Positions 1 to 64,000 of a stretch of DNA of 64,000 bases are shown in pieces. The position numbers and the translations under genes were made by a program. Source of the stretch: a virus (Duplodnaviria; Heunggongvirae; Uroviricota; Caudoviricetes); the IMG/VR virus record IMGVR_UViG_3300021399_000121, positions 43,502-107,501 of that record. One strand, written 5' to 3'. How positions within the stretch are numbered: position 1 is the first letter of the stretch; every line of letters begins with the position of its first letter. Below the pieces are notes generated by a model that searched no databases, was not told the DNA's origin, and saw only the letters and a program-made list of their open reading frames with translations.

Positions 1-3000
1 AAGGGCGAATGATTATGAGTTAAAACTATTTATAGTGATGGTAATATAGCTATTACCAAATCATATATAGGTACAGATGGTCAAGACGGCAATTCTGTTT
101 CTATTGGATCTATTAATAAAGTTAATGGTAAAACAACTATTACACTTATTGATAGTGATGGAACTCAAAGACAGCCAATTGAAATAGAAGATGGTAAAGA
201 TGGTCAACAAGGTATTACGGGGCCAACTGGCGCAGATGGAAAACCATCATATACCCATTTTGCTTGAGCTAATAAAATTGTAATAAAACAAGATAAGTCC
301 ATAGAGCCGCAAAATTCTGGTTTTTCTACTACTATAAGTGCGGGAAAAAGCTATCTTGGTGTTTATACAGATGATAATATCCAAGATTCTGAAGATATTA
401 ATGATTATTCATGAACATTAATTAAAGGTGAAAATGGATATAGTACAGTAAGAATAGTACTGTATAAACGTGCGGCAAGTGAGCCTACCGCGCCATCTGG
501 TACATTAACTTATACTTTTGCTACAAATAGCTTGTCTGGTAATTTGGATGGTTGGTCAATAGAAATCCCAACTGGTAACAATCCTTGTTGAGCTATTGCC
601 GCGACTGCGACGGGTACTGGTAGTACAGATGAAATTAGTAATGAATGAACTTCTCCCGTTAAAGTATTTGAAGATGGTTCCGCAGGTTTAAATCAAGCTA
701 ATATTATGTTATATCAAAGGAGTCTTGCTAAACCAGATAAACCTACAAGTAATCTTACTTATACTTTTGCTACAAATAATTTATCTGGGACTCTTGGAAA
801 TTGAAGTAGAACAATTCCTGCTTCAAATGGTTTGCCTTGTTGAATTACAACAGCTGTAGCAATTTCAACTAATTCTATAGATACAATTGAGCCAAATGAT
901 TGAGCTGACCCAGTTAAATTTGTTGTTGATGGCGAAGATGGTAAAATTTTAAATATCCTTCCAGGTCTTTATAGTGACGATTTTCCTCTTCCTGCTATTG
1001 GAACAGTTCAAGATGGCGATGCTTATCTTTTTGATGATGGCGATGGTCAATATGATCTTTACTATAAAGGTTCTAGAGCTACACAATGGACGATTGTAGA
1101 AAATTGGCAAGGTGTTCAAGGTCCTAAAGGTGAACAGGGTATCCAAGGTGAACAAGGTATTCAAGGTGAGCGAGGGCCGCAAGGTTATTCAATTTCACAA
1201 ATTATAAATTATTATCTTGCAACTTCTGAATCATCAGGTGTAACAATTTCAACAGCTGGATGAAGTACTGACGCAAGTACTCAAATTATGACAGCTACAA
1301 ATAAATATTTATGGAATTATGAAATTACTAAAAACTCTAATAATCAAACAATAAATACTACAAGTCCAATGATTATTGGTGTATATGGTGAAGATGGATC
1401 AACTGGTGAAGATGGTAAAGGTATTGTTTCTATTACAGAATATTATGCTCGTAATAATAGTAATGTAGCTCCTGGAGATAATGACTTTTCTACAACAGTT
1501 GTTGAACCAAATGCAAATAATAGATATTTATGAAATTATGAAATCATTGCTTATACGACTGGTGATCCCTATAAATCAAATAAGCATATTATTGGCGTCT
1601 ATGGTGAAAAAGGAGAGACAGGTGACCAAGGCCCGCGAGGTGAAACTGGTGAAAAGGGTGACACCGGTGCTCAAGGTCCTCAAGGTGAACAAGGGCCAAA
1701 AGGTGATACTCCCGTAATTACAACTACTAAAAATGGTAAAACAACCACCATTAAAGCAGATGGTGCTTCTATTGGTACAATTATAGATGGCGCTGATGGT
1801 CAATCACCAACCGTTTCCAAGAGTGGGAAAGTTGTTACTATTACTGATGCAGCGGGTGCTACTGTTACTATTAGTGATGGTGAAGATGGAACGTCTATTA
1901 AAGGTGATGATGGTGATGATGCTTGATTCCATATAGCTTGAGCTAATAGTGCAGACGGTACTACAGATTTTTCAACTACTGCTGCGGCTAATAAACTATA
2001 TATGGGGACATATACTGACCATATAGAAACAGATTCTCAATCACCTTCAAAATATAAATGAGTAAAAGTTAAAGGTGAACAAGGTGTTCAAGGAGAAAAG
2101 GGTGACACTGGTGTAGGTATACAATCAGTTACAGAGCAATATGTCCGTAATAATAATGGAGAGTCTGCTCCTTTAACTGGTTGAGGGACAACTGTTCTTA
2201 CTCCAATATCATCTGAAAAATATGTTTGAAATCGTGAAATTATTAATTATACAGATGGAACTAGTTCTGATCCGACTCAGCCACACATTATATCAATTTT
2301 TGGTGAACAAGGTACTGCAGGTAAAGGAATTACTTCTATCGTAGAATATTATAAAGTTAATAATTCAACTACGGCTCCGGCAGAAAATGAATTCTCAACT
2401 ACGGTTGCAGTTCCAACTTCAACTAACCGCTATTTGTGAAATTATGAGGTTATAAATTATACTACAGGGAATCCTACAAAAACTGATAGACGAATTATTG
2501 GAGTATATGGTGAGAAAGGTGACCGAGGTTTAACTGGCCCACAAGGTGAGCAAGGGCCTAAAGGCGATACTGGAACAAGTATAACTGTTACATCTAATGT
2601 GACAGAATATACAAGTTCTACAAGTGGAACCATAAAACCAGATTCTGGATGGCAGTCAACTGTTCCAAGTGTAGCTCAGGGTTCTTATTTATGAACAAAA
2701 GTTACTACTATATTTTCAGATTCAACTGAAGCAGTTAGCTATACTGTCTCACGACAGGGTATAAATGGTACTAATGGTACCAATGGAACTTCTGTAACAG
2801 TAAAAAGTATAGAATATAGTTATCAGCTTTCTACCAATGGAACGACACCCCCTCCTGCGGGAGGTTGACAAAGTGATCCGCAAGCACCTACTACAACACA
2901 ATATGCTTGGACAAAAACAGTTACAACTTATAGTGATAATAGTGTAGCTACTACTTATACAGTAGGTGGTAAAACTGGTACTAATGGTACTAGTTCTTAT

Positions 3001-3441
3001 ACTTATGTGCGGTATGGTACTAATTCTTCTGGAGCGGGAATGACCGATACACCAACCGCATCTACTACTTATATTGGTGTATATGTCGGTGATAGCGCTA
3101 CAGCACCTACAACTGCAAATTCATATATTTGATCTAAGTATGTCGGTGATAAAGGAGAAAAAGGTGATAAGGGGGATAAAGGTGACACTGGACAAACTGG
3201 TGCGACTGGCCCTGAAGCCGTTGTAACTATTGTACCTAGTAATATTAATTGAGATAATAATACCGCTACTCTTGGAGTAGTATTGAGAGTTAATGGAGTT
3301 GTAACGACACCAACTTCATATAGTTGAACCAAAACTACAGGTACATTTACAACGGATTTAAATGTTACTACACCTACATTTACATTAGATGGTAGTACAA
3401 ATAAGTTAAATTCTACATATAATTGTACTGTCACATGATAA
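1..3441 (+). CDS. Collagen-like tail-fibre structural protein, 5'-truncated, TGA-recoded. Start lies upstream of the window; stop is TAA at 3439-3441.
   Basis: A single frame (codon phase of position 1) is open across about 3.4 kb only if the roughly 25 in-frame TGA codons are sense. It contains Gly-X-Y collagen runs (1120-1190, 1600-1720, 2510-2580, 3150-3230). The repeated motif RYLWNYEI uses TGG in one copy (1312-1314) and TGA at the same position in others (1531-1533, 2437-2439). YTHFAWAN/WFHIAWANSADG motifs resemble Firmicutes phage tail-fibre motifs. No TAA/TAG occurs in this frame. Confidence 0.6.
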
Positions 3442-3455
3442 GATAAGGAGATAAA

Positions 3456-6400
3456 ATGAGTACACAAACTGGTTCAATTAGTTTTGAATCTACTGGTACA
3501 ATAAGCCAGCATGTAAAACAAAACTATGCGACTTTGTCACAGATAAAAGGACAATTTGCTACAAGTAGTACTGGTGCAAGCACAGCCGCAAAAGTAGCTA
3601 CAATTGTTCCTCAGAATACTGGTTGAACTCTTTATACTGGTGCAACTGTGACAGTAAAATTTACAAGTAAGAATACAACAACAACGGCGCCCACATTAAA
3701 TGTTAATAATACGGGCGCCAAGCCTATTAAAGATTTTAATGGCAATGATTTAGATAGTGATGCTTATAATTGGCCTGCGGGTGCGGCTATGTCATTTACT
3801 TATGATGGAACCTCTTGGAGATTACAAGATAGTGATTTAATGGAACGTGTTCATAGTGCGGAAACAAAAATTGAACAAAATGCAGAAGATATTGCATTAA
3901 GAGCTACTAAAGAAGAAGTTAATAATGCTATAGATGATGTTAAAGTTACTAAATCTACATGTGGTAGAAGTATTGTAACTGAAGATGCTGCAGATTTACC
4001 TTTACTTAATTTAAGTATTTATGGTGAATGCCAGCAGGACGGGACGCCTACGCCAGACGCGCCAGTGGAGATTAGGAGTGTGCGGGGGAGGAACCTGCTG
4101 GACGTGCCAACTATCGATGAGGTAATCGAGAGGGATACGGGCGATAGCGGAACCTACCACACCATGCCGATTCAGCTCAAGCCGAACACGACCTATCACT
4201 TCACACCTTTCGTCGCAGACGGCTACGAAACGAAAATCGCCAACACGTTTATCCTAATCGCCGAATCCAGCAGCAATACCAACTGGAAGTCGTTCGCCCA
4301 TGCTTCGGTAGGAGCGGTAGGCGGCAACCTCAAAACTGGCGAAGATGGCAGGCTGTGGATAAACGTCTACAAGAATTCATCGTGCCGCGAAAACTATCCG
4401 ACCGTCATGGAAAACGTCAAGGGCATGCTCATCGAAGGCGGCGTTGCGGCAACACGCCATACCCCATACGGCACCGTCGCAGTCGTAGCTCGCGGAAGAA
4501 ACGCATGGAACGAAGCCTGGGAACTTGGAGCGTTCAACACGACAACTGGCGCTAACATCAACAATGGCACTCAGATACGCTCGAAGTACAGGCTGGAAGT
4601 GACGCCTGGCGAGACGTACTACATCGCAGCACCGTCGTATATCTGGATGATTTTCTACGACGGACGCAACAACGTCATAACGGAGGTGCCGTCTGGTAGT
4701 TATGCCAAAAACGGTTATTCGATAGGCTGCGGTGCTATTTACAGCCGCACAGTCACGATGCCAGACAATTGCCATAGCGTACGATTCTATTGCCAAAACA
4801 TGTACGGCACCACCTACAACAACGACATCTGCATCAACGTCAGCGACCCAGACTTCAACGGCCAGTACGAACCCTACAGGGAATCCGTGAGCTACATCGA
4901 CCTGAAGGGCGAGGAGCTGTGCAAACACTCGTCCACTGGTTCGAAATACCGCGACGTGCTTACGATTGACGCGAGCGGGCACGTGACGCTTGAGAAGCGC
5001 ACGCAGGTCGAGACGGTGACTGCTGTCGGCACGGCGGGCGGCACCACGACCAAGTACGCCTCTTTGACCGTCACGCCGAGAGCGAAGAGGTGGTCGAGCA
5101 GCGCCGACGCGGCAGCGGACGGCTACGGCAGCCACCTTTGGAACACGATGCTGGCGCAGGACGCAGCCGCCTACATTGGTGCGACGTGGAACAGCCTGTA
5201 CGCCTACGTCCCTCAATCCGAAGAATGGGAGCAAACCGATTTCGACAAGCTCGTGGGGATGAAGCTCGTTGACCTTCTGCCGCCGAAGGATTGGTACACA
5301 ATCGACCTCGGCTACATCGACCCGCCCACCACGTTCGACGGCGGCACCGTCCACGTGGAGGCCGAGATACAACCGCAAATATGTGGTTCATGATGGACAA
5401 AATCTGGTCAAGAAGCAGGTAATGCACATCAATCTTCAGTTAAAGAAAATGCAGAATTACGTATTGCCGCTGATGGAATTACTTCTGAAGTTTCTAAAAT
5501 TTCAAGTGTAAAATATGTTACCACTGTATATAATTATACTTTAACACAAATTAAAACCTATGCGGCAGAAGGGGATTCTTATAATTGAACCATAGCGAGC
5601 GATGATAGCATTAGAGTTGGAGATACTGTATATGTTAAAGTTCAAGATACTACTCGTACTTGCCCAGTATATATTAAAGTTAAAGTTACAGCGATTTCAT
5701 CTCCTGCCAGAATAACTGGTATATCGCATGGTTATGAAGATGTATTACCAGTTGATACTATTAAATCTACTATTAATCAGTCTGCCGATAGCGTTAAGAT
5801 TGCGGCAAATCATGTAGACATTGAGGGTGCCGCAATATTTAGTAGTGGTGGTGCTTATGATAAATCTACTACAGTAGTTAGTACTCAAACACAATGGTAT
5901 AGTTCTACTAGTGCTACATCCAAAAGTGGCGGAAGTTGAGGAACTACTCAACCTACTGTATCAGCTGGCAGATATATATGACAACGTGAGTTAGTAACCT
6001 ATGCTAATGGTACTACGGCTTATAAACCTTCTGAAGCTGGCGTTTGCATTCAAGGTCAAACAGATTTAAGTAGTTATAGCACTACGGCACAAGCAAATAA
6101 TTTATATGATGCTAAAGGTGCGGCAAATACAGTAAATAATGCCCTTGAAAACTATAAATCAACAACAAATACAACTTTACAGTCATTACAAAGTCAAGTT
6201 GATGGTCAAATTGAAGCATGATATATGGATGGAGCTCCCGCAGAAACATCTTATGCGGCAACTGCCACTCCAACAGATAGTGCTGCTAAAACGTGAACTA
6301 CAAAAGAATTAAAAGATAGACACCTCGGTGACATTTATTATGATATTAACACTGGTCATTCTTGGCGTTGGATGGAAGATGGCTCTAATTATAAATGACA

Positions 6401-8429
6401 ACCAATTCCTGACAGTGATGCGACAGCAGCACTAGCCGCAGCACAGGATGCACAAACTATGGCTAATTCCAAGAGAAGGATATTTACAACTCAACCAACA
6501 CCACCTTATGATGAAGGTGATTTATGGGTTAACGGTAGTGAAATTAGATATTGTAATCAACTTAAAACTAATAGCGGTTCTTATGCGGCAAGTGATTGAA
6601 CTTTAACTGCTACTGATGATACTTTAGCCCAGAGTGCTAAAAATATCGCTGATGCGGCGGCTCCAAAAACTTCAGCAGTCTCCCGCACTCAACGAATATA
6701 TTATCGTCAAACTGCCAATGGGGCTAAGCCAGGAATAAATGAAACATGATTAGCTACTAGTGGAACGGGTTATGGTAATTGATCACTTACTGTGCCCCAG
6801 TTAACGAGTGGTAATACTAAATATCCAAAACTTTATACTGCGGTACAAACTCAAACTGTCGCACAGCAAGCTAATAATGGTACTACTTGTTCATGCTCGC
6901 CAGTGCAACTTGATGATTCAACTACTATTATAGATGGTGGAAATATTATCACAGGAAGTGTTGCAGCTAATAAATTAGACGTATATGATGCTACAATTCA
7001 AAAAATTAAATCTAGTGCTATTGATGTTTCAAGTATTAATATTGGTGATTTAGCTGGTGAAATTGGTGGAAGGAATCTTGTTATCCAGGCCACCCGACGA
7101 CTGGGCCGTTGCCAAAACGGGTCTGATGCTGCGTATAATCAAGGCGCTGATGATGGGCAAAAACACTGGCAGTCTGCCCCTATTGCGGTAAAGCCTGGTG
7201 AACAGTATTCGTTGACAACGCATGGCTGGACTGAAGAATCGGGTCACGCTCGATATGTCGCCATGCATTTTACGACAGACGACCTAACGTGGATAAATCG
7301 CCCCGTAATGCAGGCGTGGGCACCAGCGTTCGAAAATTACACATGGACGGTTACTGCTCCCGACAACGCTGCTTTTGCTCGTGTTTCCGCGCCTAAAGAA
7401 GCATATGAAACAAAGATGAAACTCGAAAAGGGCAACAAGCCAACCGACTGGACTCCGGCCCCCGAGGACATAGACTCCGCAATTGACAACGCTAGTAAAG
7501 TTGCTAGTAATTATATTCATACTGATTCAACCGGTATTAATATATATGATAGTAGTCTTACTAATGCTAGTAAATATTATTTAAGACAAACTGCTAGCGG
7601 CACCTATATTTATAGAAATTCATATCTGAAAGCTAAGTATGAAGATACTATTACACTTTATGGTGGTACTGGAGCTACTAATACTAATACAGATGCTAAT
7701 CCAAAAGTAGAGTTAACATCTAGTGATTTTAAAATGACTGATGCGAGTGGTACTCAAAGATTATTGCTTAACTCTACTGACGGTGTTATAATTGGTAATC
7801 CAAATAAAAGTAAGGTACAAATTACTGATGCGGGCATGACTATTTATGATACTAATAAGAAAAAACGTACCGCAATTGATACTTCTGGTTTACATATCTT
7901 TGATGCAAGTAGTACACCTGTAGAAGTTGCACTATTTGGTTCTACTGTTGAAACTGCTGGAACAACAGCTTTTGCAAGAATTGGTGCAAATAATTCATCA
8001 AGATTTGAGATTAGCCCAACCACTTTAAGTGCATACACTGGTACTACTAAATATTTTGAAGTTAGTGCTAGTGGATTAACTTGAGGAAACAATGTGACTG
8101 CAGCATCACAAAATTATGTTACTAGCCAAGGTTATCAAACTTCTAGTCAAGTAACAAATTTAATTAATACTAATCAAAATGTTATAGATGCAAAAAAACA
8201 TACTCAAGTAATTGTTTCAGCAACTAATGTTGATTATACAGCAGACACATGCACATTAACTGCGAGATTATACATAGATGGTGTATTACAAACTGGCACA
8301 TCATTAAAATGACAATGATATAGAGATGGTACTGCTCAAGGAAGTCAAATAACAGGTGCTACAGGAACGTTGAATGTCACATCTACTCTTGGAATAGCTC
8401 ATCGTTATTCTTGTAAATGTACATTCTAG
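3456..8429 (+). CDS. Giant mosaic tail-fibre/tailspike protein (about 1657 codons) in which TGA is read as Trp. It joins standard-code ORFs 3648..5393, 6792..8084 and 8094..8312 in one frame.
   Basis: An AAGGAG ribosome-binding site (RBS) precedes ATG 3456. One frame contains no TAA/TAG until TAG at 8427-8429. About 15 in-frame TGA codons occur, e.g. 3622, 5391, 5586, 5935, 5977, 6217, 6292, 6394, 6595, 6745, 6781, 8082. The protein is Thr/Ser/Asn-rich and fibre-like. It contains embedded GC-rich islands (4015-5395, 7075-7495). Confidence 0.5.
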
Positions 8430-8441
8430 AAAGGAGAAAAT

Positions 8442-10478
8442 ATGGCAGATGAAATAGGTGAGCTTGATTTAACAGCTCAGGCTAGTGCTGCTAAGACTGC
8501 TACTAATTATATGTTTTTTGACTCAACTAACGGACTCAAAATAGCATCTTCTAACCCATCTAGCGCAGAACGTAGAATACAAATTAAATCAAATGGCATC
8601 GGTATATACAATGATAATAATAATTATTCTTATATAGATTCTAACGGTATGAACATTTATAAAAACGGTAATTCTGTTGCCGCCTTTGGTGGTAGTACTA
8701 CTAGAATTGGTGAATCAGATAATCTACATATGACTCTTTTAAATGGTGGCATAAGGATTTATGAAAAAGAAGAAACCCCTTTCGCTGATTCTAGTACAGC
8801 TAAATTTACTGGAACAGAATCTGTCATTGGAGAAGTTAAAGACATTCATACTCAAATTTCATCGAATGGTTTTGGTATTTTAAATGGTGAAACAAAACTT
8901 TTTTCAATAGACACAGAGCAAAAAATGACAACCCATTCTCAAGATAGTTCACGAGAAGTAAAGCAATTAGTTTTTGATGAAGTTATTGGAGAAGGAACTA
9001 TTACAAATTCAACAAATGGTTATCTTAGTGGTAACGGTAATGTTCATACTAGTACTGATGATCCAGAATGATGTTGAATTTCTTCAAGTAAATTAAGAGC
9101 TAAACCTCAAATATTTCTTGATATGGCACAGTATTCAGATGATACTCAAAGAGAATGAGTTCCTATTGAAGAACTTGAAGGATATGCGTATTATAACTAT
9201 ACAGAGCCAGAAATTTATGATTCTGATAATTACCGTTTTTATTTTAGCGTACAAATTTATGATACTAGCTTATTACCTGTTAGATGAAAAATTGGTATTG
9301 CACATTATGAACGAAATTTAACCGTACAAATTGGTAAAAGTAATGAAAGCCACATGGAATTGGATTACCGCAGTCTACAGATGGTGGGCAAAGAAGGCGA
9401 TGCATATTTTAGAGTAAAGGATCTTAGAGATAACAATGGCCTGTACTCGGAGACTGTCGGTCGGCCTCTCGGTCTAACATTTGCTGCTAGTACTTTACCC
9501 AAAGTCGAGTGAGAGTACACGATAACCGACTATAAGGTGAAGCTTGCGAGCGACGGGAGCGATGATACCGCTAACTGACACCTCCAGGAGTCGAATATAT
9601 TAATACGCAATTCTGAGATAACTTCGCAAACTAGATATTTCATAACACTAACTACGAACTCAGAATATGCGAAGTCTTTTACATTCGGCCACAGAGGGTA
9701 CGAAGATGGCGAGATAACTGATGAGATGGAAGGCGGCTTGTCTGCATCCTTCGGTATGTACACATCGGCTACTGGAAGCGCATCTTTCTCAGAAGGAGAA
9801 AGGTCATCGGCATCAGGAGATTGTTCACATGCTCAAGGTGTCGGGACTGCTGCCACAGGGTACTCTTCTCATGCAGAGGGATATGGAACCATTGCGAACG
9901 GCAATTATTCGCACGCCCAAAATAACAGCACTATCGCATCCAGCGATAACCAAACCGCTCTCGGCAAGTATAATATCGAGGATGCCAACAACGAATATGC
10001 TGTAATTATCGGTAACGGCGCCGATGAAGACGATCCCTCTAATGCCCTGGCCGTCAAATGAAATGGCGATGTAGAAATAGACAACGGACGTATTGAGATT
10101 TCCGATAGTGGGTGAATTACTCCAACAATCAATAGCCCATTTGTAAAATATGATAATGCACGCACGCCGAGATACCGCAAGCTCAATGGTATGGTAGAGA
10201 TTCGTGGTGCTGTGAAGCCTACAAGTACAACGGCCATAAATGAAACCGTACGCACGTTATTCACACTCCCCGAAGGCTATCGTCCCACTAATTGCGAAGT
10301 AACAAAATTGTGCCAAGGCTCTAGCCGCAGAATATGGCTTCTTACTGTTAATACGAATGGCACCGTAATGGCAACAAGATTGAGGGATATGGGTGCAACG
10401 ACCTATCAGAGCACAGTCAATAACGAATGAATGATATTCGATGTAGTGTTCATGGCTGGCGGAGAAAACGTCTCATAA
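8442..10478 (+). CDS. Second tail-fibre protein carrying an ...S.A.G..SHAEG... fibre-repeat region, TGA-recoded. An alternative end is at the TGA at 10428-10430.
   Basis: RBS AAAGGAGAAAAT precedes ATG 8442. ORF 8442..9071, ORF 9726..10061 and ORF 10191..10430 share one frame and are linked by sense TGA codons (9069, 9072, 9159, 9282, 9510, 9573, 10059, 10110). The segment 9766-10055 encodes SASGDCSHAQGVGTAATGYSSHAEGYGTIANGNYSHAQ, a repeat typical of phage tail fibres. Confidence 0.5.
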
Positions 10479-10642
10479 AAAATATGTTGTAATTAAGATA
10501 AGACAGCAGTATATCCCATTATACTTATTATATATAAATTAACTAAAAAATTTTTGCATCTGTTAAAAATTTTTACACAAAAACCTATAATCTATATTGG
10601 CTAAAAATTATATATAATAGAAGATAAAAAAGAAAATAAAAG

Positions 10643-10950
10643 GTGGCTAATATGAAAATTATGCGAAAGCTTTATGACCAGTCTATGGAAGAACTAGACG
10701 GTGTAATAGAATATTCTAATTGTGCTACTTCATGTCGAGATAATTCAGATTTATCTAAAATGTACATCAATATGGCTAAGCAAGAATTAGAACATGCACA
10801 AATGTTACATAATATGTCTAAAAAATTAGCTGAAAGTAAGATAGGTGAAAATGTTGATCCTATGCTTATGGAACTTTGAGAAGAGATGGAACAAGCTAAA
10901 ATAGATAAAATGGCTTTAGCAAAAGCATATGTCACCAATGCAGAAGGATA
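10643..10950 (+). CDS. Small hypothetical protein; ORF 10643..10879 extended through an in-frame TGA to TAG.
   Basis: ATG lies behind an A/G-rich RBS. The frame continues past TGA 10877-10879 to TAG at about 10948-10950. Confidence 0.3.
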
Positions 10951-10959
10951 GGTGATTCT

Positions 10960-11374
10960 AATGCCTGTTGGACAATATAATAATTGAACACCAAATAATT
11001 GATCTGGTACATGGCAATGGAATCAACCCTATCAACCGCAAATGTCTTATAATAATAACAACAATAATATACAGCAGCCTGTCAGTAATATTTTACGTGT
11101 AACAGGCCCAGAAAGCGCTAAAGCTTACCCGGTATCTCCAAATTCTGATGTGGTATTATTTGATGGAGAAAAACCTATTTTCTATTGGAAATCTACTGAT
11201 GATAGCGGATTTGCTAGTATAAGAACTTTCACTTTTGAAGAACAAAAACAAGAAGAAGCTCAACCAATAGTTGAACAAATTGATACTTCAAATTTCATTA
11301 CTAGAGATGACTTAAAAGCATTAGAAAAAGATGTCTCTGAACTTAAAGAAATGCTAGAAGGGTTGGTAAATTAA
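10960..11374 (+). CDS. Small Asn/Gln-rich protein with two in-frame TGA codons near its N-terminus (MPVGQYNNWTPNNWSGTWQW...).
   Basis: ATG at about 10960 follows AGGATAGGTGA. The reading is continuous into ORF 11042..11374 when TGA codons at about 10984 and 10999 are sense. Confidence 0.4.
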
Positions 11375-11375
11375 T

Positions 11376-11600
11376 ATGACTAATCCACTATTTGATAAAC
11401 AACCTCAACCTGGAAATCAAGGAATTTTTGGTCTTATGAAACAATTAAAAGGCGGTGGAGCACAACAAATGTTTGATCAAATGTATCAAACGAATCCGCA
11501 ATTTAGAGATTTTGCTAATTCTATGAAAGGCAAAACTCCAGAACAAGCCTTCCAAGAGAGAGGGTTTGATTTTAATTCCTTTAAAGGTATGATAAATTAG
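11376..11600 (+). CDS. Hypothetical 74-aa protein.
   Basis: ORF track entry; the ATG overlaps the upstream stop (TAATATG). Confidence 0.4.
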   Translation: MTNPLFDKQPQPGNQGIFGLMKQLKGGGAQQMFDQMYQTNPQFRDFANSMKGKTPEQAFQERGFDFNSFKGMIN

Positions 11601-11662
11601 GTAACTACTAACAATAGTTAGTGGAAGATATACAAATTATCAAACGAAAGGATGATAACGTT

Positions 11663-12337
11663 ATGGCTGATATGACTTTAAGTGATATTGCTGCTCTAAA
11701 TCATGATAATGACGGTTGGGGAGGCGGTTGCTGGTGAGTTATTGTACTCTTCGCCCTCATTTTTGGTTGGGGTAATAATGGATTTGGCAACAATGGTTTT
11801 GCTAATGCAATTGGCTATGAAAATCTTGCAACTTCTAATGAAGTACAACGTGGTTTTGATAATCAAAACAGCATGGCAAATCAGCGTGAAATCCTTGCTG
11901 CGGTTAATGCTGGTACCGCACAATCTGTTGCAACCACAAATCAGACATTCCATGATATGCTAGGTGCTCTTAGTGATAAATACATGGAACTACAGCGTGA
12001 CATTGCGGGTTTAGCAGTTGGCCAAGCCAATGCTCTTGCTAATCAAAATCAATGTTGCTGTGACACTAAGATGCTAATTCAGGAGAATGCGGCACAGCAA
12101 CGTTATGAATCTGCTATGCAGAACAATGCTGTTATTCAAGCAATTCAAGCTGAAGGTGCTGCTACTCGTGAAATGTATCAGCAAGATAAGATTGAAGCAC
12201 TACAGAATCGTGTTAATCAATTACAGCTAGATCAAGCTATGCAAGGTGTTGTACGTTATCCTAACATGTTTGCATATAATGCTGGCGCCAATCCATTCTG
12301 CGGTTGCGGTAATGGTGGTTGCTGCGGCAATATTTAA
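11663..12337 (+). CDS. Gly/Cys-rich protein with one hydrophobic segment (VIVLFALIFGWG) and a C-terminal CGCGNGGCCGN tail. It contains one in-frame TGA.
   Basis: ATG 11663 lies behind GAAAGGATGA. It is in frame with ORF 11873..12337 when TGA at about 11735 is sense. Confidence 0.4.
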
Positions 12338-12356
12338 TTAAAAATAGTTAGGGGTA

Positions 12357-12824
12357 ATGTTATACATTACCCCTTATTACTATGTCATTCTCGACAAGGA
12401 AGGAAATTACAAAATGACTTGTAAATCCGCAATTTATACTACAAATGATACTGGTACTACTGTTACAGTTACTAATGATATTCCTGTTCAAGTACCTTAT
12501 GGTGCAATAATTCGTCGCTTTGGTCAAAATGTTCAATCACAAGGTGGCTCAATCCAATGTTGTGGTGCTGGATATTTTGATGTAGATCAAATTTTAACTG
12601 TCACACCAACTGAGGCAGGCCCAATTACAGCTAGACTTTATCAAGACGATAAACCTATCCGTGGAGCTTTTATGACTCTTACAGGAGAAGCTAATACTCC
12701 AATAGCTCTTCCAATTAAAGCTCTTATCCGTAATTGTGGATGTGATTGTAGTAGTGTTTTAACAATAACAATTGATGGTAGTTGTGTTATTAATAACTTC
12801 CCAGCAGTTGTAAAGAAACTTTAA
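12357..12824 (+). CDS. Hypothetical 155-aa protein. The true start may be ATG at about 12414, behind AAGGAAATTACAAA.
   Basis: ORF track entry. Confidence 0.4.
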   Translation: MLYITPYYYVILDKEGNYKMTCKSAIYTTNDTGTTVTVTNDIPVQVPYGAIIRRFGQNVQSQGGSIQCCGAGYFDVDQILTVTPTEAGPITARLYQDDKPIRGAFMTLTGEANTPIALPIKALIRNCGCDCSSVLTITIDGSCVINNFPAVVKKL

Positions 12825-12853
12825 AATGACAAGGCGATTGTTAGAAATTTTTC

Positions 12854-12883
12854 TTGACAATCGCCTATATTTTATTTTATAAT
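12854..12883 (+). promoter_or_regulatory. Sigma70-type promoter (TTGACA, 18-nt spacer, TATAAT) firing into an ORF-free block.
   Basis: TTGACA at 12854-12859 and TATAAT at 12878-12883. Confidence 0.5.
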
Positions 12884-12899
12884 ATTTATAGAAAATAAA

Positions 12900-13500
12900 G
12901 ATATACTTTATTTTTATTTGCTCATCTTCCAAGAGAAGAAAGAGTTGCGAGAACGTGCGGTAATGCGTTCTCAGAAATGGTCGCTTCGTGCGGCAACATC
13001 GCATCTAAGGAAAGCCTGCGATGGGACGAAAGTCTTGGGCTCCGGACATATACTATAGTTGGTGGTGAGAAACCCAACACAGGGGTTGGAATCCCCTCCT
13101 GATGAACATCATCGTGCGTGACTGAGCTGCTTTAAGGTTGACGTATATGCCTATGGTCCTCCCGCGCAACAAATAAACAAAATGCGAACACGTGGGAAGT
13201 ATGCCCCGGACCAGAGTAAACTGGGAAGAATTAAATTATATTAAAGTGGATTGAATGCCGCAATGTTTAGGAGGGGCAGGTTCAAATCCTGCTTATGCTA
13301 TAAGCATAAAAGTGTCTTGACTGGCGGAATGGCCTAAACTAAGTTGCTGAGAATGTAACCGAGTCTTGCCGCAAGGGCTAAGTTAGTAGAAATAATGCGG
13401 ACGTGTTTTAATAGGTACACGAACAACACCTATTATTTAAAACAATATAGGGTTTACATAAGTAAGCCCTATTTTTTTTATTGTCTTTAAAAAGTTATAG
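12900..13500 (+). ncRNA. Candidate structured ncRNA. The block is ORF-free, GC-elevated and promoter-driven.
   Basis: No ORF of 60 aa or more in any frame. GC is about 50% against a 35% background. It contains a T-arm-like element GCAGGTTCAAATCCTGC and several hairpins. It lies between two promoters. Confidence 0.3.
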
Positions 13501-13527
13501 ACAGCCGCAATTAATCTATGATATAAT
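13498..13527 (+). promoter_or_regulatory. Early promoter of the conserved family (TAGACA, 18-nt spacer, TATGATATAATATATTTATAAAG).
   Basis: TAGACA at 13498-13503 and TATAAT at 13522-13527; AAAGGGAAATATG follows. Confidence 0.6.
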
Positions 13528-13551
13528 ATATTTATAAAGAGAAAGGGAAAT

Positions 13552-13986
13552 ATGAATAAACGTGATTATAGATTTTTTGGATTGGCTCGTCAAGAAGCAT
13601 TGCGATCGTCTTTTGATAGATTCCATCTTGGTTGTGTAATTACTTATAAAGGTCGAGTAATTGGACGCGGCTCTAATTCAGATAAAACAGATCCATTACA
13701 AAAACGATATAACAAAGAGCGTAAATTTAATAAATGCGGCACGCAGCCTATAAAACATAGCGTTCATGCAGAAATTGCCGCACTTAAATCAATTCCTTAT
13801 CCAATCCAAGAGTCAATAGATTGGAGTAAAGTAAAGGTCTATATTTATAGAATCGCTGTTGGGAAAAAATTGCATATGGGACTTGCTCGTCCATGCGCAG
13901 GATGTATGAAAGCATTGCGAGATAAGGGCATTCAAAAAATTCTTTATACAACAAATGACGGTTTTGCATGTGAAAGGATTTTTTAA
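13552..13986 (+). CDS. Zinc-dependent cytidine/dCMP deaminase-fold protein.
   Basis: The motifs HAEIAAL and PCAGCMKAL match the H(A/C)E and PCxxC signature of the CDA fold. Confidence 0.55.
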   Translation: MNKRDYRFFGLARQEALRSSFDRFHLGCVITYKGRVIGRGSNSDKTDPLQKRYNKERKFNKCGTQPIKHSVHAEIAALKSIPYPIQESIDWSKVKVYIYRIAVGKKLHMGLARPCAGCMKALRDKGIQKILYTTNDGFACERIF

Positions 13987-14213
13987 TGACAAAATGGAAG
14001 GAATTTGCAGATATTACTGGCTTAAGCATTATCAGTACTATTGGTGAAGCTGCATGGACAGGATTTTTAGTATCTACTACCAAAAAGATTCCTCATATTG
14101 GAATTCCAGTTGCAGCAATATTAGGAATAACAGGAATGTTAGGTACTTTATGGTTTGCTAATGCTTGGAGATTTGCTTATCAAGATTGGTATAAAGAATA
14201 TTATACTAGGTAA
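13986..14213 (+). CDS. Small membrane protein with two predicted TM helices.
   Basis: ORF track entry; hydrophobic segments LSIISTIGEAAWTGFLV and IPVAAILGITGMLGTLWF. Confidence 0.45.
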   Translation: MTKWKEFADITGLSIISTIGEAAWTGFLVSTTKKIPHIGIPVAAILGITGMLGTLWFANAWRFAYQDWYKEYYTR

Positions 14214-14674
14214 TAAATTTTAGTAGACAGGTGGTATAATTACATGGTATAATATATTTATAATAAAGACCTAGACCGTATTGCTTATTTTTAAGCTAAG
14301 AAGCCAAAAGGTGATGGTTTGCCCTGGTCAGGCTGCAAATATAGGTAATGCCACTTATATTCTAAGACAATTACTATTACGAGAGCGCAGTACGGAACTT
14401 AGTCGGAGAGTGATCGGCACATGGCATTGTGTGGAAAAACGAGGGCGCTTTACCGCATGCTTCGGACTAAGGAAGTTAAAATGAGAGAGGTTCTTCAGGG
14501 TCAAAACCTTATTACTCCGCAGAGTAGACCAGCAGCTTATTGGTCATTAATAATAAAAGCCCTCTTCACTACTGCGGCTCTGGTGATGTTAAGTGCGGTT
14601 GTCCTAAGATTTTAGTGGACGACCGCATTATTTTTATGCTATAATATATTTATGAGGAAGAGAAAGGATATATT

Positions 14675-14956
14675 ATGGCAGAAGGTTATGTACTTGTAAG
14701 AGAATTTCTTGTCTCTGCTTGGGAAAATTGGGACGGGTCAGATAGTAAGTGTCAATACAAAATTATTCATACAACGACTCTGAATAAAGCTCATGCAGAA
14801 GCACTTGAGTTTGCTTTTACTATGCTTGATCCTTATATGAATGAAATTAAACATTATGCTGAGTACATGGCCGCAAATGGTTATGATTATGATGAAGTTC
14901 TTCATAATACAATGCTCAAATGTGCTCATTATGATTTGTGGGAGAAATGTCTATGA
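14675..14956 (+). CDS. Hypothetical 93-aa protein. It ends at a TGA, one of very few TGA stops in this block.
   Basis: ORF track entry; a promoter of the conserved family lies at about 14622-14650. Confidence 0.4.
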   Translation: MAEGYVLVREFLVSAWENWDGSDSKCQYKIIHTTTLNKAHAEALEFAFTMLDPYMNEIKHYAEYMAANGYDYDEVLHNTMLKCAHYDLWEKCL

Positions 14957-15384
14957 GACAGCGGAATATATATTTAGAGAAAATCAATCCTGATATTCAT
15001 AGTTATGGTATTAACTGGAAACATATGGGTTTTCATCCTGTGCGGCGAATACAGGATTTTATACAGCGCCGCAAATGTGGATATGATTATAGAATAACTT
15101 ATAATCTTGACTCTTGGATGATTGAACAACTTTATACTTGGCTTAATATGTATCTTGAAGCTAGTTATAATACTATTGATCTTGAGTATTATAAATTTAA
15201 TATTGATGGTATGGAATTAACTGAGTTAGAAGCTATTGTTTATATTATGGATAGTTTTGAACAATGGCTTGTTTACGTGGATAATATTGATAAACATACA
15301 AGTGATGAAGATTTTGCAATCCAAGAGCAAGTGAAAAAAGCGTTAAAATGTTTGAGCGAAATAATTTTTTGCCTTTGGTGGTAA
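14938..15384 (+). CDS. Hypothetical 148-aa protein.
   Basis: ORF track entry; the start overlaps the upstream gene. Confidence 0.4.
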   Translation: MGEMSMRQRNIYLEKINPDIHSYGINWKHMGFHPVRRIQDFIQRRKCGYDYRITYNLDSWMIEQLYTWLNMYLEASYNTIDLEYYKFNIDGMELTELEAIVYIMDSFEQWLVYVDNIDKHTSDEDFAIQEQVKKALKCLSEIIFCLWW

Positions 15385-15413
15385 AACAGAAAAAATTTTT
15401 TCTTTTATAGATA

Positions 15414-15455
15414 AATGCGGCTGTGGTAAGATTTTTCTTGCCAGCCGCATTTTAT
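15414..15455 (+). terminator. Rho-independent terminator hairpin.
   Basis: AATGCGGCTGTGG...CCAGCCGCATTTTATTT: a GC stem followed by a T-run. Confidence 0.55.
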
Positions 15456-15491
15456 TTATGTTATAATATATTTATAAGAGGAAGGAGAAGT

Positions 15492-15830
15492 ATGGAAAAG
15501 AATGATTATGTAATTTGTTCATGGTGTGGTGTTGATGTCATACCTGATTTTGAATATAATATTATCTATAATGTTACTCATAATGAAGCTGTGGACATAG
15601 CTAAAAAGGCATCTTTAAAGCAAAGTATTGACAAATATGCAGATTTAATTATTCAGGAGACTGAAAGAGAATTACCACTTGATCCTGCGGATGTTTATGA
15701 AACAGTTATTGATGATTTTATTCGATTTGAAGTATGGAAAATTGATTCTAATATTTCAAAAGAAGCATGGGATGAATTTGATTTTGGCCCTGACACTTTT
15801 TGTAATCGTTATTGTGAACGAGTAGCATAA
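15492..15830 (+). CDS. Hypothetical protein. The start was moved to the ATG behind AGGAAGGAGAAGT.
   Basis: ORF 15423..15830 in the same frame; RBS and promoter at about 15455-15480. Confidence 0.45.
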   Translation: MEKNDYVICSWCGVDVIPDFEYNIIYNVTHNEAVDIAKKASLKQSIDKYADLIIQETERELPLDPADVYETVIDDFIRFEVWKIDSNISKEAWDEFDFGPDTFCNRYCERVA

Positions 15831-15840
15831 GGAGAATGTA

Positions 15841-16017
15841 ATGGATTATGAAGATTACGTATGTGGTGATGATCGCATTTATGATTTTGAATCTGATTTG
15901 TTCTCAAATATGGCCACCGCAGAACCCTGGGATATAAATGAGAATGATTGGGTTGATGATAGGGATTATGAAGAGCAATATATTGAAATGATAGATGCTT
16001 ATAACGATCTCTTTTAA
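15841..16017 (+). CDS. Small acidic 58-aa protein.
   Basis: An ATG lies behind GGAGAATGTA; the open frame runs to a TAA. It is absent from the ORF track because it is shorter than 60 aa. Confidence 0.35.
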   Translation: MDYEDYVCGDDRIYDFESDLFSNMATAEPWDINENDWVDDRDYEEQYIEMIDAYNDLF

Positions 16018-16026
16018 GGAGTAATA

Positions 16027-16953
16027 ATGACTAACTGTTTTAAACCTTACCTCCATGTTGAAAGATTGGGAAAAACAGAAGTTGATAATATTCTTTGTGG
16101 TACTGTAAGACTTACAGCAAAACTTGATGGTACTAATGCATCTGTGTGGGCAGACGAAGATGGTCGTATGCGTTATGGCAGTCGTAAACGTGAAATTTCT
16201 ATTGAAGATGATAATGCTGGTTTTGCCGCATGGATGAAATCTGATGCAGAAGAAGCTGCTCTCCTTATTCGTTTTTGTCAAGCTAATCCTCATATGATTG
16301 TTTATGGCGAATGGGGTGTATCTAAAGTAGGTGCAATTAAAAAGTATACTAAGGAAGCTATAAATAAACTTTGGATTTTTGATATTTATTCTCGTGAAGA
16401 AGAACGCTATCTCACTTGGGATGAATTCAATGCCGCACTTATTATGTATGATCTAATTGACTATCGAGTGAAGCTTCTGGCTACTTTGACTAACCCAACA
16501 CTTGAGGATATTATTAAGGTTGCAAATGAAAATACTTTCCTTCTTGAAGGAACTGACACTCTTGGAGAAGGTGTTGTAATTCGTAGAGACAATTATACAA
16601 ATTGCTATGGACGTTATGCTGTAGCAAAATATGTGCGGGAAGACTTTAGACCTGATACTCCAAGAGTAAAGAGAATTGTTCAGGCTGGCGAGATTGAACA
16701 AGATTTTATTAATCGTTATCTAACCCAATCTGAACTTGAGAAAGCTAAAGCTAAAACTGCTCTGGCTTGCGGTGAAGAATATGTTCCTGGTAATGGCAAG
16801 TTTATTGGTATGTTTCTTAATCTGCTCTGGAAAGATACTCTTGAAGAGAATATTGTAGATTTTTGTAAGCGTGCTAAGAATCCTCGAATTGATTTTGCCG
16901 CACTTAATGGTTTGATTAAAGCAGAAGGCCGCAAGTTCTTAGGGTTGATGTAA
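16027..16953 (+). CDS. ATP-dependent polynucleotide ligase of the Rnl2-like nucleotidyltransferase family.
   Basis: Motif I AKLDGTN (KxDGxN), motif III LWIFDIY, motif IV LGEGVVIRR and motif V YAVAKYV are all present. The length, 308 aa, is close to that of T4 Rnl2. Confidence 0.55.
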   Translation: MTNCFKPYLHVERLGKTEVDNILCGTVRLTAKLDGTNASVWADEDGRMRYGSRKREISIEDDNAGFAAWMKSDAEEAALLIRFCQANPHMIVYGEWGVSKVGAIKKYTKEAINKLWIFDIYSREEERYLTWDEFNAALIMYDLIDYRVKLLATLTNPTLEDIIKVANENTFLLEGTDTLGEGVVIRRDNYTNCYGRYAVAKYVREDFRPDTPRVKRIVQAGEIEQDFINRYLTQSELEKAKAKTALACGEEYVPGNGKFIGMFLNLLWKDTLEENIVDFCKRAKNPRIDFAALNGLIKAEGRKFLGLM

Positions 16954-16954
16954 T

Positions 16955-17236
16955 ATGAAGAAAATTTTATTTTCTCTTTTGGGTATTGTATTATGTTTTA
17001 GTGTGTGTGGCTGTGCTGGTTCAAAATTAGAAGCACATACTTCTAATGGCAAATCTTTGGAACACGATAGATTTAGAGTGATTGAAGGAGATTATGGCTC
17101 TGAAGCTATTATAGTTGACACTGAAACAGGTGTTGAATATTTATGGATTACTCCAGCTTATCGTAAAGCAGGATTAACTGTACTTGTTGACCATGATGGT
17201 AAACCATTAATCGCCCCAGGGTATAAGGATTCTTAA
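16955..17236 (+). CDS. Small lipoprotein.
   Basis: Signal peptide MKKILFSLLGIVLCFSVCGC with a lipobox-like FSVC. Confidence 0.45.
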   Translation: MKKILFSLLGIVLCFSVCGCAGSKLEAHTSNGKSLEHDRFRVIEGDYGSEAIIVDTETGVEYLWITPAYRKAGLTVLVDHDGKPLIAPGYKDS

Positions 17237-17362
17237 TGGATATATATAAAGTAGTATATGATGATGATCTTTGTTATCATTATGTATCATGGTTTTTTGA
17301 TTTGGATACTGCTAAAAAGTGGTGTAAGATAAATAACCATAATTGGATGCGATGGCATATAT

Positions 17363-17695
17363 ATGATAAGAGAGGACATGAAAAACATGGTGGATGTAAT
17401 GGACCATCTTACTTTGGAACGTAAAGAAATTCCTGTATATGTAGAAAATCTTTATAAATGGACACCGAAACCTGCTATATTAAAACGGGATATTTGCTGG
17501 GACATTCCAGTTTTAGAAGAGTTAGATTGTCCTTATTGTGGCAATAAAGATGGCGTTGATCTTTATTATGATAAAGATATATTTATTTATGTTGATCCAA
17601 AGGGATATCTGCGGTTTGGTACTCCTGATGGTGTAGGTAAAACTGAAATTCAGTTTTGTCCTATGTGTGGTAGACAATTAATAGGTGATAACTAA
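17363..17695 (+). CDS. Zinc-ribbon protein (CPYCG ... CPMCG).
   Basis: ORF track entry; two CxxC pairs. Confidence 0.4.
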   Translation: MIREDMKNMVDVMDHLTLERKEIPVYVENLYKWTPKPAILKRDICWDIPVLEELDCPYCGNKDGVDLYYDKDIFIYVDPKGYLRFGTPDGVGKTEIQFCPMCGRQLIGDN

Positions 17696-17985
17696 TGTGT
17701 GATATTGATAAAATATGGCCTAGTTATGAAGATGGCAGTAAAGTCCATGTTGGTGATTATATTTACTTTGAAAAAGAAGATACTGTTGGTTTAGTTACCG
17801 CTATTAGTTTTACAAAAAATAGTTTTCAAAAATATGTTGTCGATATAGATTATGAATGTAAAGGTCATTGGCATTGTGTCTATAAGACTTATGAAGAAAA
17901 ATATGTATATAAAGATGTTTCAGAAGTACCTGCTTATGCTGATGTTTTAGCACTACATAATTTTAAACGACCTCCTATGAAATAA
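17695..17985 (+). CDS. Hypothetical 96-aa protein.
   Basis: ORF track entry; start overlaps the upstream stop. Confidence 0.4.
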   Translation: MCDIDKIWPSYEDGSKVHVGDYIYFEKEDTVGLVTAISFTKNSFQKYVVDIDYECKGHWHCVYKTYEEKYVYKDVSEVPAYADVLALHNFKRPPMK

Positions 17986-18002
17986 TTATTGTTCTTATAA
18001 TA

Positions 18003-18030
18003 AGGTAGCTCTTGTCAGCTACCTTATTTT
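18003..18030 (+). terminator. Rho-independent terminator.
   Basis: GGTAGCTCTTGTCAGCTACC followed by TTATTTTTAT. Confidence 0.5.
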
Positions 18031-18067
18031 TATGTTATAATATTTTTATAAGGAAAGGGGAAATAGT

Positions 18068-18238
18068 ATGTCCAAAAAGAAGTATCATGGGTCTATTACT
18101 ATTGACCCTAAAATTATTTGGAATGCACAAAAGCCGCATTATAATGGTTGGATGTGCGGACATGGTGCGCATGGAAAAAACAAGTATAGCCGCAAACAAA
18201 AATATAAAACTGATTGGAGAAATTATGACCGAGATTAA
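18068..18238 (+). CDS. Small basic 56-aa protein.
   Basis: A conserved promoter at about 18030-18055 and the RBS AAGGGGAAATAGT precede ATG 18068. The ORF track instead shows a different out-of-frame start at 18012. Confidence 0.4.
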   Translation: MSKKKYHGSITIDPKIIWNAQKPHYNGWMCGHGAHGKNKYSRKQKYKTDWRNYDRD

Positions 18239-18581
18239 TCTTCTTGAAGAGACTGAGCGTGCTTTAATTTCTCATTATAAAACTTGGGATGATATTGCCT
18301 GGATTGGTGGGTATGATTTTTATATTAGTGTTGAACAATTTAAAGAAGCCGCAAAAGATACTAATTATGATGCTGGGTACGGTAGTGAAGAAGTTGCAAT
18401 AGATTTAGTTATTTGTTTTTATAATGGATCATGGCTATCTCGTGGATCTTATGATGGAAGTGAGTGGTGGGAATATAACGAATTTCCATCTAAGCCGCGA
18501 ACAAAATTTGAGGGTAGTGTTAAGTTAGCTGATCCTTGTGGGTACGATGCTTGGGAAGGTTTAAAGGGACTTAATAAATAA
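18224..18581 (+). CDS. Hypothetical protein (MTEINLLEE...).
   Basis: Internal ATG of ORF 18012..18581; overlaps the upstream gene in the ATGA arrangement. Confidence 0.4.
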
Positions 18582-18590
18582 GGAGTAATC

Positions 18591-19868
18591 ATGTCTTGGA
18601 ATCCTGTTTTAAATATGTTCATTGAAATAAAGAATGAATTTATTAAGGAGTGCGGCAAGGATGCTTTGTGGCAGTATGGCCGCGAGGATTCCTTTACTAA
18701 TTGTCTTTCCTATTGGGTGTGGACTCTTGGAAATCATGGTCATCCTAAGCGTCATTATTATTCTAAGGTGATTGAGCCTTTGCTTCTCAATGAGAGTATG
18801 GGTATGTTGCTTATTAAGTATAATGATCTTGGCATTGATTGGAATGCTTATGATGGTTTCTATCGTGAATGTCGGTCTGTTGTAATCGATGTACTTAATG
18901 ATTGTTTGGTTCTTACTCCTTTCCGTAAATTCTTTAATATTAATGAGCTTGAAGAAACTCAACTTCATGTTGTCCAAGAGAAGATAGATAATGCATCTAG
19001 GATAGAAATTACTGACAAGATTGATGGAAGTATGTGCGGTGCTCGTTGGTATCGCAAGGATCTTGTTATGTCTGGTTCTCAAGCTCTTGATATTAGTAAA
19101 TCTTATCGTTTGGAAAATTACTATCATTGGATGCATCAGCATGAAAATGCAGTACAAATGCTCAAAGATTATGATAATTTCACTTTTATTTTTGAAGGAG
19201 TTTTTCCTGATGATGTCCATATAGTACAGTATGACGAACAAATGTTCGGCTTGCATCTTCTTGGAATGCGGCGAGTAGAGGATGGCGTAGAATTACCTTA
19301 TAAGGATGTTGTAGAAATTGCAGAAAAGTATGATGTGCCGCATGTCAAAATTTTTGATATGACTTTTGAAGAGGCTTATCAGGATGCCCTTAATGATGGT
19401 CGTAAGGCCAATGAGGGCGAAGGGTATGTCATTGACATAGATGGTCAGAAGTATAAGCTCAAGTATAATGATTATGTTATGCTTCATCATGCTCTTTGTA
19501 AGATGGTTTCTCCTAATGCTATAATTGCAGCTATCCGTGAAGGCCGTTGGGATGATTTCTATTCAAAGATTCCTGTTGCATATCAACCGCAAGCTAAGGA
19601 AAAGGCTGATAATGTTTATAAATACGTACAAATGTTCGATGAACGTGTTATAAAGTGGTATAACCTCACTCGTGATTTTGTAGATTATACTAACGATCGC
19701 AAGACCTTTATGATTGCTGTTGATAAAGTTGTACCTAAGCAATATCAAGGGTCGGTACGTGCTAAGTTCTTAGGTCAAAAAATCGATTATTTCCGTGGTG
19801 TTAAGTACGGAGATATGATTGATTATATCGAGTTAATGCAGACTTTAACTTTAAATATTAAGGCTTGA
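18591..19868 (+). CDS. Second nucleotidyltransferase ligase, Rnl1-like. It ends at a TGA.
   Basis: Motif I KIDGSM (compare T4 Rnl1 KEDGSL), motif IV EGYVIDIDG and motif V KLKYNDYV. Confidence 0.45.
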   Translation: MSWNPVLNMFIEIKNEFIKECGKDALWQYGREDSFTNCLSYWVWTLGNHGHPKRHYYSKVIEPLLLNESMGMLLIKYNDLGIDWNAYDGFYRECRSVVIDVLNDCLVLTPFRKFFNINELEETQLHVVQEKIDNASRIEITDKIDGSMCGARWYRKDLVMSGSQALDISKSYRLENYYHWMHQHENAVQMLKDYDNFTFIFEGVFPDDVHIVQYDEQMFGLHLLGMRRVEDGVELPYKDVVEIAEKYDVPHVKIFDMTFEEAYQDALNDGRKANEGEGYVIDIDGQKYKLKYNDYVMLHHALCKMVSPNAIIAAIREGRWDDFYSKIPVAYQPQAKEKADNVYKYVQMFDERVIKWYNLTRDFVDYTNDRKTFMIAVDKVVPKQYQGSVRAKFLGQKIDYFRGVKYGDMIDYIELMQTLTLNIKA

Positions 19869-19937
19869 GAATGAAATTCTTTATTGACACCTGCATGTTA
19901 AATATGCTATAATATTATTATAAGAAAGGAGAGATAT

Positions 19938-20432
19938 ATGACTCAATGTGATGAAGCTATCCGTCGTCAGTTGCGTAAGCCTACTGTGTATATTATGTGC
20001 GGCGTGCCTGGTTCTGGCAAGACATATTTTTGTAAGAACGTATTGATGGATCATCCTTGGCGTAGTCGAGTCTATATCTCTTCTGATGATATTCGTGAAG
20101 AGCTTTATGGTGATGCTAGTAATCAATCTCTTAATGGTATCGTTTTTGATATTTTTTATGAGCGTGCTCGTGAAGCTATCAAAAATGGTAGTGACGTAAT
20201 TCTTGATGCAACGCATCTGACTAAGAAATCTCGTCGCAAATGCCGCAATCATTTTAAAGATTTGGATTGTAAGTTTATTGTGGTTCAGATGAATACATCG
20301 ATATTGGATGCGGTTTATCGTAATAAGAAACGTGACAGGGTTGTCCCTGCTGATGCGATGAATCGCATGATTGAAGTATATCAGCCTGTTGAAGATAGCG
20401 AAGGTTTTGATTATATCTGGAAGGTAGATTAA
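19938..20432 (+). CDS. P-loop polynucleotide-kinase-like protein.
   Basis: Walker A GVPGSGKT lies near the N-terminus of a 164-aa protein. It is adjacent to a phosphoesterase and two ligases. Confidence 0.5.
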   Translation: MTQCDEAIRRQLRKPTVYIMCGVPGSGKTYFCKNVLMDHPWRSRVYISSDDIREELYGDASNQSLNGIVFDIFYERAREAIKNGSDVILDATHLTKKSRRKCRNHFKDLDCKFIVVQMNTSILDAVYRNKKRDRVVPADAMNRMIEVYQPVEDSEGFDYIWKVD

Positions 20433-20992
20433 TGATTTATCTAAGCTCAGATTTACATTTTGGACATGACCGTGGTTTTATCTATGAGCCGCGAGGATTT
20501 TCTAGTATCCAGGAGCATGATGAAGCAATCATTGAAAGATTTAATAGCGTTGTGCGGCCTGATGATGATCTCTATCTCTTGGGTGATCAAATGCTTGGTG
20601 ATAATGAACATGGTTTAGATTGTTTGCTACGGCTTAATGGTAAACTTCATATTCTTTGGGGTAACCATTGTACTAATGTGCGTAAAGAATTATATTATAC
20701 TCTTTCTAATGTTGTAGAGACTCTTGGATATGCGGGAATACTTAAATATAAAAAGTGGAGGTTTTATCTTTCGCATTATCCTACTATTACGGATAACCTT
20801 AATGATGTGTCTAAGCCTTGGGAACAAGTAAAATGTCTTTATGGACATACTCATCAAAAGACTAATTTCTATAGTGATAATCCTTTGCTTTATCATGTAG
20901 GCGTGGATAGTCATAATTGTTATCCTGTAAGTATTGATCAAATCATTGAAAATATTCAAGCTAAGTTTTTAGAATGTAAACAGATGCTTTAA
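20432..20992 (+). CDS. Calcineurin-like metallophosphoesterase.
   Basis: Motifs DLHFGHD, LGDQ and GNHC are present. The start overlaps the upstream stop. Confidence 0.6.
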   Translation: MIYLSSDLHFGHDRGFIYEPRGFSSIQEHDEAIIERFNSVVRPDDDLYLLGDQMLGDNEHGLDCLLRLNGKLHILWGNHCTNVRKELYYTLSNVVETLGYAGILKYKKWRFYLSHYPTITDNLNDVSKPWEQVKCLYGHTHQKTNFYSDNPLLYHVGVDSHNCYPVSIDQIIENIQAKFLECKQML

Positions 20993-21128
20993 AATTTTTG
21001 TTGACGGCAGTTTAAAAAATATGTTATAATATATTTATCAAAAGGGGATAAAAAAGGTTTTTTGGTTTTTATATAAAATGAAAGTTTTATCCCCTTTAAA
21101 AAAATCTTACGATTGTTAAAAGTTTTTA

Positions 21129-21159
21129 TTGACAATTGAAAAGAAAATATGATATAATA
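21129..21159 (+). promoter_or_regulatory. Strong sigma70 promoter firing into the 1.4-kb ORF-free block upstream of the tRNA array.
   Basis: TTGACA at 21129-21134 and TATGATATAAT ending at 21159. Confidence 0.55.
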
Positions 21160-21165
21160 AATATG

Positions 21166-22600
21166 TAAGGTTGAGAGAGTTAATAAGGTGCTTCTAAAGA
21201 AGAAACACAATATTAGGTTTCTTAACCTAATAACCTTGAAAACAGAATAGTTGAAGATTTAGGTGCAACTCAGTGCAGAGCGGTGTCAACGTGCTGAGGG
21301 TTCTTCTCAATGAGTTGAGACTCCTGAAGGATACTTCCGCAGTCAAGCTTTAAGGTGAATCGTGAGGTTTACTTTAGAAGGTAGGAACTACCAACAAAAT
21401 GAAGAATGCGCTTAGTCTATTTGCTAAGGAAAGATACTTGTAAATTGTCGTCTCCGCAATAGACGCCCCAGTGGGGAAGAATCCAGAACACTTATTAACA
21501 GGTGGTGCTGAATAAGAAAAAGCTGGAAATACCAATAAGGAGATTGAGCTGTTGACTCTCTGGTAACAGAGGGAATAAGACAAGGGCAAGGTTCGAGTAG
21601 CACAAAGCAGCTCCTTATATTAATGAATATTAGGAGAATATATTAATGCTGAAAGACGTGTGAAAGTTGTGGGTAATCATTCCTACGGTAGAGATGGCCT
21701 TAACGGCTGGGGTAAGAAGTATGACGGTCGCTCCGATATACTCAGCCTTATCTCCTACATGATCGAATATCCAGTAAATAGATGCGGTACAGTGAAGACT
21801 GGCATGTATATCTTCAACTATTCTGTTTGAAGGAATTGACGTAATAGTTCGTTCGCGTCATTAAATAAAACGGCATCCTGGTTAGGCAGGTTTATAAAAG
21901 AGAGTAGCCTAACATGCTCTCTAGTGTGATTTAGTGTATACAGAGTAAGGCTTTTTATTGCTGATTGGCCCGCTGCGTACTTCTTGACATGGTTAAAAAC
22001 CGCAGAAAAGAATTCAGCAACCCGGAAGATTGGTCTAAGACTGTGCTAGGAAAAGGCTAAAAAGACTAGTTACGTAACTGGTATGCGGACACCGCTCGGT
22101 AGAGAAAGTCCGCAACGTAGCTTAAAGGGCTGAGATAACTGCTAAACAGTTTATGCCTTAGAGGGCATTTATAAAAAATGCTTTCTTAGGTATATTTAAT
22201 GCCAGTGTAGTGAGAATCGACTACACTATAAAATAAAATCATGATTCTCTGGTTTTGAAATCACCTGAACCAAAAAGAATTTCTGTTTTTATGTGTTTGA
22301 ACGAAATCAAGTACATCCCGCGCAAGATAGGGTGATGATCTTGCCGCAAGTCTATGCGTAAAGTAAAGATCGCTTGTAGGTTAAGAGCGTCAGAACCTTC
22401 TGTAGTTTATACTTTCTCTACGATAAGGGTGGTGCCTATGAAAGTATCTTCTCTTGGAGGATATACCTATATATCTAAAAATCATATCAGCCATAACGGG
22501 TATATCTTCCAAAAGGAGTAATCCTATTGTCGTTGCGAGCATGCCGATAAGACGTTAAACTATTTCGTATGCGGTGGTCGTGTTACACCTTACCCAACAC
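21166..22600 (+). ncRNA. Candidate large structured ncRNA of the GOLLD/ROOL class by genomic context.
   Basis: About 1.4 kb with no ORF longer than about 70 aa in six frames. GC is about 45-50%. A consensus promoter lies directly upstream and the 17-tRNA array directly downstream. Confidence 0.35.
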
Positions 22601-22609
22601 TTTTATTTT

Positions 22610-22685
22610 GGCCTTGTAGTTAAGTTGGTTATAATAATTGTCTTGTAAACAATAGTCCTCAGTTCGAATCTGTGCGAGGCCTCCA
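22610..22685 (+). tRNA. tRNA-Thr (anticodon TGT).
   Basis: Cloverleaf folded by hand: acceptor GGCCTTG/CGAGGCC, anticodon loop CTTGTAA, T-loop TTCGAAT, CCA encoded. Confidence 0.6.
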
Positions 22686-22688
22686 TAC

Positions 22689-22763
22689 CGGGCGTTAGTG
22701 AAGCGGTTATCACAATGGTCTGTCTAACCATTATCACGGGTTCGATTCCCGTACGCCTGGCCA
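22689..22763 (+). tRNA. tRNA-Asp (anticodon GTC); tentative.
   Basis: D-stem GTGA/TCAC, anticodon stem ATGGT/ACCAT with loop CTGTCTA, T-arm ACGGGTTCGATTCCCGT, CCA encoded. Confidence 0.45.
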
Positions 22764-22766
22764 TAT

Positions 22767-22853
22767 GCCGAAGTCGCATAGTCTGGTCAATTGCATCGCG
22801 CTGTAAACGCGACGGCTCGTCCTGCGGGAGTTCAAATCTCTCCTTCGGCACCA
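22767..22853 (+). tRNA. tRNA-Tyr (anticodon GTA), type II with a long variable arm.
   Basis: Acceptor GCCGAAG/CTTCGGC, anticodon loop CTGTAAA, long variable arm, CCA encoded. Confidence 0.6.
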
Positions 22854-22862
22854 GTTAATTAC

Positions 22863-22940
22863 ACCCCAGTAGCTCAGTCTGAAAAGAGCATTGCGCTACG
22901 GACGCAAGTGTCGTGGGTTTGAATCCTACCTGGGGTGCCA
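22863..22940 (+). tRNA. tRNA-Arg (anticodon ACG).
   Basis: Acceptor ACCCCAG/CTGGGGT (7 bp), D-arm TAGCTCAGT, loop CTACGGA, CCA encoded. Confidence 0.6.
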
Positions 22941-22949
22941 ATAATCAAT

Positions 22950-23024
22950 GGGAGTCTAGCTGAGATGGATTAGCAAGGGTCTGAAAAGCCCTGGAGGAGG
23001 GATCGTTACCTTCGGCTCCCACCA
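22950..23024 (+). tRNA. tRNA-Phe (anticodon GAA) with an atypical T-loop, ATCGTTA.
   Basis: Acceptor GGGAGTC/GGCTCCC, anticodon stem AGGGT/GCCCT with loop CTGAAAA, CCA encoded. Confidence 0.5.
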
Positions 23025-23025
23025 T

Positions 23026-23100
23026 GCGGGGTTAGCTCAATGGTGGAGCAGAGGACTCATAATCCTTTGGCTGTAGGTTCAAATCCTACACTCCGCACCA
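23026..23100 (+). tRNA. tRNA-Met/fMet (anticodon CAT).
   Basis: Acceptor GCGGGGT/ACTCCGC, loop CTCATAA, T-loop TTCAAAT, CCA encoded. Confidence 0.6.
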
Positions 23101-23103
23101 AAT

Positions 23104-23180
23104 GCGCTTGTAGCAGAATTGGCATATGCACCGGACTCAAAATCCGGGATTTGTGAGTTCGACTCTCACCAGGCGCACCA
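23104..23180 (+). tRNA. tRNA with a tRNA-Trp-like body but anticodon loop CUCAAAA (nominal anticodon CAA) on a type I scaffold. It is a candidate recoding tRNA.
   Basis: Its anticodon stem CCGGA/TCCGG and T-arm GTGAGTTCGACTCTCAC closely resemble bacterial tRNA-Trp. A CAA anticodon on a short-variable-arm tRNA is anomalous. CCA is encoded. Confidence 0.45.
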
Positions 23181-23183
23181 AAT

Positions 23184-23264
23184 GCCCTTGTGGTGGAATT
23201 GGAAGACACGCGTGCCTTAGGAGCACGTGCTTAGGCGTGGGGGTTCGAATCCCTCCAGGGGCAG
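23184..23264 (+). tRNA. tRNA-Leu (anticodon TAG), type II.
   Basis: Acceptor GCCCTTG/CAGGGGC, anticodon stem CGTGC/GCACG with loop CTTAGGA, long variable arm. Confidence 0.55.
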
Positions 23265-23325
23265 TTGCGAGAATCAGAAACCTCCACGTGGTTCGCAATG
23301 GTTAACACTAATATCTGATATTTAT

Positions 23326-23396
23326 TGGCGATTAGTTCAATAGTAGAACTCGGGCCTTTGGCACCCGTAACGGGGGAGCGTTACCTCCATCGCCAG
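23326..23396 (+). tRNA. tRNA-Gln (anticodon TTG). Position 1 is U, as in bacterial tRNA-Gln.
   Basis: Acceptor TGGCGAT/ATCGCCA, loop CTTTGGC, atypical T-loop AGCGTTA. Confidence 0.5.
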
Positions 23397-23398
23397 CC

Positions 23399-23473
23399 CG
23401 TTCCTTAGTATAAAAGTTATTACAGACGCCTGATAAGCGTCAGAACCAGGAGCGTTACCTGGAGGAACGACCA
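23399..23473 (+). tRNA. tRNA-Ile (anticodon GAT).
   Basis: Acceptor CGTTCCT/AGGAACG, anticodon stem GACGC/GCGTC with loop CTGATAA, T-stem CCAGG/CCTGG, CCA encoded. Confidence 0.55.
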
Positions 23474-23475
23474 AT

Positions 23476-23552
23476 GTCGGCATCGTCTAGTTGGACTAGG
23501 ACACTACCCTTTCAAGGTAGAAACGCGGGATCGTAGCCCGCTGCTGATACCA
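23476..23552 (+). tRNA. tRNA-Glu (anticodon TTC).
   Basis: Anticodon stem CTACC/GGTAG with loop CTTTCAA, T-arm GCGGGATCGTAGCCCGC, CCA encoded. Confidence 0.5.
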
Positions 23553-23869
23553 TAGACACTACCTCCAAAAGTGATGATACTTTTATGTGCGGAGGTCATG
23601 AACCGCACATCCAGTAAAATCATGGATGGACTAATGAGCATAGCGGTGTTAGATGCATGGTTCTGATCATGACAGAGACGGTGGTGATGCTTGTGTAGCT
23701 ATCACCCTATGCGACCATAAAGAGAAAAGAATATAATATGATAGAAAAAATTAAAAATTGAATTACAAAAAGAAAATATCATCACGTTTTAACATGCGGT
23801 GCAGCTTCAATTATTATAAAAAATTAGTTGACTCCTGTTCAATATTTATGATATAATATATTTATAAGG

Positions 23870-24073
23870 TTGAGAGGAGATAATATGGCTGATAAGAAAG
23901 TTGTTCATCGTATTTATCATCCTAAAGGATGGGTTGTGCGGACTTACTCAACTAACAAGCAAGCTAAAGCTTTTATTGAGGGTATTAATTTCAATATTCC
24001 CTCTTGGCATTATGATGAACTTTATAAGATGCGGGCGGAGGTAACGGATAGTGACGAAATCTGCTATGCTTAA
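23870..24073 (+). CDS. Small protein encoded inside the tRNA array (MADKKVVHRIYHPKGW...).
   Basis: Conserved promoter at 23822-23860 and RBS GGAGATAAT. Confidence 0.4.
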   Translation: MRGDNMADKKVVHRIYHPKGWVVRTYSTNKQAKAFIEGINFNIPSWHYDELYKMRAEVTDSDEICYA

Positions 24074-24257
24074 AAAATATATTGTTTGTGAAGAATGCAT
24101 TGATGGAAAATGGGGATTTTATTCTATTCGTATGAATACTGATTGTAGTCCTTCACGTTTTATTATAGTTGCAAGTTTTGATACGTATGAAGAAGCAAAT
24201 GAATACATAGATTATTTATTGCATCCAGAAGATTATTTTAATCATGATGATGATTAG
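24051..24257 (+). CDS. Small hypothetical 68-aa protein.
   Basis: ORF track entry; overlaps the upstream gene. Confidence 0.35.
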   Translation: MTKSAMLKKYIVCEECIDGKWGFYSIRMNTDCSPSRFIIVASFDTYEEANEYIDYLLHPEDYFNHDDD

Positions 24258-24266
24258 CACCTTGTG

Positions 24267-24338
24267 ACGCGGGGTAGAGTACTGGTAACTCAACGTCCTC
24301 ATAAGTCGTGATATACGCGTTCGAATCGCGTCCCCGCG
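24267..24338 (+). tRNA. Second CAT-anticodon tRNA, either an elongator Met or a lysidine-modified Ile2.
   Basis: Acceptor CGCGGGG/CCCCGCG (perfect 7 bp), D-stem GAGT/ACTC, loop CTCATAA, T-arm ACGCGTTCGAATCGCGT. Confidence 0.55.
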
Positions 24339-24471
24339 ACACAGGGTAGCTGCATACCTGTTCGATAAAGTTCAAAAAGATAGCAGAGAGATGAAGGGTG
24401 AAACCGGATAATAGATACAATGTCTGAACTACTAAAGTATCTTTCTCTCTTAAAATTTTATTCCCGGTTCG

Positions 24472-24535
24472 TTCAACGGCAGGACGCGACACTGTTAATG
24501 TCGTTATACTGGTTCGAATCCAGTACTGGGAGCCA
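24472..24535 (+). tRNA. tRNA-Asn (anticodon GTT).
   Basis: Acceptor TCCCGGT/ACTGGGA, anticodon stem CGACA/TGTCG with loop CTGTTAA, T-arm ACTGGTTCGAATCCAGT, CCA encoded. Confidence 0.55.
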
Positions 24536-24538
24536 TAT

Positions 24539-24802
24539 TCGCTCGTGACGCAGCTGGTAGCGTAGTGGACTTTCGATTGGAAGCCTTATAAGGAAACTTA
24601 TAAGTGAACAGCTCGCTAAATCGGTGAAACCTTTAAAATGGTAATACCGAGCAAGGGAAACCGTGTGTAGAGACTTTACACGAGCCACCTAAGTTTTATA
24701 ATATGGTGAAGATAAAGTCCAGACCACAAACAGAAATGGCTATGAAAATAGTAGTGGTATGTAATCCATTAGTCGCGGGTTCGAATCCCGCCGGGCGAAC
24801 CA
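24539..24802 (+). tRNA. Candidate split tRNA with an anticodon-loop intron. The 5' half is at 24539-24572 and the 3' half at 24765-24802, separated by about 190 nt.
   Basis: The acceptor TCGCTCG pairs 7/7 with CGGGCGA across 250 nt. The 5' half has a canonical D-arm (ACGC AGCTGGTA GCGT) and the 5' strand of an anticodon stem, GTGGA. The 3' half has the partner strand TCCAT, T-arm GCGGGTTCGAATCCCGC and an encoded ACCA. One possible splice restores the loop CUUUUAA (Lys-UUU); another restores CUUGUAA (Thr). Confidence 0.35.
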
Positions 24803-24804
24803 AT

Positions 24805-24880
24805 ACCGAGTTAGCTTAATTGGCAAAGCGCGACACTCTTAATGTCGGAGATGTGGGATCGTGGCCCATGCTCGGTACCA
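24805..24880 (+). tRNA. tRNA-Lys (anticodon CTT).
   Basis: Acceptor ACCGAGT/GCTCGGT, D-stem GCTT/AAGC, anticodon stem CGACA/TGTCG with loop CTCTTAA, CCA encoded. Confidence 0.55.
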
Positions 24881-24890
24881 AATAACAAAT

Positions 24891-24967
24891 ACCCGTGTCG
24901 TATAAATGGAAGTATAGCTTGACTCCAAATCAAGAAGGCGTCTGTTCGATTCGGACTGCGGGTGCCA
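24891..24967 (+). tRNA. tRNA-Trp (anticodon CCA).
   Basis: Acceptor ACCCGTG/TGCGGGT, anticodon stem CTTGA/TCAAG with loop CTCCAAA, T-arm GTCTGTTCGATTCGGAC, CCA encoded. The D-stem appears to pair U11-A24. Confidence 0.55.
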
Positions 24968-24975
24968 TATAATAA

Positions 24976-25051
24976 GCCGCATTAGCTCAAGAGGAAGAGC
25001 CGTAGTCTTCTAAACTACTTGTTATAGGTTCGAGTCCTATATGCGGCGCCA
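24976..25051 (+). tRNA. tRNA-Arg (anticodon TCT).
   Basis: Acceptor GCCGCAT/ATGCGGC, D-arm TAGCTCAAGAGGAAGAGC, loop CTTCTAA, CCA encoded. Confidence 0.6.
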
Positions 25052-25064
25052 GTTAATTATAAAC

Positions 25065-25154
25065 GGAAGATTGGCCGAGTCTGGATTATGGCGCCTGCCT
25101 CGAAAGCAGGTGTACCGCTAGGTACCGTGGGTTCAAATCCTACATCTTCCGCCA
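25065..25154 (+). tRNA. tRNA-Ser (anticodon CGA), type II.
   Basis: Acceptor GGAAGAT/ATCTTCC, anticodon stem CCTGC/GCAGG with loop CTCGAAA, long variable arm, CCA encoded. Confidence 0.55.
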
Positions 25155-25261
25155 TTTTTTTCTTTTTTATAATCAATTCTGCCAAATAACAAAAAATTAT
25201 AATCATTTGTGATATAATTTTATATATAATAGAAAAGATATTATTGCAGGAAGGAGAGATT

Positions 25262-27016
25262 ATGAAGAAGTTTTTAGCCATTTTATTAACAATAATGTGT
25301 TTAATGATCATTCCTATCACCGCATATGCCGCAGATGATAATGACGCGACACATGATATTACTGTGGAGTGGTATATTGGAGATTGGGATGGTAACGAAC
25401 AACTCCTAGAGTCAGATTTCATTGAAGATGTTCCTAATGGAGTCTTTAATTATAAAGATTTAGTTTGGAATCCAAAGGGTGGAACTTTTTACCGTGAATA
25501 TGGGATTTTACCTATTATTAGAGTAAATGGAAAATATTATTTGCTCTCTTGGACAGATGTTGAATGCAATTATCCTATGAATAATGATGCCTGGGAAGTT
25601 GAATTTAAACAAGAGCCTAACCATCCTGGAGACGATGAAAATTGTTATATGGGTTTTCATTATTCAGAAGTAAAGTTTGCAACAAAAGAAACTAAAGATA
25701 AAATTAAAGTAAGTATTGATGGCTCAGCCAATGAAAATTTAACAGAACCTACAACTTATCAAGTATATCAAATTTTTGATGTGCGGAAGTCTGCTGATGT
25801 CCAAGAGGATGTAACTACAGATGAAACTGTTGGAAAAACAATAACAAATGAAGATAGCGGATTCGCATATTATATTAAAAGTAATAGTGAATGGTATGAT
25901 GTAATTGCATCAATGCCGCAATATTTCAATTTAATTCAAACAACTGAAGAAGGTTTATATAATGTTGTTCTTGCGGATGGGGTAGTTCCGCAAGAGTCTA
26001 CTGCTATTGAAATTGCTGCAGAGCTTGAAAAACATATCGATGGTAAAACTAGTACAACATTAACCGCAAATGAAGCTAATATGGAAATGAATCCAGGTTA
26101 TTATTTAATTGTCTCTCCAATTAATTCTAATCTCATTTTAGCTACAACGAATATTGATATTACTGAAAAAGCTCAATATCCTACAATAGAAAAAACTATC
26201 GCAGAAGAAGATATTAACTCTTCTATTGGACAATTAGTTCATTTTACAGTAAATGTAAAATTTCCCAGAGGAAGTAAAGCATCTGCGGTTATTACAGATG
26301 TTATGGATGAAGGTTTAACTTTTAAAGAAATTACTTCTATTAATATTAATAATTATAATATTAATACAACTAAAGATGGTTTTGAAATTAATATAGATGC
26401 AGATACTATTAAAGCATTTGCGGCCGATAGTGAAAATACTTTAACTTTTGAATATACTGCTTTAGTTAATAAAAAGGCTATTGTTAATACGGATATCAAT
26501 AATGAAGTTACTTTAACATATGTAAATTATGTTCAATCTGATTCCGTAAAAACATCTGTAACAGAAATGAATCTTTTGAAGTATGCCGCAGAAGATGAAG
26601 ATAAAAATGTCTTATCTGGTGCAGAATTTCAAATTCTAGATGAAGATGGTACTCCTGTTGAACTATATGAAATTACACCTGATACAGAATATAGAGTAGC
26701 AACCGAGGAGGATGCTACTTCAATGAATACCTTTCGCACCAGAAACACACTTATTAGCATCAACGGGCTCGATGCAGATAAACATTACAGATTACGGGAA
26801 ATTAATGCTCCAGCAGGATATAATAAATTGTCCTCTGATGTTTCAGTGGAGCTCCAACAAACTTCCTCAGTCCTTCTAGAAATAGCTAATTTTAAAGGTA
26901 TAGAGCTTCCCTCTACAGGTGGAATTGGCGTTATAATCTTTTATCTGATAGGTGGGGTATTAATTCTTATCGGAATTATCTGTCTCGTCTATCATAAGAA
27001 AAAAACAAAAGAATAA
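25262..27016 (+). CDS. Secreted, sortase-anchored (LPXTG-type) surface protein, adhesin- or pilin-like.
   Basis: RBS AGGAAGGAGAGATT precedes ATG 25262. It has an N-terminal signal peptide. The C-terminus carries LPSTGG, a hydrophobic helix and HKKKTKE. Internal beta-rich repeats are present. Confidence 0.6.
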   Translation: MKKFLAILLTIMCLMIIPITAYAADDNDATHDITVEWYIGDWDGNEQLLESDFIEDVPNGVFNYKDLVWNPKGGTFYREYGILPIIRVNGKYYLLSWTDVECNYPMNNDAWEVEFKQEPNHPGDDENCYMGFHYSEVKFATKETKDKIKVSIDGSANENLTEPTTYQVYQIFDVRKSADVQEDVTTDETVGKTITNEDSGFAYYIKSNSEWYDVIASMPQYFNLIQTTEEGLYNVVLADGVVPQESTAIEIAAELEKHIDGKTSTTLTANEANMEMNPGYYLIVSPINSNLILATTNIDITEKAQYPTIEKTIAEEDINSSIGQLVHFTVNVKFPRGSKASAVITDVMDEGLTFKEITSININNYNINTTKDGFEINIDADTIKAFAADSENTLTFEYTALVNKKAIVNTDINNEVTLTYVNYVQSDSVKTSVTEMNLLKYAAEDEDKNVLSGAEFQILDEDGTPVELYEITPDTEYRVATEEDATSMNTFRTRNTLISINGLDADKHYRLREINAPAGYNKLSSDVSVELQQTSSVLLEIANFKGIELPSTGGIGVIIFYLIGGVLILIGIICLVYHKKKTKE

Positions 27017-27038
27017 TTAAACGAATGGGGATTTTATA

Positions 27039-27257
27039 ATGAGAATTATTAAACAAGGACGTATTCCTAATCTTGAATATTTATTTACTTGTAATACATG
27101 CGGATGTGAATTTGCTGTAACTCGTTATGAATTAATTAATGAAAATTCTTATATTGATAAAAGTTCTTACAAATGTCCTATTTGTGGAGAACAAGCTTAT
27201 GGCCCTATTATGCAAGAGGTTGAAGAGTCTGAATCTGAGAGTGATCGTGAAGAATAA
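27039..27257 (+). CDS. Small zinc-ribbon protein (CNTCG ... CPICG).
   Basis: ORF track entry; RBS GGGGATTTTATA. Confidence 0.4.
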   Translation: MRIIKQGRIPNLEYLFTCNTCGCEFAVTRYELINENSYIDKSSYKCPICGEQAYGPIMQEVEESESESDREE

Positions 27258-27445
27258 TGTCGGAAAATATGATTTTTAATTGTGAAAAATGCGGAAAAGC
27301 TTTTTTTGCTACTCCGCAAGATTATAGAACAACTTTTTGACGAGGGGATTTTATAAAAGAATCTTATTGTCCTTATTGCGGCGCCATTATTCAAATACAT
27401 TCAAAAGATAATTCTTTTTCAAGTTCTAATGGAGGAAAATTTTAA
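27257..27445 (+). CDS. Paralogous zinc-ribbon protein (CEKCG ... CPYCG) with an in-frame TGA at 27338-27340.
   Basis: Overlapping starts and stops (TAATG at both ends). The two Cys pairs are restored only if the TGA is sense. Confidence 0.35.
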
Positions 27446-28413
27446 TGGCAGTATTATTTAATTCTGTTCGTCCACTTTATCGTTGTGAAAATTTAACCGC
27501 CATTTGGAATGCTTATCAAGAAGATAAAACATTTAAACAATATGGATATGGTGATTTAACTAAAAGCTGTAGAGATTTTCCTGTTGTTGTAACAGATGAA
27601 TTTATACGCAATAAGGTTATTGGTCAAAAAATAATTATGATTGCCCATGGTTTAACGGGTGGTAAACTTTATGGAATAGATCAGCCGCATGGGCAATTTA
27701 AACCACAATGCTGTAGATTAACAAACTATTATATTACTAGTAGTGAATACGGTCGTAAATTCGCGTCTAGCGCTGCGGGTATTCCAATTGATAGATGCCT
27801 CGCACTAGGTATGCCTCGTACTGATAATTATATAAATAAACAAAGAGGAGACGGAGGAACCTTCTTAGCAAAAAGCTATAATAGAGTTTATTTATATTTA
27901 CCAACTTTTCGTGCAAAATATAATAAACCAACGCCTAAAATAAATTATGAATATTTAAATTCATTGTTAGAAGAGGATGAGTTATTTGTTGTAAAAAGAC
28001 ATATGATCAGTAAAAAGAGGATATTGCCGCACACAATGTCCAATATTTATGAAGTCGATAGTGTGGAAATAACAACTCCTTATCTCTTGGATTGTGATGT
28101 TGTCGTAACTGATTTTAGTAGCGTTATGTTTGATGCTCATTTTTTAAATAAGCCTGTTGTACTTACTGCAGATGAAAATGATGAATATTTAATTTCTCGT
28201 GGTATGTATATGAATTATCCTTATGATTATAGTTCTAGAGCTATAGCAGTTGAAGGAAATGAAGAGAAACTTGTAGCTCTTATGAGAGACGCTGCTTCAA
28301 ATGGTATGACAGATGTAGAATTACAATGTCGAGAACGCACTTCTGGCGCTTGCGATGGACATTCAAGTGAGCGAGTGGTTAAATTAATTAAAGATATTAT
28401 AAATGAGACTTAA
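27445..28413 (+). CDS. CDP-glycerol glycerophosphotransferase-like (TagB/TagF family) teichoic-acid-type transferase.
   Basis: LYLPTFR resembles the conserved (Y)APT(W/F)R motif of TagB/TagF; 322 aa. Confidence 0.45.
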   Translation: MAVLFNSVRPLYRCENLTAIWNAYQEDKTFKQYGYGDLTKSCRDFPVVVTDEFIRNKVIGQKIIMIAHGLTGGKLYGIDQPHGQFKPQCCRLTNYYITSSEYGRKFASSAAGIPIDRCLALGMPRTDNYINKQRGDGGTFLAKSYNRVYLYLPTFRAKYNKPTPKINYEYLNSLLEEDELFVVKRHMISKKRILPHTMSNIYEVDSVEITTPYLLDCDVVVTDFSSVMFDAHFLNKPVVLTADENDEYLISRGMYMNYPYDYSSRAIAVEGNEEKLVALMRDAASNGMTDVELQCRERTSGACDGHSSERVVKLIKDIINET

Positions 28414-29100
28414 ATGAAAAAAATAATTCTTTTAATATTGATTATTTGTATATGCATTTTAACTGGATGCAATAAATCACAAATAAATGAATCAAAACAA
28501 GAAACTTTTTTATTACCATTAAAAGAACAATTTTTTGAAGAACCAAAGGCACAAAAAGATACGGTTGTAATTAAAAAACAAAAAGAAAAAAAAGAAAACA
28601 ATGGTTTAATAGAAGAAGAAGAAAAAAATAATAATCTAATAGAAGAAGAAAATTATGTTGAAAATGTTGTAACAGAGGAATATATTGAAGATGTTCCAGT
28701 AGAAGAGTATGTTGAAAATGTTCCGACAGAAGAGTATGTTGAAGATACATCTTATAAAGAAGATATTGCTCCAATAGAAGAACAAGAAAATAATGTATCC
28801 ATACAAGAAGAAAAAAATAATAGTGCAGATATAAATAATTCTAATTTAACTCAACAATCTGGGGTTAATTATTATGACGGTCGTACGGAAACATATTATT
28901 CTTCAAATGCTTTATATCATAAAGATACTGATCAATGGACAGTAGATGATGAAGGTTTCTATAGAACTGATGAAGGATATTATGTAGTTGCGGCTAGTGA
29001 TATGCCGCAAGGTACTACTTTTGAAGGTAGTAAAGGTACTTGTATTGTATTAGATAGCGGCTGCGAAGAAGGCGTAACAGACTATTATACTAATTTTTAA
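28414..29100 (+). CDS. Lipoprotein with a Glu-rich repeat region.
   Basis: Signal peptide MKKIILLILIICICILTGC with lipobox LTGC; EEEN repeats. Confidence 0.5.
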   Translation: MKKIILLILIICICILTGCNKSQINESKQETFLLPLKEQFFEEPKAQKDTVVIKKQKEKKENNGLIEEEEKNNNLIEEENYVENVVTEEYIEDVPVEEYVENVPTEEYVEDTSYKEDIAPIEEQENNVSIQEEKNNSADINNSNLTQQSGVNYYDGRTETYYSSNALYHKDTDQWTVDDEGFYRTDEGYYVVAASDMPQGTTFEGSKGTCIVLDSGCEEGVTDYYTNF

Positions 29101-29312
29101 ATATAAACAAATGCCTGTTCGACTCAGGCTCGGTCCTCCTGTGGGCTGATCGTTTAAGTACGGCAAGACTTGTTTTAAAATATTTGTTGACGGTTGTTTA
29201 ATTTTTATGCTATAATATATACATAAGGTAAGGGAGATAATTATTCGAATTAATTGCTGTCTCTCTTGGATGATTAGTTTAAAAGAAAAAATAATTAAGC
29301 CTTAAATTTTTA

Positions 29313-29342
29313 ATTGACAATTAAATAAAAAATATGTTATAA
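29313..29342 (+). promoter_or_regulatory. Consensus promoter firing into an ORF-free block. A second tandem promoter lies at about 29172-29205.
   Basis: TTGACA at 29313-29318 and TATGTTATAAT ending at 29342. Confidence 0.5.
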
Positions 29343-29349
29343 TATAAAT

Positions 29350-30110
29350 ATAGAAAAGGGAAAGTTAAACATTCTCGCCAATATCAACCAAAGCGGTTCC
29401 GGGAGCAACGATTTGGAGAGACGGCCTAGACGCGGGTGTGGGAAGTGATGCCACATAGCGAAAAACGAGAGTGGGGAGTAGCTACCCCAGGAATTGGTCG
29501 GGATACAACGAGAAGGCTCGTACCGAGTAAACCTAAGTCGAAGGTAAGAATGTTTAACTATTCGTTTTCTGAAACGAAGTACAAAAGAGATGGGTTCTCC
29601 ATTCTCGTATAAGGTTGATAGTCCTTTCAAACTAAACTATCCGTCCATGCGTGATGACGTTAAAAGCTAACGTATAGCGAAAGGTTGACGAACCAAGTAG
29701 CGGCGTAAGGGTTTTCTTATGCTTTCTTTTCCAACAATGCTTCGGCCGTAAGCAGCCACGTGATAAGTGGTATAAAGAAAGCGCCATAGAGATGGTGACA
29801 GGTCCGATTGAATGCTGAAGCTCATGCGAACTCGGTAAGCGAGTTAGGGTACAAAGGCTAAACCCTCCGAGTAATGTGCACGTAGTTTGTTAACTCTTCT
29901 TCTGCGAAAGCCGAACCAAAAAAGAAGAGAAATTGATACTGAATGGTCAAGGAAAAGACAGAAAAACCAAAGTCGTGTGAAGACTATAAAGCTCGGCTGG
30001 TTTTGTGGACATAGGCAAAGAACTTCCTACCAGAAAAAATATTAGGAAGGGGTTTTTCCAGCGGCAGGTTGTGAGTCCTGATAAAGTGCGTAAAGACGCC
30101 ACCCGCATTT
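29350..30110 (+). ncRNA. Candidate structured ncRNA (about 760 nt) immediately upstream of tRNA-Cys and tRNA-Ser.
   Basis: No ORF of 75 aa or more. GC is about 48%. It is promoter-driven. The minus-strand ORF 29337..29630 is likely an antisense artefact. Confidence 0.35.
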
Positions 30111-30117
30111 ATTTTAT

Positions 30118-30197
30118 GCGCATATGGCGGAGTCTGGTCGATCGCAACGGCCTGCAAAGCCGTATAATCGTTAGTTCAAATCTAACTATGCGCTCCA
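30118..30197 (+). tRNA. tRNA-Cys (anticodon GCA).
   Basis: Acceptor GCGCATA/TATGCGC, anticodon stem ACGGC/GCCGT with loop CTGCAAA, T-arm GTTAGTTCAAATCTAAC, CCA encoded. Confidence 0.55.
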
Positions 30198-30201
30198 ATA
30201 T

Positions 30202-30294
30202 GGAAGTGTGGCCGAGTGGTTGATGGCGCTTCTCTGCTAAAGAAGTAGGCGATGTAGAGTCGTTTCCGGGGTTCAAATCCCCGCACTTCCTCCA
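30202..30294 (+). tRNA. tRNA-Ser (anticodon GCT), type II.
   Basis: Acceptor GGAAGTG/CACTTCC, anticodon stem CTTCT/AGAAG with loop CTGCTAA, long variable arm, CCA encoded. Confidence 0.55.
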
Positions 30295-30400
30295 GATATT
30301 CTATAGGGTAACTGTAAATTATACAGTTGCCCTATTTTTTTATTTGACAACTTATATTTTATATATTATAATATAAGTATAAAAGAAAGGAGGATAGATA

Positions 30401-31402
30401 ATGGATAATTGAAAAAGTTGTAGTTATTATTGTGATAATACTATAAATGATTATTGGAATTGGACAAATACAACTACTACTCCTAAAGTAACTATTAATA
30501 GTGAAGGAATTAAAGGTAATGGTTTTAGTATTAATGGAAAATCTATTAACTTAAATTCTGATACTTGTATCTCAACTTCTAATAAAATTAGTATAGATGG
30601 AGAAGAATTAGCCACAGACGATATTAAATTTATCCATGAATTACAAAAACAATTACAACAAGAAGTAGAACATACGTGCGATCTTATTAATCAAGATAAA
30701 TTAGAAAATATAAAAAAGAAAATCCAAAACCAAGAGAAAGGAAATAGTGTGAATATTACAAAAAATTTCAATTTTGGTCCATGCGGTGATCGTGCTAAGA
30801 TTTCACATCTTGGCATTGCGGTACAGAATAGTAATGGTGAATGGGTATCTTATGATAAAGAAAATAATGAAATTGTTAATGTTGATTTAATTAATTTTGG
30901 TTGTGATAATTTTGTTTATATGATACCTGTTGCAATTAAAGATGTAACCGAAGGTGACGCAATTGTCCATAATCATCATGTAATGTTTGTCACAAAAGCT
31001 AGAGGAAAGACTATTTCTGTTATTGATGTAACAGATGGTGAGATTAAGAAAATTCTTCCTACTAAGTCTGTATTTGGTTTTGATTTTATTACTAAGATTG
31101 TAAGTTTAATAGATTTTACAGCATCGGCCGCCGATGAAGATAATCCTTTTGGAAATATGCTTCCTTTCCTTCTGTTAAACAATGATAATAACGGGAGCAA
31201 TGATGTCCTCCCTTTAGCCTTTATGCTAATGAACAAGGATGGTCAGGATGGTGGTGGATTGTTCTCCTCTTCTACCTCCTCTACTCAGATGATGGTTATG
31301 GCTATGATGATGACGACAAATGGCAAGAACAATTACGACATGCAGAGCATTCTTCCACTCATGTTTCTGATGAACGAGAATACAAAGACGGTGACTTCGT
31401 AG
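30401..31402 (+). CDS. Hypothetical 333-aa protein whose fourth codon is TGA. It extends ORF 30749..31402 upstream.
   Basis: A consensus promoter at 30345-30380 and the RBS AAAGGAGGATAGATA precede ATG 30401. The frame is continuous into ORF 30749 if TGA 30410-30412 is sense. Confidence 0.4.
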
Positions 31403-31624
31403 AAGTTATTTGGAGTAAAAATCGTCGTATTGTTAAAGAACCTTGGCTAGATATATTAAAAGAGGCTCCATCTTCCCCACATGTAAAAGCGGGTACTAGT
31501 ACAAGAGGTCATATTCTTGAAAATGATGATGGTTTTTGGCTTGATGTTTTTGATCGTGAAACTTTTAATCATAATTTTATTTGGTTAAGTAAAACTGATT
31601 GGGTTATAAAACAATAGGAGATAT

Positions 31625-32575
31625 ATGTTCGCAATTATTGGTATTATTATTTTAATCGCAGGTATTATTTGTGCGGTCTTTTTTGGAAAAACAGAAATAT
31701 ATAAAGTGTGGGATGAAGAAAGAACAAGGCAAGTTACACCGCCAAAGATATATAGTTTAATTCCAATTATTCTTGGTGTTGTTCTTATCTTTAGTTCTTG
31801 TATTTATGCACAATCTGTTGGAGAAGTTGTTGTTTTTCATAATTGGGGTGGTCAGTTAGCTGGACATGATAGTGAAGCTGGCTTTGGTTTAAAGGCTCCT
31901 TGGCAAGAAATTACTCGTTATGATATTCGTAACAACATTCTTTCTTTTATGGGTGAGACAGAAGAAGAGCAGTTTGAAGGTGGCTCCGCAAACGGTTCTG
32001 GTATTATTGTAAATGATCGTGGTGGCGCAAGAGCTGTTGTAGATGTTCAAGTTAACTATTCACTTGACCCAGAAGCTGCAGAAGATCTTTATGTAAATTA
32101 CGGAACTCAAGAAAATTTTGTTAAATCTATTTGTGCGGTTGACATTCGTGCAGTTCCACGCCAGGTTGCCGGTCAGTTTGATACAATTACTATTCTAACC
32201 GCACGTGAAGAATTTGTAAAAGCTATTTGGAAAGCTCTTGAAAAGAAATGGAAGCCTTATGGTTTGGTTATTGAACAGGTAAATGTTCAGCACGTAGAAT
32301 ATCCTGACAACATCAATGAAAGTTATACTAAGGCACAGCAAGCTGAAATTGATAAGCAAACAGCTGAAAATAAAAAGTCTGTTGCTAAAGTTGAAGCACA
32401 GACTAAGGTAGTTCAAGCGCAAGGTGAAGCTGATGCAAATAAAATTCTTAATGATTCTCTAAGCGATAAAGTTATTCAGCAACACTATATCGACGCTCTT
32501 AAAGATATTGGTTCTCATGATAATATTGTTGTAGTTCCAGAGGGAGCAACACCGATGGTTAGTACTAATAAATAA
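31625..32575 (+). CDS. SPFH/band-7 domain membrane protein.
   Basis: N-terminal TM helix followed by an SPFH-like coiled-coil region rich in A/E/Q (AQQAEIDKQTAENKK...AQGEADANKI). Confidence 0.45.
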   Translation: MFAIIGIIILIAGIICAVFFGKTEIYKVWDEERTRQVTPPKIYSLIPIILGVVLIFSSCIYAQSVGEVVVFHNWGGQLAGHDSEAGFGLKAPWQEITRYDIRNNILSFMGETEEEQFEGGSANGSGIIVNDRGGARAVVDVQVNYSLDPEAAEDLYVNYGTQENFVKSICAVDIRAVPRQVAGQFDTITILTAREEFVKAIWKALEKKWKPYGLVIEQVNVQHVEYPDNINESYTKAQQAEIDKQTAENKKSVAKVEAQTKVVQAQGEADANKILNDSLSDKVIQQHYIDALKDIGSHDNIVVVPEGATPMVSTNK

Positions 32576-32667
32576 TTATTAATTTACGCTCGTTAAGGAT
32601 TATTTCTTGACGGGCGTTTTATTTTTATGATATAATATATTTATAAAGAAAAGAGAAAGGATATATT

Positions 32668-32853
32668 ATGGATGAACAATATATTTATATTGTAGAGTAT
32701 CCTGAATTAGACTGTGAAGGAAAATACATTTATGGCTATGATTATTTTTATACAATTTCAGAATCAAAAGCAAAGGACAAAGTAAAACAATTGAATCAAA
32801 ATAGAGATGGATGGCATCTTGAAGCAAGCTATTCTAAACAGAAAATGTTTTAA
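32668..32853 (+). CDS. Small hypothetical protein.
   Basis: Conserved promoter at 32600-32640 and RBS AAAGGATATATT. Confidence 0.4.
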   Translation: MDEQYIYIVEYPELDCEGKYIYGYDYFYTISESKAKDKVKQLNQNRDGWHLEASYSKQKMF

Positions 32854-32866
32854 TTTGGAGGTAATT

Positions 32867-33034
32867 ATGGCTCATTGCTTTGTTGAATTTGGTGCTTATG
32901 GCGTAATTGATGATTTTGAAATTGAAGAAAGAATGACTGAAGAACAAATACTTGAAGAGGTTGAGCAAGTTACTCAAGAATTTGCTTCACAAGAAGCTAG
33001 TTATATAATTGTCGATAATATAGAGGATTATTAA
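32867..33034 (+). CDS. Small acidic protein. The start was moved to the ATG behind GGAGGTAATT.
   Basis: Frame of ORF 32807..33034. Confidence 0.35.
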   Translation: MAHCFVEFGAYGVIDDFEIEERMTEEQILEEVEQVTQEFASQEASYIIVDNIEDY

Positions 33035-33036
33035 GA

Positions 33037-33219
33037 ATGAGTAAAATTAATATAAAAGCATTAATTTGTACTATTATAACTCTTATATTAATTCCTTTAC
33101 TTACCTATGCCGTATTAACGAATGCTATTCTTTTTATAATTGTTGGAATAATATTGGGTATTATTGTAATTATAGTACTTTTTTATGGATTATATGTATT
33201 TTTTGATGAATGCTTTTAA
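33037..33219 (+). CDS. Small membrane protein with two TM helices.
   Basis: ORF track entry; hydrophobic throughout. Confidence 0.4.
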   Translation: MSKINIKALICTIITLILIPLLTYAVLTNAILFIIVGIILGIIVIIVLFYGLYVFFDECF

Positions 33220-34055
33220 AGGAGATAGCAGTGCCATACTTAAATGATATTGATATTAATAAGCGTTTACACGAACATCTTCTTCATTATATAAATACTT
33301 ATAATAAAGATTGGTTTGTTATTTGTGCTCAAGGGTCAATGAATTATGGCCTTGTAGACGAAGAGTCTGATGTAGATTCTAAAGTATTGGTTATTCCTTC
33401 GTTAGAAGATATTGTACTTAATCGCAAACCAATTAGCAATACTCTTGAAATGCCTGATAACCAAGAGCATGTAGATTGTAAGGATGTGCGGGAATACTTT
33501 AAGATTTTCCGCAAGTCAAATATTAACTTTGTTGAAATTTTATTTACTGATTATTTTATTGTAAATAATAAGTATTATGATCTTTGGAATAGGTTGCGGG
33601 AGAATGCGGAAGGATTAGCAAGGATTAATCCTTATGCCGCAGTTTCTTGTATGAAAGGCATGGCGAGTGAGAAACGACATGCTCTGTGCCATGAATACCC
33701 AAGCCGCATGCCCTGGATTGAAAAATTTGGATATGATCCAAAACAGTTATCACATCTAGTTCGTATTAATTATTTTATTAAATGGTATATTGAAGGTGCT
33801 CCATATAAAGATTGTATTAAACCAAAGAAAAAATTTATTCGTGACTCTCTCTTGGGATGTAAACGAAATGGATGGGGACTGTCTAAAGAACAAGCAGAAA
33901 CTAAAGCAGATGAATTAATGGAAGAAATTATTAAAATAGCTGATGATTTCCGCAAAGATCATCCTAATGAAAATGATCCTTTAATGGATTCTCTTTTGGA
34001 TAAAACTCTTTATGATTTAATTAGTAGGTCATTAAAAGCAGAATTAGGAGTATAA
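33210..34055 (+). CDS. Pol-beta-fold nucleotidyltransferase-like protein.
   Basis: GSMNYGLVDEESDVD fits the GS...D.D signature of minimal nucleotidyltransferases. Confidence 0.4.
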   Translation: MLLKEIAVPYLNDIDINKRLHEHLLHYINTYNKDWFVICAQGSMNYGLVDEESDVDSKVLVIPSLEDIVLNRKPISNTLEMPDNQEHVDCKDVREYFKIFRKSNINFVEILFTDYFIVNNKYYDLWNRLRENAEGLARINPYAAVSCMKGMASEKRHALCHEYPSRMPWIEKFGYDPKQLSHLVRINYFIKWYIEGAPYKDCIKPKKKFIRDSLLGCKRNGWGLSKEQAETKADELMEEIIKIADDFRKDHPNENDPLMDSLLDKTLYDLISRSLKAELGV

Positions 34056-34525
34056 TAAATGAGTGGTAAGAAGTATAAGATTTATCAAAATTCACAATTC
34101 CTTGGACATTGGTGTGCTACATCGCCCGCACAAGCTATTGAAAAAATGTCTCGTACTCTATATGCAACAGTATATAATATAAATTTTAATGATTATTTTG
34201 ACGTATATTATGGAAATGATTATAGTCGAATTTATGTAGGTGAAGCATAAATTTAATTGACAAATATCATATAAATATGCTATAATATAAGTACAGAAAA
34301 AGGGAAAGATGGTAGTTTAATAGTATGGTAAGTTTTCCAACAGATATGAATGGAAATTCTATTGAACCTGGTAATAAGTTATTTCTTGAACATAATAAAA
34401 AAGTAATAACAGTAAGGTCTGTAGAATTTTTAGAAGAAGGATGGATTGTTTGGCCTCATGAAAGTGGTGGAGGTATAAAATTACCAGAAGCTTCTTTCGA
34501 TATTAAATGTCTTTAGGAGATTATC

Positions 34526-35068
34526 ATGGGGTTTGATGGTGTTTATAGTATATATCGTAAATGCAATGACAAGTATGAAAAACTGGCTTTTTATGACAAA
34601 GATGGTAAAGAGCTTTATGATCTCTTTCCCAGCCGTGATGGAATGCTGAATCAACTTCTTCTTGGTTATAATCGTCATGGTTATGATTTTGAGGATATTG
34701 GTGCTCGTCGTGGCCTTCCTGAGTGGTATATAGATATTCTTAAAGAAGAGCATCCTGATTGGTTTGATGGTAGTGATGGGTGGTCTTATAATGTAGATGA
34801 GGGCACGTATTATGATTATCTTGAGCTGCGTGGATGGGCACAAGGTGATATTTGTAGTCATAAGGATTGGATGGCTATAGAAGAGCCTGATTATGATTAT
34901 GACGATAATGTTGCACCTGATTGTGATGATAACTACGTTGTACCTGAACCGCCTATGCGGAATGCTCTAAAAGATTTTATGGAGCAAGTAAATATATATC
35001 TATATGCCTATGGTATTTATCGTCCTGAGCCTGGTGAAGTTTACATCATCTGCGAGATGAGCTATTAA
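34526..35068 (+). CDS. Hypothetical acidic 180-aa protein.
   Basis: ORF track entry; RBS AGGAGATTATC. Confidence 0.4.
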   Translation: MGFDGVYSIYRKCNDKYEKLAFYDKDGKELYDLFPSRDGMLNQLLLGYNRHGYDFEDIGARRGLPEWYIDILKEEHPDWFDGSDGWSYNVDEGTYYDYLELRGWAQGDICSHKDWMAIEEPDYDYDDNVAPDCDDNYVVPEPPMRNALKDFMEQVNIYLYAYGIYRPEPGEVYIICEMSY

Positions 35069-35679
35069 TGATTACTTTAGAAGATACTTATAATGATGCA
35101 TTGCATATTACGCATTTTAAAAACATAAACGAGTTAATAGATTATATTAATGATAATCCTTCTGTTAATGATCGTGTCTTAAAGGGGGATGCAGATTTTT
35201 ATTTTTCTACCCAAGAGGAAAGATATGATATGAACATAGAAAATTTCGTAATCTGTGACTGGGAAACTAAGGGCAATGTTGTGCGGCTGTACTGCTGTGA
35301 CCAGAATAAATACAATGATATTTGGGGTGATGACTGGAATGATAAACCTTATGAGCATAATGCGGGTCGGGTATATGATAAATATGTTGATAAGGTAATT
35401 GATATTTATTTTGATTTTGATATTGTTATTCTTGAAGCTGAGAATGATTGGATTTATAACGGTTGTTCTCCATTCAGTAAACAAGATTTTAAAGAAGGTA
35501 AAGCTCCAATTTTCATTGCCTATTGGCCGCAAGAAAATGATCATTGGGAGGGTAATGAATATCATCTTCTAATAGGAGGTAAGAATAACGATCGTATTCT
35601 TAAATTTTATATGGGTGATATGATTAAGCCTATTCTTACTGGTAATAAGAAGATTGTTCATTATATTGTTCATGAATAA
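35068..35679 (+). CDS. Hypothetical 203-aa protein.
   Basis: ORF track entry; ATGA overlap with the upstream gene. Confidence 0.4.
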   Translation: MITLEDTYNDALHITHFKNINELIDYINDNPSVNDRVLKGDADFYFSTQEERYDMNIENFVICDWETKGNVVRLYCCDQNKYNDIWGDDWNDKPYEHNAGRVYDKYVDKVIDIYFDFDIVILEAENDWIYNGCSPFSKQDFKEGKAPIFIAYWPQENDHWEGNEYHLLIGGKNNDRILKFYMGDMIKPILTGNKKIVHYIVHE

Positions 35680-36029
35680 TATTGGAAGGGGCAAGACTTG
35701 CGGGTATTTGCCCCGCATGAGATACTAAACATACATACCTCCGCGTGGTGTATCTTGGGTTATGCTAAAGTGTATGTACCTCTTCTCCCGGAGTTTTGGC
35801 AAGTTTCTCCGTTTTTATAATTATAGTGTTTAACTTGCTGAAGATTGGATTGTCTCTTCGCATAATAGGCCGCATAAACAATCTCGTCCAGCGATAAAGC
35901 GTGAACTGGTGGTATATGCTTATCCCAGAAAACTAAGCAACCTAGTATATTATCGCTCTGCTAGGGCCGCACATACTATCCTTACTACTCTTTAGGGTGG
36001 TAAGGATTTTTTATTATAAGGAGAATAAA

Positions 36030-36623
36030 ATGAAAATTTTAGTTGCAGTACCAACATTTGAGAATATATTACCAGAAACTTTTAAATCAATTTACGATTT
36101 AGATAAAACTGAAAATATGATTGTAGATTTTGATTTTATAAAAGGATATGATTGTGCTAAAGCTAGAAATAAAATTGCCGATAAAGCTATTAAACATAAT
36201 TATGATTATGTATTAATGGTTGATTCTGATATTGTTCTTCCTAATAACACTTTAGTTAAAATGTTAGATAATCCTAAGTCTATTTGTTTAGGATGTTATC
36301 CTCGTAAGAATACTAAAAATGGTACTTTTGAAATTTTTAAATTAAATCAAAAAAATTATGTTAATACTTTTAATTATGATGAAATCATTAATATGACTGG
36401 AAAAATTGAAATTAAAGGTGGCGGTTTTGGTTGCGCTTTAATTGATACTAATATTTTTAAAAATTTAACTTATCCTTATTTTAAATATGTTCAATATAAT
36501 GATGGATCATGTTTATCAGAAGATAATTATTTCTGTAGCAATGCCCGCAAAGCTGGATATAAAATTTATGCACAAACTGATGTACTATGCGGGCATAGTA
36601 TTAAAGGTTTCCAATGGCAATAA
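36030..36623 (+). CDS. Family-2 glycosyltransferase.
   Basis: RBS AAGGAGAATAAA precedes ATG 36030. The N-terminus ILVAVPTFEN and the DxD motif in LMVDSDIV are present. Confidence 0.5.
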   Translation: MKILVAVPTFENILPETFKSIYDLDKTENMIVDFDFIKGYDCAKARNKIADKAIKHNYDYVLMVDSDIVLPNNTLVKMLDNPKSICLGCYPRKNTKNGTFEIFKLNQKNYVNTFNYDEIINMTGKIEIKGGGFGCALIDTNIFKNLTYPYFKYVQYNDGSCLSEDNYFCSNARKAGYKIYAQTDVLCGHSIKGFQWQ

Positions 36624-36703
36624 AATATCAAATTATAATTAAACTAGCATAATAAAATTTATATATTATATAGTATAAATTTTTAAATTAAGGAGAATAC
36701 CGT

Positions 36704-38728
36704 ATGGATCTTATAACTCTTGCTTTAGCAAAGAAAGGCAGCGGTGGCAATAGTAGCAGTAGTGGTAGAACAACTCTTGTTTCTTTCACACGAGAAGGAC
36801 AATCGCTTGATTCTCCTATTAAATTAGCTACTCCTGCTACATATCAAGAATTACTTGACTCAATTGAACGTCATGATGAAATATTTGTAGTTAGTAGTTT
36901 TGGCAGCAGGTCTTTTAATAGCAAACCTATAGATATATGTGTAGATACAGAAAGAAATTTTATTATATTAAACTATATTAATAAAATAGATAATACTGAA
37001 TATAAATGTACAGCAACTATCGCAAGTGATGGTCAAATTTGGTATGAGTCAAAGATGGCACCTGGCATAAAATACCTTCGATTTATAGATGGTTCGACAT
37101 TAAATATTCAAGACCCAGAAAATAATTGGTCTGATGTTCGTGCTAGTGCAATGAAAACATGGATTAATGGTGGTTATACACTAATATTAATAGATTCTGA
37201 ACATCAATATTCTGTGAGTGGTACTTATAAATATGGTGGAGATATTTATGGTGTCTACTTTTCTGGCATTTATGATGAACGGGTATCTTCAAATTTGATT
37301 AATCATTATATTCGTACAATTTTTGTTTCTGATTCTAATATAACAAAAACTGATATACCTATACCTGCTTCAACGGAACTTACACCAGCCACAGCTACTG
37401 AATTGGGCGGTATTAAAGTTGGTGATGGTTTGAGCATTGATAGTAATGGTGTTTTAAATTCAGCTTTTATAAAAACTGAAAAACCAGCTGATACTGTAAA
37501 TTATATTTCGATAAATAAAAAAGGAATTATTAACGAACTTAGATTAAAAGGATTTACCGGACGTGGAAATCATCTAAACTCATATTATCCAGAAAATTTA
37601 TTAGCTAATTCAAAAACGCCCTATTTATTGAATGATATTGATAATATATATATAAGTAAATTAGATAATTATGGGCCTAATAATAGAACTACATTGTTTA
37701 ATGTTAATTATAATAATCCAACTGATATTTCTACAATTGTTTGTGACGAAAAATTACCAAGTCCTAAATCATTTGGTAAAGAAACAGTGGCCGTTTCCGC
37801 ATGCGCTAAATTACTTTCAGGTACTTCATTTGGCAGTATATATATAAAAATATTAGATGAAGATAATAACATTATAACCATGATACCATTTCATACAGCA
37901 AGAGTTGAGAATTATCAAATAGCAGTAGGTCAAGTAGCAGCCAAGTATTTTTCAAATAAACCTGTTTATTTCACAATACAACAGCAATCAGGGATACAAA
38001 ATACAATACAATTTTTTAATTTAACTTATGGTATGGGTGCATATTACAACACTGATGCTTCAATTGATAATCATTATGGTTCATTTCAACCAATGTTAAG
38101 TTATAAATTAGCTTCAGGCGATAGTTTTAATGTGTATAGAACAAATGAAGAAACTCACTTTCTACAATTAGAGAATGAAAAAATAAAATATTTCCCAGCA
38201 GCGGCAACAAATAATCTTCATTATGGGGCTAATGAACTAAAAGGAATAAACATTAGCAATCCATATGAATATAAAGAAGATGATATATATGATGAGATTA
38301 TTGTTAAAGGTAAAAAAATAACAACAATATATAGAACCGATATATATAGATTTAACGATGTTGGTTTGCGTGGAATGATGCATCCTGAACTAGAAAATAC
38401 GGTTCTATTATATATATCTGTTAAAAACGGTACGACTACTGACAATATAATGTGCAATTTATACCCAAACACAGATGATTCTAGTGTAGATAAAAGAATT
38501 TATTGCTCAAATAATAATATTTATATACATGATAGTTCTATAAGTAGTACAGCAGACGCAGAAACAGCATTTGAAAATCTTGAAGTAATTTTTCCAATAC
38601 CTACAGAAGTAGAAGTAACAAGTGAATTACCATCTACAAAAATATTTAATTCTCTATTATGCACTAATGGGAGTGTAGTATTATCACTGGATGCTTTTAC
38701 AGGAAGTTTTATCGATTCGATAGTATAA
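36704..38728 (+). CDS. Large Ser/Thr/Asn-rich 674-aa protein, probably involved in adsorption or structure.
   Basis: Its N-terminus MDLITLALAKKGSGG is shared with the next gene. Confidence 0.45.
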   Translation: MDLITLALAKKGSGGNSSSSGRTTLVSFTREGQSLDSPIKLATPATYQELLDSIERHDEIFVVSSFGSRSFNSKPIDICVDTERNFIILNYINKIDNTEYKCTATIASDGQIWYESKMAPGIKYLRFIDGSTLNIQDPENNWSDVRASAMKTWINGGYTLILIDSEHQYSVSGTYKYGGDIYGVYFSGIYDERVSSNLINHYIRTIFVSDSNITKTDIPIPASTELTPATATELGGIKVGDGLSIDSNGVLNSAFIKTEKPADTVNYISINKKGIINELRLKGFTGRGNHLNSYYPENLLANSKTPYLLNDIDNIYISKLDNYGPNNRTTLFNVNYNNPTDISTIVCDEKLPSPKSFGKETVAVSACAKLLSGTSFGSIYIKILDEDNNIITMIPFHTARVENYQIAVGQVAAKYFSNKPVYFTIQQQSGIQNTIQFFNLTYGMGAYYNTDASIDNHYGSFQPMLSYKLASGDSFNVYRTNEETHFLQLENEKIKYFPAAATNNLHYGANELKGINISNPYEYKEDDIYDEIIVKGKKITTIYRTDIYRFNDVGLRGMMHPELENTVLLYISVKNGTTTDNIMCNLYPNTDDSSVDKRIYCSNNNIYIHDSSISSTADAETAFENLEVIFPIPTEVEVTSELPSTKIFNSLLCTNGSVVLSLDAFTGSFIDSIV

Positions 38729-38903
38729 GAAAATTTAATTATGGCTTATCATAAGTATATTGATTCGCATTAATTAGTTTTTATTATATAGTTTAAATGG
38801 AACATTTTTTTGATTACTCTATTTTTTTGTTTATATAATAAATCTTATTAACTGATGCAATATAAATATGCTATAATATATTTATAGAAAGGAATAGATC
38901 ATT

Positions 38904-39365
38904 ATGAGTGTAGATCTTATAACTCTTGCTTTAGCAAAAAAAGGTAGTAGTGGCGGTGGCGATGAAAGTGGAGATGAAATATTAGTTGTTAAAGCTTGGT
39001 CTAACAACGGTATTCATTTTGACAAAACTCATTCGGAAATTGAACAATTCCTTGTTGATCACAACTTCGATCCCAATAAAGTCATTTTAGAATATTTCAA
39101 CATTATATCCGGTAGCGCCACATCTGCAAACGCGGTTCCAGATATGCCTAATTATCATTTTGATGAATCGGCTCGTTGCTATAGAATCTCACATTTAAGT
39201 TCCTTTTTCCCTTATTATCCTGGTAAACCAAAGACGATAGCTTTTGATGCAACTTATACAGGTCTTGATTCATCTGGTACAAAATATTTATATTATGATA
39301 GGATTTCTACCCATCCTTTTGCTGGGATACAAAGAAATAAAGATAAAATAGCGATAATCGGGTAA
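38904..39365 (+). CDS. Paralogue sharing the N-terminal module MSVDLITLALAKKGSSGGG.
   Basis: Consensus promoter at 38845-38890; identical first 12 residues. Confidence 0.45.
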   Translation: MSVDLITLALAKKGSSGGGDESGDEILVVKAWSNNGIHFDKTHSEIEQFLVDHNFDPNKVILEYFNIISGSATSANAVPDMPNYHFDESARCYRISHLSSFFPYYPGKPKTIAFDATYTGLDSSGTKYLYYDRISTHPFAGIQRNKDKIAIIG

Positions 39366-39989
39366 TAATCATGATTCTAAATGGAATTGACATAGCATTC
39401 TGGCAAGCTCTAGTATACTTAAGACAATCAGGAAGCTTGGTCAAATTCATTTTCAAGAAGAAAAATAATTAATATAGAGCAACCTATTAAGGTTGCTCTT
39501 TTTTTTATTTTGAAATCTTATTGACTAATGCAATATAAATATGATATAATATATTTATAGAAAGGAGAATAGTAATGTCTAAAGTTAAAGATGTACTTTA
39601 TGATTATGATGATGAAGTTTATTTCTCTTTTGATGGAAAAGATTATACTGGAACCATCGAAATAATTGATCGATTTGGATATTTCTTCGATAATTCAGAG
39701 CCATATTATGATATTTATATGAAAGATTCTAATATTCTTGTAAAGCATGTGCCGCAAAGTATTATTAGAAAGGTTGATTAATGATTCGATATAATAGTAT
39801 GAATGATATTGTTGAAAGTATGCGAGTTGCCTGTTTGTGCGGTATCAGAGAAAAAACTTTTGATTGGAAAGAAATTGGTATTAAAGGTTTTAGAAACAAA
39901 CATAAGATTATAAAGTTATGTAAACCATATGGTAAAATTAAACGTGTGCCGCAAGGTTTTATTATTAAGTTTGATCGATAGGAGTAATT

Positions 39990-40496
39990 ATGACCTGGAC
40001 AGTCCAAGAGATAGAGAAATATATGTCTGAATTGGCCGCAAATATTGGCTTAGAATTTGGTACTCCTGTCAAGATTAATGGAAGACTTACTCGTACTCTT
40101 GGAAGGGTTACTGCGGAACCTACGGCATTTGATGTTTATGAACCGCGAGTAATTGAATTTAGTAAACAGTTTCTTGAGACTTCTACTGATGAAAGTGTGC
40201 GGCAAACTATTCTCCATGAGTTTGCACACTGGGCTGTTATAATTGAAACTGGTGAGACTCATGGTCATGATGCAGTTTTCAAAGCTATGTGCCGCAAGAT
40301 AGGTTGTAGTGCAGATCGGCCGCAAACTAAAGTTGAACGTACTGTAAGTGATGATAAAATTTTTAAATATATCGTTAAATGTGATGAGTGCGGCAATGAG
40401 ATGCACTATAATCGAGCCGGAGAAGTTGTTAAACATCCTGACTTGTATGAATGCGGCAACTGTGGAGGAAGCTTAAGGGTGATTCAAAATTGGTAG
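39990..40496 (+). CDS. SprT-like zinc metallopeptidase-fold protein with a C-terminal zinc ribbon.
   Basis: HEFAHW followed by GETHGHD (HExxH...H); CDECG...CGNCG. Confidence 0.45.
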   Translation: MTWTVQEIEKYMSELAANIGLEFGTPVKINGRLTRTLGRVTAEPTAFDVYEPRVIEFSKQFLETSTDESVRQTILHEFAHWAVIIETGETHGHDAVFKAMCRKIGCSADRPQTKVERTVSDDKIFKYIVKCDECGNEMHYNRAGEVVKHPDLYECGNCGGSLRVIQNW

Positions 40497-41952
40497 AAAT
40501 CAATCCTTTAGCAATTTTTATTGGAGTTATTTTTGGATGGATAATTGGTAAATCTTGTTCATCTGATAGAGAACTTACAATATGGCTCATTATTATTATA
40601 TTTCTTTTTATTCTTAGCCTTATAATATGTCTTAATTTTTAGGAAACCTGGTTAGAAGGTTATGATGAAAAACTAAGGGTGGTTCAAAATTGGTAGAGAT
40701 TGTGGTAACATCAATAATAGTGAGTGTTCTTGTTAATATCTTTTTAAATTCTTTATTCGGAGAGAGGTAAGAGATGTTTGAAGATATTGCTAGGAATTGG
40801 CTTGAGAATCGATCTGGTATGCAGTATGATGATATGGTTCTTAATGAACTTGTAGATGACCTTGCGGTTATACTTATGAATGTTTATGAAGCTGGTCGTA
40901 GTTACGGATATAGTGAGGGTTTAGAAGAAAATTTAACTGAACTTCAATGGTAAGGGTTTAATATGAAATTGAAAGAGTTCTGTGTTGATCAAAAATGGTG
41001 TTTAGGCTTTGCAGAAGTTAGACGTTTTATTTCTAGTAAGGTTATTCAAATTAATGATATTACTGCAACAGATGCGGATATAGAACTAAAAAATGGTGAT
41101 ATTGTTAAATTTTTACCATGTCGAGAAGCAATAGTAAAGGAGAATTAAATGATTACTTTATGCCAATTGATTGATTCTGTAGCATGGCTCAATCCGCAAG
41201 AACATATGAAGATTTCTTTGTGGGATAAGTCTAAACTTTATGAGAATGACGAATATAGAGATATTGAATTAACTGTTCGTAATTTTGCTAAGTATGCTAA
41301 TTATCAGATAGGTGATCTTGATATTGAATATGATAATAAAGATAATGCTTACCTTAGCTGTATGATTTGGAAGGATTAATTATGAATTATTGGAGTAGAG
41401 TTACCGGTATTCAAAGTACAATTGGTATTGTACTTTTAATGATTTTTATTATACTTGCGGCGCTTGCTGCTAGTTGGGGACTTACATGTTTGATTGTCTA
41501 TTGGATTAGTTTACTTTGGGCAGGAACCGTATTTGCTTTTGAATGGTCATGGGTATTTGCAACTGGTATTTGGCTTGCTCTTTGTCTTATTGGTAGTTTT
41601 TGTCAAGCGAGGATAAATTTTAATGACTAATGGTGAAGTGTTCGTATCAGTGGCAGAGGCTCTGCGCCGCAAAATCCAAGAGGAAGGTAAGAGCTTAGAT
41701 GATGTAGATTTTATAATGGTTGGTAATTTAGGTTTAGATGTTGATGACTTTTGGGAGATTGCGGAACTTTGGAAATGGGATATTAATCAACTTAAAGATG
41801 AATTTAGAATAGTTTTTAAAGATCATACTTGGATTAGTAAACATTATAGTCGTAATGGTGATGTGCGGCTTAAGTATCATGGGCTATTTGAGAAGCCTAT
41901 GTGTATTCTGACACATCCTATGCCGAGTGAATTTTTAGATGGATAATGTATA

Positions 41953-42291
41953 ATGGATAGTCAATATTTTACTTCTGGTTTTAGTTATGGTTTTATTTTT
42001 GCTGAGATAGCCGCAACTCCAAGTAAATGTAAAAAATGTGGAGAATATCCTAAAATTTGGCATTATAATAATGCTTGGCAGGTTGAATGTGATTGCGGTC
42101 GAGTATCAGATATGTTAATTACTGTTGCTGTAAATAATTGGAATGAAATTTATGGGGATAGTTCTAATTATACTACAGTTCTTAATATTTGTGAACTAAA
42201 TGCTTCAAAAAAGAGTACTACAGATTATTTAAATGAACAGATGCGGCAATGTTGTTGTGATTATAGTCATATAATGAATATAAAAAGTTAA
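41953..42291 (+). CDS. Zinc-finger protein.
   Basis: CKKCG ... CDCG ... CCCDYSH. Confidence 0.4.
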   Translation: MDSQYFTSGFSYGFIFAEIAATPSKCKKCGEYPKIWHYNNAWQVECDCGRVSDMLITVAVNNWNEIYGDSSNYTTVLNICELNASKKSTTDYLNEQMRQCCCDYSHIMNIKS

Positions 42292-42360
42292 TAAAATTTT
42301 TATTGACTGGTGAATAATAATTATGGTATAATATAATTGTTAAGAGGAAGGAATTATATT

Positions 42361-42639
42361 ATGCTTACTGCGGCAGATGCTCGTAAAATTTCTCAAAGTG
42401 TTGGTGAACAAGATCATTTTGAAAAATATGCAAAAAGAATAGTTGATAATATTCTTTATGGAATACGAAGTGATGCTAATGCTGGTTATCATGAACATTC
42501 TATTGATCTTGATCATTGTCCGAAAAAGGTTCGTGGATTAGTGATTTGTAAATTAGAAAATCTTGGTTATAACGTTAAAAAGCGAGGATTCTTTTATAAC
42601 TTTTCATTGAATCCAAATTTGTATGTTGTTAGTTGGTAA
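42361..42639 (+). CDS. Member 1 of a tandem paralogue triplet.
   Basis: Conserved promoter at 42290-42335. The same RBS, AAGGAATTATATT, and the N-terminus MLTAADARK are seen in the triplet. Confidence 0.45.
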   Translation: MLTAADARKISQSVGEQDHFEKYAKRIVDNILYGIRSDANAGYHEHSIDLDHCPKKVRGLVICKLENLGYNVKKRGFFYNFSLNPNLYVVSW

Positions 42640-42650
42640 GGAATTATATT

Positions 42651-42908
42651 ATGCTTACTGCTAAGAAAGCTCGTGAATTAGCTAATGATTTTGAGAGACG
42701 TGAACAAGCTAAAAAATACGTAGGAGATCAGATACTTCCGCAAATTGAGAAACATGCTCTTAGAGGAAATACTGAATTGATTTTTGAAATAAATAAACCT
42801 GAATTAGAGAGTTTTATTGCTAGTGAATTAGAAAATTTAGGTTATTATGTAGAAAAATTAAATGGCAATATTTTTAATTTGCGTGCTATGTATCTTATTA
42901 AATGGTAG
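42651..42908 (+). CDS. Member 2 of the tandem paralogue triplet.
   Basis: Identical RBS; N-terminus MLTAKKARE; the ENLGY motif is shared. Confidence 0.45.
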   Translation: MLTAKKARELANDFERREQAKKYVGDQILPQIEKHALRGNTELIFEINKPELESFIASELENLGYYVEKLNGNIFNLRAMYLIKW

Positions 42909-42917
42909 GAGAGTAAT

Positions 42918-43172
42918 ATGATAAGTGCCGCAGAAGCTCGTGAAATTACTAACAATGGTGATAAGTATACTGATGTTAAAGAAAAAATCGAAAAATTATC
43001 TCCAGTGATTGAAGAAAGGGCTGAACAAGGTTATAATTATATAGTAATTTTTATTTCACCAGAAGTTGAAAATTTATATACTCATGTTTTAAAACGTCTT
43101 GGTTATAAAATTGAGAAAAAGTTAAATATAAAGTATTTAGAATATTATTATATATATCGAATTAGTTGGTAG
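42918..43172 (+). CDS. Member 3 of the tandem paralogue triplet.
   Basis: N-terminus MISAAEARE; the RLGY motif is shared. Confidence 0.45.
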   Translation: MISAAEAREITNNGDKYTDVKEKIEKLSPVIEERAEQGYNYIVIFISPEVENLYTHVLKRLGYKIEKKLNIKYLEYYYIYRISW

Positions 43173-43417
43173 TCCAAAAGAAAGAAAGAAATGAAAGATA
43201 CTTATTATGTGCGGCGTAGTGAGAATGATGATGTAACAAGATTTGATACAACTATTGTTCAAAATTTATCTAAGTTTGTTACTAGATTATCTACTCCGAA
43301 TAGAATGGATGCTTTAAAGAGTGCGGCTGAGAGTGCAATTTTAAATCCTGGTTATGTTTATATAGTTTATAAGAATAATCGTACGATAGCTCAGTTTATA
43401 GTGGTAAAGGAGTAAAC

Positions 43418-43798
43418 ATGACGGCTTGTGGAGCTTTGATTTATGGGTTTGCGGCTAAGGCTGATGATATTACGCAGATGCCGCGAGTAGATTCTTACCG
43501 TGACAGAGACGGCCGCACAGTCCTTATTGATAATGATGATGTTCATCCTATTGAGTGGGCTATGGAACATCATAAGTATGGTCAATATGTATTTGTTGAG
43601 GATGATCAGCTATGGTATTCTGACAGGGTTATTTTCGGTATCTTTCTAGGTGAATCTGGGGATGAACTTGATCTCGAAAATATGGAAGAGGTCAAGGCTA
43701 GAGCTAAGGATATTAGTGAAGCTGTAAAGTTCTTCACTGATTGGGATACTGATATTAGTGATTATGGATATCATATTTGTACTATGTATGATTATTAG
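43418..43798 (+). CDS. Hypothetical 126-aa protein.
   Basis: ORF track entry. Confidence 0.4.
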   Translation: MTACGALIYGFAAKADDITQMPRVDSYRDRDGRTVLIDNDDVHPIEWAMEHHKYGQYVFVEDDQLWYSDRVIFGIFLGESGDELDLENMEEVKARAKDISEAVKFFTDWDTDISDYGYHICTMYDY

Positions 43799-44257
43799 TT
43801 AAAGTTTTTATATTGCAAGAAGTGTGAAATGACTGATAAAAAGCTAATTACAATCGCCTTGCAGCTCGTCCGTTTTCACTATGAAAAGGATGACACGAGA
43901 TTTGATAAGTCGTGCATTGAGCTGGAAAAATGGCTCTATGATTGCGATGAAATTGATCTTGCGGAGTTTGTAATGGCGTGTCGCTGTCCCGCGTATACAT
44001 TTGTGCCGATGGCTAGTAATGATGATGATTAAATCGCATATGTATTAATAAATATTTTGATAATTAAAATTTTTAACAAAATTGAGTTAGGAATTTAGGC
44101 TTAAAATTATATATAATAGAAAAACTTTAAGGGTAATAAAAAAAACCTAAATTTTGGCTGCCATTTTGGTTCACAAATTTTGGTAGACAAATAGTAATTA
44201 TTTAGGTTTTCTTATTACCCTTATTTTTGTTTTAGACAAAGATAAGGTGACAACAAA

Positions 44258-44449
44258 ATGAAAAGAAATAAAACCGTGAGTGTTTCGGTTTCAGAACAAG
44301 AGCTTCAAGCTTGGAAAGATGCTGTGCCGCAAACACAATATAAATCTGTAAGTGAGTTTGTACGTGAAGTAATTAATATGACTATTGAGGTTATTTATTC
44401 AAATGAGGGTAAACAGATGGTAATTCAAGTTGAGGATTGGGATCATTAA
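44258..44449 (+). CDS. Ribbon-helix-helix (CopG/ParG-like) DNA-binding protein.
   Basis: KRNKTVSVSVSEQELQAWKDAV is the typical RHH beta-strand-helix start; 63 aa. Confidence 0.45.
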   Translation: MKRNKTVSVSVSEQELQAWKDAVPQTQYKSVSEFVREVINMTIEVIYSNEGKQMVIQVEDWDH

Positions 44450-44465
44450 TTATGTTTAATAAAAA

Positions 44466-44577
44466 ATGTCCCAAAAGTATCTATTGAATTTTTATTTGAG
44501 CAAAACTGTCCCAAAAGTATCTAATGAAATTAAGTAAAATGTCCCAAAAGTATCTACTGACTGTCCCAAAAGTATCT
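44466..44577 (+). repeat. Iteron array of four 17-bp direct repeats, TGTCCCAAAAGTATCTA, followed by two copies of TACTCATATATA.
   Basis: Copies at 44466-44482, 44516-44532, 44539-44555 and 44561-44577. Confidence 0.7.
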
Positions 44578-44649
44578 AACCTTATTACTCATATATACTC
44601 ATATATATTACTCAAGGATTTTTAAATTTAGAAAGGTAAGATACTAATT

Positions 44650-45456
44650 ATGGGAGTAATTCATATAGAAGTAGATTCAAGTTTTAATAATACTAAAGGA
44701 TTCCTTAGAGCATTTTCATTTTTTGATGGTGAAGAAAGAAAAATTGCAATTAAAGATGCTAGTAGTCGTAAAATAGCAGATGAAATATCTGAAAGTAAAA
44801 ATTTTGCAAATGCTAGAATAAATGAAGCTATTAATGAAGGTTTTATTATTGTTAAAGGAGACTATTATATTGTGCCTGAAGCTAAACCTAGTTATATAGA
44901 ACTTGAAGAAAAATTTTATAAAAGAATGTTAAGCACTTTTTCTTCTAATACGAATAATATTTATGTTTGACTCTATAGGCGTTTTAAATATACTAAGGGT
45001 AATCATAAACCTTGTTATTTTACTTTAGGGGATTTGTGTCGAGCTTTAGGTTTATCAGATCAAAATAAGAATAGACAAAAAATGTCAGATTCTTTAATTC
45101 AATTAGCTTTAAATGGATTAATTGAATTTAGAGTTGTTAGATATGGACGGACTTATTTGCGACAATTAGTAGATATTAGAACAGAGTTTATTGTAATAGA
45201 TACTTGTCAAGAAATTATTGAATCTAAAACAAGTGGCACAAAAGAATTTGAGGGTGATACTGAAACTATTGAACTTGATCCTGAACTTGCGGAAACTGTT
45301 ATGAGTATTGGATTAAGTCAAGATAAAGTTAATGAATTAAAAAGTGGGCAGGAAATTCCTCGGTTAATGGAACCAGAGACTGTTATAGTTGAAATGTCCA
45401 ATAAAGAAGTAAAGAAGAAACCAAAGTCAAATGGACGAATGTGGAATATATGGTAA
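44650..45456 (+). CDS. Rep-like winged-helix protein formed by joining ORF 44650..44970 and ORF 45034..45456 through an in-frame TGA at 44968-44970.
   Basis: The two ORFs are in one frame (the 384-nt offset is divisible by 3). GDLCRALGLSDQNKNRQKMSDSLIQLALNGLIEF looks like a winged HTH. Iterons lie immediately upstream. Confidence 0.35.
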
Positions 45457-45891
45457 TTTCTTATACTTAACAGTGAAATTTCTACTACTCAAATGGAATT
45501 TGGGTGCGCACACAATCACGACCCAGTCAAGAAATTTCCAAATCGAGTCCTAAAAATTTTTTAACGAGTGTAACCGCACGAGTCCCGCACATGATTTTCA
45601 TTTCTGATCCTCTTGGAATAAAATATTAGTTGCCAGCTGTCTAATATTTATGCTATAATATATTTGTAAGAAAGGGAAAGGAAATTTAATCCCAATCTTA
45701 TATATCAAGTTTCCTTCAAGAAGAAATAAAAAACTTCTTGACAATCGAAAAGGAAATATGATATAATATAAATGTAAGAAAGGGAGAGATGCTGGAGAAA
45801 GGAATCCCGTTTGGGACGTCCTCCCAGGAAGTGAAAAGAAATTTCATTTCCAAAACGAGACCGCTCGCAAGAGCAGAAAAGGAGAGCCACC

Positions 45892-46260
45892 ATGGCCGAG
45901 AAGAAGATCACCATCGCTGAGAAGTTTGCTGCTACCATCGCTATCCTTGAGGGTGCTGAGCCTGAGATCGAGTTCGACGCAGTTGATGCAGTCGAGTTCC
46001 TGAAGGATCGTGCGGAGAAGGCCAAGTCCAAGCCGCGTGAGCGCAAGGTTAAGCCTGAGACCGCTAAGTTCCGTGAGGATGTAGGAGAGTTCGTCCTGCA
46101 TCAGCCTGAGCCTGTAACTGCGAAGATTGTTGCTGAGGCTCTCGGAGTTTCCACTCAGAAGGCATCTGCGGCTCTGCGGTTCCTGGTCGCTGAGGGTGAG
46201 GTTGTTGCCCATGACGGCGAAAAGGCTCGCGACGCCAAGACTTACGAGATTGCTCGCTAG
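45892..46260 (+). CDS. GC-rich small HTH-like protein. It is a paralogue of genes 48033..48398 and 49709..50029.
   Basis: All three share the architecture ITIAEKFAATIAILEG / KSKPRERKVKPE / IVAEALGVSTQKASAALRFLVAEG. GC is about 55% against a 35% background. Confidence 0.45.
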   Translation: MAEKKITIAEKFAATIAILEGAEPEIEFDAVDAVEFLKDRAEKAKSKPRERKVKPETAKFREDVGEFVLHQPEPVTAKIVAEALGVSTQKASAALRFLVAEGEVVAHDGEKARDAKTYEIAR

Positions 46261-46427
46261 TCTATAGCGGTAGGGGAGGGTGCAATGGGGCACCCTCCCA
46301 GGAAACAAATTTCAAATCTGATTTTTCATTTTCATTTCTGAGCTTTAAGATTCATATTTGAAATTTTCATTTCCAACTAACCGCAGGTTATTAAAGAAAA
46401 TTTTCATTTCCAAGAGAGAGGAAAATA

Positions 46428-46820
46428 ATGAAATACACTCTTCCTAAGTCATATGCAAATGCGGGATTGCAAGTCAATATTCCTGATGCTACACTTAAAC
46501 AATATAGGAGTGAACTCGGTAGCACCAAGGCCGCGGTTGATAAGTGGCTATATGAAAATGGTCACATGGCTAAGGTTGAGTATGAAGCTTCAGTAGAAAA
46601 GGTTGAAGCTAAAAAGCCTGCTAAGCGTGAATTCAAGGTAGATCAAGAAAAAAGTGAAATCATCAACTTTATCTATGAACGGTTGCGGGAGTATGAAGAC
46701 GAGGAAGGGTCAGCTCTTTTGTCCGAGGTAGAGATCATGAACCGCAACCGCCTAATTTCTTTCTCTCTTGGAGATAATAAGTATGAGCTGACCCTAGTGC
46801 GGAAGAAGCAATCTAAATAG
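46428..46820 (+). CDS. Hypothetical 130-aa protein.
   Basis: ORF track entry; RBS GAGAGGAAAATA. Confidence 0.4.
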   Translation: MKYTLPKSYANAGLQVNIPDATLKQYRSELGSTKAAVDKWLYENGHMAKVEYEASVEKVEAKKPAKREFKVDQEKSEIINFIYERLREYEDEEGSALLSEVEIMNRNRLISFSLGDNKYELTLVRKKQSK

Positions 46821-46904
46821 ATGATACGGAAGGCCATATGGTCGGTTCCTTTCTCTTAGGTGAGTTTCTGACGGCTCACCATATAATACACGGTGATCCT
46901 GACT

Positions 46905-46935
46905 AAGCCGTGGGTTAAGGCGTCCGAAAGGGCGC
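46905..46935 (+). terminator. Rho-independent terminator closing the plus-strand block.
   Basis: GGCGTCCGAAAGGGCGCC followed by TTTTCTTTT. Confidence 0.55.
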
Positions 46936-47621
46936 CTTTTCTTTTATGTGGTGCGGTGCGGTGCGGTGCAGCTGTCTAAAAAACTTTAAACAAATGTAAT
47001 ACTTTTTGGTGAACGGTATTAAATTTGCCGCGGATGGTAAGAATCGCTCTAGACGAATGTAATAAAGATATGATATAATTAATCTTAGAGATTAATTAAT
47101 ATATAAATATATATTTCTATATTATTATTATAGTTATATATATTTCTAATCCCCTAATATAATATATGTTGCGTTTCTCTCTCTTTTAATCTTATAATAA
47201 CTATTTAATAATATTTTATAACGATATTTTTACTAATAATTGCGTGCGGCCCTATACTAAAGTATAGGCCCTTACGCTTATACAGCGCCACTTTGAGCTA
47301 AAGCTCAAGGGCGCTTTTTTTATTGTCTAAAATTATTTTATTTAAAAAATAATTAAACTAAAACTATGCGGCGAACTTGACAAAAGCATAATTTTATGAT
47401 ATAATTAAAATGATTATTTTTTTAAAAAAAAAGAAGCTCTCAAAATAGCTTAAAAAAATCCCTAAAAAGTTGTTTTGTCCCTTGGCAAACCTTATGATAA
47501 ATGAGCTTTTTGCTGGGCAGAGAGCGCACTTCAGCTAAGCTAAAATAAGCTTTCCGACCAAGTAATCAGACCCTTTTTAAAATTGCGCAAATGAGAGCAA
47601 ATCAAGTAGTTTTCCACAACG

Positions 47622-47630
47622 TTATCCACA
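47622..47630 (+). promoter_or_regulatory. Perfect DnaA box TTATCCACA, with flanking TTTCCACA-like half-sites.
   Basis: GTTATCCACA at 47621-47630. Confidence 0.4.
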
Positions 47631-47750
47631 CTTTTTCCACCTATGGCCGCACGCCTTTATTTATTCTCTTCTCTTGGAATTTACTTGACAGAAACACAAA
47701 TTTATGATATAATTAAATGTTAATAAATTATAGCTGGTGTCAATAAATTT

Positions 47751-47839
47751 GCCTATAGCGAGTGCAAATTCGCGGCCTTATAGCGAGCACGGCTCGATGC
47801 GCCTATAGCGAGTGTCATCGTGAGGCCCTATAACGGCAG
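47751..47839 (+). repeat. Four direct repeats of GCC(T)TATAGCGAG (iterons or a centromere-like site).
   Basis: Copies at 47751, 47775, 47801 and 47825. Confidence 0.6.
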
Positions 47840-48032
47840 TCGTACATCCGTTCGGTTTTGGGATTTTAGTGAATTAATTGTGAAGATTTTGTGGAGATCG
47901 AATTTTTCCCTTGACTATGTGGTATAATTTCGCTAGAATGCGCCGCATTCTAGCGCTGAAAGGTTTAAGCAAAAGAAAAACCCCGCCATTACTGGGCGGG
48001 GTTCTCGCCATTACTGGGCGATTGGGTGAGAG

Positions 48033-48398
48033 TTACACCAGCTTGTAGCCGACGTAACGCCCTTTCACCTTTTCGACTTTCTCCACCTTGCCAGCGGAGA
48101 TAAGCACGGCCATAACCTTGGTGCATTTCTGCGAAGTCATGATGCCGTTGACATGCTCCATAATCCACGAGGTCAGCACAGGCTCACCCTCGGGCATAAC
48201 CTTGAGCACTTCACCAGCCAGACGGACGTTTTCCTTGGCCGCCTTGGACGGCTCATCAGACTTTACGCGAGGTTTGGTGATACTTGCTAGCATCTTGGCT
48301 GCGACCTCACGAGCATCCTCACGGGCGAGGGTTTCGTAGTCGCCATTTACGACAGCGGTCAGGACTTCAGCGCGGGTGATGGTGATGTTCTTAGCCAT
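48033..48398 (-). CDS. GC-rich HTH-like paralogue (MAKNITITRAEVL...).
   Basis: The start was trimmed to the ATG behind the conserved leader. The ORF track frame was extended upstream. Confidence 0.45.
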   Translation of the reverse strand: MAKNITITRAEVLTAVVNGDYETLAREDAREVAAKMLASITKPRVKSDEPSKAAKENVRLAGEVLKVMPEGEPVLTSWIMEHVNGIMTSQKCTKVMAVLISAGKVEKVEKVKGRYVGYKLV

Positions 48399-48639
48399 AA
48401 TCGGCTCCTTTCGGTTGTGGGTGAGAACTTTTTTCTCTCTCCCTCTGACAGTTAATATATTACCAGAGATTGCCGCAGGGGTCAACAAAATTTTGTGTCT
48501 ACACATTCTCTCCATAATTTCAGGATTTAAAACAAGCCTCTGACCTGGGGTTTTGGCGATCGATTTTTTTCCATGCCGGCACAAGGGCAAATTCGCTTGA
48601 TTCCGCCGGAATCAAGCGCTGAAAGGGTTCTAGATAGCA

Positions 48640-48668
48640 AAAAACCCGCCTTTTTGGCGGGTTTTGCT
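48640..48668. terminator. Bidirectional rho-independent terminator.
   Basis: AAAAAACCCGCCTTTTTGGCGGGTTTTGCTTT. Confidence 0.6.
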
Positions 48669-49367
48669 TTAGAATTGCTGGAAACGCTTTGAAATTTCTT
48701 TCCAATGGGGATTGTGTAAGCACATTCCAACAAAATCTGAATCAAATTTGCGCTTACGAGAGAGAATTTTGCAGAAAATGAAGGCTTCTATTTCGCAATC
48801 TTCGCGGGCGGTGTGTTTTTCTTCAAATTCAGGCGCATTTTTCAAATATTTGTAAACCGCTTCGGCGCCTGTCTGCGGATGGCCTTTTGCAGTGGTCAGG
48901 CCATGTACCGCGCAGAATTTCAGATAGTTTCGACTATTGCACAGGACGGACAAAGCCATATTCCAAATGTCCATGTATTTGACCTTAGATTTAAAGAAGT
49001 CCTCATATCCAAAATATTTGGCGGTCTTGGTCAGATGCGAAGCGTCAAACCCTGCATTGTAGGCGCACACGGTAGCCTTAAAAGCTTTTTGCACTTTGTT
49101 AATCGTGGAACGAATTTCTGCGAAGGGGAGAACTGTAAACGCTTCGGTTCCCATGAAAAGCTCAAAGTAATATTGAGCGATTTTAGTTTTAGTAAATGGG
49201 TCGTTGAACATGTCAAGCGTTTCAGGGTGATTCATGAACTCTTCACAGACAAAGCTACCCTCAGCGACCATGTTACCCTTGCGGTCGATTACCTTGTAAC
49301 CAAAGTCGAAAACCAGGTCGTTGCACGTTTCAGTGTCAAGAATCATGAAGAACTTTTTGCTTGCCAT
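48669..49367 (-). CDS. DnaQ-like DEDDh 3'-5' exonuclease.
   Basis: Exo I ILDTETCND, Exo II YNAGFDASHL and Exo III HTAREDCE. Confidence 0.55.
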   Translation of the reverse strand: MASKKFFMILDTETCNDLVFDFGYKVIDRKGNMVAEGSFVCEEFMNHPETLDMFNDPFTKTKIAQYYFELFMGTEAFTVLPFAEIRSTINKVQKAFKATVCAYNAGFDASHLTKTAKYFGYEDFFKSKVKYMDIWNMALSVLCNSRNYLKFCAVHGLTTAKGHPQTGAEAVYKYLKNAPEFEEKHTAREDCEIEAFIFCKILSRKRKFDSDFVGMCLHNPHWKEISKRFQQF

Positions 49368-49708
49368 TTTATTTCCTTTCTCTCTCTGACAGTTAATATA
49401 TTACAGCATATGCCGCGCATAGTCAAGCATTAATTTCGGGATTTTGTTTCTTCATAATTTCTTCACAATCGATCGTTTTGTTTTTCCCTTGAGCGTAAAA
49501 AGGCAAATTCGCTCGCTTCCTGCGTAAGCGAGCGCTGAATAAAAAAACTCCCGCGTCCTGTGCGCACAGGCTGATAGCGGGAGGGAGTCTATTCTTCGGG
49601 CACCTTACCATTCCCTTTTGTTTGGCGGGGCTACCGCATTAATAAACTGTTTAATCACCTCTTTTGGATTGTGGGCGGGGAATTTCACCCCGCCCTGTTT
49701 AGATTGGT

Positions 49709-50029
49709 CTAAAGCTTGTAAACTTTGACCTTTTCGGTCGTGGGAATCTCTTCCCACCCCATTGCCTTGCAGATGGCATTTGCCTTGGGTTTCGAGACCT
49801 CCAGAATTTCAGCCACATTTGCAGCCTTAAAAGTCTCTTCATCCCAGACCTCGGCGAACTTTTCACCAAGGGCGATGTTCGCATCATGCTTTGCCGTGTT
49901 AGCCTTGCGGGGACGCGGCTTCGTTACCTGAGCGTACATCTTCTCCAGAACCTCTACTGCTTCGGCATTCTCAACAGCAGCAATCGCGATTTCCAGAGCT
50001 TCCTTGCGGGTCATCTTCTTCTCGGCCAT
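49709..50029 (-). CDS. HTH-like paralogue (MAEKKMTRKEALEIAIAAVEN...).
   Basis: The start was trimmed to the ATG behind the leader AGGAAAATGACATG. Confidence 0.45.
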   Translation of the reverse strand: MAEKKMTRKEALEIAIAAVENAEAVEVLEKMYAQVTKPRPRKANTAKHDANIALGEKFAEVWDEETFKAANVAEILEVSKPKANAICKAMGWEEIPTTEKVKVYKL

Positions 50030-50746
50030 GTCATTTTCCTTTCTTTCGTGGGGAGGTTTTCCTTTTTTCCTCTCCCCTCCTGACACTTAGTATATTACTC
50101 CTGTTGCCCCTCAGAGTCAAGCAAAATTTTCGAGAATCTTTCCCTCCATATTTCCTTCACAATTGCGGTTGTGCCGGCGAATGAGCTCCTGACCTGGGGA
50201 AATGGGATCTTCCTGATGGGTTTAAATGTGAGTGATCTAGTCAACTTTTTCCCTAGTGCGTTTAAAGGGCAATTCGGTCGTTTGCGCCGCAAACGACCGC
50301 TGAAAGCAAATCGCCCTGCCGACCTGACGTGCAGCGGGGCGATAAGTTTTAATTTACCAAGCACGATATTGCTTTTCTGCAATTTCGCGATACCTGCCAT
50401 TTACAGTATTGCGGAAGATACGCCACAGTTTAAAGAATGGGTTTCTAGTTCTAAAGCCGTGTGCCCACAAGAACCAAAAGTTTTCAATTGACTTTTTCTG
50501 TGTCCAAGCAGTAGCAGCACGAATCATTTTGTCTCTTTCAGTAAACATAATTTACCCCACAATCAGAATCGAAATTACCACAAAGATTTTTCAGTTAATT
50601 TTAACCATTCAAAATTACAGTTACGGCAATACTCACAATCATCAGGATACCAAGAACAATCTACCCGTTCAAGTTTAATTAGTCTTTCAACTTCTTTTTG
50701 ACGTTTTTTTGCAAGTCGTTTTTGTTCTTTTTTACTTGGCATAATC

Positions 50747-51043
50747 TTACCCCACAATCAGAATTGAAATTACCAGTCCAGCGGTGAGAGCAGTCAGACA
50801 AGCGTTTTTGATTTTGTCGGCTGCGGGGCGCTCCAAGTAGAAATCACGACCAAGAGCAATGAGGTTTGCGGCCAACCAAATGAGCTGTGCAACTAGTGCG
50901 AGGTCAAAGCGGACGAGCACCTGACCGATAATGGTCAAACCCAGACCCAAGAGTTGAAGATTCTCAACCAGTGCTACGTGCTTGCGGCTTGCCAGTTTGT
51001 TTGCTTGCTTCTCAGTCATTTTTAGTTCCTCTCTCTCTGACAA
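50747..51043 (-). CDS. Small membrane protein with two or three TM helices.
   Basis: ORF track entry; follows the conserved leader CTGTCAGAGAGAGAGGAACTAAAA. Confidence 0.45.
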   Translation of the reverse strand: MSEREELKMTEKQANKLASRKHVALVENLQLLGLGLTIIGQVLVRFDLALVAQLIWLAANLIALGRDFYLERPAADKIKNACLTALTAGLVISILIVG

Positions 51044-51166
51044 TTACATAGTATCATATTGATGGCATAATGTCAACTAATTTTTTAAAATTTCTTTGTT
51101 TCTATAAAATCCTTACAATGGAGCCAAGGCATAAAAACCCCTCGTTTGAGGGGTTTTAGTCATTGT

Positions 51167-51448
51167 TTAATTATTAGTAATTATTATTTGCCAATCATTC
51201 CCCCAATAGGGCTCAATGCTCAATATTTTGTAATTAAACCATCGTTTTATGCAAATAGGGCAATTATCTTTTTCGTTAGTCCAATTAATCATATTACCAA
51301 TTCTTTGTTCAGAGCTTGCTGAATAATCCCAATCTTCAATATTTTTGTTCAAATAAGTTTGATTATCGGATACGATAAAAAGATATATTGTAGCGTCATC
51401 ATCAAGTTCGTTTTTTTGTTCTGTTAGCCAATTTTGCAAGCTCATCAT
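51167..51448 (-). CDS. Hypothetical 93-aa protein.
   Basis: ORF track entry; conserved leader. Confidence 0.45.
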   Translation of the reverse strand: MMSLQNWLTEQKNELDDDATIYLFIVSDNQTYLNKNIEDWDYSASSEQRIGNMINWTNEKDNCPICIKRWFNYKILSIEPYWGNDWQIIITNN

Positions 51449-52179
51449 CTTAGTTCCTTTCTCTCTCTCAGTGATTACATCTTACACTAATTGCGGCGTG
51501 GTGTCAATTAGAATTTCAGGATTTTTTTGTCTCTACAGAATCTTCACAATCGCGATCGATCTTTTCTGGCCCGGGTGTAATGGTAAAATCGTGCGCTTTG
51601 GCCGAAAGCGCACGCTAAAAGCACTTAGGGCGGGTCACTACTCCCGCCCTCCCGTTGCATCACTTTTTATTTTAACGCCAAGAGCAACGCTGGACAACGA
51701 ACTTGGCGAGTGAACACTAAAGAGAAGCCCAGAGCTGGCACAAAATAGGGCCAAAAATCAAGCTGATAAAAACGAGATACACAACACATACAACTGGCAC
51801 GGCGATTTTCATAATTAGTCCTTCCAAAAGAAGTGGCGTAGGTGGAGATTGCCTAGCGCCCCGCTCAGGTTTAAAGAGGTTGTCTGACTGCCCCTACATG
51901 GAGGTCTTACTGCACATAGCACCTTGGGTGCCCCTCGGGTCTTACCCGTCTCCGAGCTCCGTCCTCTGACACTGTTAATATTACAGGAGTGCGGCCCATT
52001 TGTCAACCAGAATTGGTGTCTCCATAGGTTCTTCACATTTCAGGATTCCGATCGATCAGTGAGTGCGGTTTGTGCCGGTGATTAAATCTCTGACCTGCGG
52101 AAATAGCGAAAATCGTTCGCGTGGGCCGCACGCGAACGCAACCAGGATGGCTTTCTGGCTGCGTTCTGCGGTTTTTGGT

Positions 52180-52356
52180 TTAGACTTCCACATCCTCTAC
52201 AAAATCGCCATCTTCATCATAAATATCTGCGTGACCTCCGCCCATTTCGCGCAATTCAGCTTCGACCGCATTAATCAAAGACTTGTAGTTGTCATAATAG
52301 AAATAACTGCTGCCGCAATCATCGATGCCGTCAAATTCTACATAGTAAGTATTCAT
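52180..52356 (-). CDS. Small acidic 58-aa protein.
   Basis: Conserved leader GGAAAGAGGATG. It is absent from the ORF track because it is shorter than 60 aa. Confidence 0.35.
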   Translation of the reverse strand: MNTYYVEFDGIDDCGSSYFYYDNYKSLINAVEAELREMGGGHADIYDEDGDFVEDVEV

Positions 52357-52442
52357 CCTCTTTCCTTTCTCTTTACCTTACGGGTAAATTGTATCATAGA
52401 AAACAGTAGAAGTGAAGACCCCTTGCGGAGTCTTCACATTTT

Positions 52443-52640
52443 CTACACGTAGTATTCTTTACCAGAGGGGGTTACAATTCTCGCGACTTGCACATGATTA
52501 ACATAAACGAACTTTTTAGCTTCATCCATGACTTCAACGATGCAAGTTGCTTTGTATTCCCGCACACAGGAGCGACCAATAAAATCTTTGTACTTGAGCT
52601 GATAAACAACCTTTTTTGCGACTTTCTTTTTCATGGTCAC
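52443..52640 (-). CDS. Small basic 65-aa protein.
   Basis: ORF track entry; leader AGAGAAGGGAGTGACCATG. Confidence 0.4.
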   Translation of the reverse strand: MTMKKKVAKKVVYQLKYKDFIGRSCVREYKATCIVEVMDEAKKFVYVNHVQVARIVTPSGKEYYV

Positions 52641-52667
52641 TCCCTTCTCTCTTGGACTACGTCCAGT

Positions 52668-52916
52668 TTACCAGAGGTCTACCACAATATCAAGGTCGTT
52701 TTTGTCCTTCACATCTTCTCCACAATCGCGAAGTTGTGGCAAAAGATTTTCGCTTAATGGCATAGTAATTTCTGCCCCGACAAAGTCTTCTGAATCGAGA
52801 ACAATCTCTTCAGCAGCAATACGACGTTCGATTTCTTGAATAGCATCAGCCATAGTATCGGCTTCAATTACAATACGACGTTCGAGAGTTTCTTTGTAAT
52901 CAAAAGTGAATTTCAT
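52668..52916 (-). CDS. Hypothetical 82-aa protein.
   Basis: ORF track entry; leader AAGGAGAATTCATT. Confidence 0.4.
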   Translation of the reverse strand: MKFTFDYKETLERRIVIEADTMADAIQEIERRIAAEEIVLDSEDFVGAEITMPLSENLLPQLRDCGEDVKDKNDLDIVVDLW

Positions 52917-53458
52917 AATGAATTCTCCTTAACGATGACGATTGACCAACATACTGACTAAAAAAGGAGGAATAAATCCAGCTAAAAAGGGAACGAGTAC
53001 ATTACAAATAAATGCAGTCATAATTAATCCTCCTGCCCTTCTTCATCTTCATCTTCATACCGATGAGTAAAAATACTTTCAATCTCTCCATTCTTCATTT
53101 TTTGCTCAAAAAATTTTTGCGATTCTTGACTTTTTTTCTGAAGAAATTCGAACAGCGTCATGATTAATCCTTTCCTTTCTCTCTTGGATACATAATATCA
53201 TAGTCAGTTTCAGGATGCAATACTCTTCACAAAATCGTCACAATTGGAGTGATTTTTTTCAGCCTCGCGATAAACGTAATTTCGCTCGCTTGCGCCGCAA
53301 GCGAGCGCCCAAAGGTTTGGGCGCTCTTTTCATTTTTATTTTTTAAAAATTTTATTTTGCCAAATTGCAATTTCATCTTCATTCAAAAAGAGGGCTATTG
53401 CAATTATGATTATGAAAATGAATGCAATAATCAAATCAGAAAGTAACATTTCAATTTC

Positions 53459-53671
53459 CTAAGCTTTAAATTTGTTTCCCCAACCATCAGACAAATACAG
53501 CGGTTTAATAGTGTCTTTACAATTCCCTATAAAGGAAACAGCTTTATTAATGGCTTCTGCAACACCCAAGCATTTTCCGAGGTCGGTTTGACGATTGACC
53601 CATTCATTTTTATAGCTATAGTAAATCGCATAATGGAGCTTGTAATTGCCAACCCATTCCCGTTTCACCAT
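53459..53671 (-). CDS. Hypothetical 70-aa protein.
   Basis: ORF track entry; conserved leader. Confidence 0.4.
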   Translation of the reverse strand: MVKREWVGNYKLHYAIYYSYKNEWVNRQTDLGKCLGVAEAINKAVSFIGNCKDTIKPLYLSDGWGNKFKA

Positions 53672-53875
53672 TTCAGTTCCTTTCCTTTAACTTACAAATA
53701 AATTGTACTATAGATTATTTCCATTGTCAAGAAGAATTTCAGGATTTGGCTTCTTCATAATTACTTCATAAGTGCGGAAGATCTTTTTTCTGATGTAATT
53801 AAATGTAAAATCGTCCGCTGTGGCCGACAGCGGACGCGGAGCCTTTTTTGACTCCGCGTCCAAAAGAGAGAAGAA

Positions 53876-54082
53876 CTAGAAAAGTCTTTCGAGGTCTGCC
53901 CAGCTGTAGCCAATCGCAGGGGAGAGAATCAAGCGGCCAATTCCGATTTGCCATTTGAATTGCTCTTCTGCCTTCTTTTTAGCTTCAAGCAAATCTTCCT
54001 TGGTTGCGAAGAAGTCTACTCGCTGTTCATACAACTCAAAGGTGTCCTCATCTATCCATTCCCAAACCAGCATGAACTCCAT
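53876..54082 (-). CDS. Hypothetical 68-aa protein.
   Basis: ORF track entry; conserved leader. Confidence 0.4.
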   Translation of the reverse strand: MEFMLVWEWIDEDTFELYEQRVDFFATKEDLLEAKKKAEEQFKWQIGIGRLILSPAIGYSWADLERLF

Positions 54083-54277
54083 GATTTTTCCTTTCTCTCT
54101 CTCCCTGATGAATACATAATACTACAAAACATTACAGGATGCGGCATTTCCACATAATCTTCACAATTGCGATATTTTCTTTCTCTACCGGGTGTAAAGT
54201 GAATTTCGTTCGCGCTGGGCCCAGCGCGAACGCTGAGAGAGTTGCGGCTCTCTCGCGTTCATGATTTAAGCTCTTTT

Positions 54278-54724
54278 TTACAGCAGCTCCCGCAAAGCTG
54301 CAATCATCTTTTTAGTATCGGATGCATCTATCGTTTCACCCTTCCAAGCATTCCGCACGTCTGAATTATCGTCTACCAGAATAGAGTCTTTCACATTCCG
54401 CACATAATGTTTAGGAGTACCATATTTCACAACATGAAATTCAGAAAATACGCCAGGGAAGTATTCATCGCACCATATCTTTTTGGCTTTGCGGGTACGC
54501 CTACAATATTCACGGCTACCACCCATAGCACCCCAAGAGATAACACCAAGAATAAAACCTGCGGCCAGCAGTGCATTGAAAAGTTGCCGCAACTCTTCTA
54601 TATCAAAGATAACCGCGCAATCTTTATATGGAGTTGTATCTTCTACTTTCAGCATTTCCAGCCATCCCTCATATCCGTAGAGGTCTGCAATTGTTCCGTC
54701 CATGTCAAAATAGATAGCCTGCAT
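54278..54724 (-). CDS. HAD-superfamily phosphatase.
   Basis: FDMDGTIADL matches HAD motif I (DxDGT); 148 aa. Confidence 0.5.
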   Translation of the reverse strand: MQAIYFDMDGTIADLYGYEGWLEMLKVEDTTPYKDCAVIFDIEELRQLFNALLAAGFILGVISWGAMGGSREYCRRTRKAKKIWCDEYFPGVFSEFHVVKYGTPKHYVRNVKDSILVDDNSDVRNAWKGETIDASDTKKMIAALRELL

Positions 54725-55264
54725 TTGATTTCCTTTCTCTCAGTGATTACATACTACCATAATTCGTCTCTTGGAGTTATGGGATTCGCATATTCATAAT
54801 ATATACATATATTGCGAGTACGATTTTTCCCTGTTCATGCAAAAGGGCAATTCGGCCATTTGCTCTGAAAAACGCGCCGCAAATGGCCGGTTAAGCCTTA
54901 TACGCTTATAATTACATTATATCATAGCTTGAATTATATGTCAACCAGTTTGTCAAAAAATTTCTTATATTCACAAAATTCACACATTTGACCTTATAGT
55001 ACTGTATGTTTGCTTTATGTGCTTTATATGGAGATTTTGTGGAGATATTGTGTAGTTTCAGGATTGTAAAATAATTGTGTAGATATTGTGAAGACTCTTG
55101 ATTTTTCTCTATGTATATGGCACAATATCTCGCCCAACTTGTGGAGATTTTGTGGAGATATTGTGAAGATAATTGTGGAAATATTATGTTTTCAATGTGC
55201 AATTATTGAGGAGAAGCGACCCCTTTGTGGGGCCGCCCCCCTTTAAAACATGTGAATATTGAGC

Positions 55265-55561
55265 TTACAACTCAACAATAGAGATAAACTCATCGCCGTT
55301 CGGGTAACGCACGCCACCGCACATATACCCGAACATGTCCGCCAATTCGTCCAACGTCTCAATATAATCATCGTCGCTAGGAAACAGGCCATCAAACACG
55401 ACTTCGCAGCCCTGATACGAATACAGAATGTTTTCGTAAGCATACAGAGACAAGACATTGTCGCCGTATGTATTTGTATGCGAGTAGTTCATCATTTCGT
55501 CGAACAGGCTCTCAAGGTGATTTTTAACGCTTGCGTTGTTGGTGTTCATTTGGTAGGTCAT
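55265..55561 (-). CDS. GC-rich small protein (MTYQMNTNNASVKN...).
   Basis: Trimmed start; the 5' leader hairpin is TTGACCCGAAGGGTCAA. Confidence 0.4.
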   Translation of the reverse strand: MTYQMNTNNASVKNHLESLFDEMMNYSHTNTYGDNVLSLYAYENILYSYQGCEVVFDGLFPSDDDYIETLDELADMFGYMCGGVRYPNGDEFISIVEL

Positions 55562-56032
55562 CTTAGTTCCTCTCTCTTTCGGTTGACCCTTCGGGTCAAT
55601 TATAGCGTTGTCAATACTTTTTTTCAATGTTTTTTAAAATTAATCGGTGAGCGGTTAAATTAATCGGTAAATGGTAATTTTAGGATAGTATAAAATAATT
55701 GTGTAGATTTTGTGTAGACTATTGTTTTTTCTTTGCAAGTGTGGTATAATTTTTCGCTGAGATATGTAGATTTTGTGGAGATTTTGTGGAAATAAATTCA
55801 TAGAAAAAACATAATAATTTACATAATAAAAACATAATTAATTCATACAATCCTCATAATTATTTTACATAATCTCCATAATCAGGATACAAAATAAATT
55901 GTGTAAATGTTGTGAAGAGTCTTGATTTTTCTCTACATATGTGGTATAATATTTCGCCAATTGTGGAGATTTTGTGAAGATTTTGTGGAGATAATCGTGG
56001 GGAGGCCGAAGCCTCCCCTCATGGTCATGTTG

Positions 56033-56311
56033 TTAGAGTTCTTGAACCCTTACATATTTGAACATGTACCAGTATCCATTAATAAGTGCGGACTCATGCT
56101 CAATAAACAATTCATATCCAAACTCTGGGAGAATGTCGGCAAGTTCGTACATGTCAATGTACCCCGTTTTCTCACTCTGTAACACTTGCCATGTCCCACT
56201 GTTTTGCAATTCATCCATCGAAGCCCACGTGTTTGCGCTAGCGTCTGTTTCGACCTGATGCGCGAGGATTGTCTCTATAATCTCGTTGATGTAGTTTTTC
56301 ATGTTCGCCAT
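56033..56311 (-). CDS. GC-rich small protein (MANMKNYINE...).
   Basis: Trimmed start; the leader hairpin is GGCCCTACGGGCC. Confidence 0.4.
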   Translation of the reverse strand: MANMKNYINEIIETILAHQVETDASANTWASMDELQNSGTWQVLQSEKTGYIDMYELADILPEFGYELFIEHESALINGYWYMFKYVRVQEL

Positions 56312-56799
56312 TTGAGTTCCTTCCACTCGGTTTTTGTTTGGCCCGTAGGGCCATTTTACTCTTGTCAATAGGTAAAATCAACGTTTTTTAAAATTAATCG
56401 GTAAACGGTTAAATTAATCGGTAAATGACAATTTAAGATAATATAAAATAATTATGTAGATTTTGTGGAGATTTTATAAAGATTTTGTGAAGATTAATTC
56501 ACAGAAAAAACATAATAAAAGCATAATTAATTCATACAATCTTCATACAATCTCCGGTTTTAGGACACATAATCTACATAAAATCTACATACTATCTTCA
56601 TATTTTCTTCACAATTGCGTGGTATAATTTTTTCGCCGAGATATGCAGATTTTGTGAAGATTCTGCATTTAGTCTTGATTTTTTTCTACAGGCGTGGTAT
56701 AATTTTTTCGCTAGTCATGGAGATTTTGTGGAGATATTACATTTAATATTGACAAATAAAAAGCCCCTCATTTGAGGGGCTTTTGAATCACAATTCATT

Positions 56800-57132
56800 T
56801 TAGCGGCTGTTGTACGTTTCACGCGCTGGACGATTCATAAAGTCGTTGAGGTCTTTCAACAAGGGGAGTAATTCAGAGTTGAAAAATGACTCATCGTCCC
56901 ACACAGTAGCAGCAGTTTGCTTTGCGAGGAAGTGAAGCGCCATCCCAGCAGTTTTACCCTCAGTGTGCGCTTGAGGGTGGTCATAAGTGTACAGGCTCGC
57001 AAGGTAACCGCACTCATAAGGAGAAACCCAAATTTCTACATTACCACGAGTAGCGATATAGCGCATGCCCTCGCGCGTGTTCAGAGCTTCAAATGTTCCG
57101 TTGTTCTTCGTTGCTTTAGTCATTTCAATCAT
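56800..57132 (-). CDS. Hypothetical 110-aa protein.
   Basis: Leader hairpin GAACCCTACGGGTTC. A bidirectional terminator lies at 56760-56786. Confidence 0.45.
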   Translation of the reverse strand: MIEMTKATKNNGTFEALNTREGMRYIATRGNVEIWVSPYECGYLASLYTYDHPQAHTEGKTAGMALHFLAKQTAATVWDDESFFNSELLPLLKDLNDFMNRPARETYNSR

Positions 57133-57618
57133 CCTTCCTGTTGAACCCTACGGGTTCATTGTAGTCTTGTCAATAGGTAAAATCAATATTCTACATAAAT
57201 CTCCATACAAATAACATAATTAAAATTACATACAATCTACATAATTAATTCACATAATCTACATAATGAAAACATAATTAATCCATACGATCTACACAAT
57301 TAGGACACAAAATAAATTGTGGAGATTTTGTGTAGGCTCTTGACATTTTTCTGCGGGTGTAGTATAATATTTCGCCAATTGTGGAGATTTTGTGGAGATT
57401 TTGTGGAGATTAATCCACAGAAAAAACATAATTAATTCACACAATCTACATAATAAAAACATAATTAATTCACACGATCTACACAATTTCAGGATACTTT
57501 AATTGTGTAAAAGTTGTGGAGTTTTTGTGGATTTTTTATGGAGAGCGCGTCAAAATGGTAAAATCGCTCGTTTGCCCTATGCGTGGGTCCGCAAACGAGC
57601 GGCCAGCCCTTTCAAGCT

Positions 57619-57768
57619 GGCCAGGTTGTATTCAGCTACACTCTAGAACGGAGCGTAGGCCAGTTCTCCAGCGTTGGGCTGTGCCGCAATCCACATCTCG
57701 CAGTCAACCTCACAGACCAACCCTTCCTTGACGACCTTGCCAGTAGCCTTCTCGAATACTGTCCACAT
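57619..57768 (-). CDS. About 49-aa protein, MWTVFEKATGKVV...APF. It is paralogue 1 of a pair.
   Basis: Conserved leader AGGAAAGGACAGGACATG. Its sequence aligns with the product of 57960..58091. Confidence 0.35.
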
Positions 57769-57959
57769 GTCCTGTCCTTTCCTCTCCTGCTGACAGGTCT
57801 ATTATACACCTGTGCCCCTGCCGCATGTATGAGAATCAGGATACTCCACAATCTCTACACAACTATATAGATCGCTTGATCTTTCTCTTGGTGCGTGTAA
57901 AGGACATTTCGCTCGCCTAGGCCCGTAGGCGAGCGCTGGGAGGTCTTACTATCCCAGTG

Positions 57960-58091
57960 CTCTGAGCAGGACTAGAATGGCGCGCAATCCAGTTCGTCTC
58001 TATTCTCCTGCGCGTCAATCCACATCATCGCATCTACCTCAGTCTCGAACCCGTCCGCTACGACCTTGCCCGTGTTCTTGTTGAAGACCGT
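57960..58091 (-). CDS. About 43-aa protein, MWTVFNKNTGKVV...APF. It is paralogue 2 of the pair.
   Basis: Forms the C-terminal part of ORF 57972..58385; follows its own leader and promoter. Confidence 0.35.
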
Positions 58092-58302
58092 CCACATATT
58101 CTTTCCTCTCTCTCTTTCTGACATAATCATTGTACCACAAGTCGTGCCGCATGTAAAGATAGATTCAGGACTCTCCACAATCTCTACACAACTCTTTCTC
58201 TTGGATGATCTTTCTTGTGGTGCGCATAAACGATAATTCGCTCGCTGCGGCCCACAGCGAGCGGCCAGGTCTTTGTAGTTTACTGTGCGGTACTGGGGCA
58301 GG

Positions 58303-58526
58303 CTAGTTGCCCAGCCCCATAGCGTCCAGCATATCCCACACTTTGTAGTCATCTGCAGTGGTTCCTGTGGGAGTGAAGTCTGCAATCTCTACTATCCGTA
58401 CGCTTCCGCGCTTGTAGCACGAGTATGTACGAGCTTCTGCCGCATTGTTCTTGCAGGTGGAGAGAGAACCCCACCAGTGCAGGCAGGTCTCGGTGGAGTT
58501 GGCGAAGGTGGCGATGACTGCGAACA
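58303..58526 (-). CDS. GC-rich small protein (MFAVIATFANSTETC...).
   Basis: Trimmed start behind the leader GAGAGAAAGGATACAACATG. Confidence 0.4.
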
Positions 58527-59212
58527 TGTTGTATCCTTTCTCTCTGACAAGTACATAATACACCTTAACTGTATCTGTGTACAGTCTCTTCACAATCTTT
58601 TCATAAGTTTCAGGATATGAAAGATCATATTAGAATATGTATTTGGAAACTATTTTTATTTCTAGTATGCGTAAGTGACAATTCGCTCGTGTTGGCCCAA
58701 CACGAGCGAGCATCGTGAGAGTGTGCACGAGAGAGCGTGCGCGCAAGACCGCACAAAGCCTGCAAAGACGTGCCAGCAAGCGAGACAGCCGGGCTGCACG
58801 AACTGTCCTCTCTTGGGGTGATGGGAGGGTGTAGACATTGTTGCTATTATTTTATCGGTCGAGTATAGAAGACTGTTACATCATTATGATGATAAATAAA
58901 CTTCCTAGTAGGGGGGGTGATTATGGGATTTTTTAATATTGACTTGTGAAATGTCTTTTGCCTCGCAATCCAAAGAACGTACTTTAAATTTTAAATTTCA
59001 AGAACGTACTTAAGAATCCAAATCAAAATTTCCTATATTAAAATTTCCCAATATATCAAATTTCGGAAAACTTACCTCTCTAAAAATTATATTATATAGC
59101 TTAAAATTTTATGTTTCTATCCAAAAAAGTCATAGACAGTGTTGCTTTGTCAGTGATATAATAAGAATAGAAATAAAAGATTTGAGCTTAGCTTAAATCG
59201 GAAAGGAAGCAG

Positions 59213-60310
59213 ATGACAAAAAAATTAGATTATTCACTTAAAACACCAAAAGAGAGAGCTAAATGTGTTGAAGAAGTCATAGCATCCACTCCTAAAGAAC
59301 AATTAACACAAACATATCTTAATTATTTAGGCGATTATATATTATTTATTAGAGAAAAGGGGCAAACAAAAGGACATAACCTTCTTACTAAAAATAGAGA
59401 AACTATAATTAAAAGAAGAGAAAAATCATATGAAGATATTGTTAATAGTCTAGAAGGTGGTGAAGATGCTCTCCATAACCTTATAAACAATGATAAAAAT
59501 CAATTGTTAGATTATAAAGAAAAAATATCAGAAGAAGAAGCTTTAGCTGACCCGAGATTTCAAGAAAAAATGCGAACTATACAATCTCTTAAAAAAGCTT
59601 TTGATGCGGCAACTGATAGTTCTAAACGTTTTAAATTAAAACAGCAAATTATTGAAACATGACAAGAAATTTATATTATTAAAGCATCATACAAACAAAC
59701 AACAACAGGACGACTTTCTCCGCAAATGCGGCAAATGGGATATATAGATTTAGAAGAAAAAGTTGAGGTACTCCCAGATGGTAAGCTAGATATTAAATCA
59801 ACATTAACTCTTTTAAAACCAGAACATATATCTTTTTTATTAAATTATTATGCTCAACTAAAAGAAGAAATAAATGAAGATCTTAATAGCGATTTGCGGT
59901 GATTATTAGTTGATTTAGAAGATTTAGTTCATAGGACTTTGTCTGGACCAGATCAAACAGCTGTAAACAATGAAATTCTTTATGACTTAATTATTTGAAA
60001 AATAGATGGATTAAAAAATAAAGAAATAGTTGAACTTATGCGGCAAAGATATGGAGTGGTTCATTCAGAACAATATTATTCTACACTTTGACGCAAAAAT
60101 ATTCCCAATCTTTTAGCAAGACAAGCTCAAAAAGAATGACTTATTTGACATTTTTCTCAAGAAGAATATGGGGATTGGAAAAAATGTACAAAGTGCGGCG
60201 AATGGAAAATCGCAAGTCCTTATTTCTATGACCGTTCTCCAATTTCTAAAGATGGCTATTATCCTCAATGTAAGGAGTGTCGTTCTACTCGTAAAAAAAA
60301 TAAAAAGTAA
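59213..60310 (+). CDS. TGA-recoded late protein with a C-terminal zinc ribbon; six in-frame TGA codons.
   Basis: ORF 59213..59662 continues through the TGA at 59660 and five further TGA codons to TAA at 60308-60310, ending KCTKCGEW...CKECRS. Confidence 0.45.
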
Positions 60311-60324
60311 AGGAGGAAGGATAT

Positions 60325-61536
60325 ATGCCAGAAAAAATTATTTGTACACAGTGCGGCAGAGAAAAAGCAGAAAAAGAATTCTTTATGATGAAAACTCATG
60401 AACGTTATCCTGTTTGTAAAACCTGCCTTACTATGTATATAGATAATACAGATCCATCAACTTTTAAATGAATCCTTGAAAAATTTGATGTACCCTATAT
60501 TGAGCGAGATTGAAAAGAAGAAGCTCAGAATGCCTATGATAAGAATCCCGCAAACTTTTCAGGAGCTTCAGTTATTGGTCGCTATTTGCGGCGTATGAAT
60601 ATGACGCAATATCGTAATCTCACCTATGCAGATACAGCACGTCTAGCCGCAGAAGAAGAAAAACGTCAACAAGAAGCAGCCGCACGAGTAAGTTTAGCAT
60701 CTGAAGATGAGCAAGAAGAATTTATGAATCTTCAAGCTAAACTTGATGCGGGAGAGATTTCTCAAGCTGAATTTGATACCCTTAATCCTCTTATGCGGGG
60801 AGTAGAAAGACAGCAAAGCCGCAAATATACTTTTGACCAAGAGCAGATAGGTATAAATGAAGATGATATTTTAGCAGAATTAACTGAAGAAGATAAAAAG
60901 ATGCTCGCTACTAAATGAGGTATAGTGTATAAGCCTTCTGAATGAGTTCATATGGAAGAAACATATACAAAGTATGCTAATGAATATGAGCTTAATGTAG
61001 ACCGTGAACTTACTCTTAAACAAATCTGTAAACTTGAATTAAAGATGGATCAAGCTTTAGATGTTGGTGATACAGGGGCATATAAATCATTACAGCAATC
61101 ATATGATGCTCTTCGCAAATCATCTAAATTTACAGAGGTTCAAAATAAAGAAGGTCAAACACGTTATCTTGATTCTATCGGAGAATTGGTACAATTCTGC
61201 GAACGCGAAGGTGGGTTAATTAATCAATTACCAGACCCAGACGAGTATCCCGAAGATAAAATAGATTTTACAATTAAAGATATGAAAGCATATATCCGTA
61301 ATCTTGTAACCAATGAACTTGGTCTTGGTGATTTGATTGAATCATATGTTAAGAAACTTGAAGATGCGGAGAGAGAAAAAGAAAAATCTCTTGATGCGGG
61401 ACTATACACATCTATCGAAGAAGAACTTGCGGATCAAGTAACGCCGCAAGAAGAAATAGAATTCCAAGAATACCTAGATAATGAAGTAGAAGAAGAAGCT
61501 GCTCGTCTCTTGGAAATGCTTGGTGGTGATGCATAA
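60325..61536 (+). CDS. Putative small terminase subunit with an N-terminal zinc ribbon, TGA-recoded.
   Basis: RBS AAGGAGGAAGGATAT precedes ATG 60325. It joins ORFs 60586..60918 and 60952..61536 through four sense TGA codons. It lies immediately upstream of the large terminase. Confidence 0.35.
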
Positions 61537-63293
61537 TGGCATTAAAGGATTTATTGTCAGTATCTAATAACCAAATAAAAGATATTGAAATATCTGAAGA
61601 ATTGTTGCGGCGAGACCTCGACAAATATCGTGAGCTTATCGCATATTGAAGAATGTATCCAGATAGATTAATTGATTATTATTGCAGCTTAAATCCAGAT
61701 AATAGATTTCATTTATTCTTTTATCAAAGATTATTCCTTCGTTGTCTTATGCGGCACAAGATAGTTTATGCAACATTCGTTCGTGCTTGGTCTAAATCTT
61801 TTATGTCTGTTATGGGATTAATGCTTAAATGTATTCTTTATCCAGGAGCTAAAGTATTTACTGTTGCGGGCGGTAAGGAACAGTCTGCGTCGATTGTATC
61901 ATCTAAAATAGATGAAATTTGTACTTTAATTCCGGCTATGGAGCGTGAAATTATATGAGATACGCGTGGTAAACGAGCTACAACAAGACAAACAAAAGAT
62001 AGTGTAACCTATTCCTTCAAGAATGGTTCTCAATTATCTAACGTTGCGGCGAGTGAGAAAACTCGTGGTGCTCGTTTCCATTCAGGTCTTATGGAAGAAT
62101 GTGTTGGTATTGATCAAGATATATTAAATGAAGTTATAGTTCCTACAATGAATGTTAATCGCATGGTCAATGGTGAAACTGATCCAAAAGAACCATTAAA
62201 TAAATCTCAAGTATTCATTACTACTGCTGGTTATAAAAATACTTATTCATATGAAAAACTTATTCAAATACTTTGTCAAGCTGTTGCACGTCCAAAAGAA
62301 GCTATAGTTTTAGGTGGGTCATGAAGAGTTCCTGTTGTTGAAGGTCTCTTGGACCGTGATTTCGTTACTCAGTTGCGGCTTGATGGTACATTTAATGAAG
62401 CTGCTTTTGATCGTGAGTATGAATCTCGTTGAACTGGTGATATTGAATCAGCATTCTTTAATAGTGAAATTTTTGATAAACATAGAGTGCTTAATCTTGC
62501 AGAGTATAAACCTAATGGTCGTATGTCTGCAAAAGGTTATTATTTAATGGGTGTTGACGTTGGACGTTTTGGATGTACCACAGAAGCTTGTATATTTAAA
62601 GTTACACCAGCTCCATCAGGAGTACCATTAAAACAATTAGTTAATATTTATACTTTTGAAGCAGAGCATTTTGGTTTACAAGCTATTAAACTTAAGAAAT
62701 TATTTAATCAATATAAATGTCGTGCAGCTGTTATTGACGGGAATGGTCTCGGTGCAGGGCTAGTAGATTTTCTTGTTACAGATCAAATTGATCCAGATAC
62801 AGATGAAGTATTATATAATTGAGGTGTTATAAATGACGAAGACCGTAAATATAAAAAATTTCAAACACCTGAAACAATTTATGATGCTATGTATATTATG
62901 AAAGCAAATGCTCAATTAAATACTGAAATGTATGCTTATTGTCAATCACAGATGCGGAATGGTAAAATTAAATTTTTAATTCCTGATAATCTTGCTAAAG
63001 ACAAATTAATGCAACAGGCACAGGGGAAGAAGATGTCGCCAGAACAACGTGCAAGTTATTTGCTTCCCTATGTTCAAACAAATATTCTTAAAGATCAAAT
63101 GCTTAATATGATTGAAGAATCTGAAGGTGCCAATATTATTTTAAAGCCTGCAAATAAAAAAATTAAACACGATAAATTTTCTGCTTTAATATATGGATTA
63201 TACTATTGTAAGTTAGAAGAAGATAAAGGTAAAAAACGTTCTGGCCGCAATATTTCAGATTTTATGATGTATACAAAACCTATTATGCACTAA
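61536..63293 (+). CDS. terL: Terminase large subunit, TGA-recoded. It joins ORFs 61653.., 62091.., 62487.. and 62889..63293.
   Basis: A single frame of 586 codons contains five sense TGA codons (61647, 61956, 62322, 62430, 62820). An N-terminal ATPase-like region is present. The C-terminus has RNase-H-like nuclease motifs VGVDVGRFG and AAVIDGNGLGAG. Confidence 0.55.
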
Positions 63294-63385
63294 AAAAATT
63301 TTTTAGTATTTTTATCAAAATCTAATAATTCTTATCTCGTGAAATTTATATATATTAGAACGTAAGATGTTAAGGAGGTGGTTAA

Positions 63386-63745
63386 ATGTTATCAAGCCAA
63401 GGTGAAATTAAAATTCATGAATTTTTAACCTATGGAAATATTCCTTTTGAAGAAGAATATATTTTTGATGATTTAACCGCAGAAAATGGTAAGCATTTAC
63501 GTTTTGATTTTTGTTGTTTTGATGATGATGGAAATATTGATTGTCTTATTGAATATAATGGGCGTCAACATTATGTACCAGTTAGTAAATTTGGTGGTAA
63601 AAAAGGGCTTTTCCGTCAGCAGCATAATGATGCATTAAAACGAAGATACTGCTTAGAACATGGATATAGATTAATAACTATTCCATTTACAGAAGAAAAC
63701 CGATTAAGTTATGATTATTTAATGAATTTAATTAACGGTTATTAG
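63386..63745 (+). CDS. Small PD-(D/E)xK/DUF559-type nuclease-like protein, possibly a homing endonuclease.
   Basis: RFDF ... IEYNGRQHY ... QHNDALK ... GYRLITI resembles restriction-endonuclease-like small nucleases. It lies between the terminase and portal genes. Confidence 0.35.
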   Translation: MLSSQGEIKIHEFLTYGNIPFEEEYIFDDLTAENGKHLRFDFCCFDDDGNIDCLIEYNGRQHYVPVSKFGGKKGLFRQQHNDALKRRYCLEHGYRLITIPFTEENRLSYDYLMNLINGY

Positions 63746-63755
63746 GAGGTGCGGT

Positions 63756-64000
63756 TTGGCTTTTTATAAAGAAAAGCATCAAAGAGATTTTCGATTACAT
63801 TCTAATACAACAAATACCTCCACTCTTGACTTTTCTAAAATTAAAGTAGGTAAAAATACTTTAAATGGTGAGATTGCAACTTTAATTAATTATTATAAAT
63901 CTTCCAATCGTCTTTATGATAAACAAATCGTTGAACGCGCAATTAATAGACGCGATATCAAAGAAATGAGACGTATTTCAAATTATTTCTTTGAAACAAG
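63756..64000 (+). CDS. Probable portal protein, 3'-truncated at the window edge.
   Basis: RBS TTAGGAGGTG precedes TTG 63756; the reading frame is still open at the window end; it directly follows terL. Confidence 0.3.
   Translation, partial: MAFYKEKHQRDFRLHSNTTNTSTLDFSKIKVGKNTLNGEIATLINYYKSSNRLYDKQIVERAINRRDIKEMRRISNYFFET

What the first reader, a model, noticed from the sequence alone, without database searches (positions are those of the whole stretch)
24539..24802. tRNA split by an approximately 190-nt insertion in the anticodon loop
A 7/7 acceptor stem (TCGCTCG / CGGGCGA), a canonical D-arm, both strands of a 5-bp anticodon stem (GTGGA / TCCAT), a canonical T-arm and an encoded ACCA are all present. 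The 5' part (D-arm plus the 5' strand of the anticodon stem) and the 3' part (3' anticodon strand, T-arm, ACCA) lie about 190 nt apart. The intervening sequence has its own hairpins and no ORF. This suggests a small group-I-like or other intron in a phage tRNA. One splice choice gives a Lys(UUU) loop and another a Thr loop.
Basis: seen in the sequence. Interest (0 to 1): 0.65.

Follow-up and report, generated by a model that had tools for sequence, protein, structure and literature searches.

The report
Self-splicing intron inside a phage tRNA-Lys gene
A phage lysine-tRNA gene is interrupted in its anticodon loop by a compact 188-base group I (self-splicing) intron of the classic bacterial tRNA-intron family, which is mechanistically ordinary, although I found no paper describing such introns in phage tRNA genes and standard annotation tools miss this one.

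Summary
Positions 24539-24802 (+) encode a complete tRNA split by 188 nt (24574-24761) between anticodon-loop positions 35 and 36.

The insert is a bona fide group I intron:
- Rfam RF00028 scores 59.9 bits (cut-off 50).
- The 5' exon ends in U24573, which forms a wobble pair with G24580 in P1.
- The intron ends in G24761.
- One guide sequence pairs with both exons (P1 and P10).
- A full P2-P9 core is present, with a GAAA loop and an 11-nt receptor.

In 27 related introns 91% of proposed pairs hold (31-39% in slid controls), and 30 of 47 pairs show changes on both sides.

Splicing gives tRNA-Lys(UUU). The Thr alternative lacks the terminal G.

The same intron sits in two related viral contigs, in tRNA-Lys bodies with compensatory stem changes. 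Close relatives interrupt tRNA genes in at least 74 of 84 viral contigs found with one motif. One is an unannotated tRNA-Leu in Agrobacterium phage Atu_ph07. The core matches bacterial tRNA introns classed as IC3.

Verdict: a new member of a known kind. Self-splicing is inferred, not shown. Interest is moderate: a 2014 review said no phage intron was known in a tRNA gene.

The parts
24539..24573 (+). 5' exon of tRNA-Lys(UUU): acceptor 5' strand, D arm, anticodon-stem 5' strand, and loop nucleotides 32-35 (CUUU)
   Evidence: It ends in U24573, the group I -1 uridine.
24574..24761 (+). Group I intron, 188 nt, with no ORF
   Evidence: RF00028 scores 59.9 bits against a gathering score of 50. The family model R1 scores 203.7 bits and finds a single copy in the window. 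Covariation is, the fold z-score of -3.06, and the absence of an internal + strand ORF.
24575..24583 (+). Internal guide sequence GAUUG|GAAG. G24580-G24583 pair with C24570-U24573 (P1, with the U24573.G24580 wobble at the splice site). G24575-G24579 pair with U24762-C24766 (P10).
   Evidence: Pairs verified. The guide co-varies with the exon across tRNA types: GAGU for Leu ACUU, GGUC for Met GACU, GAAG/GGAG for Lys CUUU.
24585..24604 (+). P2 hairpin, 8 bp, with a GAAA tetraloop (24593-24596)
   Evidence: All 8 pairs show changes on both sides in the family (helix 1).
24611..24615 (+). P3 5' strand; pairs with 24681-24685
   Evidence: 5/5 pairs co-vary and 100% of cells are paired (helix 2).
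24621..24650 (+). P4 (24621-26 / 24645-50), P5 (24629-31 / 24640-42), and the A-rich J4/5 (AA) and J5/4 (AA)
   Evidence: helix 3, 94.7% paired. A 26-nt stretch of this region (GGTGAAACCTTTAAAATGGTAATACC) matches exactly in the 735-kb phage LR756501 and in 6 further viral-contig loci.
24651..24666 (+). P6, shortened to 6 positions with one A.G mismatch, and a GAAA loop (24657-60)
   Evidence: Relatives have a longer P6, which accounts for 188 nt here against 196-220 nt in them.
24670..24676 (+). P7 5' strand, with bulged A24671 before the G24672-C24719 pair (the presumed guanosine-binding site); pairs with 24715-24720
   Evidence: 100% paired. The last pair switches U-A/A-U in 12 of 27 sequences (helix 5). 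The role as G-binding site is inferred by analogy.
24681..24685 (+). P3 3' strand
24686..24708 (+). P8, containing the canonical 11-nt GAAA-tetraloop receptor (CCUAAG 24688-93 / UAUGG 24702-06)
   Evidence: The outer stem is 100% paired with covariation (helix 6).
24709..24720 (+). J8/7 (AAGAUA) and P7 3' strand (AAGUCC)
   Evidence: Matches the Rfam consensus gAAGAUAuAGUC.
24724..24757 (+). P9.0-like stem CCAC/GUGG (24724-27 / 24754-57) enclosing the P9 hairpin (24740-43 / 24748-51) with a GAAA loop (24744-47)
   Evidence: All 4 P9 pairs co-vary and 100% are paired. P9.0 is 100% paired with one compensatory C-G to U-A change in L001 (helices 8 and 9).
24761..24761 (+). Terminal guanosine (omega G) of the intron
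   Evidence: It is conserved in all relatives mapped.
24762..24802 (+). 3' exon: loop nucleotides 36-38 (UAA), anticodon-stem 3' strand, variable loop, T arm, acceptor 3' strand, A73, and the encoded CCA

Best explanation
Positions 24539-24802 encode a phage precursor tRNA-Lys(UUU). Its anticodon loop is interrupted between nucleotides 35 and 36 by a compact, ORF-less group I intron (24574-24761) of the bacterial tRNA-intron (IC3, Azoarcus/cyanobacterial-type) lineage.

Proposed mechanism (inferred):
1. The gene is transcribed as part of the tRNA array.
2. The intron folds into the P1-P9 ribozyme. The L2 GAAA loop probably docks into the 11-nt receptor in P8.
3. A free guanosine bound at P7 attacks the bond after U24573. 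That bond is marked by the U24573.G24580 wobble in P1.
4. The terminal G24761 then occupies the guanosine site. P10 (24575-79 with 24762-66) aligns the 3' exon, and the 3'-OH of U24573 attacks after G24761.
5. The products are a 76-nt tRNA with the loop CUUUUAA and a free 188-nt intron.

Shown here: the sequence anatomy, the match to the family model, the covariation, and the conservation of the exons as a tRNA. Inferred: catalysis itself, and the tertiary contacts, which are drawn by analogy with the Azoarcus intron.
For: - RF00028 scores 59.9 bits against a gathering score of 50, E 5.5e-15.
- U-1.G wobble, omega G, a 4-bp P1 and a 5-bp P10 from one contiguous guide sequence, and all core helices are verified base by base.
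- On 27 family members, 91.2% of cells pair against 31-39% when partners are slid by 1-3 columns. 30 of 47 pairs change on both sides. No shuffle of 500 reached the observed value on four of the five measures, and 2 of 500 did on the fifth (further standard pair types).
- The minimum-energy fold independently recovers P2, P4, P5, the GG/CC pairs of P6, outer P8, P9.0 and P9, with z = -3.06.
- The spliced product is called tRNA-Lys(UUU).
- Intron-less phage tRNA-Lys(UUU) genes have an identical 23-nt anticodon arm.
- Orthologous split genes lie in two viral contigs (L013, L036), each duplicated by a metagenome contig (L099, L098). The intron is about 95% identical to the window's, while the acceptor stems differ by fully compensated changes: UCGCUCG/CGGGCGA, UGCCUGG/CCAGGCA, UCUGCCG/CGGCAGA.
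- The guide sequence co-varies with the exon in relatives inserted in Leu, Arg, Met and Lys genes.
- The core motif GAAGGTGTAGAGACTWGACGG occurs in at least 120 bacterial loci. Of 81 motif sites in the 80 fetched, 66 lie in split tRNAs.
- Near-identical blocks occur in introns classed IC3 in Table S5 of PMC13011429. One is a Bacillota_A tRNA-Asn intron at the same 35/36 site.
- AAA makes up 73% of Lys codons in the window's ORFs, and no other tRNA-Lys(UUU) is in the window.
Against: - No RNA data or splicing assay exists, so activity is inferred.
- P6 is unusually short and has an A.G mismatch.
- P1 is only 4 bp before an A.C mismatch.
- In orthologue L036, P10 is reduced to about 2 bp.
- Whole-window Rfam scans did not report the intron, which I attribute to the speed filters.
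- The subgroup (IC3) was assigned by similarity to published IC3-labelled sequences, not by running subgroup models.
Confidence: 0.88

Rival explanations
1. The intron is a decayed, catalytically dead relic and the locus is a tRNA pseudogene. The phage relies on host tRNA-Lys(UUU).
For: P6 is truncated and carries a mismatch, and P1 is short. The intron is at the small end of the reported range of 184-894 nt.
Against: All catalytic-core elements, including J8/7, P7 with its bulged A, P3 and J4/5, match the consensus. The same intron is kept in three diverged tRNA-Lys bodies whose stems change only by compensated substitutions. That pattern indicates selection on the spliced product. Helices still co-vary across the family.
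Confidence: 0.05
2. The intron is removed by proteins rather than by itself. One route is cleavage followed by healing and sealing by the phage RNA ligases, polynucleotide kinase and phosphoesterase encoded 4-8 kb upstream. Another is splicing that depends on a maturase or chaperone.
For: Two RNA ligases (16027-16953, 18591-19868), an AAA_33 kinase (19938-20432) and a metallophosphoesterase (20432-20992) lie just upstream of the tRNA array. Very small group I introns sometimes fold poorly on their own (general knowledge).
Against: A complete group I ribozyme with co-varying helices is present. The site is 35/36, not the 37/38 site typical of endonuclease-spliced introns. No splicing endonuclease turned up among the 15 proteins I scanned in the window. 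The ligase, kinase and phosphatase set is the standard phage tRNA-repair module described for jumbo phages. Relatives of the intron occur in many contigs without regard to such genes.
Confidence: 0.04
3. The pattern is chance or an assembly artefact: two unrelated tRNA halves that happen to flank a structured spacer.
For: Default tRNA finders do not call the gene.
Against: The same architecture is found in independent assemblies: L013, L036, L098 and L099. The acceptor stem is 7/7 and the anticodon stem 5/5 across the gap. E = 5.5e-15 for the intron model.
Confidence: 0.01

Closest known systems
[quoted passage not shown]
   Same: Both are compact, ORF-less introns in a tRNA anticodon loop, built from P1-P2-P3-P4-P5-P6-P7-P8-P9.0-P9 with no large peripheral domains. 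Both carry GAAA loops on P2 and P9 and a tetraloop receptor in P8. From memory, the Azoarcus core strings (CAAAUUCGG.GAAACC, CCGAGCCAAGC, GAAGGUGUAGAGACUAGACGG, CACCUAAGG, UAUGG) are nearly those of this family. The 205-nt size and robust self-splicing are documented in PMC13168695.
   Different: Here the host gene is a phage tRNA-Lys(UUU). From memory, the Azoarcus intron lies 3' of the anticodon; here the site is 35/36. This intron is 17 nt shorter, mainly through a truncated P6.
Bacterial tRNA group I introns at position 35/36 (tRNA-Asn/Asp; Nakagawa et al. 2026, PMC13011429), in particular the Bacillota_A tRNA-Asn(GUU) intron of GCA_022846035.1
   Same: The insertion site is the same (35/36), the 3' exon starts with the same UAA, and the exon ends in U. 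The Bacillota_A example is classed IC3 and shares blocks with this intron: GAGCAAGG, UGUGUAGAGACUUUACACG, CACCUAA and AUGGUGAAGAnAAAGUCC. That paper shows experimentally that 35/36 introns self-splice.
   Different: Those are in bacterial chromosomes and in Asn/Asp genes, and most 35/36 introns there are subgroup IA. This one is in a phage, in tRNA-Lys(UUU). In the part of their Table S5 I could read, Lys(UUU) appears only at 34/35.
Cyanobacterial/plastid tRNA-Leu(UAA) intron (34/35)
   Same: It belongs to the same sequence family. Phage relatives of this intron sit in tRNA-Leu(UAA) at CUU|AAAA. These are LR756501, Atu_ph07 and many IMG/VR contigs.
   Different: It differs in tRNA, insertion site and guide sequence.
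Classical phage group I introns (T4 td/nrdB/sunY, Twort, SPO1; mostly subgroup IA2)
   Same: Both are self-splicing group I introns carried by a phage.
   Different: The classical ones interrupt protein-coding genes, often carry homing endonuclease ORFs, and belong to other subgroups. This one interrupts a tRNA gene, has no ORF, and is of the bacterial tRNA-intron type. Members of the same family do occur in phage protein genes, for example crAss-like cr111_1 with a GIY-YIG ORF, and L003-L008.

Membership tests
Group I intron (Rfam RF00028) | Conserved catalytic core: P3-P8 with the P4-P6 and P3-P9 domains and the J8/7 and P7 consensus | tested here: met
   59.9 bits against a gathering score of 50. 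Helices verified. Covariation: 91.2% paired, 30/47 pairs with double changes.
Group I intron (Rfam RF00028) | 5' exon ends in U that forms a G.U wobble in P1 with the internal guide sequence | tested here: met
   U24573.G24580, within P1 C24570-U24573 / G24580-G24583.
Group I intron (Rfam RF00028) | Intron ends in guanosine (omega G) | tested here: met
   G24761. It is conserved in all mapped relatives.
Group I intron (Rfam RF00028) | P10 pairing of the guide sequence with the 3' exon | tested here: met
   G24575-G24579 with U24762-C24766, 5 bp, contiguous with P1. It is weaker in orthologue L036, at about 2 bp.
Group I intron (Rfam RF00028) | Guanosine- and Mg2+-dependent self-splicing by two transesterifications | not testable with these tools
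   Needs an in vitro splicing assay or RNA-seq.
IC3 subgroup / bacterial tRNA-intron clade | Classification by subgroup covariance models (GISSD or Selles Vidal 2025) | not testable with these tools
   Subgroup models are not available here. Published relatives with the same sequence blocks are labelled IC3.
IC3 subgroup / bacterial tRNA-intron clade | Insertion in a tRNA anticodon loop, compact core without P5abc or P7.1/7.2 extensions, and sequence kinship with bacterial tRNA introns | tested here: met
   The site is 35/36 of the anticodon loop. All 188 nt are accounted for by P1-P9. The 21-nt core motif is found in at least 120 bacterial loci. 66 of its 81 sites in the 80 fetched loci lie in split tRNAs.
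Functional tRNA-Lys(UUU) | Cloverleaf with a 7-nt anticodon loop CUUUUAA after splicing, and a discriminator plus CCA | tested here: met
   ARAGORN calls the spliced 76-mer tRNA-Lys(ttt). Stems verified. An identical anticodon arm occurs in the intron-less phage tRNA-Lys genes L100 and L101.
Functional tRNA-Lys(UUU) | Charged with lysine and used in translation | not testable with these tools
   Only indirect support: AAA is 73% of Lys codons, and stems change by compensated substitutions among orthologues.
Mobile (homing) group I intron | Encodes a homing endonuclease | tested here: not met
   No + strand ORF lies within the 188 nt. Relatives L005 and L025 (introns of 695 and 756 nt) and cr111_1 (GIY-YIG) are large enough to carry ORFs, or do carry one.
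Group II intron | Match to the group II model (domains V/VI); size usually above 400 nt | tested here: not met
   No RF00029 match even at E up to 10 in the local scan. The length is 188 nt.
Protein-spliced (archaeal/eukaryal type) tRNA intron | Bulge-helix-bulge motif at the junctions, usually at position 37/38 | tested here: not met
   The position is 35/36. The junction nucleotides are taken up by P1 and P10. No formal bulge-helix-bulge search was run.

The most novel reading that the evidence does not exclude
IC3-type group I introns may be a widespread feature of phage tRNA genes that I could not find documented, and they may be more than selfish passengers. They recur in the isoacceptors for A-ending codons (Lys-UUU, Leu-UAA, Arg-UCU). 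Here the split gene lies a few kb downstream of a tRNA-repair module. They could gate the supply of phage tRNAs in time, or by GTP/Mg2+ status. They could also keep the anticodon loop out of reach of host anticodon nucleases until splicing. From memory, tRNA-Lys(UUU) is the target of PrrC. Nothing in my data tests either idea.
Probability: 0.1. Interest if true: 0.65.

Novelty: new member of a known kind. Interest (0 to 1): 0.4.

Why it matters
The mechanism is textbook, but three points are useful.

1. A 2014 review stated that every phage intron then known lay in a protein-coding gene, despite the many phage tRNA genes (PMC3984707). I found no later paper reporting otherwise in eight full-text searches and seven other papers read. 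Yet one 23-nt motif alone retrieves 84 viral contigs, and at least 74 carry the intron inside a tRNA gene. A cultured jumbo phage, Atu_ph07, has an unannotated split tRNA-Leu.

2. Such genes are invisible to default ARAGORN and to whole-window Rfam scans, so phage tRNA repertoires are under-counted. Here the missing tRNA is the one for the phage's main lysine codon. This bears on studies of phage codon adaptation, recoding and counter-defence by tRNA supply.

3. At 188 nt, with three GAAA loops and a textbook 11-nt receptor, this is a very compact natural group I ribozyme. It could serve as a minimal model or engineering scaffold if it proves active.

Tried and rejected
- **Whole-window Rfam scans** at gathering and E-value thresholds, and a scan of loci L001/L002, reported no intron. 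Only short-range scans did. I treat this as a filter artefact, not as evidence against the intron.
- **Thr(UGU) splice choices** are rejected because the intron would end in U or A and P1/P10 would be lost.
- **ARAGORN's own anticodon calls** for the split gene (Tyr gta, Stop tta) are rejected because it assumes the wrong intron boundaries.
- **The 5'-junction motif GGACTTTCGATTGGAAG** gave four chance hits in coding DNA and one true orthologue.
- **The exact P6 motif** found nothing in 185,579 reference genomes, so no prophage or host was identified.
- **A second copy in the window** was sought with a family model and filters off. The best other hit scored 13.9 bits, on the wrong strand inside a gene. 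I reject it.
- **Global pairwise identities** to published introns were not discriminating: an IB2 intron also gave about 77%. I rely on shared sequence blocks instead.
- **An apparent suppressor-like tRNA** ('ca') in relatives L013 and L036 was inspected and not pursued.
- **Literature searches** for group I introns in phage tRNA genes returned nothing relevant. The library lacks most subscription journals, so absence is weak evidence.

Full report
**1. The observation**

The window carries a + strand tRNA array at 22610-25154 and 30118-30294. Default ARAGORN finds tRNA-Asn(GUU) at 24462-24535 and tRNA-Lys(CUU) at 24805-24880, and nothing between them.
- acceptor stem 24539-45 / 24792-98, 7/7 with one U.G pair
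- D stem 24548-51 / 24560-63
- anticodon stem 24565-69 / 24765-69, 5/5 with one G.U pair
- T stem 24775-79 / 24787-91 with loop UUCGAAU
- discriminator A24799 and an encoded CCA

With introns allowed, ARAGORN calls exactly 24539-24802 as a split tRNA. This is the only such call in the 64 kb on either strand. The insert is 188 nt, not about 190.

**2. What the insert is**

A scan of 24500-24830 against all Rfam families gives the group I intron model RF00028 at 24562-24743. The score is 59.9 bits against a gathering score of 50, with E 5.5e-15. There is no group II match. The same model is not reported when the whole window is scanned. I attribute this to the speed filters.

The anatomy is canonical:
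- **Splice sites.** The 5' exon ends CUUU, and U24573 forms a wobble pair with G24580 in P1 (C24570-U24573 / G24580-G24583). The adjacent guide nucleotides G24575-G24579 pair with the first five nucleotides of the 3' exon (P10). The intron ends in G24761.
- **P2** is an 8-bp hairpin with a GAAA loop.
- **P3** is 24611-15 / 24681-85.
- **P4-P5** carries A-rich J4/5 and J5/4.
- **P6** is short and has a GAAA loop.
- **P7** is 24670 and 24672-76 / 24715-20. Bulged A24671 precedes the G24672-C24719 pair, the usual position of the guanosine-binding site.
- **J8/7** reads AAGAUA.
- **P8** holds a textbook 11-nt GAAA receptor (CCUAAG / UAUGG).
- **P9.0-like stem** CCAC/GUGG encloses the P9 hairpin, which has a third GAAA loop.

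The minimum-energy fold of the intron alone recovers P2, P4, P5, the GG/CC pairs of P6, outer P8, P9.0 and P9, with z = -3.06. No + strand ORF lies inside the intron.

**3. Which tRNA**

Only one splice choice satisfies U at -1 paired with G, a terminal G, and a 7-nt loop: CUUU|...G|UAA. It gives the loop CUUUUAA. ARAGORN calls the 76-nt product tRNA-Lys(UUU). The two Thr(UGU) choices would end the intron in U or A.

Other evidence agrees:
- The array already has tRNA-Thr(UGU) and tRNA-Lys(CUU), but no other Lys(UUU).
- AAA is 73% of lysine codons in the window's ORFs.
- Intron-less tRNA-Lys(UUU) genes in two viral contigs (L100, L101) carry the identical 23-nt anticodon arm.

The insertion site is 35/36.

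**4. Relatives and covariation**

There is no close match among 50,697 GenBank phage records. A distant search links the core to the 735-kb phage LR756501 and the 3' part to crAss-like phage cr111_1.
- In LR756501 the intron splits a tRNA-Leu(UAA).
- In cr111_1 a related intron carries a GIY-YIG ORF and lies just upstream of the annotated helicase gene.

The 23-nt P7-to-P9 string GTCCAGACCACAAACAGAAATGG matches exactly in 84 IMG/VR loci. ARAGORN in intron mode places 74 of them inside split tRNAs. Mapping by the U-1/omega-G rule gives these hosts:
- Leu(UAA) at 34/35
- Arg(UCU) at 34/35 and 33/34
- Lys(UUU) at 34/35 and 35/36
- Met or Ile2(CAU) at 33/34

An Asn(GUU) host at 35/36 rests on a separate candidate call and my reading of the 3' junction.

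The guide sequence changes with the exon: GAGU for ACUU, GGUC for GACU, and GAAG or GGAG for CUUU.

I aligned 27 non-identical members (A1). On my hand-drawn P2-P9 structure, 91.2% of cells form standard pairs. When the 3' partners are slid by 1-3 columns, only 31-39% do. 30 of 47 pairs change on both sides. No shuffle of 500 reached the observed value on four of the five measures, and 2 of 500 did on the fifth. P3, P7, outer P8, P9.0 and P9 are 100% paired. A covariance model built from A1, run with filters off, finds only this copy in the window: 203.7 bits, with the next hit at 13.9 bits.

**5. Orthologues**

The same Lys-35/36 intron occurs in IMG/VR contigs 3300021399_000112 (L013, 140.7 kb) and 3300021426_000095 (L036, 64.8 kb). 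Each is duplicated by a metagenome contig, L099 and L098 respectively. In all of them the gene is followed by the same tRNA-Lys(CUU). L013 is syntenic with window 16.7-32.2 kb, with most aligned blocks at about 74-95% identity.

The introns are about 95% identical, but the exons are three different tRNA-Lys bodies. Their acceptor stems are UCGCUCG/CGGGCGA, UGCCUGG/CCAGGCA and UCUGCCG/CGGCAGA, and every change is compensated. That pattern argues for selection on the spliced tRNA and against a pseudogene.

**6. Relation to known families**

Of its 81 sites in the 80 loci fetched, 66 lie in split tRNAs, mostly Leu(UAA).

Table S5 of Nakagawa et al. 2026 lists sequences with the same blocks, classed IC3. 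One is a Bacillota_A tRNA-Asn(GUU) intron at 35/36 that shares GAGCAAGG, UGUGUAGAGACUUUACACG and AUGGUGAAGAnAAAGUCC with this one.

That paper reports bacterial tRNA introns of 184-894 nt. It an unusual site that is enriched in Patescibacteria, and it shows experimentally that 35/36 introns self-splice. In the part of its Table S5 that I could read, Lys(UUU) appears only at 34/35.

The Azoarcus tRNA-Ile intron (205 nt, robust self-splicing) is the closest well-studied model. I recall its sequence and its L2-P8 and L9-P5 contacts from memory, so those remain an analogy and not a test.

**7. Is it new?**

Hausner, Hafez and Edgell (2014) wrote that all phage introns then known lay in protein-coding genes, despite the many phage tRNA genes. 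Eight full-text searches, and reading of the tFind preprint, the crAss-like phage paper, the group I intron database paper, the theta-ribozyme paper and a jumbo-phage review, found no report of group I introns in phage tRNA genes. The library lacks most subscription journals, so this is weak negative evidence.

The cultured Agrobacterium jumbo phage Atu_ph07 carries a tRNA-Leu(UAA) split by a 278-nt intron of this family. It is not annotated as a tRNA, and a 'hypothetical protein' CDS overlaps its 3' part.

I file the finding as a new member of a known kind. The ribozyme and its mechanism are known. The phage tRNA context and the Lys(UUU) 35/36 setting appear to be unrecorded.

**8. Context**

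The window is a phage:
- PHROG hits to terminase large subunit and tail receptor-binding proteins.
- Collagen-like, tail-fibre-like ORFs that open only when TGA is read through. Over 1-10475 there are 46 in-frame TGA against 30 TGG; 59192-63290 behaves likewise.
- Gram-positive signatures: an LPxTG pilin-like gene and a teichoic-acid glycerophosphotransferase.

Upstream of the array lie two RNA ligases, a polynucleotide kinase-like ATPase and a phosphoesterase, then a ROOL RNA. I read these as the usual phage tRNA-repair set, not as a splicing apparatus.

**9. Rivals**

| Rival | Confidence | Main objection |
|---|---|---|
| Dead intron or tRNA pseudogene | about 0.05 | Intact core and compensated exon changes |
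| Protein-dependent removal | about 0.04 | Complete co-varying ribozyme at a non-canonical site for endonuclease splicing |
| Chance or assembly artefact | about 0.01 | Independent assemblies and the model score |

**10. Verdict**

Self-splicing is inferred and awaits an in vitro or RNA-seq test. Interest is moderate at 0.4. The ribozyme is ordinary, but the finding points to an apparently unreported and easily missed class of interrupted phage tRNA genes.

Noticed in passing
window 21245-21821 (+), promoter-like site 21129-21158: A full-length ROOL RNA (RF03087, 331 bits) lies about 800 nt upstream of the tRNA array. It is preceded by a perfect TTGACA-18-TATAAT site with an extended TG.
   Followed up: partly
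window 23264-23341 (+): A sub-threshold HDV-like ribozyme match (RF02682, 28.2 bits against a gathering score of 44, E 9e-4 in a 161-nt scan). It starts at the last base of tRNA-Leu(UAG) 23183-23264, and its 3' end overlaps the next tRNA. It may be a 'theta'-type ribozyme that trims a tRNA 3' end, as described for recoded gut phages in PMC10879173.
   Followed up: partly
window 23326-23396 and 23399-23473 (+): A tRNA found by Rfam (42.2 bits) but missed by ARAGORN looks like tRNA-Gln(UUG) with a C.A closing pair. Both it and the adjacent tRNA-Ile(GAU) have an unusual T loop, AGCGUUA, instead of UUCRAAU.
   Followed up: no
window 1-10475 and 59192-63290 (+): The late or structural genes open into ORFs of 1146, 1660 and 682 codons only if TGA is read through. 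Over 1-10475 there are 46 in-frame TGA against 30 TGG. Genes at 16-38 kb contain no in-frame TGA. No UCA suppressor tRNA was found in the window; only tRNA-Trp(CCA) at 24891-24967.
   Followed up: partly
window 16027-20992 (+): An RNA-repair gene set lies just upstream of ROOL and the tRNA array: RNA ligase (16027-16953), T4 Rnl1-like RNA ligase (18591-19868), an AAA_33 kinase (19938-20432) and a metallophosphoesterase (20432-20992).
   Followed up: partly
window, whole; also L001, L002: Method caveat. Rfam scans of 64 kb, and even of 6 kb, miss group I introns that score above the gathering cut-off when a stretch of about 300 nt is scanned. Other intron families in this window could have been missed in the same way.
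   Followed up: partly
L014-L097 (IMG/VR), L001 (LR756501), L222 (Atu_ph07 MF403008 112.9-113.2 kb): The same intron family interrupts tRNA genes in at least 74 of 84 viral contigs. Contig L052/L095 has three split tRNAs. Phage Atu_ph07 has an unannotated split tRNA-Leu(UAA) whose 3' part is overlapped by a 'hypothetical protein' CDS.
   Followed up: partly
L014, L017, L031, L100 and others: Many phage 'tRNA-Leu(UAA)' genes, both split and intact, have a short variable arm (about 73 nt mature length). This is atypical for tRNA-Leu, so their amino-acid identity is unclear.
   Followed up: no
window 25244-28413 (+): A Gram-positive pilin-like protein with Cna-B/SpaA domains, an LPSTG sorting motif and a membrane anchor lies between the two tRNA blocks of the phage, next to a CDP-glycerol glycerophosphotransferase.
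   Followed up: no
window 24535-24539 vs L013 6570-7091 and L036 513-1032: Relatives have a spacer of about 520 nt between tRNA-Asn and the split tRNA-Lys. The window has 3 nt there.
   Followed up: no
window 4001-6000 and 48001-50000: G+C rises to 0.50 and 0.47 against about 0.35 elsewhere. GC skew changes sign near 48 kb.
   Followed up: no

What the first reader, a model, noticed from the sequence alone, without database searches (positions are those of the whole stretch)
29350..30110. Second ORF-free structured region, feeding into tRNA-Cys and tRNA-Ser
Two tandem consensus promoters (about 29172 and 29313) precede 760 nt of GC-elevated, ORF-free sequence. This is followed immediately by two additional tRNAs, Cys-GCA at 30118 and Ser-GCT at 30202, which lie about 5 kb from the main array. 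It may be another large ncRNA co-transcribed with tRNAs.
Basis: seen in the sequence. Interest (0 to 1): 0.6.

Follow-up and report, generated by a model that had tools for sequence, protein, structure and literature searches.

The report
New giant phage RNA heading tRNAs
The ORF-free stretch is a roughly 760-base, heavily folded non-coding RNA gene of an uncultured phage. It belongs to a family absent from Rfam, sits in front of tRNA genes as the known giant phage RNAs ROOL and GOLLD do, and carries sequence signs that it binds copies of itself.

Summary
Window 29350-30117 is GC-elevated (0.43-0.46 against 0.25-0.31 in the flanks) and has no conserved ORF. A perfect sigma-70 promoter precedes it, and tRNA-Cys, tRNA-Ser and a terminator follow.

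It is a real structured RNA. I recovered 12 homologous loci (about 10 lineages, 659-1247 nt), all from uncultured phage or metagenome contigs and all upstream of, and co-oriented with, tRNA genes.
- 5' domain: 95.6% of pair cells are paired, against 38-46% when partners are slid.
- Central domain: 92% of cells are paired.
- A 3' pseudoknot has five different fully compensated stems.

It is not ROOL or GOLLD. Rfam gives nothing at E<=10, while the same models score 331 bits (ROOL, same window) and 165-216 bits (GOLLD controls).

It resembles them in niche and layout. It heads a tRNA operon, takes ROOL's slot in some relatives, is modular, and has a linker that holds tRNA-like inserts in relatives.

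Hairpin loops at three core positions carry self-complementary hexamers that change between lineages yet mostly stay palindromic. This is the signature used to support symmetric kissing loops in OLE and GOLLD.

Best reading: a new class of giant phage tRNA-island RNA that probably self-assembles. Expression, assembly and function are untested.

The parts
29187..29216 (+). Upstream promoter-like site (TTGACG-18-TATAAT, TG-extended). It would give a longer transcript that includes the 29217-29313 module.
   Evidence: 11/12 consensus. Conserved in L002, L003, L013 and L066.
29217..29313 (+). Inter-promoter structured module (M2) with a T-arm-like hairpin. The homologous module lies inside the 5' domain in L010/L051 and between the promoters in L066, so it is probably an optional accessory module of the RNA.
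   Evidence: By-eye sequence comparison (no alignment was computed). Fold (z -1.3, weak). No Rfam hit.
29314..29343 (+). Main promoter (TTGACA-18-TATAAT, TG-extended). Inferred transcription start is about 29350.
   Evidence: 12/12. A similar TTGACA/TATAAT pair precedes the RNA in L002, L003, L048, L056, L057 and L066.
29352..29641 (+). 5' domain D1, the signature of the family.
- P1: 29364-29375 with 29547-29558.
- P2: 29388-29392 with 29412-29416, loop UCCGGGA at 29398-29404.
- P4: 29437-29441 with 29451-29455.
- P5: 29465-29469 with 29517-29521.
- P6: 29472-29476 with 29485-29489, loop AGUAGCUA.
- Pseudoknot P7: 29498-29501 with 29523-29526.
- P8: 29561-29567 with 29572-29578.
- P9: 29587-29593 with 29599-29606.
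- H-type pseudoknot: AAGG 29611-29614 with CCUU 29623-29626, and GAUAG 29617-29621 with CUAUC 29637-29641.
   Evidence: 62 pairs, 95.6% of cells paired, 25 pairs with changes on both sides, 0/500 shuffles reach this, slid controls 38-46%. A covariance model of the core finds the held-out members L067 (96.5 bits) and L066 (42.7 bits) and nothing else.
29642..29651 (+). Linker. It is minimal in the window. In relatives this is where 290-400 nt of variable modules are inserted, including tRNA-like genes.
   Evidence: Alignment. tRNA-like calls in L002 2837-2909, L003 4841-4912, L014, L048 11177-11243 and L056 5763-5838.
29652..29875 (+). Central domain D2a with eight helices. It includes hairpin Pd (UGCUU 29738-29742 with AAGCA 29750-29754), whose loop carries CGGCCG at 29743-29748. 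It is present in 9 of 13 loci, absent in L051, L053 and L067, and unknown in L066 because the contig ends first.
   Evidence: 38-39 pairs, 92-93% paired against 33-45% slid, 8-9 pairs with changes on both sides. Module presence.
29876..29996 (+). Variable hairpin region. It contains the stem CUCUUCUU/AAGAAGAG, which is partly shared with L057.
   Evidence: Sequence comparison. No statistics were computed.
29997..30059 (+). Module X, an H-type pseudoknot around the invariant loop CAUAGGCAAAGA.
- Stem Xa: CUGGU 29997-30001 with ACCAG 29029+1000-30033 (i.e. 30029-30033).
- Stem Xb: CUUCC 30023-30027 with GGAAG 30045-30049.
- Followed by the conserved GGGUUUUUCC.
   Evidence: There are five different Xa stems (CUGGU/ACCAG, GUUGG/CCAAC, ACCGG/CCGGU, ACGUGU/ACACGU, GAGUG/CACUC) and four Xb versions, all fully paired.
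30061..30106 (+). Module Y, a near-invariant three-way element with a T-loop-like arm (GCGG-CAGGUUGUGAGUCCUG-...-GUGCGUAAAGACGCCAC-CCGC). In L010 and L057 it lies before X instead of after it. It is absent in L067.
   Evidence: Sequence is too conserved for a covariation test.
30118..30197 (+). tRNA-Cys(GCA). Its 5' end would define the 3' end of the large RNA after RNase P cleavage (inferred).
   Evidence: (60.8 bits).
30202..30294 (+). tRNA-Ser(GCU).
   Evidence: (57.6 bits).
30303..30335 (+). Intrinsic-terminator-like hairpin (14 bp) with a T-run; the probable end of the operon.
   Evidence: Conserved in L003, L013 and L048.

Best explanation
Window 29350-30117 encodes a roughly 760-nt member of a previously uncatalogued family of large, modular, multi-pseudoknotted non-coding RNAs. 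The family is carried by uncultured low-GC phages, probably of Gram-positive hosts.

Proposed steps:
1. (Inferred) It is transcribed from a consensus sigma-70 promoter as the leader of a small tRNA operon (RNA, tRNA-Cys, tRNA-Ser, terminator). It is presumably released by RNase P cleavage at the 5' end of tRNA-Cys.
2. (Shown by covariation) It folds into a conserved 5' domain with two pseudoknots, a central eight-helix domain, a 3' pseudoknot module and a T-loop-like three-way module. These are joined by a linker that in relatives holds tRNA-like inserts.
3. (Inferred from sequence) Hairpin loops at three core positions display self-complementary hexamers. These most likely form symmetric loop-loop (kissing) contacts between copies of the RNA. 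The functional form would then be a homo-oligomer, by analogy with the RNA-only assemblies of OLE, ROOL and GOLLD.
4. (Speculative) Its biological role is tied to the phage's tRNA and RNA-repair programme and is equivalent to that of ROOL, whose genomic slot it occupies in some relatives.
For: Structured RNA:
- D1 covariation, D2a and module X.
- G-U pairs and the co-oriented promoters, tRNAs and terminator fix the + strand.

Family:
- 12 further loci were found by DNA motif and by synteny of the upstream 228-aa ORF.
- The D1 covariance model recovers held-out members and gives one hit per locus.

Not catalogued:
- No Rfam 15 hit at E<=10 in the window or in the divergent member L010.
- No gathering-level hit in the other loci scanned.
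- No blastn match in 50,697 GenBank phage records.

Niche:
- It is always upstream of, and co-oriented with, tRNAs.
- In L010, L057, L051, L053 and L067 it heads the main Thr-Asp-Gly array. In the window, ROOL plus a homologous leader do that job.
- It co-occurs with ROOL in the window, L048 and L053.

Self-association:
- Pd loop: CGGCCG / UCUAGA / ACUAGU / ACCGGU.
- P2 loop: CUGCAG / (U)CCUAGG(A) / UCCGGGA / UCCUGGA.
- P6 loop: UAGCUA / AUGCAU / UAGCUU.
- L051 and L053 lack Pd but have an extra hairpin in module Y with GGUACC or AUUGCAAU.
- 11 of 15 variants of these loops contain a 6-nt palindrome, against 0 of 20 variants of three control loops. The joint uniform-chance probability for Pd is about 6e-6, and about 2e-4 with composition-preserving shuffles.
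- Kretsch et al. 2025 (PMC12286853) used this same palindrome-switching argument for the symmetric kissing loops OLE L9.3 and GOLLD L21a, which they saw by cryo-EM.
Against: - There are no expression data, so transcription, the ends of the RNA and co-transcription with the tRNAs are inferred from consensus sites only.
- The single-sequence folding energy is unremarkable (z = -0.84).
- All homologues come from a narrow set of related phage contigs. Relatedness therefore inflates shuffle statistics, and the number of independent events is small.
- The outermost pair of each loop palindrome could simply extend the hairpin stem, which would leave 4-nt palindromes.
- Two P2 variants (UCCGGGA, UCCUGGA) are only 3+3 self-complementary, and one P6 variant (UAGCUU) keeps only 4 bp.
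- Only D1 is universal. D2a, X and Y are each missing in some members, so no single architecture is fixed.
- Function is unknown even for the analogues ROOL and GOLLD.
Confidence: 0.7

Rival explanations
1. It is a highly divergent GOLLD or ROOL RNA, that is, a member of a known family that the Rfam models miss.
For: - Same niche (phage, head of tRNA genes), similar size, a variable linker that can hold tRNAs, and conserved domains on both sides (PMC12286853).
- One loose motif resemblance: GOLLD AAAGCAAAAGUCUU against AUAGGCAAAGAGCUU here.
Against: - No GOLLD (RF02032) or ROOL (RF03087) hit at E<=10 with permissive filters, in the window or in L010.
- The same models score 331 bits on the window's own ROOL and 165-216 bits on three distant GOLLDs from Caulobacter, Mycobacterium and Vibrio phages.
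- In the reverse direction, the covariance model of the new RNA finds nothing in the GOLLD loci or the ROOL regions.
- nhmmer finds no similarity to the ROOL block.
Confidence: 0.06
2. It is only a cis-acting structured leader or spacer of the tRNA operon, for example a processing or stability scaffold for RNase P/E. On this reading it has no independent function as a released RNA and no self-assembly.
For: - It always lies directly upstream of tRNAs on the same strand.
- tRNA-like modules are embedded in it or flank it.
- No expression or assembly data exist.
Against: - 660-1250 nt of conserved multi-domain structure with several pseudoknots is far more than known tRNA leaders have.
- Dedicated strong promoters precede it.
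- The same RNA precedes different tRNA sets: Cys+Ser, Ser alone, or a 10-19 tRNA array.
- The palindrome-switching loops have no obvious role in cis processing.
Confidence: 0.12
3. It is a giant Y-RNA-like partner of a phage Ro60 (TROVE) protein. The tRNA-like modules and stems would tether Ro60 or nucleases, as bacterial YrlA does.
For: - A TROVE/Ro60 gene lies about 3.5-4.5 kb upstream and co-oriented in L051, L053, L057 and L067.
- Relatives carry tRNA-like inserts. In L002, by my reading of the sequence, the anticodon loop is replaced by a GCAA tetraloop.
- From my own knowledge: bacterial YrlA RNAs contain a tRNA-like domain.
Against: - No Y RNA family is hit in Rfam.
- No TROVE domain appears among the 18 real window ORFs scanned against Pfam, nor among the called genes of L048 and L056, which carry the RNA.
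- The size and architecture are far beyond known Y RNAs.
Confidence: 0.07
4. It is a degraded or unusual protein-coding region, or a mobile-element remnant (group I/II intron, IS-associated guide RNA).
For: Minus-strand 97-aa and plus-strand 58-aa ORFs exist. Insertions of varying modules suggest mobility.
Against: - No Pfam hits.
- The ORFs are not conserved, and 1-nt indels occur among close relatives.
- Substitutions are compensatory in RNA helices rather than synonymous.
- No intron, ribozyme or guide-RNA family is found at E<=10.
- No transposase or endonuclease gene is adjacent.
Confidence: 0.02

Closest known systems
ROOL RNA (Rfam RF03087)
   Same: - It is encoded by phages or prophages at the head of, or next to, tRNA arrays.
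- It is 500-800 nt, has multiple pseudoknots and contains a variable internal linker.
- A real ROOL is present in this same window (21245-21821). In five relatives the new RNA occupies the position in front of the Thr-Asp-... tRNA array that ROOL occupies here.
- ROOL forms an RNA-only octameric cage held partly by kissing loops (PMC12286853). The new RNA has the sequence signature expected for symmetric kissing loops.
   Different: - There is no detectable sequence or covariance-model similarity in either direction.
- The helices and conserved motifs differ.
- The two RNAs co-occur in one genome (window, L048, L053), so they are not simple replacements for each other.
- Whole modules (D2a, X, Y) are gained, lost or permuted in the new family.
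GOLLD RNA (Rfam RF02032)
   Same: - Same phage and tRNA-island niche, and a size of about 800 nt.
- Two-part architecture with a variable linker that sometimes contains tRNAs.
- GOLLD has symmetric kissing loops whose palindromic cores switch between lineages (PMC12286853; PMC12990946).
   Different: - No match to the GOLLD model at E<=10, while distant GOLLDs score 165-216 bits.
- Here the 5' domain is the universal part. In GOLLD it is the 3' domain.
- By my reading of L002, the embedded tRNA-like elements in the L002 group lack a normal anticodon loop.
OLE RNA (symmetric kissing loop L9.3)
   Same: A hairpin loop whose internal palindrome switches between lineages (GGCC, GAUC, AGCU in OLE) was taken as evidence of a homodimeric kissing loop and confirmed by cryo-EM. 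The same pattern is seen here in several loops.
   Different: OLE is a chromosomal RNA of extremophilic Firmicutes that works with membrane proteins. It has no link to phages or tRNAs and no sequence similarity to this RNA (no Rfam hit).
Bacterial/phage Y RNAs (YrlA) with Ro60
   Same: tRNA-like modules are embedded in a larger stem-rich RNA, and a TROVE/Ro60 gene lies nearby in four relatives.
   Different: The new RNA is five to ten times larger. It has no Rfam Y-RNA match, and Ro60 was not found near it in the window, L048 or L056.

Membership tests
GOLLD (RF02032) | Scores at or above the family's covariance-model threshold (150 bits), i.e. has the conserved 3' domain | tested here: not met
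   No hit even at E<=10 in window 29150-30320 or L010 1900-3450. Positive controls score 165-216 bits.
GOLLD (RF02032) | Located in phage or prophage DNA next to tRNA genes | tested here: met
GOLLD (RF02032) | Variable linker between conserved domains that can contain tRNAs | tested here: met
   tRNA-like inserts at the D1/D2a junction in L002, L003, L014, L048 and L056. The window's own linker is only 10 nt.
GOLLD (RF02032) | Assembles into a 14-mer RNA-only nanocage | not testable with these tools
   Needs biophysics or cryo-EM.
ROOL (RF03087) | Scores at or above the family's covariance-model threshold (99.1 bits) | tested here: not met
   No hit at E<=10. The window's true ROOL at 21245-21821 scores 331 bits.
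ROOL (RF03087) | Sequence or structure similarity to a bona fide ROOL in the same genome | tested here: not met
   nhmmer found no similarity. The D1 covariance model found no hit in the ROOL regions of the window, L048 or L053.
ROOL (RF03087) | Phage-encoded, near tRNA islands | tested here: met
RNA homo-oligomers held by symmetric kissing loops (functional class: OLE, GOLLD, ROOL, HYER1/5) | Hairpin loops with self-complementary cores that stay palindromic when they change | tested here: met
   Pd has 4 of 4 variants palindromic, P2 has 4 of 6, P6 has 2 of 3, and the Y-insert has 2 of 2. Control loops have 0 of 20.
RNA homo-oligomers held by symmetric kissing loops (functional class: OLE, GOLLD, ROOL, HYER1/5) | Observed multimer in solution or by cryo-EM | not testable with these tools
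   No experimental tool is available here.
Y RNA / YrlA (Ro60-associated) | Match to Y-RNA models, and adjacency to a Ro60 (TROVE) gene | tested here: not met
   No Rfam match. TROVE lies nearby only in L051, L053, L057 and L067. It was not found among the window ORFs scanned or in L048 and L056.
Protein-coding gene | Conserved open reading frame with a protein-family match | tested here: not met
   There are frame-breaking 1-nt indels among close relatives.

The most novel reading that the evidence does not exclude
This is a third, evolutionarily unrelated class of self-assembling giant phage RNA alongside ROOL and GOLLD. It would be built from exchangeable modules and held together by several orthogonal two-fold kissing contacts (P2-P2', P6-P6', Pd-Pd', or a substitute hairpin when Pd is absent). 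That would give a dihedral oligomer or cage whose interior-facing linker can carry tRNA-like cargo lacking a normal anticodon loop. Its coexistence with ROOL in one phage would mean that phages deploy several distinct RNA assemblies in their tRNA and RNA-repair programme.
Probability: 0.4. Interest if true: 0.85.

Novelty: new variant of a known kind. Interest (0 to 1): 0.74.

Why it matters
ROOL and GOLLD were recently shown to form protein-free RNA cages, but their function is unknown. Only two such phage tRNA-island classes are described in the papers I could search.

A third class matters for four reasons:
- It has an unrelated fold but occupies the same genomic slot, sometimes replacing ROOL's position and sometimes coexisting with ROOL. 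This points to convergent evolution toward a common function. It also narrows that function to something linked to phage tRNA operons and RNA repair, since Rnl1, an Rnl2-like ligase, a kinase, a phosphatase and RlaP are encoded nearby.
- Its modularity provides natural deletion and swap variants: members lacking D2a, X or Y, and members with X and Y in permuted order.
- Its self-complementary loops give direct, cheap predictions. Loop mutants should abolish multimerisation, and compensatory palindromes should restore it.
- It gives a new target for cryo-EM and for RNA nanostructure engineering.

Tried and rejected
Known RNA family: rejected.
- Rfam gathering-level scan of the whole window.
- Rfam at E<=10 on 29150-30320, on L010 and on 29060-29360. 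Only tRNAs and noise came up (an RNase P class B fragment at 9 bits, miRNA models).

Paralogy with the 21.2-22.6 kb block: rejected (nhmmer; covariance model).

Single-sequence thermodynamic signal: uninformative (z -0.84).

GenBank phages: blastn 'distant' found no match. Megablast of 20 kb found only a 38-nt hit.

IMG/VR:
- The upstream 322-aa ORF gave no relatives.
- Five DNA motifs and a gapped signature all returned only the same two contigs, plus one chance coding hit (L009).

GTDB genomes: an 18-mer motif gave 26 hits, all in coding sequence or by chance.

Metagenome 20-mer: 5 true loci and 4 chance hits.

Temperate-phage homologues of the upstream protein's C-terminal domain (L054, L059-L065) carry no copy of the RNA.

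MAFFT alignment of module X misplaced the 3' strands, so X pairs were checked with a script on explicit stems.

RNAalifold's pairing of the 5' tail with UUCGUUUUCU was rejected in favour of the local hairpin P8, which covaries by eye.

Two alternative pairings of CUCGG (local CGAG or distal CCGAG) could not be separated.

Literature searches found no description of a further class.

Full report
**1. What is in the sequence**

- ARAGORN finds tRNA-Cys(GCA) at 30118-30197 and tRNA-Ser(GCU) at 30202-30294, 4964 nt after the 16-tRNA main array ends at 25154. Rfam confirms both tRNAs.
- The consensus scan finds TTGACG-18-TATAAT at 29187-29216 and a perfect TTGACA-18-TATAAT at 29314-29343, both with an extended TG. 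It also finds a 14-bp terminator-like hairpin with a T-run at 30303-30335.
- GC is 0.43-0.46 over 29350-30100, against 0.25-0.31 on either side.
- The longest ORFs inside are 97 aa (minus strand) and 58 aa (plus strand). Neither has a Pfam match.

**2. It is not a catalogued RNA**

- The gathering-level Rfam scan of the window finds a full-length ROOL RNA (RF03087) at 21245-21821 (331 bits) and the tRNAs. It finds nothing at 29350-30110.
- A permissive scan of 29150-30320 at E<=10 returns only the two tRNAs and noise. The same holds for the most divergent complete homologue then in hand, L010.
- The models work as expected. GOLLD (RF02032) scores 165-216 bits on phiCbK, PegLeg and vB_VpS_PG07. 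I took the coordinates of those loci from the alignment published by Kretsch et al..
- GenBank phages have no blastn match.

**3. Homologues**

- The downstream 217-aa ORF led to two IMG/VR contigs carrying the same RNA.
- A 20-mer from the most conserved block found five metagenome loci.
- The upstream 228-aa ORF has 780 database relatives. Contigs encoding some of them supplied seven more loci, representing five distinct sequences, and then two more divergent members.
- In total there are 13 loci including the window, in about 10 lineages. RNA length is 659-1247 nt.
- IMG/VR holds only two of them. GTDB species genomes hold none with the motif searched.
- Sample names suggest rumen and gut metagenomes. 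This is my inference from record names only.
- Neighbouring genes in the window and its relatives include the following:
  - a T4 Rnl1-type and an Rnl2-type RNA ligase;
  - an AAA_33 kinase and a metallophosphatase;
  - RlaP;
  - in some relatives, Ro60/TROVE or Thg1;
  - an LPXTG pilin-like protein and a teichoic-acid-type transferase.
- This is a phage RNA-repair and tRNA island, and the host is probably Gram-positive.

**4. Structure**

I derived helices from compensatory changes seen in the alignments, then counted them.

*5' domain D1 (29352-29641)*
- 10 sequences, 62 pairs in 10 helices including two pseudoknots.
- 95.6% of cells are standard pairs, and 25 pairs (70 cells) carry changes on both sides. 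No shuffle out of 500 reaches these values.
- Sliding the 3' partners by 1-3 columns drops pairing to 38-46%, with 1-5 such pairs.

*Central domain D2a (29652-29875)*
- 9 sequences, 38-39 pairs.
- 92-93% paired against 33-45% slid, with 8-9 pairs carrying double changes.

*Module X (29997-30059)*
- It is an H-type pseudoknot around the invariant loop CAUAGGCAAAGA.
- The closing stem occurs in five fully compensated versions, and the pseudoknot stem in four.

*Module Y (30061-30106)*
- It is nearly invariant, so covariation says nothing about it.

*Other points*
- G-U pairs and the orientation of promoters, tRNAs and terminator place the RNA on the + strand.
- The single-sequence folding energy is not unusual (z -0.84). 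Covariation carries the argument, not thermodynamics.
- A covariance model of 116 positions of D1 recovers every member, including the two left out of its construction (96.5 and 42.7 bits).
- That model finds nothing in the ROOL regions, in three GOLLD loci, or in 12 other phage loci.

**5. Modularity**

- Only D1 is present in every member.
- D2a is missing in L051, L053 and L067.
- X is missing in L048, and Y in L067.
- Y precedes X in L010 and L057 but follows it in the window.
- The D1/D2a junction is 10 nt in the window. In relatives it holds 290-400 nt of other modules, including tRNA-like genes.
- In L002, by my reading of the sequence, the anticodon loop of that element is replaced by a GCAA tetraloop.

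**6. Genomic role**

- In every locus where downstream DNA is available, tRNA genes follow the RNA on the same strand. The sets are Cys+Ser, Ser alone, or the main Thr-Asp-Gly... array.
- In the second group the RNA is followed by leader modules homologous to window 22200-22609. In the window these lie between ROOL and the main array.
- The new RNA and ROOL therefore occupy equivalent slots at the head of tRNA operons. They also coexist in the window, L048 and L053.
It refutes paralogy with the first block.

**7. Self-complementary loops**

| Loop | Variant | Loci |
|---|---|---|
| Pd (window 29743-29748) | CGGCCG | window, L013 |
| Pd | UCUAGA | L002, L014, L048, L010, L057 |
| Pd | ACUAGU | L003 |
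| Pd | ACCGGU | L056 |
| P2 | CUGCAG | L002, L003, L010 |
| P2 | (U)CCUAGG(A) | L057, L051, L053, L066, L067 |
| P2 | UCCGGGA | window, L056 |
| P2 | UCCUGGA | L013, L048 |
| P6 | UAGCUA | ten loci |
| P6 | AUGCAU | L066 |
| P6 | UAGCUU | L067 |

- The two P2 variants UCCGGGA and UCCUGGA are 3+3 self-complementary around a central mismatch.
- L051 and L053 lack Pd, but they have an extra hairpin inside Y with GGUACC or AUUGCAAU at its tip.
- Eleven of 15 variants of these loops contain a perfect 6-nt palindrome. None of 20 variants of three control loops (P4, Pe, P8) does.
- For Pd alone the joint chance is about 6e-6 under uniform composition, and about 2e-4 when each loop's own composition is kept.
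- Adjacent loop nucleotides cannot pair within one hairpin. The palindromes of different loops in one molecule are not complementary to each other. The simplest reading is therefore homotypic loop-loop pairing between molecules.
- Kretsch et al. used exactly this argument for OLE L9.3 and GOLLD L21a and saw the contacts by cryo-EM. HYER1/5 ribozyme dimers also depend on palindromic pairing.
- Caveats:
  - the outer pair of each palindrome could extend the stem;
  - the lineages are few and related;
  - three variants are imperfect.

**8. Verdict**

*Shown*
- A conserved, covarying, multi-pseudoknotted RNA family.
- It is not in Rfam 15, and I found no description of it in the searchable literature.
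- It sits at the head of phage tRNA genes.

*Inferred*
- Transcription from the 29314-29343 promoter, and possibly also from 29187-29216.
- Release by RNase P.
- Homo-oligomerisation.

*Unknown*
- The function, as is also the case for ROOL and GOLLD.

It fails the membership tests for both known families but resembles them in niche and layout. I therefore file it as a new variant of the known kind 'giant ornate phage tRNA-island RNA'.

Noticed in passing
window 21245-21821 (+): A full-length ROOL RNA (RF03087, 331 bits, E 1.7e-75).
   Followed up: yes
window 21822-22609 (+): The roughly 790 nt between ROOL and tRNA-Thr is not part of ROOL. Segments at about 22202-22239 and 22501-22609 are homologous to leader modules that precede the Thr-Asp array in L010, L051, L053 and L057. 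One is a hairpin followed by UAAAAAUAAAA. Another is GUCGUUGCGAGCAUGCCGAUAAGACGUUAAACUAUUUC. This looks like a conserved tRNA-array leader of unknown role.
   Followed up: partly
window 29098-29186 (+): Right after the stop codon of the 228-aa ORF lies an element that folds as a circularly permuted cloverleaf. It has a T-arm-like hairpin (GCCUG-UUCGACU-CAGGC), a capped stem and a D-arm-like hairpin, closed by an outer stem (z -2.4). It is conserved with compensatory changes in L051 8505-8590 and in L010, just before tRNA-Thr. No Rfam hit.
   Followed up: partly
window 29217-29313 (+): The stretch between the two promoters is a module with a T-arm-like hairpin. By eye, its homologue lies inside the 5' domain of the RNA in L010 and L051 and between the promoters in L066. 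This suggests the upstream promoter makes a longer isoform carrying this accessory module.
   Followed up: partly
L002 2837-2909, L003 4841-4912, L014 14411-14483: These are embedded tRNA-like genes that ARAGORN calls 'tRNA-???' with a 2-nt anticodon. In L002, by my reading, the anticodon arm is GGCCC-GCAA-GGGCU, a GNRA tetraloop in place of an anticodon loop, so it cannot decode. L003 has a second tRNA-like insert at about 5125-5215.
   Followed up: partly
L003 ~4741-4810, L048 ~11077-11146, L056 ~5955-6020, L057 ~8264-8330, L067 ~6912-6985: A roughly 70-nt module (GCGGGAAGAUA.GGUU...CACCACUGGCCUCCGC...GGCGCUCUAAAAA) recurs at different positions within the RNA in different lineages, as if it were a mobile structural cassette.
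   Followed up: no
window 14589, 18007, 19872, 20985, 23800, 32589, 34248, 45613 (approx.): The promoter region upstream of the RNA has many weaker nhmmer matches across the window and in related loci. This indicates a repeated phage promoter consensus (TTGACA...TGnTATAAT with an AT-rich spacer).
   Followed up: no
window 16027-20992 and 33210-34055: An RNA-repair gene set lies around the tRNA island: an Rnl2-like ligase (16027-16953), a T4 Rnl1-like ligase (18591-19868), an AAA_33/Zeta-type kinase (19938-20432), a metallophosphatase (20432-20992) and an RlaP nucleotidyltransferase (33210-34055).
   Followed up: partly
window 23326-23396 (+): Rfam's tRNA model reports a tRNA here (42.2 bits) that ARAGORN did not list.
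   Followed up: no
L053 17312-17408, L057 11637-11733: ARAGORN predicts a tRNA-SeC-like gene with anticodon UCA (a UGA reader) in two related phages. This is a possible suppressor tRNA or sign of stop-codon recoding. None is called in the window.
   Followed up: no
window, whole: Long ORFs are sparse. Only 52 ORFs of at least 120 aa occur in 64 kb, several of them overlapping on opposite strands, with multi-kb stretches that have none (for example 9071-11873, 40496-43418, 55663-57972). These stretches may hold many small genes, other non-coding elements, or reflect an alternative genetic code.
   Followed up: no

What the first reader, a model, noticed from the sequence alone, without database searches (positions are those of the whole stretch)
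46850..48030. ORF-free convergent junction carrying a DnaA box, an AT-rich tract, iterons, (GGTGC)4 and three orphan promoters
Between the plus-strand and minus-strand blocks lies 1.2 kb without ORFs. It contains a terminator (46905), a (GGTGC)4 microsatellite (46948-46971), an 85-90% AT tract (47060-47240), a perfect DnaA box (47622-47630) with TTTCCACA-like neighbours, and four GCCTATAGCGAG repeats (47751-47839). It also has three consensus promoters (about 47050, 47370, 47680) whose transcripts carry no ORF but end in hairpins or terminators (47270-47325). It is a candidate replication origin and/or small-RNA locus.
Basis: seen in the sequence. Interest (0 to 1): 0.6.

Follow-up and report, generated by a model that had tools for sequence, protein, structure and literature searches.

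The report
Gene-free phage control island
A conserved 1.2-kb gene-free stretch of an uncultivated gut or rumen phage carries four strong promoters, a new structured small RNA gene and three binding sites for the host replication initiator DnaA, so it is a real control region, but nothing shows that it is the replication origin.

Summary
Several exceed chance. The three DnaA-type boxes appeared in 1 of 400 simulations. The AT tract is the least stable DNA in the window. Three of the ten exact TATGATATAAT promoter motifs lie in 2% of the window.

The gap stays non-coding even when TGA is read as sense, which this phage does in its late genes. It is syntenic in 14 related contigs.

Four promoters (P1–P4), not three, all point rightwards.
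- P1 drives a terminator-delimited RNA of about 240 nt. Its 3' hairpins are kept by compensatory changes (99% of cells paired, 8 covarying pairs). It matches no Rfam family.
- P4 belongs to a repeated family: a promoter flanked by 11-bp boxes, then a 5' hairpin, facing the 3' ends of minus-strand genes.

The DnaA boxes persist, with substitutions, down to 70% identity of the flanking protein. A sister lineage instead carries 11–23 TTATCAACA-type boxes in the same gap.

Evidence against an origin:
- cumulative GC skew is at a maximum here
- the AT tract lies 370 bp from the boxes, beyond a terminator
- the "iterons" are degenerate
- phage T5 has similar DnaA boxes that are not at its mapped origins.

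Verdict: small-RNA and regulatory locus supported; origin unproven.

The parts
46821..46947 (+). Structured element just after the stop codon of the + gene. It has an invariant CU-rich anti-Shine-Dalgarno-like motif GGTCGGTTCCTTTCTCT (46840-46856), a variable hairpin 1 (46859-46880), an invariant hairpin 2 CACGGY-GATCCTGACTAA-GCCGTG (46889-46912) and terminator T1 (46917-46938 plus T run). Read on the minus strand, it also looks like the stereotyped promoter, leader hairpin, SD and ATG module of the minus-strand genes.
   Evidence: The CU-rich motif is present in all close relatives and in L017, L020, L023 and L024. Hairpin 1 has at least five unrelated stem sequences at the same position: GGTGAG/CTCACC, TGGGCA/TGCCCA, TTAGCC/GGCTAA, GCGGG/CCCGC and TAGGC/GCCTA. 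RNAalifold pairs GAAAGG with CCUUUC, and the G-U pairs favour the + strand. However, the start codon is not conserved (none in L004, ATT in L013, TTG in L010) and the -10 element is absent in L024.
46950..46969 (.). (GGTGC)4 microsatellite
   Evidence: TRF gives 4.0 copies at 100% identity. Relatives carry 2-4 copies, so it is probably neutral slippage.
47050..47094 (+). Promoter P1 (-35 TAGACG 47050-47055, extended -10 TGATATAAT 47071-47079) with a 15-bp palindrome TAATCT-TAG-AGATTA across the predicted start site
   Evidence: Promoter scan. The -35, the -10 and the next 30 nt are invariant in eight sequences although the surroundings diverge. L023 keeps a palindrome with changed arms, AAATC-TAT-GATTT.
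47086..47322 (+). P1 RNA, a non-coding transcript of about 240 nt. It consists of an AT-rich tract (47080-47240) containing a CU-rich run TTTCTCTCTCTTTT (47174-47187), hairpin A (47242-47277) and terminator T2 (47284-47321).
   Evidence: The fold energy is -58.7 kcal/mol, z = -5.98. On six sequences 99.1% of cells are paired, 8 pairs carry changes on both sides, and slid controls reach at most 60%. An invariant G-U pair fits a + strand RNA. The sequence and length of the AT tract vary among relatives, but its AT-richness and a CU-rich run are kept. There is no Rfam match.
47377..47405 (+). Promoter P2 (TTGACA-17-TATAAT with TG extension)
   Evidence: It matches 12 of 12 consensus positions and is conserved in all relatives that reach it.
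47450..47609 (+). Conserved non-coding block downstream of P2. It contains repeated AAATAAGCTT motifs and the string GGCAGAGAGCGCA.
   Evidence: Three-way identity is 78-90%, equal to or above that of the flanking genes. The RNA fold is no better than shuffles (z = +0.35). It is not coding.
47610..47641 (+). Trio of DnaA-type boxes, same strand: TTTTCCACA (47610), TTATCCACA (47622) and TTTTCCACC (47633). They are followed by a GC cluster GGCCGCACGCC (47645-47655) and a CT-rich run (47656-47677).
   Evidence: A comparable triple appeared in 1 of 400 simulations. The trio is identical in L003, L004 and L009. Box 2 is mutated in L012. It is kept as three box-like sites in L017 (TTTTCCACT/TTTTACACA/TTTTCCCCA) and L023 (TTTTCCACA/TTTTCCACT/TTTTCCACC), and is absent in L020 and L024. 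The same three-box pattern occurs in the unrelated phage contigs L005 and L007.
47685..47713 (+). Promoter P3, a near-duplicate of P2 (89% over 35 nt)
   Evidence: It matches 12 of 12 consensus positions and repeat D4 links it to P2. It is present in the window, L012, L017 and L023, absent in L004, and replaced by other sequence in L003 and L009.
47751..47839 (+).
   Evidence: Only the GCCTATA core recurs in L003, L009, L017, L023 and L024, and at different spacings. The hairpins that could follow each core are not kept in register.
47856..47928 (+). Four 11-bp-phased boxes of the TTRTGNAGATT family (47856-47899) upstream of promoter P4 (TGTGGTATAAT, 47918-47928)
   Evidence: The motif has 24 hits against 2.1 expected in the window. 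A PWM places about 50 strong copies at 47878-47899 and 51.5-58.6 kb. G at position 8 in 93% of copies separates it from the DnaA box. In L004, L012 and L017, P4 is a full TTGACA-17-TAAAAT promoter.
47931..48006 (+). P4 RNA: a 5' hairpin CGCTAGAATGCG/CGCATTCTAGCG (47931-47955), a linker CTGAAAGG..., and the hairpin of terminator T3 (47976-48006). T3 is the strong terminator of the minus-strand gene and has only a weak U tract on the + strand.
   Evidence: The 5' hairpin is compensated in L004, L012 and L017 (GGCCGCGCGCGGCC). Paralogous CGCT...AGCG hairpin units lie at 48594, 57565, 57910 and 58684, each beyond the 3' end of a minus-strand gene.

Best explanation
The gap is a conserved, gene-free control island at the point where the + gene block meets a block of small minus-strand genes.

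Shown:
- It contains four co-directional host-type (sigma-70/sigma-A) promoters and three intrinsic terminators.
- It contains three families of short DNA repeats.
- It contains no coding sequence under either genetic code.
- The P1 unit has the anatomy of a small-RNA gene: an invariant promoter, no ORF or ribosome-binding site, and a 3' hairpin plus terminator kept by compensatory changes.

Inferred mechanism:
1. P1 makes a stable RNA of about 240 nt. Its unstructured AU-rich and CU-rich part may pair with the long purine-rich ribosome-binding sites (AGAGAAAGGAA) of the phage's small genes.
2. P2, P3 and P4 transcribe towards the minus-strand genes. The + strand U tract of terminator T3 is weak, so they would give antisense transcripts or transcriptional interference against the neighbouring gene and beyond. 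This is what the repeated P4-type units do at other minus-strand genes.
3. The DnaA-box trio, which lies between P2 and P3, and the 11-bp box array at P4 are protein-binding sites that gate these promoters. The trio would bind host DnaA. The 11-mers would bind a phage or host factor that has not been identified.

This reading does not exclude that the P1 transcript or the DnaA sites also serve replication.
For: - The gap is non-coding under both genetic codes.
- Promoter-like sites number 20 against 7.6 ± 3.5 expected in 45.5-49.5 kb, including three 12/12 matches. The TATGATATAAT motif is the phage's general promoter type (33 hits against 7 expected), and 3 of the 10 exact copies lie in this 1.2 kb.
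- The order of elements is kept in 10 contigs of the window type, down to 70% identity of the flanking protein.
- P1 RNA covariation: 8 compensated pairs and 99% of cells paired, against at most 60% in slid controls.
- P4 belongs to a repeated promoter, box and 5'-hairpin family that faces the 3' ends of minus-strand genes. The box family is also present in the distant relative L002.
- Minus-strand genes carry stereotyped long purine ribosome-binding sites that are complementary to the CU-rich runs.
- In the sister lineage, arrays of DnaA-like 9-mers sit directly upstream of P4-type promoters. That fits a role in promoter control.
Against: - There are no expression data. The promoters and terminators are consensus matches only.
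- The P2 transcript has no stable or covarying structure, so its conserved block probably acts as DNA.
- CU-rich RNA is complementary to almost any Shine-Dalgarno sequence, so the proposed pairing is not specific.
- Constitutive convergent promoters would interfere with the neighbouring gene at all times unless they are regulated, and no regulator has been identified.
- The trio is missing in L020 and L024.
- The same anatomy (promoter, non-coding transcript, AT-rich DNA, DnaA boxes) is also what a transcript-primed or DnaA-assisted origin would look like.
Confidence: 0.45

Rival explanations
1. It is a replication origin. The strong promoter P1 transcribes into the least stable DNA of the region, and the transcript primes or opens the duplex. 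This is the model proposed for the lactococcal phage c2 PE1-T transcript. From my own knowledge, T4 oriF/oriG, the T7 primary origin and ColE1 work on the same principle. Host DnaA bound to the box trio would help with unwinding or helicase loading.
For: - The AT tract is the least stable 100-mer in 64 kb and lies directly downstream of an invariant promoter.
- As described for c2-type origins, two conserved tandem promoters flank a non-coding segment that is the most variable part among relatives. At least three versions exist here (PMC7150918).
- The DnaA trio is statistically unusual and conserved. It has tandem boxes with 2-3-bp gaps, a GC-rich spacer and five NAN trinucleotides on the appropriate strand, reminiscent of the basal unwinding system (PMC8287927).
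- A DnaQ-like exonuclease gene lies 640 bp away.
Against: - Cumulative GC skew has a local maximum here and a minimum at about 55-59 kb.
- The flanking genes converge. In c2 the origin lies between divergent blocks and PE2 drives genes.
- The AT tract is 370 bp from the boxes, with a terminator and a promoter in between.
- The DNA next to the boxes is not consistently AT-rich (L004 lacks P3).
- Box 2 is lost in L012 and the trio is absent in L020 and L024.
- In T5, comparable DnaA boxes lie far from the mapped origins.
- No initiator gene lies next to the region.
Confidence: 0.3
2. It is the counterpart of the T5 terminal-repeat 'Repeat Region 3', the candidate injection stop signal. On this reading it is a non-coding nucleoprotein site at the boundary of a long terminal repeat that carries the first-expressed genes. 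Host DnaA, which is largely membrane-associated, would bind there to arrest or anchor the entering genome.
For: - T5 Repeat Region 3 is also about 1.2 kb and untranslated. It is better conserved than neighbouring ORFs and is full of direct repeats and palindromes. It carries DnaA and DnaA* boxes in pairs separated by 3 bp (10.1101/866236).
- The adjacent block of about 10.5 kb on the minus strand consists of small genes, each with its own promoter. It includes a 5'-deoxyribonucleotidase-like gene, as does the T5 repeat with dmp.
- In the sister lineage the gap carries 11-23 TTATCAACA/TTATTAACA-type boxes. These are the variants most common in T5-like phages.
Against: - There is no DNA match to any phage in the INPHARED collection, T5 relatives included.
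- There is no 131-bp inverted-repeat pair with a 52-bp spacer and no second copy elsewhere in the window.
- The genome ends and any terminal repeat are unknown. The junction is internal and syntenic in all contigs.
- The T5 model itself is an untested proposal.
Confidence: 0.1
3. It is an iteron-type origin, a partition site or a packaging site. On this reading the four GCCTATAGCGAG repeats are binding sites for a phage initiator, a ParB-like protein or a terminase small subunit.
For: - Four direct repeats at regular 24-25-bp spacing occur only here in the window.
- Small winged-helix-like paralogues flank the gap on both sides.
Against: - Only a 6-7-nt core (GCCTATA) is shared among relatives, and its number and spacing change.
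- The units are only 60-74% identical to each other.
- No Rep, ParB or terminase small-subunit domain is found in the neighbouring genes.
- The terminase gene is 13 kb away.
Confidence: 0.05
4. It is a largely neutral spacer. On this reading terminators, leftover promoter duplicates and chance motifs have accumulated between convergent genes.
For: - The (GGTGC)n copy number, the AT-tract sequence and the presence of P3 all vary.
- Single DnaA boxes are not enriched in the window.
Against: - Several blocks are as conserved as, or more conserved than, the flanking genes.
- The order of elements is kept down to 70% identity of the flanking protein.
- Compensatory changes maintain the hairpins.
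- The DnaA triple arose in only 1 of 400 simulations.
Confidence: 0.05

Closest known systems
Origin region of lactococcal Ceduovirus phages (c2, bIL67 and 923 types) with the non-coding PE1-T transcript (PMC7150918 and the work cited there)
   Same: - A non-coding segment is bounded by two tandem strong host-type promoters.
- The first promoter has no ORF or ribosome-binding site downstream and makes an untranslated, terminated transcript.
- The segment between the two promoters is the most variable part among related phages.
   Different: - The c2 origin lies between divergently transcribed early and late blocks, and PE2 drives the early genes. Here the flanking genes converge and P2 is followed by no gene.
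- DnaA boxes are not part of the description of the c2 origin that I read.
- There is no sequence similarity.
- Replication function has not been tested here.
Phage T5 left-terminal-repeat Repeat Region 3, the candidate injection stop signal (Davison, bioRxiv 10.1101/866236)
   Same: - An untranslated region of about 1.2 kb that is conserved more strictly than neighbouring ORFs.
- Direct repeats and palindromes.
- DnaA-type boxes spaced 2-3 bp apart.
- A neighbouring block of small early-type genes that includes a deoxyribonucleotidase-like gene.
- The sister lineage uses the same TTATCAACA/TTATTAACA box variants.
   Different: - T5 has eight boxes arranged in two 131-bp inverted-repeat units. 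Here there are three direct boxes.
- No terminal repeat has been shown.
- No homology has been detected.
- The host type is probably different, because the promoters are of the extended -10 kind typical of Gram-positive bacteria.
Bacterial oriC basal unwinding system: tandem DnaA boxes, spacer, DnaA-trios and an AT-rich region (PMC8287927, PMC6669920)
   Same: - Tandem boxes on one strand, with the best match upstream.
- A GC-rich spacer.
- A run of NAN trinucleotides on the strand that runs 3'-to-5' away from the boxes.
   Different: - The spacer from the nearest box is 15 nt, whereas about 13 nt from the better-conserved box is most common.
- No AT-rich unwinding element follows.
- The GC-skew sign is the opposite of what an origin gives.
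- The site lies inside a transcription unit of a phage.
Convergent antisense RNAs of phages (lambda oop, P22 sar) and C-rich or CU-rich seed sRNAs of Firmicutes (RoxS/RsaE type). This comparison rests on my own knowledge.
   Same: - Short RNAs with their own promoter and terminator, and no ORF, made from a promoter that faces the 3' end of a gene (P4 type).
- A single-stranded pyrimidine-rich segment able to pair with Shine-Dalgarno regions (P1 RNA).
   Different: - There is no sequence or Rfam relationship.
- The targets are unproven.
- P1 RNA is unusually AU-rich, and its central part is not conserved in sequence.

Membership tests
Trans-acting small RNA gene (P1 RNA) | Own promoter and Rho-independent terminator, with no ORF or ribosome-binding site between them | tested here: met
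   The promoter is invariant in eight relatives.
Trans-acting small RNA gene (P1 RNA) | Secondary structure maintained by compensatory substitutions | tested here: met
   On six sequences 99.1% of cells are paired and 8 pairs carry changes on both sides, against at most 60% paired in slid controls. The fold z-score is -5.98.
Trans-acting small RNA gene (P1 RNA) | The transcript is detected and acts on targets | not testable with these tools
   No expression data are available. No Rfam family matches.
DnaA-dependent origin (oriC / basal unwinding system type) | At least two tandem DnaA boxes close to TTWTNCACA, no more than 3 bp apart | tested here: met
   Boxes lie at 47610, 47622 and 47633. 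A comparable triple arose in 1 of 400 simulations.
DnaA-dependent origin (oriC / basal unwinding system type) | At least three DnaA-trios (3'-NAN-5') within 16 bp of a box | tested here: inconclusive
   Read from the sequence, five NAN trios start 15 nt after box 3. The published rule is loose, and a pyrimidine-rich run satisfies it easily by chance.
DnaA-dependent origin (oriC / basal unwinding system type) | An AT-rich unwinding element directly next to the boxes and trios | tested here: not met
   The AT tract lies 370 bp upstream, beyond a terminator and P2. The downstream DNA is not conserved as AT-rich.
DnaA-dependent origin (oriC / basal unwinding system type) | Cumulative GC skew at a minimum at the site | tested here: not met
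   There is a local maximum at about 47 kb and a minimum at about 55-59 kb. Only 64 kb of a genome of about 140 kb were available, and skew follows gene orientation.
Transcript-primed phage origin (c2 PE1-T type) | A non-coding segment between two tandem early-type promoters, with the first transcript untranslated and terminated | tested here: met
.
Transcript-primed phage origin (c2 PE1-T type) | Position between divergent early and late gene blocks, with the second promoter driving the early genes | tested here: not met
   The flanking genes converge and no gene follows P2.
Transcript-primed phage origin (c2 PE1-T type) | The fragment supports plasmid replication without phage proteins | not testable with these tools
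   This needs cloning in a host.
T5-like Repeat Region 3 / injection stop signal | DnaA or DnaA* boxes in pairs separated by 3 bp within a large untranslated region | tested here: met
   The gaps between boxes are 3 and 2 bp.
T5-like Repeat Region 3 / injection stop signal | Boxes embedded in a 131-bp inverted-repeat unit with a 52-bp spacer, and a second inverted copy some kb away | tested here: not met
   No such inverted repeat is found in the region or the window.
T5-like Repeat Region 3 / injection stop signal | Location at the inner boundary of a long terminal repeat | not testable with these tools
   The genome ends are unknown. The junction is internal in all contigs.
Iteron-type origin | Several near-identical direct repeats of 17-22 bp, with conserved spacing | tested here: not met
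   The core is 12 nt and the units are 60-74% identical. Only GCCTATA is kept in relatives, at varying spacing.
Iteron-type origin | An adjacent gene for a Rep-type initiator | tested here: not met
   The neighbours are proteins of 121-130 aa. One has only weak winged-helix signals and the others have none. No Rep domain is detected in Pfam, PHROGs or PDB sequences.
Type III toxin-antitoxin antitoxin RNA (ToxI-like), or a phage mimic of one | Near-identical tandem repeats of about 34-45 nt behind a promoter. This definition is from my own knowledge. | tested here: not met
   The units are 24-25 nt, only half of each is conserved, and no toxin gene follows.

The most novel reading that the evidence does not exclude
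The syntenic gene-free gap may be a platform that recruits host DnaA and is conserved across a whole clade of TGA-recoded gut and rumen phages. One lineage has three canonical boxes. The sister lineage has 11-23 TTATCAACA-type boxes. Both are wired to arrays of 11-bp-phased boxes and to convergent antisense promoters that switch off the early-gene block. Together with T5 and the unrelated contig L005, this would mean that large lytic phages of distant hosts repeatedly exploit the host replication initiator at a non-coding region. The purpose could be replication start, genome anchoring or timing of gene expression.
Probability: 0.2. Interest if true: 0.75.

Novelty: new variant of a known kind. 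Interest (0 to 1): 0.45.

Why it matters
Large conserved non-coding regions of lytic phages are rarely explained. This one provides four things.
- A new structured phage small RNA with covariation support.
- A further, independent case of DnaA-box clusters in a large phage. The T5 case has been known since 1987 and is still unexplained.
- A link to a repeated system of box-flanked promoters that face the 3' ends of early genes. This hints at systematic antisense control.
- A clade with many metagenomic relatives, so each element can be tested by comparison.

If the DnaA sites are functional, they would connect the phage programme to the replication state of the host. If the P1 unit is an origin transcript, it would extend the c2-type priming mechanism to 140-kb phages.

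Tried and rejected
- Hidden coding sequence. ORFs of at least 20 aa were checked under the standard code and with TGA as sense. The 38-96-aa + ORF starting at 47591 has a conserved N-terminus only because the DNA is conserved. Its length and C-terminus differ in each relative and it has no ribosome-binding site. The 72-codon minus frame shows no third-position bias.
- A minus-strand 54-aa ORF antisense to the left gene (46673-46837). It shares wobble positions with the + gene and its start codon is not conserved, so I treat it as non-coding.
- Known RNA families. None was found at gathering thresholds or at E ≤ 10.
- Known phages. There was no DNA match in near or distant mode.
- T7-like phage RNA polymerase promoters. 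CTATAGCGAG resembles the T7 -5/+5 region, but the motif does not recur elsewhere in the window.
- A CRISPR-like or ToxI-like array. The units are too short and too degenerate.
- RNA hairpins in the GCCTATA units. Changes in relatives are not compensatory in register (read).
- A structured P2 RNA. The fold is no better than shuffles.
- The invariant hairpin-2 sequence as a widespread motif. The only extra hit, L016, was a chance match inside a coding region.
- Prophage or host identification through bacterial genomes. There was no hit.
- Homology of the flanking proteins to solved structures. Nothing significant was found.
- The 11-bp boxes as DnaA boxes. I reject this because position 8 is G in 93% of copies, where the DnaA box has T.
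Full report
**Context.** The window comes from a large uncultivated phage with about 36% GC. It carries a ROOL RNA and an array of 18-19 tRNA genes. It has no DNA match in the INPHARED phage collection. Late genes use TGA as a sense codon. The terminase-like ORF 61482-63293 has seven in-frame TGA codons and ends in TAA. With TGA read as sense, giant ORFs appear at 1-10.5 kb and 59-63 kb. Genes between 12 and 58 kb have 0-2 in-frame TGA. The finding lies where the long + block ends (last gene 46428-46820). There it meets a block of about 10.5 kb of small minus-strand genes (48033 to about 58600). Each of those genes has its own promoter, a short leader and a long purine-rich ribosome-binding site.

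**Observation.** All listed features are present.
- The gap 46821-48032 has no credible ORF under the standard code or with TGA as sense.
- Promoter-like sites are enriched: 20 against 7.6 ± 3.5 expected.
- TATGATATAAT is the phage's general promoter signature (33 hits against 7 expected). Three of its ten exact copies lie in this 1.2 kb.
- The AT tract is the least stable 100-mer of the window.
- One DnaA box alone means nothing (23 hits against 22.6 expected). Three same-strand boxes at 12- and 11-bp spacing arose in only 1 of 400 simulated windows.
- The (GGTGC)4 repeat varies from 2 to 4 copies among relatives and looks like slippage.
- The four "iterons" are two exact and two degenerate copies.

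**Comparative material.**
- Close relatives came from IMG/VR (L003, which is the same contig as L001 and L008, and L004). Short metagenome contigs added L009-L013.
- A search with the right-flank protein found 114 homologues.
- Their contigs show the same synteny. An exonuclease-like gene and the 121-aa gene lie on one side. A gene-free gap of 0.74-1.5 kb follows. Two small genes on the other strand lie on the far side.
- The whole left-to-right order of elements seen in the window is kept in L003, L004, L009 and L012. It is also kept in L017 and L023, where the flanking protein is 76% and 70% identical.
- Several non-coding blocks are as conserved as the flanking genes.

**Anatomy, left to right.**
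1. *46821-46947.* This element holds an invariant CU-rich motif (GGTCGGTTCCTTTCTCT). It also holds a hairpin whose stem sequence differs completely between genomes while pairing is kept, an invariant second hairpin, and terminator T1.
   - On the minus strand the same DNA resembles the promoter, leader and ribosome-binding-site modules of the minus-strand genes.
   - That reading is weakened because the start codon and the -10 element are not conserved in all relatives.
2. *P1 (47050-79).* The promoter and the 30 nt after it, including a palindrome across the start site, are invariant in eight sequences.
3. *P1 transcript, about 47086-47322.* It runs through the AT tract, which contains a CU-rich run, into hairpin A and terminator T2.
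   - The sequence and length of the tract vary among relatives, but AT-richness and a CU-rich run persist. There are at least three versions, and L003 and L009 even carry an extra promoter cassette.
   - On six sequences, hairpin A and the top of T2 are 99.1% paired, with 8 pairs changed on both sides. Slid controls reach at most 60%. An invariant G-U pair favours + strand RNA.
   - This is good evidence for a structured small RNA. It matches no Rfam family.
4. *P2 (47377-405).* It is conserved everywhere. Its transcript has no stable fold, although the block 47450-47655 is well conserved. That points to DNA-level sites.
5. *The DnaA-type trio (47610-47641).*
   - It is identical in L003, L004 and L009. 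It loses the central box in L012.
   - It is kept as three box-like sites in L017 (TTTTCCACT/TTTTACACA/TTTTCCCCA) and L023 (TTTTCCACA/TTTTCCACT/TTTTCCACC). At the central box of L017 the two changes fall on the degenerate positions of the consensus.
   - It is absent in L020 and L024.
6. *P3.* This is a near-copy of P2. It is present in the window, L012, L017 and L023 only.
7. *The GCCTATA repeats.* Only the 6-7-nt core is shared among relatives, and the spacing changes.
8. *Four 11-bp-phased boxes of the TTRTGNAGATT family, then P4.*
   - The motif has 24 hits against 2.1 expected. About 50 strong copies are concentrated at 51.5-58.6 kb. It also occurs in the distant relative L002.
   - Its invariant G at position 8 separates it from the DnaA box.
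9. *The P4 transcript.* It starts with a 12-bp hairpin that is compensated in relatives, and it ends at T3. T3 is a strong terminator for the minus-strand gene but has a weak U tract on the + strand.
   - Paralogous units of -10 element plus CGCT...AGCG hairpin lie just beyond the 3' ends of other minus-strand genes.
   - P4 is therefore one member of a repeated set of convergent, presumably antisense, units.

**Is it an origin?**

In favour:
- A strong invariant promoter fires into the least stable DNA.
- The DnaA trio is conserved.
- The layout resembles c2-type origins, where two tandem promoters flank a variable non-coding segment whose transcript is thought to start replication.
- The arrangement of boxes, GC spacer and purine-rich trinucleotides recalls the basal unwinding system.

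Against:
- Cumulative GC skew is at a local maximum here and at a minimum near 55-59 kb. Skew simply tracks gene orientation, however, and only part of the genome is visible.
- The flanking genes converge.
- The AT tract is 370 bp from the boxes, with a terminator and a promoter in between.
- The DNA next to the boxes is not consistently AT-rich.
- The trio is dispensable in some relatives.
- No initiator gene is adjacent.
- In T5, conserved DnaA-box pairs with the same 3-bp gaps lie in a 1.2-kb untranslated region far from the mapped origins.

**The sister lineage.** In L019, L022 and L025 the same syntenic gap has no P1 RNA. It carries 11-23 boxes of the type TTATCAACA, TTTTCAACA or TTATTAACA, in arrays directly upstream of P4-type promoters. 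In L019 the density is about 15 per kb in the gap against about 1 per kb in the flanks. These are the very variants called DnaA* boxes in T5-like phages. An unrelated 139-kb phage contig (L005) has eight canonical boxes in two opposed arrays next to an AT-rich tract. Clusters of DnaA-type boxes in non-coding regions of large phages are therefore recurrent. Their role remains open.

**Conclusion.**
- Best supported (0.45): a gene-free control island that makes non-coding RNAs and carries protein-binding arrays. P1 RNA is a real structured small RNA. P2-P4 transcribe convergently into the minus-strand module. The DnaA trio and the 11-mers gate these promoters.
- Main rival (0.30): a transcript-primed and/or DnaA-assisted origin. 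It is compatible with much of the same anatomy but has no positive support from skew or architecture.
- T5-like terminal-repeat boundary (0.10): cannot be tested without read data.
- Iteron, partition or packaging site (0.05) and neutral spacer (0.05): poorly supported.

Shown: sequence features, conservation, covariation and absence of coding. Inferred: transcription itself, DnaA binding, antisense action and the targets of P1 RNA.

**Limits.** There are no expression, coverage or terminus data. The host is unknown, because the bacterial genome scan found nothing. The close relatives are few and similar, so covariation rests mainly on L011, L017 and L023.

Noticed in passing
window 1-10478 and 59192-63293: TGA is used as a sense codon in late and structural genes. 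The terminase-like ORF 61482-63293 has 7 in-frame TGA and ends in TAA. With TGA as sense, ORFs of 1146, 1660 and 682 codons appear at 1-10.5 kb. Genes between 12 and 58 kb have 0-2 in-frame TGA. No tRNA with anticodon UCA is present in the window.
   Followed up: partly
window 51500-58600 (also 47856-47899; L002:8780-8880): About 50 copies of an 11-bp box TTRTGNAGATT form 11-bp-phased arrays in both orientations. They flank TGTGGTATAAT-type promoters in the intergenic spacers of about 400 bp between small minus-strand genes. Many of these promoters point against the genes.
   Followed up: partly
window 47931, 48594, 57565, 57910, 58684: A family of hairpins with conserved base CGCT...AGCG and covarying interiors sits right after a -10-like element. 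Each lies just beyond the 3' end of a minus-strand gene. The copies at 47931 and 48594 are followed by CTGAAAGG and a terminator.
   Followed up: partly
L019:6376-7876, L022:5376-6773, L025:5445-6659: In a sister lineage the syntenic gene-free gap holds 11-23 TTATCAACA/TTTTCAACA/TTACTAACA/TTATTAACA boxes. They are often head-to-head pairs, arranged in arrays upstream of P4-type promoters. They are the same variants as the 'DnaA*' boxes described in T5-like phages.
   Followed up: partly
L005:6380-6610 (IMGVR_UViG_3300005573_000058): An unrelated 139-kb phage contig has eight canonical DnaA boxes in two opposed arrays next to an AT-rich tract with TACTACTAC and TAGTAGTAG trinucleotide runs. This is an oriC-like layout inside a large non-coding, repeat-rich region.
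   Followed up: no
window 21245-21821 and 22610-30294: There is a ROOL RNA (331 bits) next to an array of 18 tRNA genes. A further tRNA-Gln(ttg) at about 23325-23399 is seen by Rfam, and by ARAGORN only at a relaxed threshold. RNA ligase and nucleotidyltransferase genes lie nearby (16027-19868, 33210-34055).
   Followed up: no
window 45892-46260 (+), 48033-48398 (-), 49709-50029 (-): The first two of these proteins of about 120 aa are weakly related (33% identity over 66 aa, E = 4e-4) and flank the gap in inverted orientation. The first has weak winged-helix-like (MarR/TrmB) matches. The third resembles them by eye only. Further copies of the 3' part of 48033-48398 occur in relatives. They are candidate binders of the repeats.
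   Followed up: partly
window 45600-52500: A segment on both sides of the gap has 44-48% GC, against 30-36% in most of the + block. The minus-strand genes there share a stereotyped leader, (T)GTCAGAG, followed by a long purine ribosome-binding site AGAGAAAGGAA.
   Followed up: no
window 54278-54724 (-): A 5'-deoxyribonucleotidase-like gene (PHROG 2643) lies in the small-gene block. It recalls the pre-early dmp gene in the T5 terminal repeat.
   Followed up: no
window 47242-47251, 47645-47654, 52124-52133: The 10-mer GCGTGCGGCC occurs three times: at the base of hairpin A, inverted just after the DnaA trio, and at 52124. The related CGTGAGGCCCTATA occurs at 47819.
   Followed up: no
L023:5558-6028: One relative has a 156-aa gene inserted inside the otherwise gene-free gap, next to the 121-aa gene. 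L017 carries a NUMOD/HNH-like endonuclease gene nearby. The junction therefore tolerates insertions.
   Followed up: no
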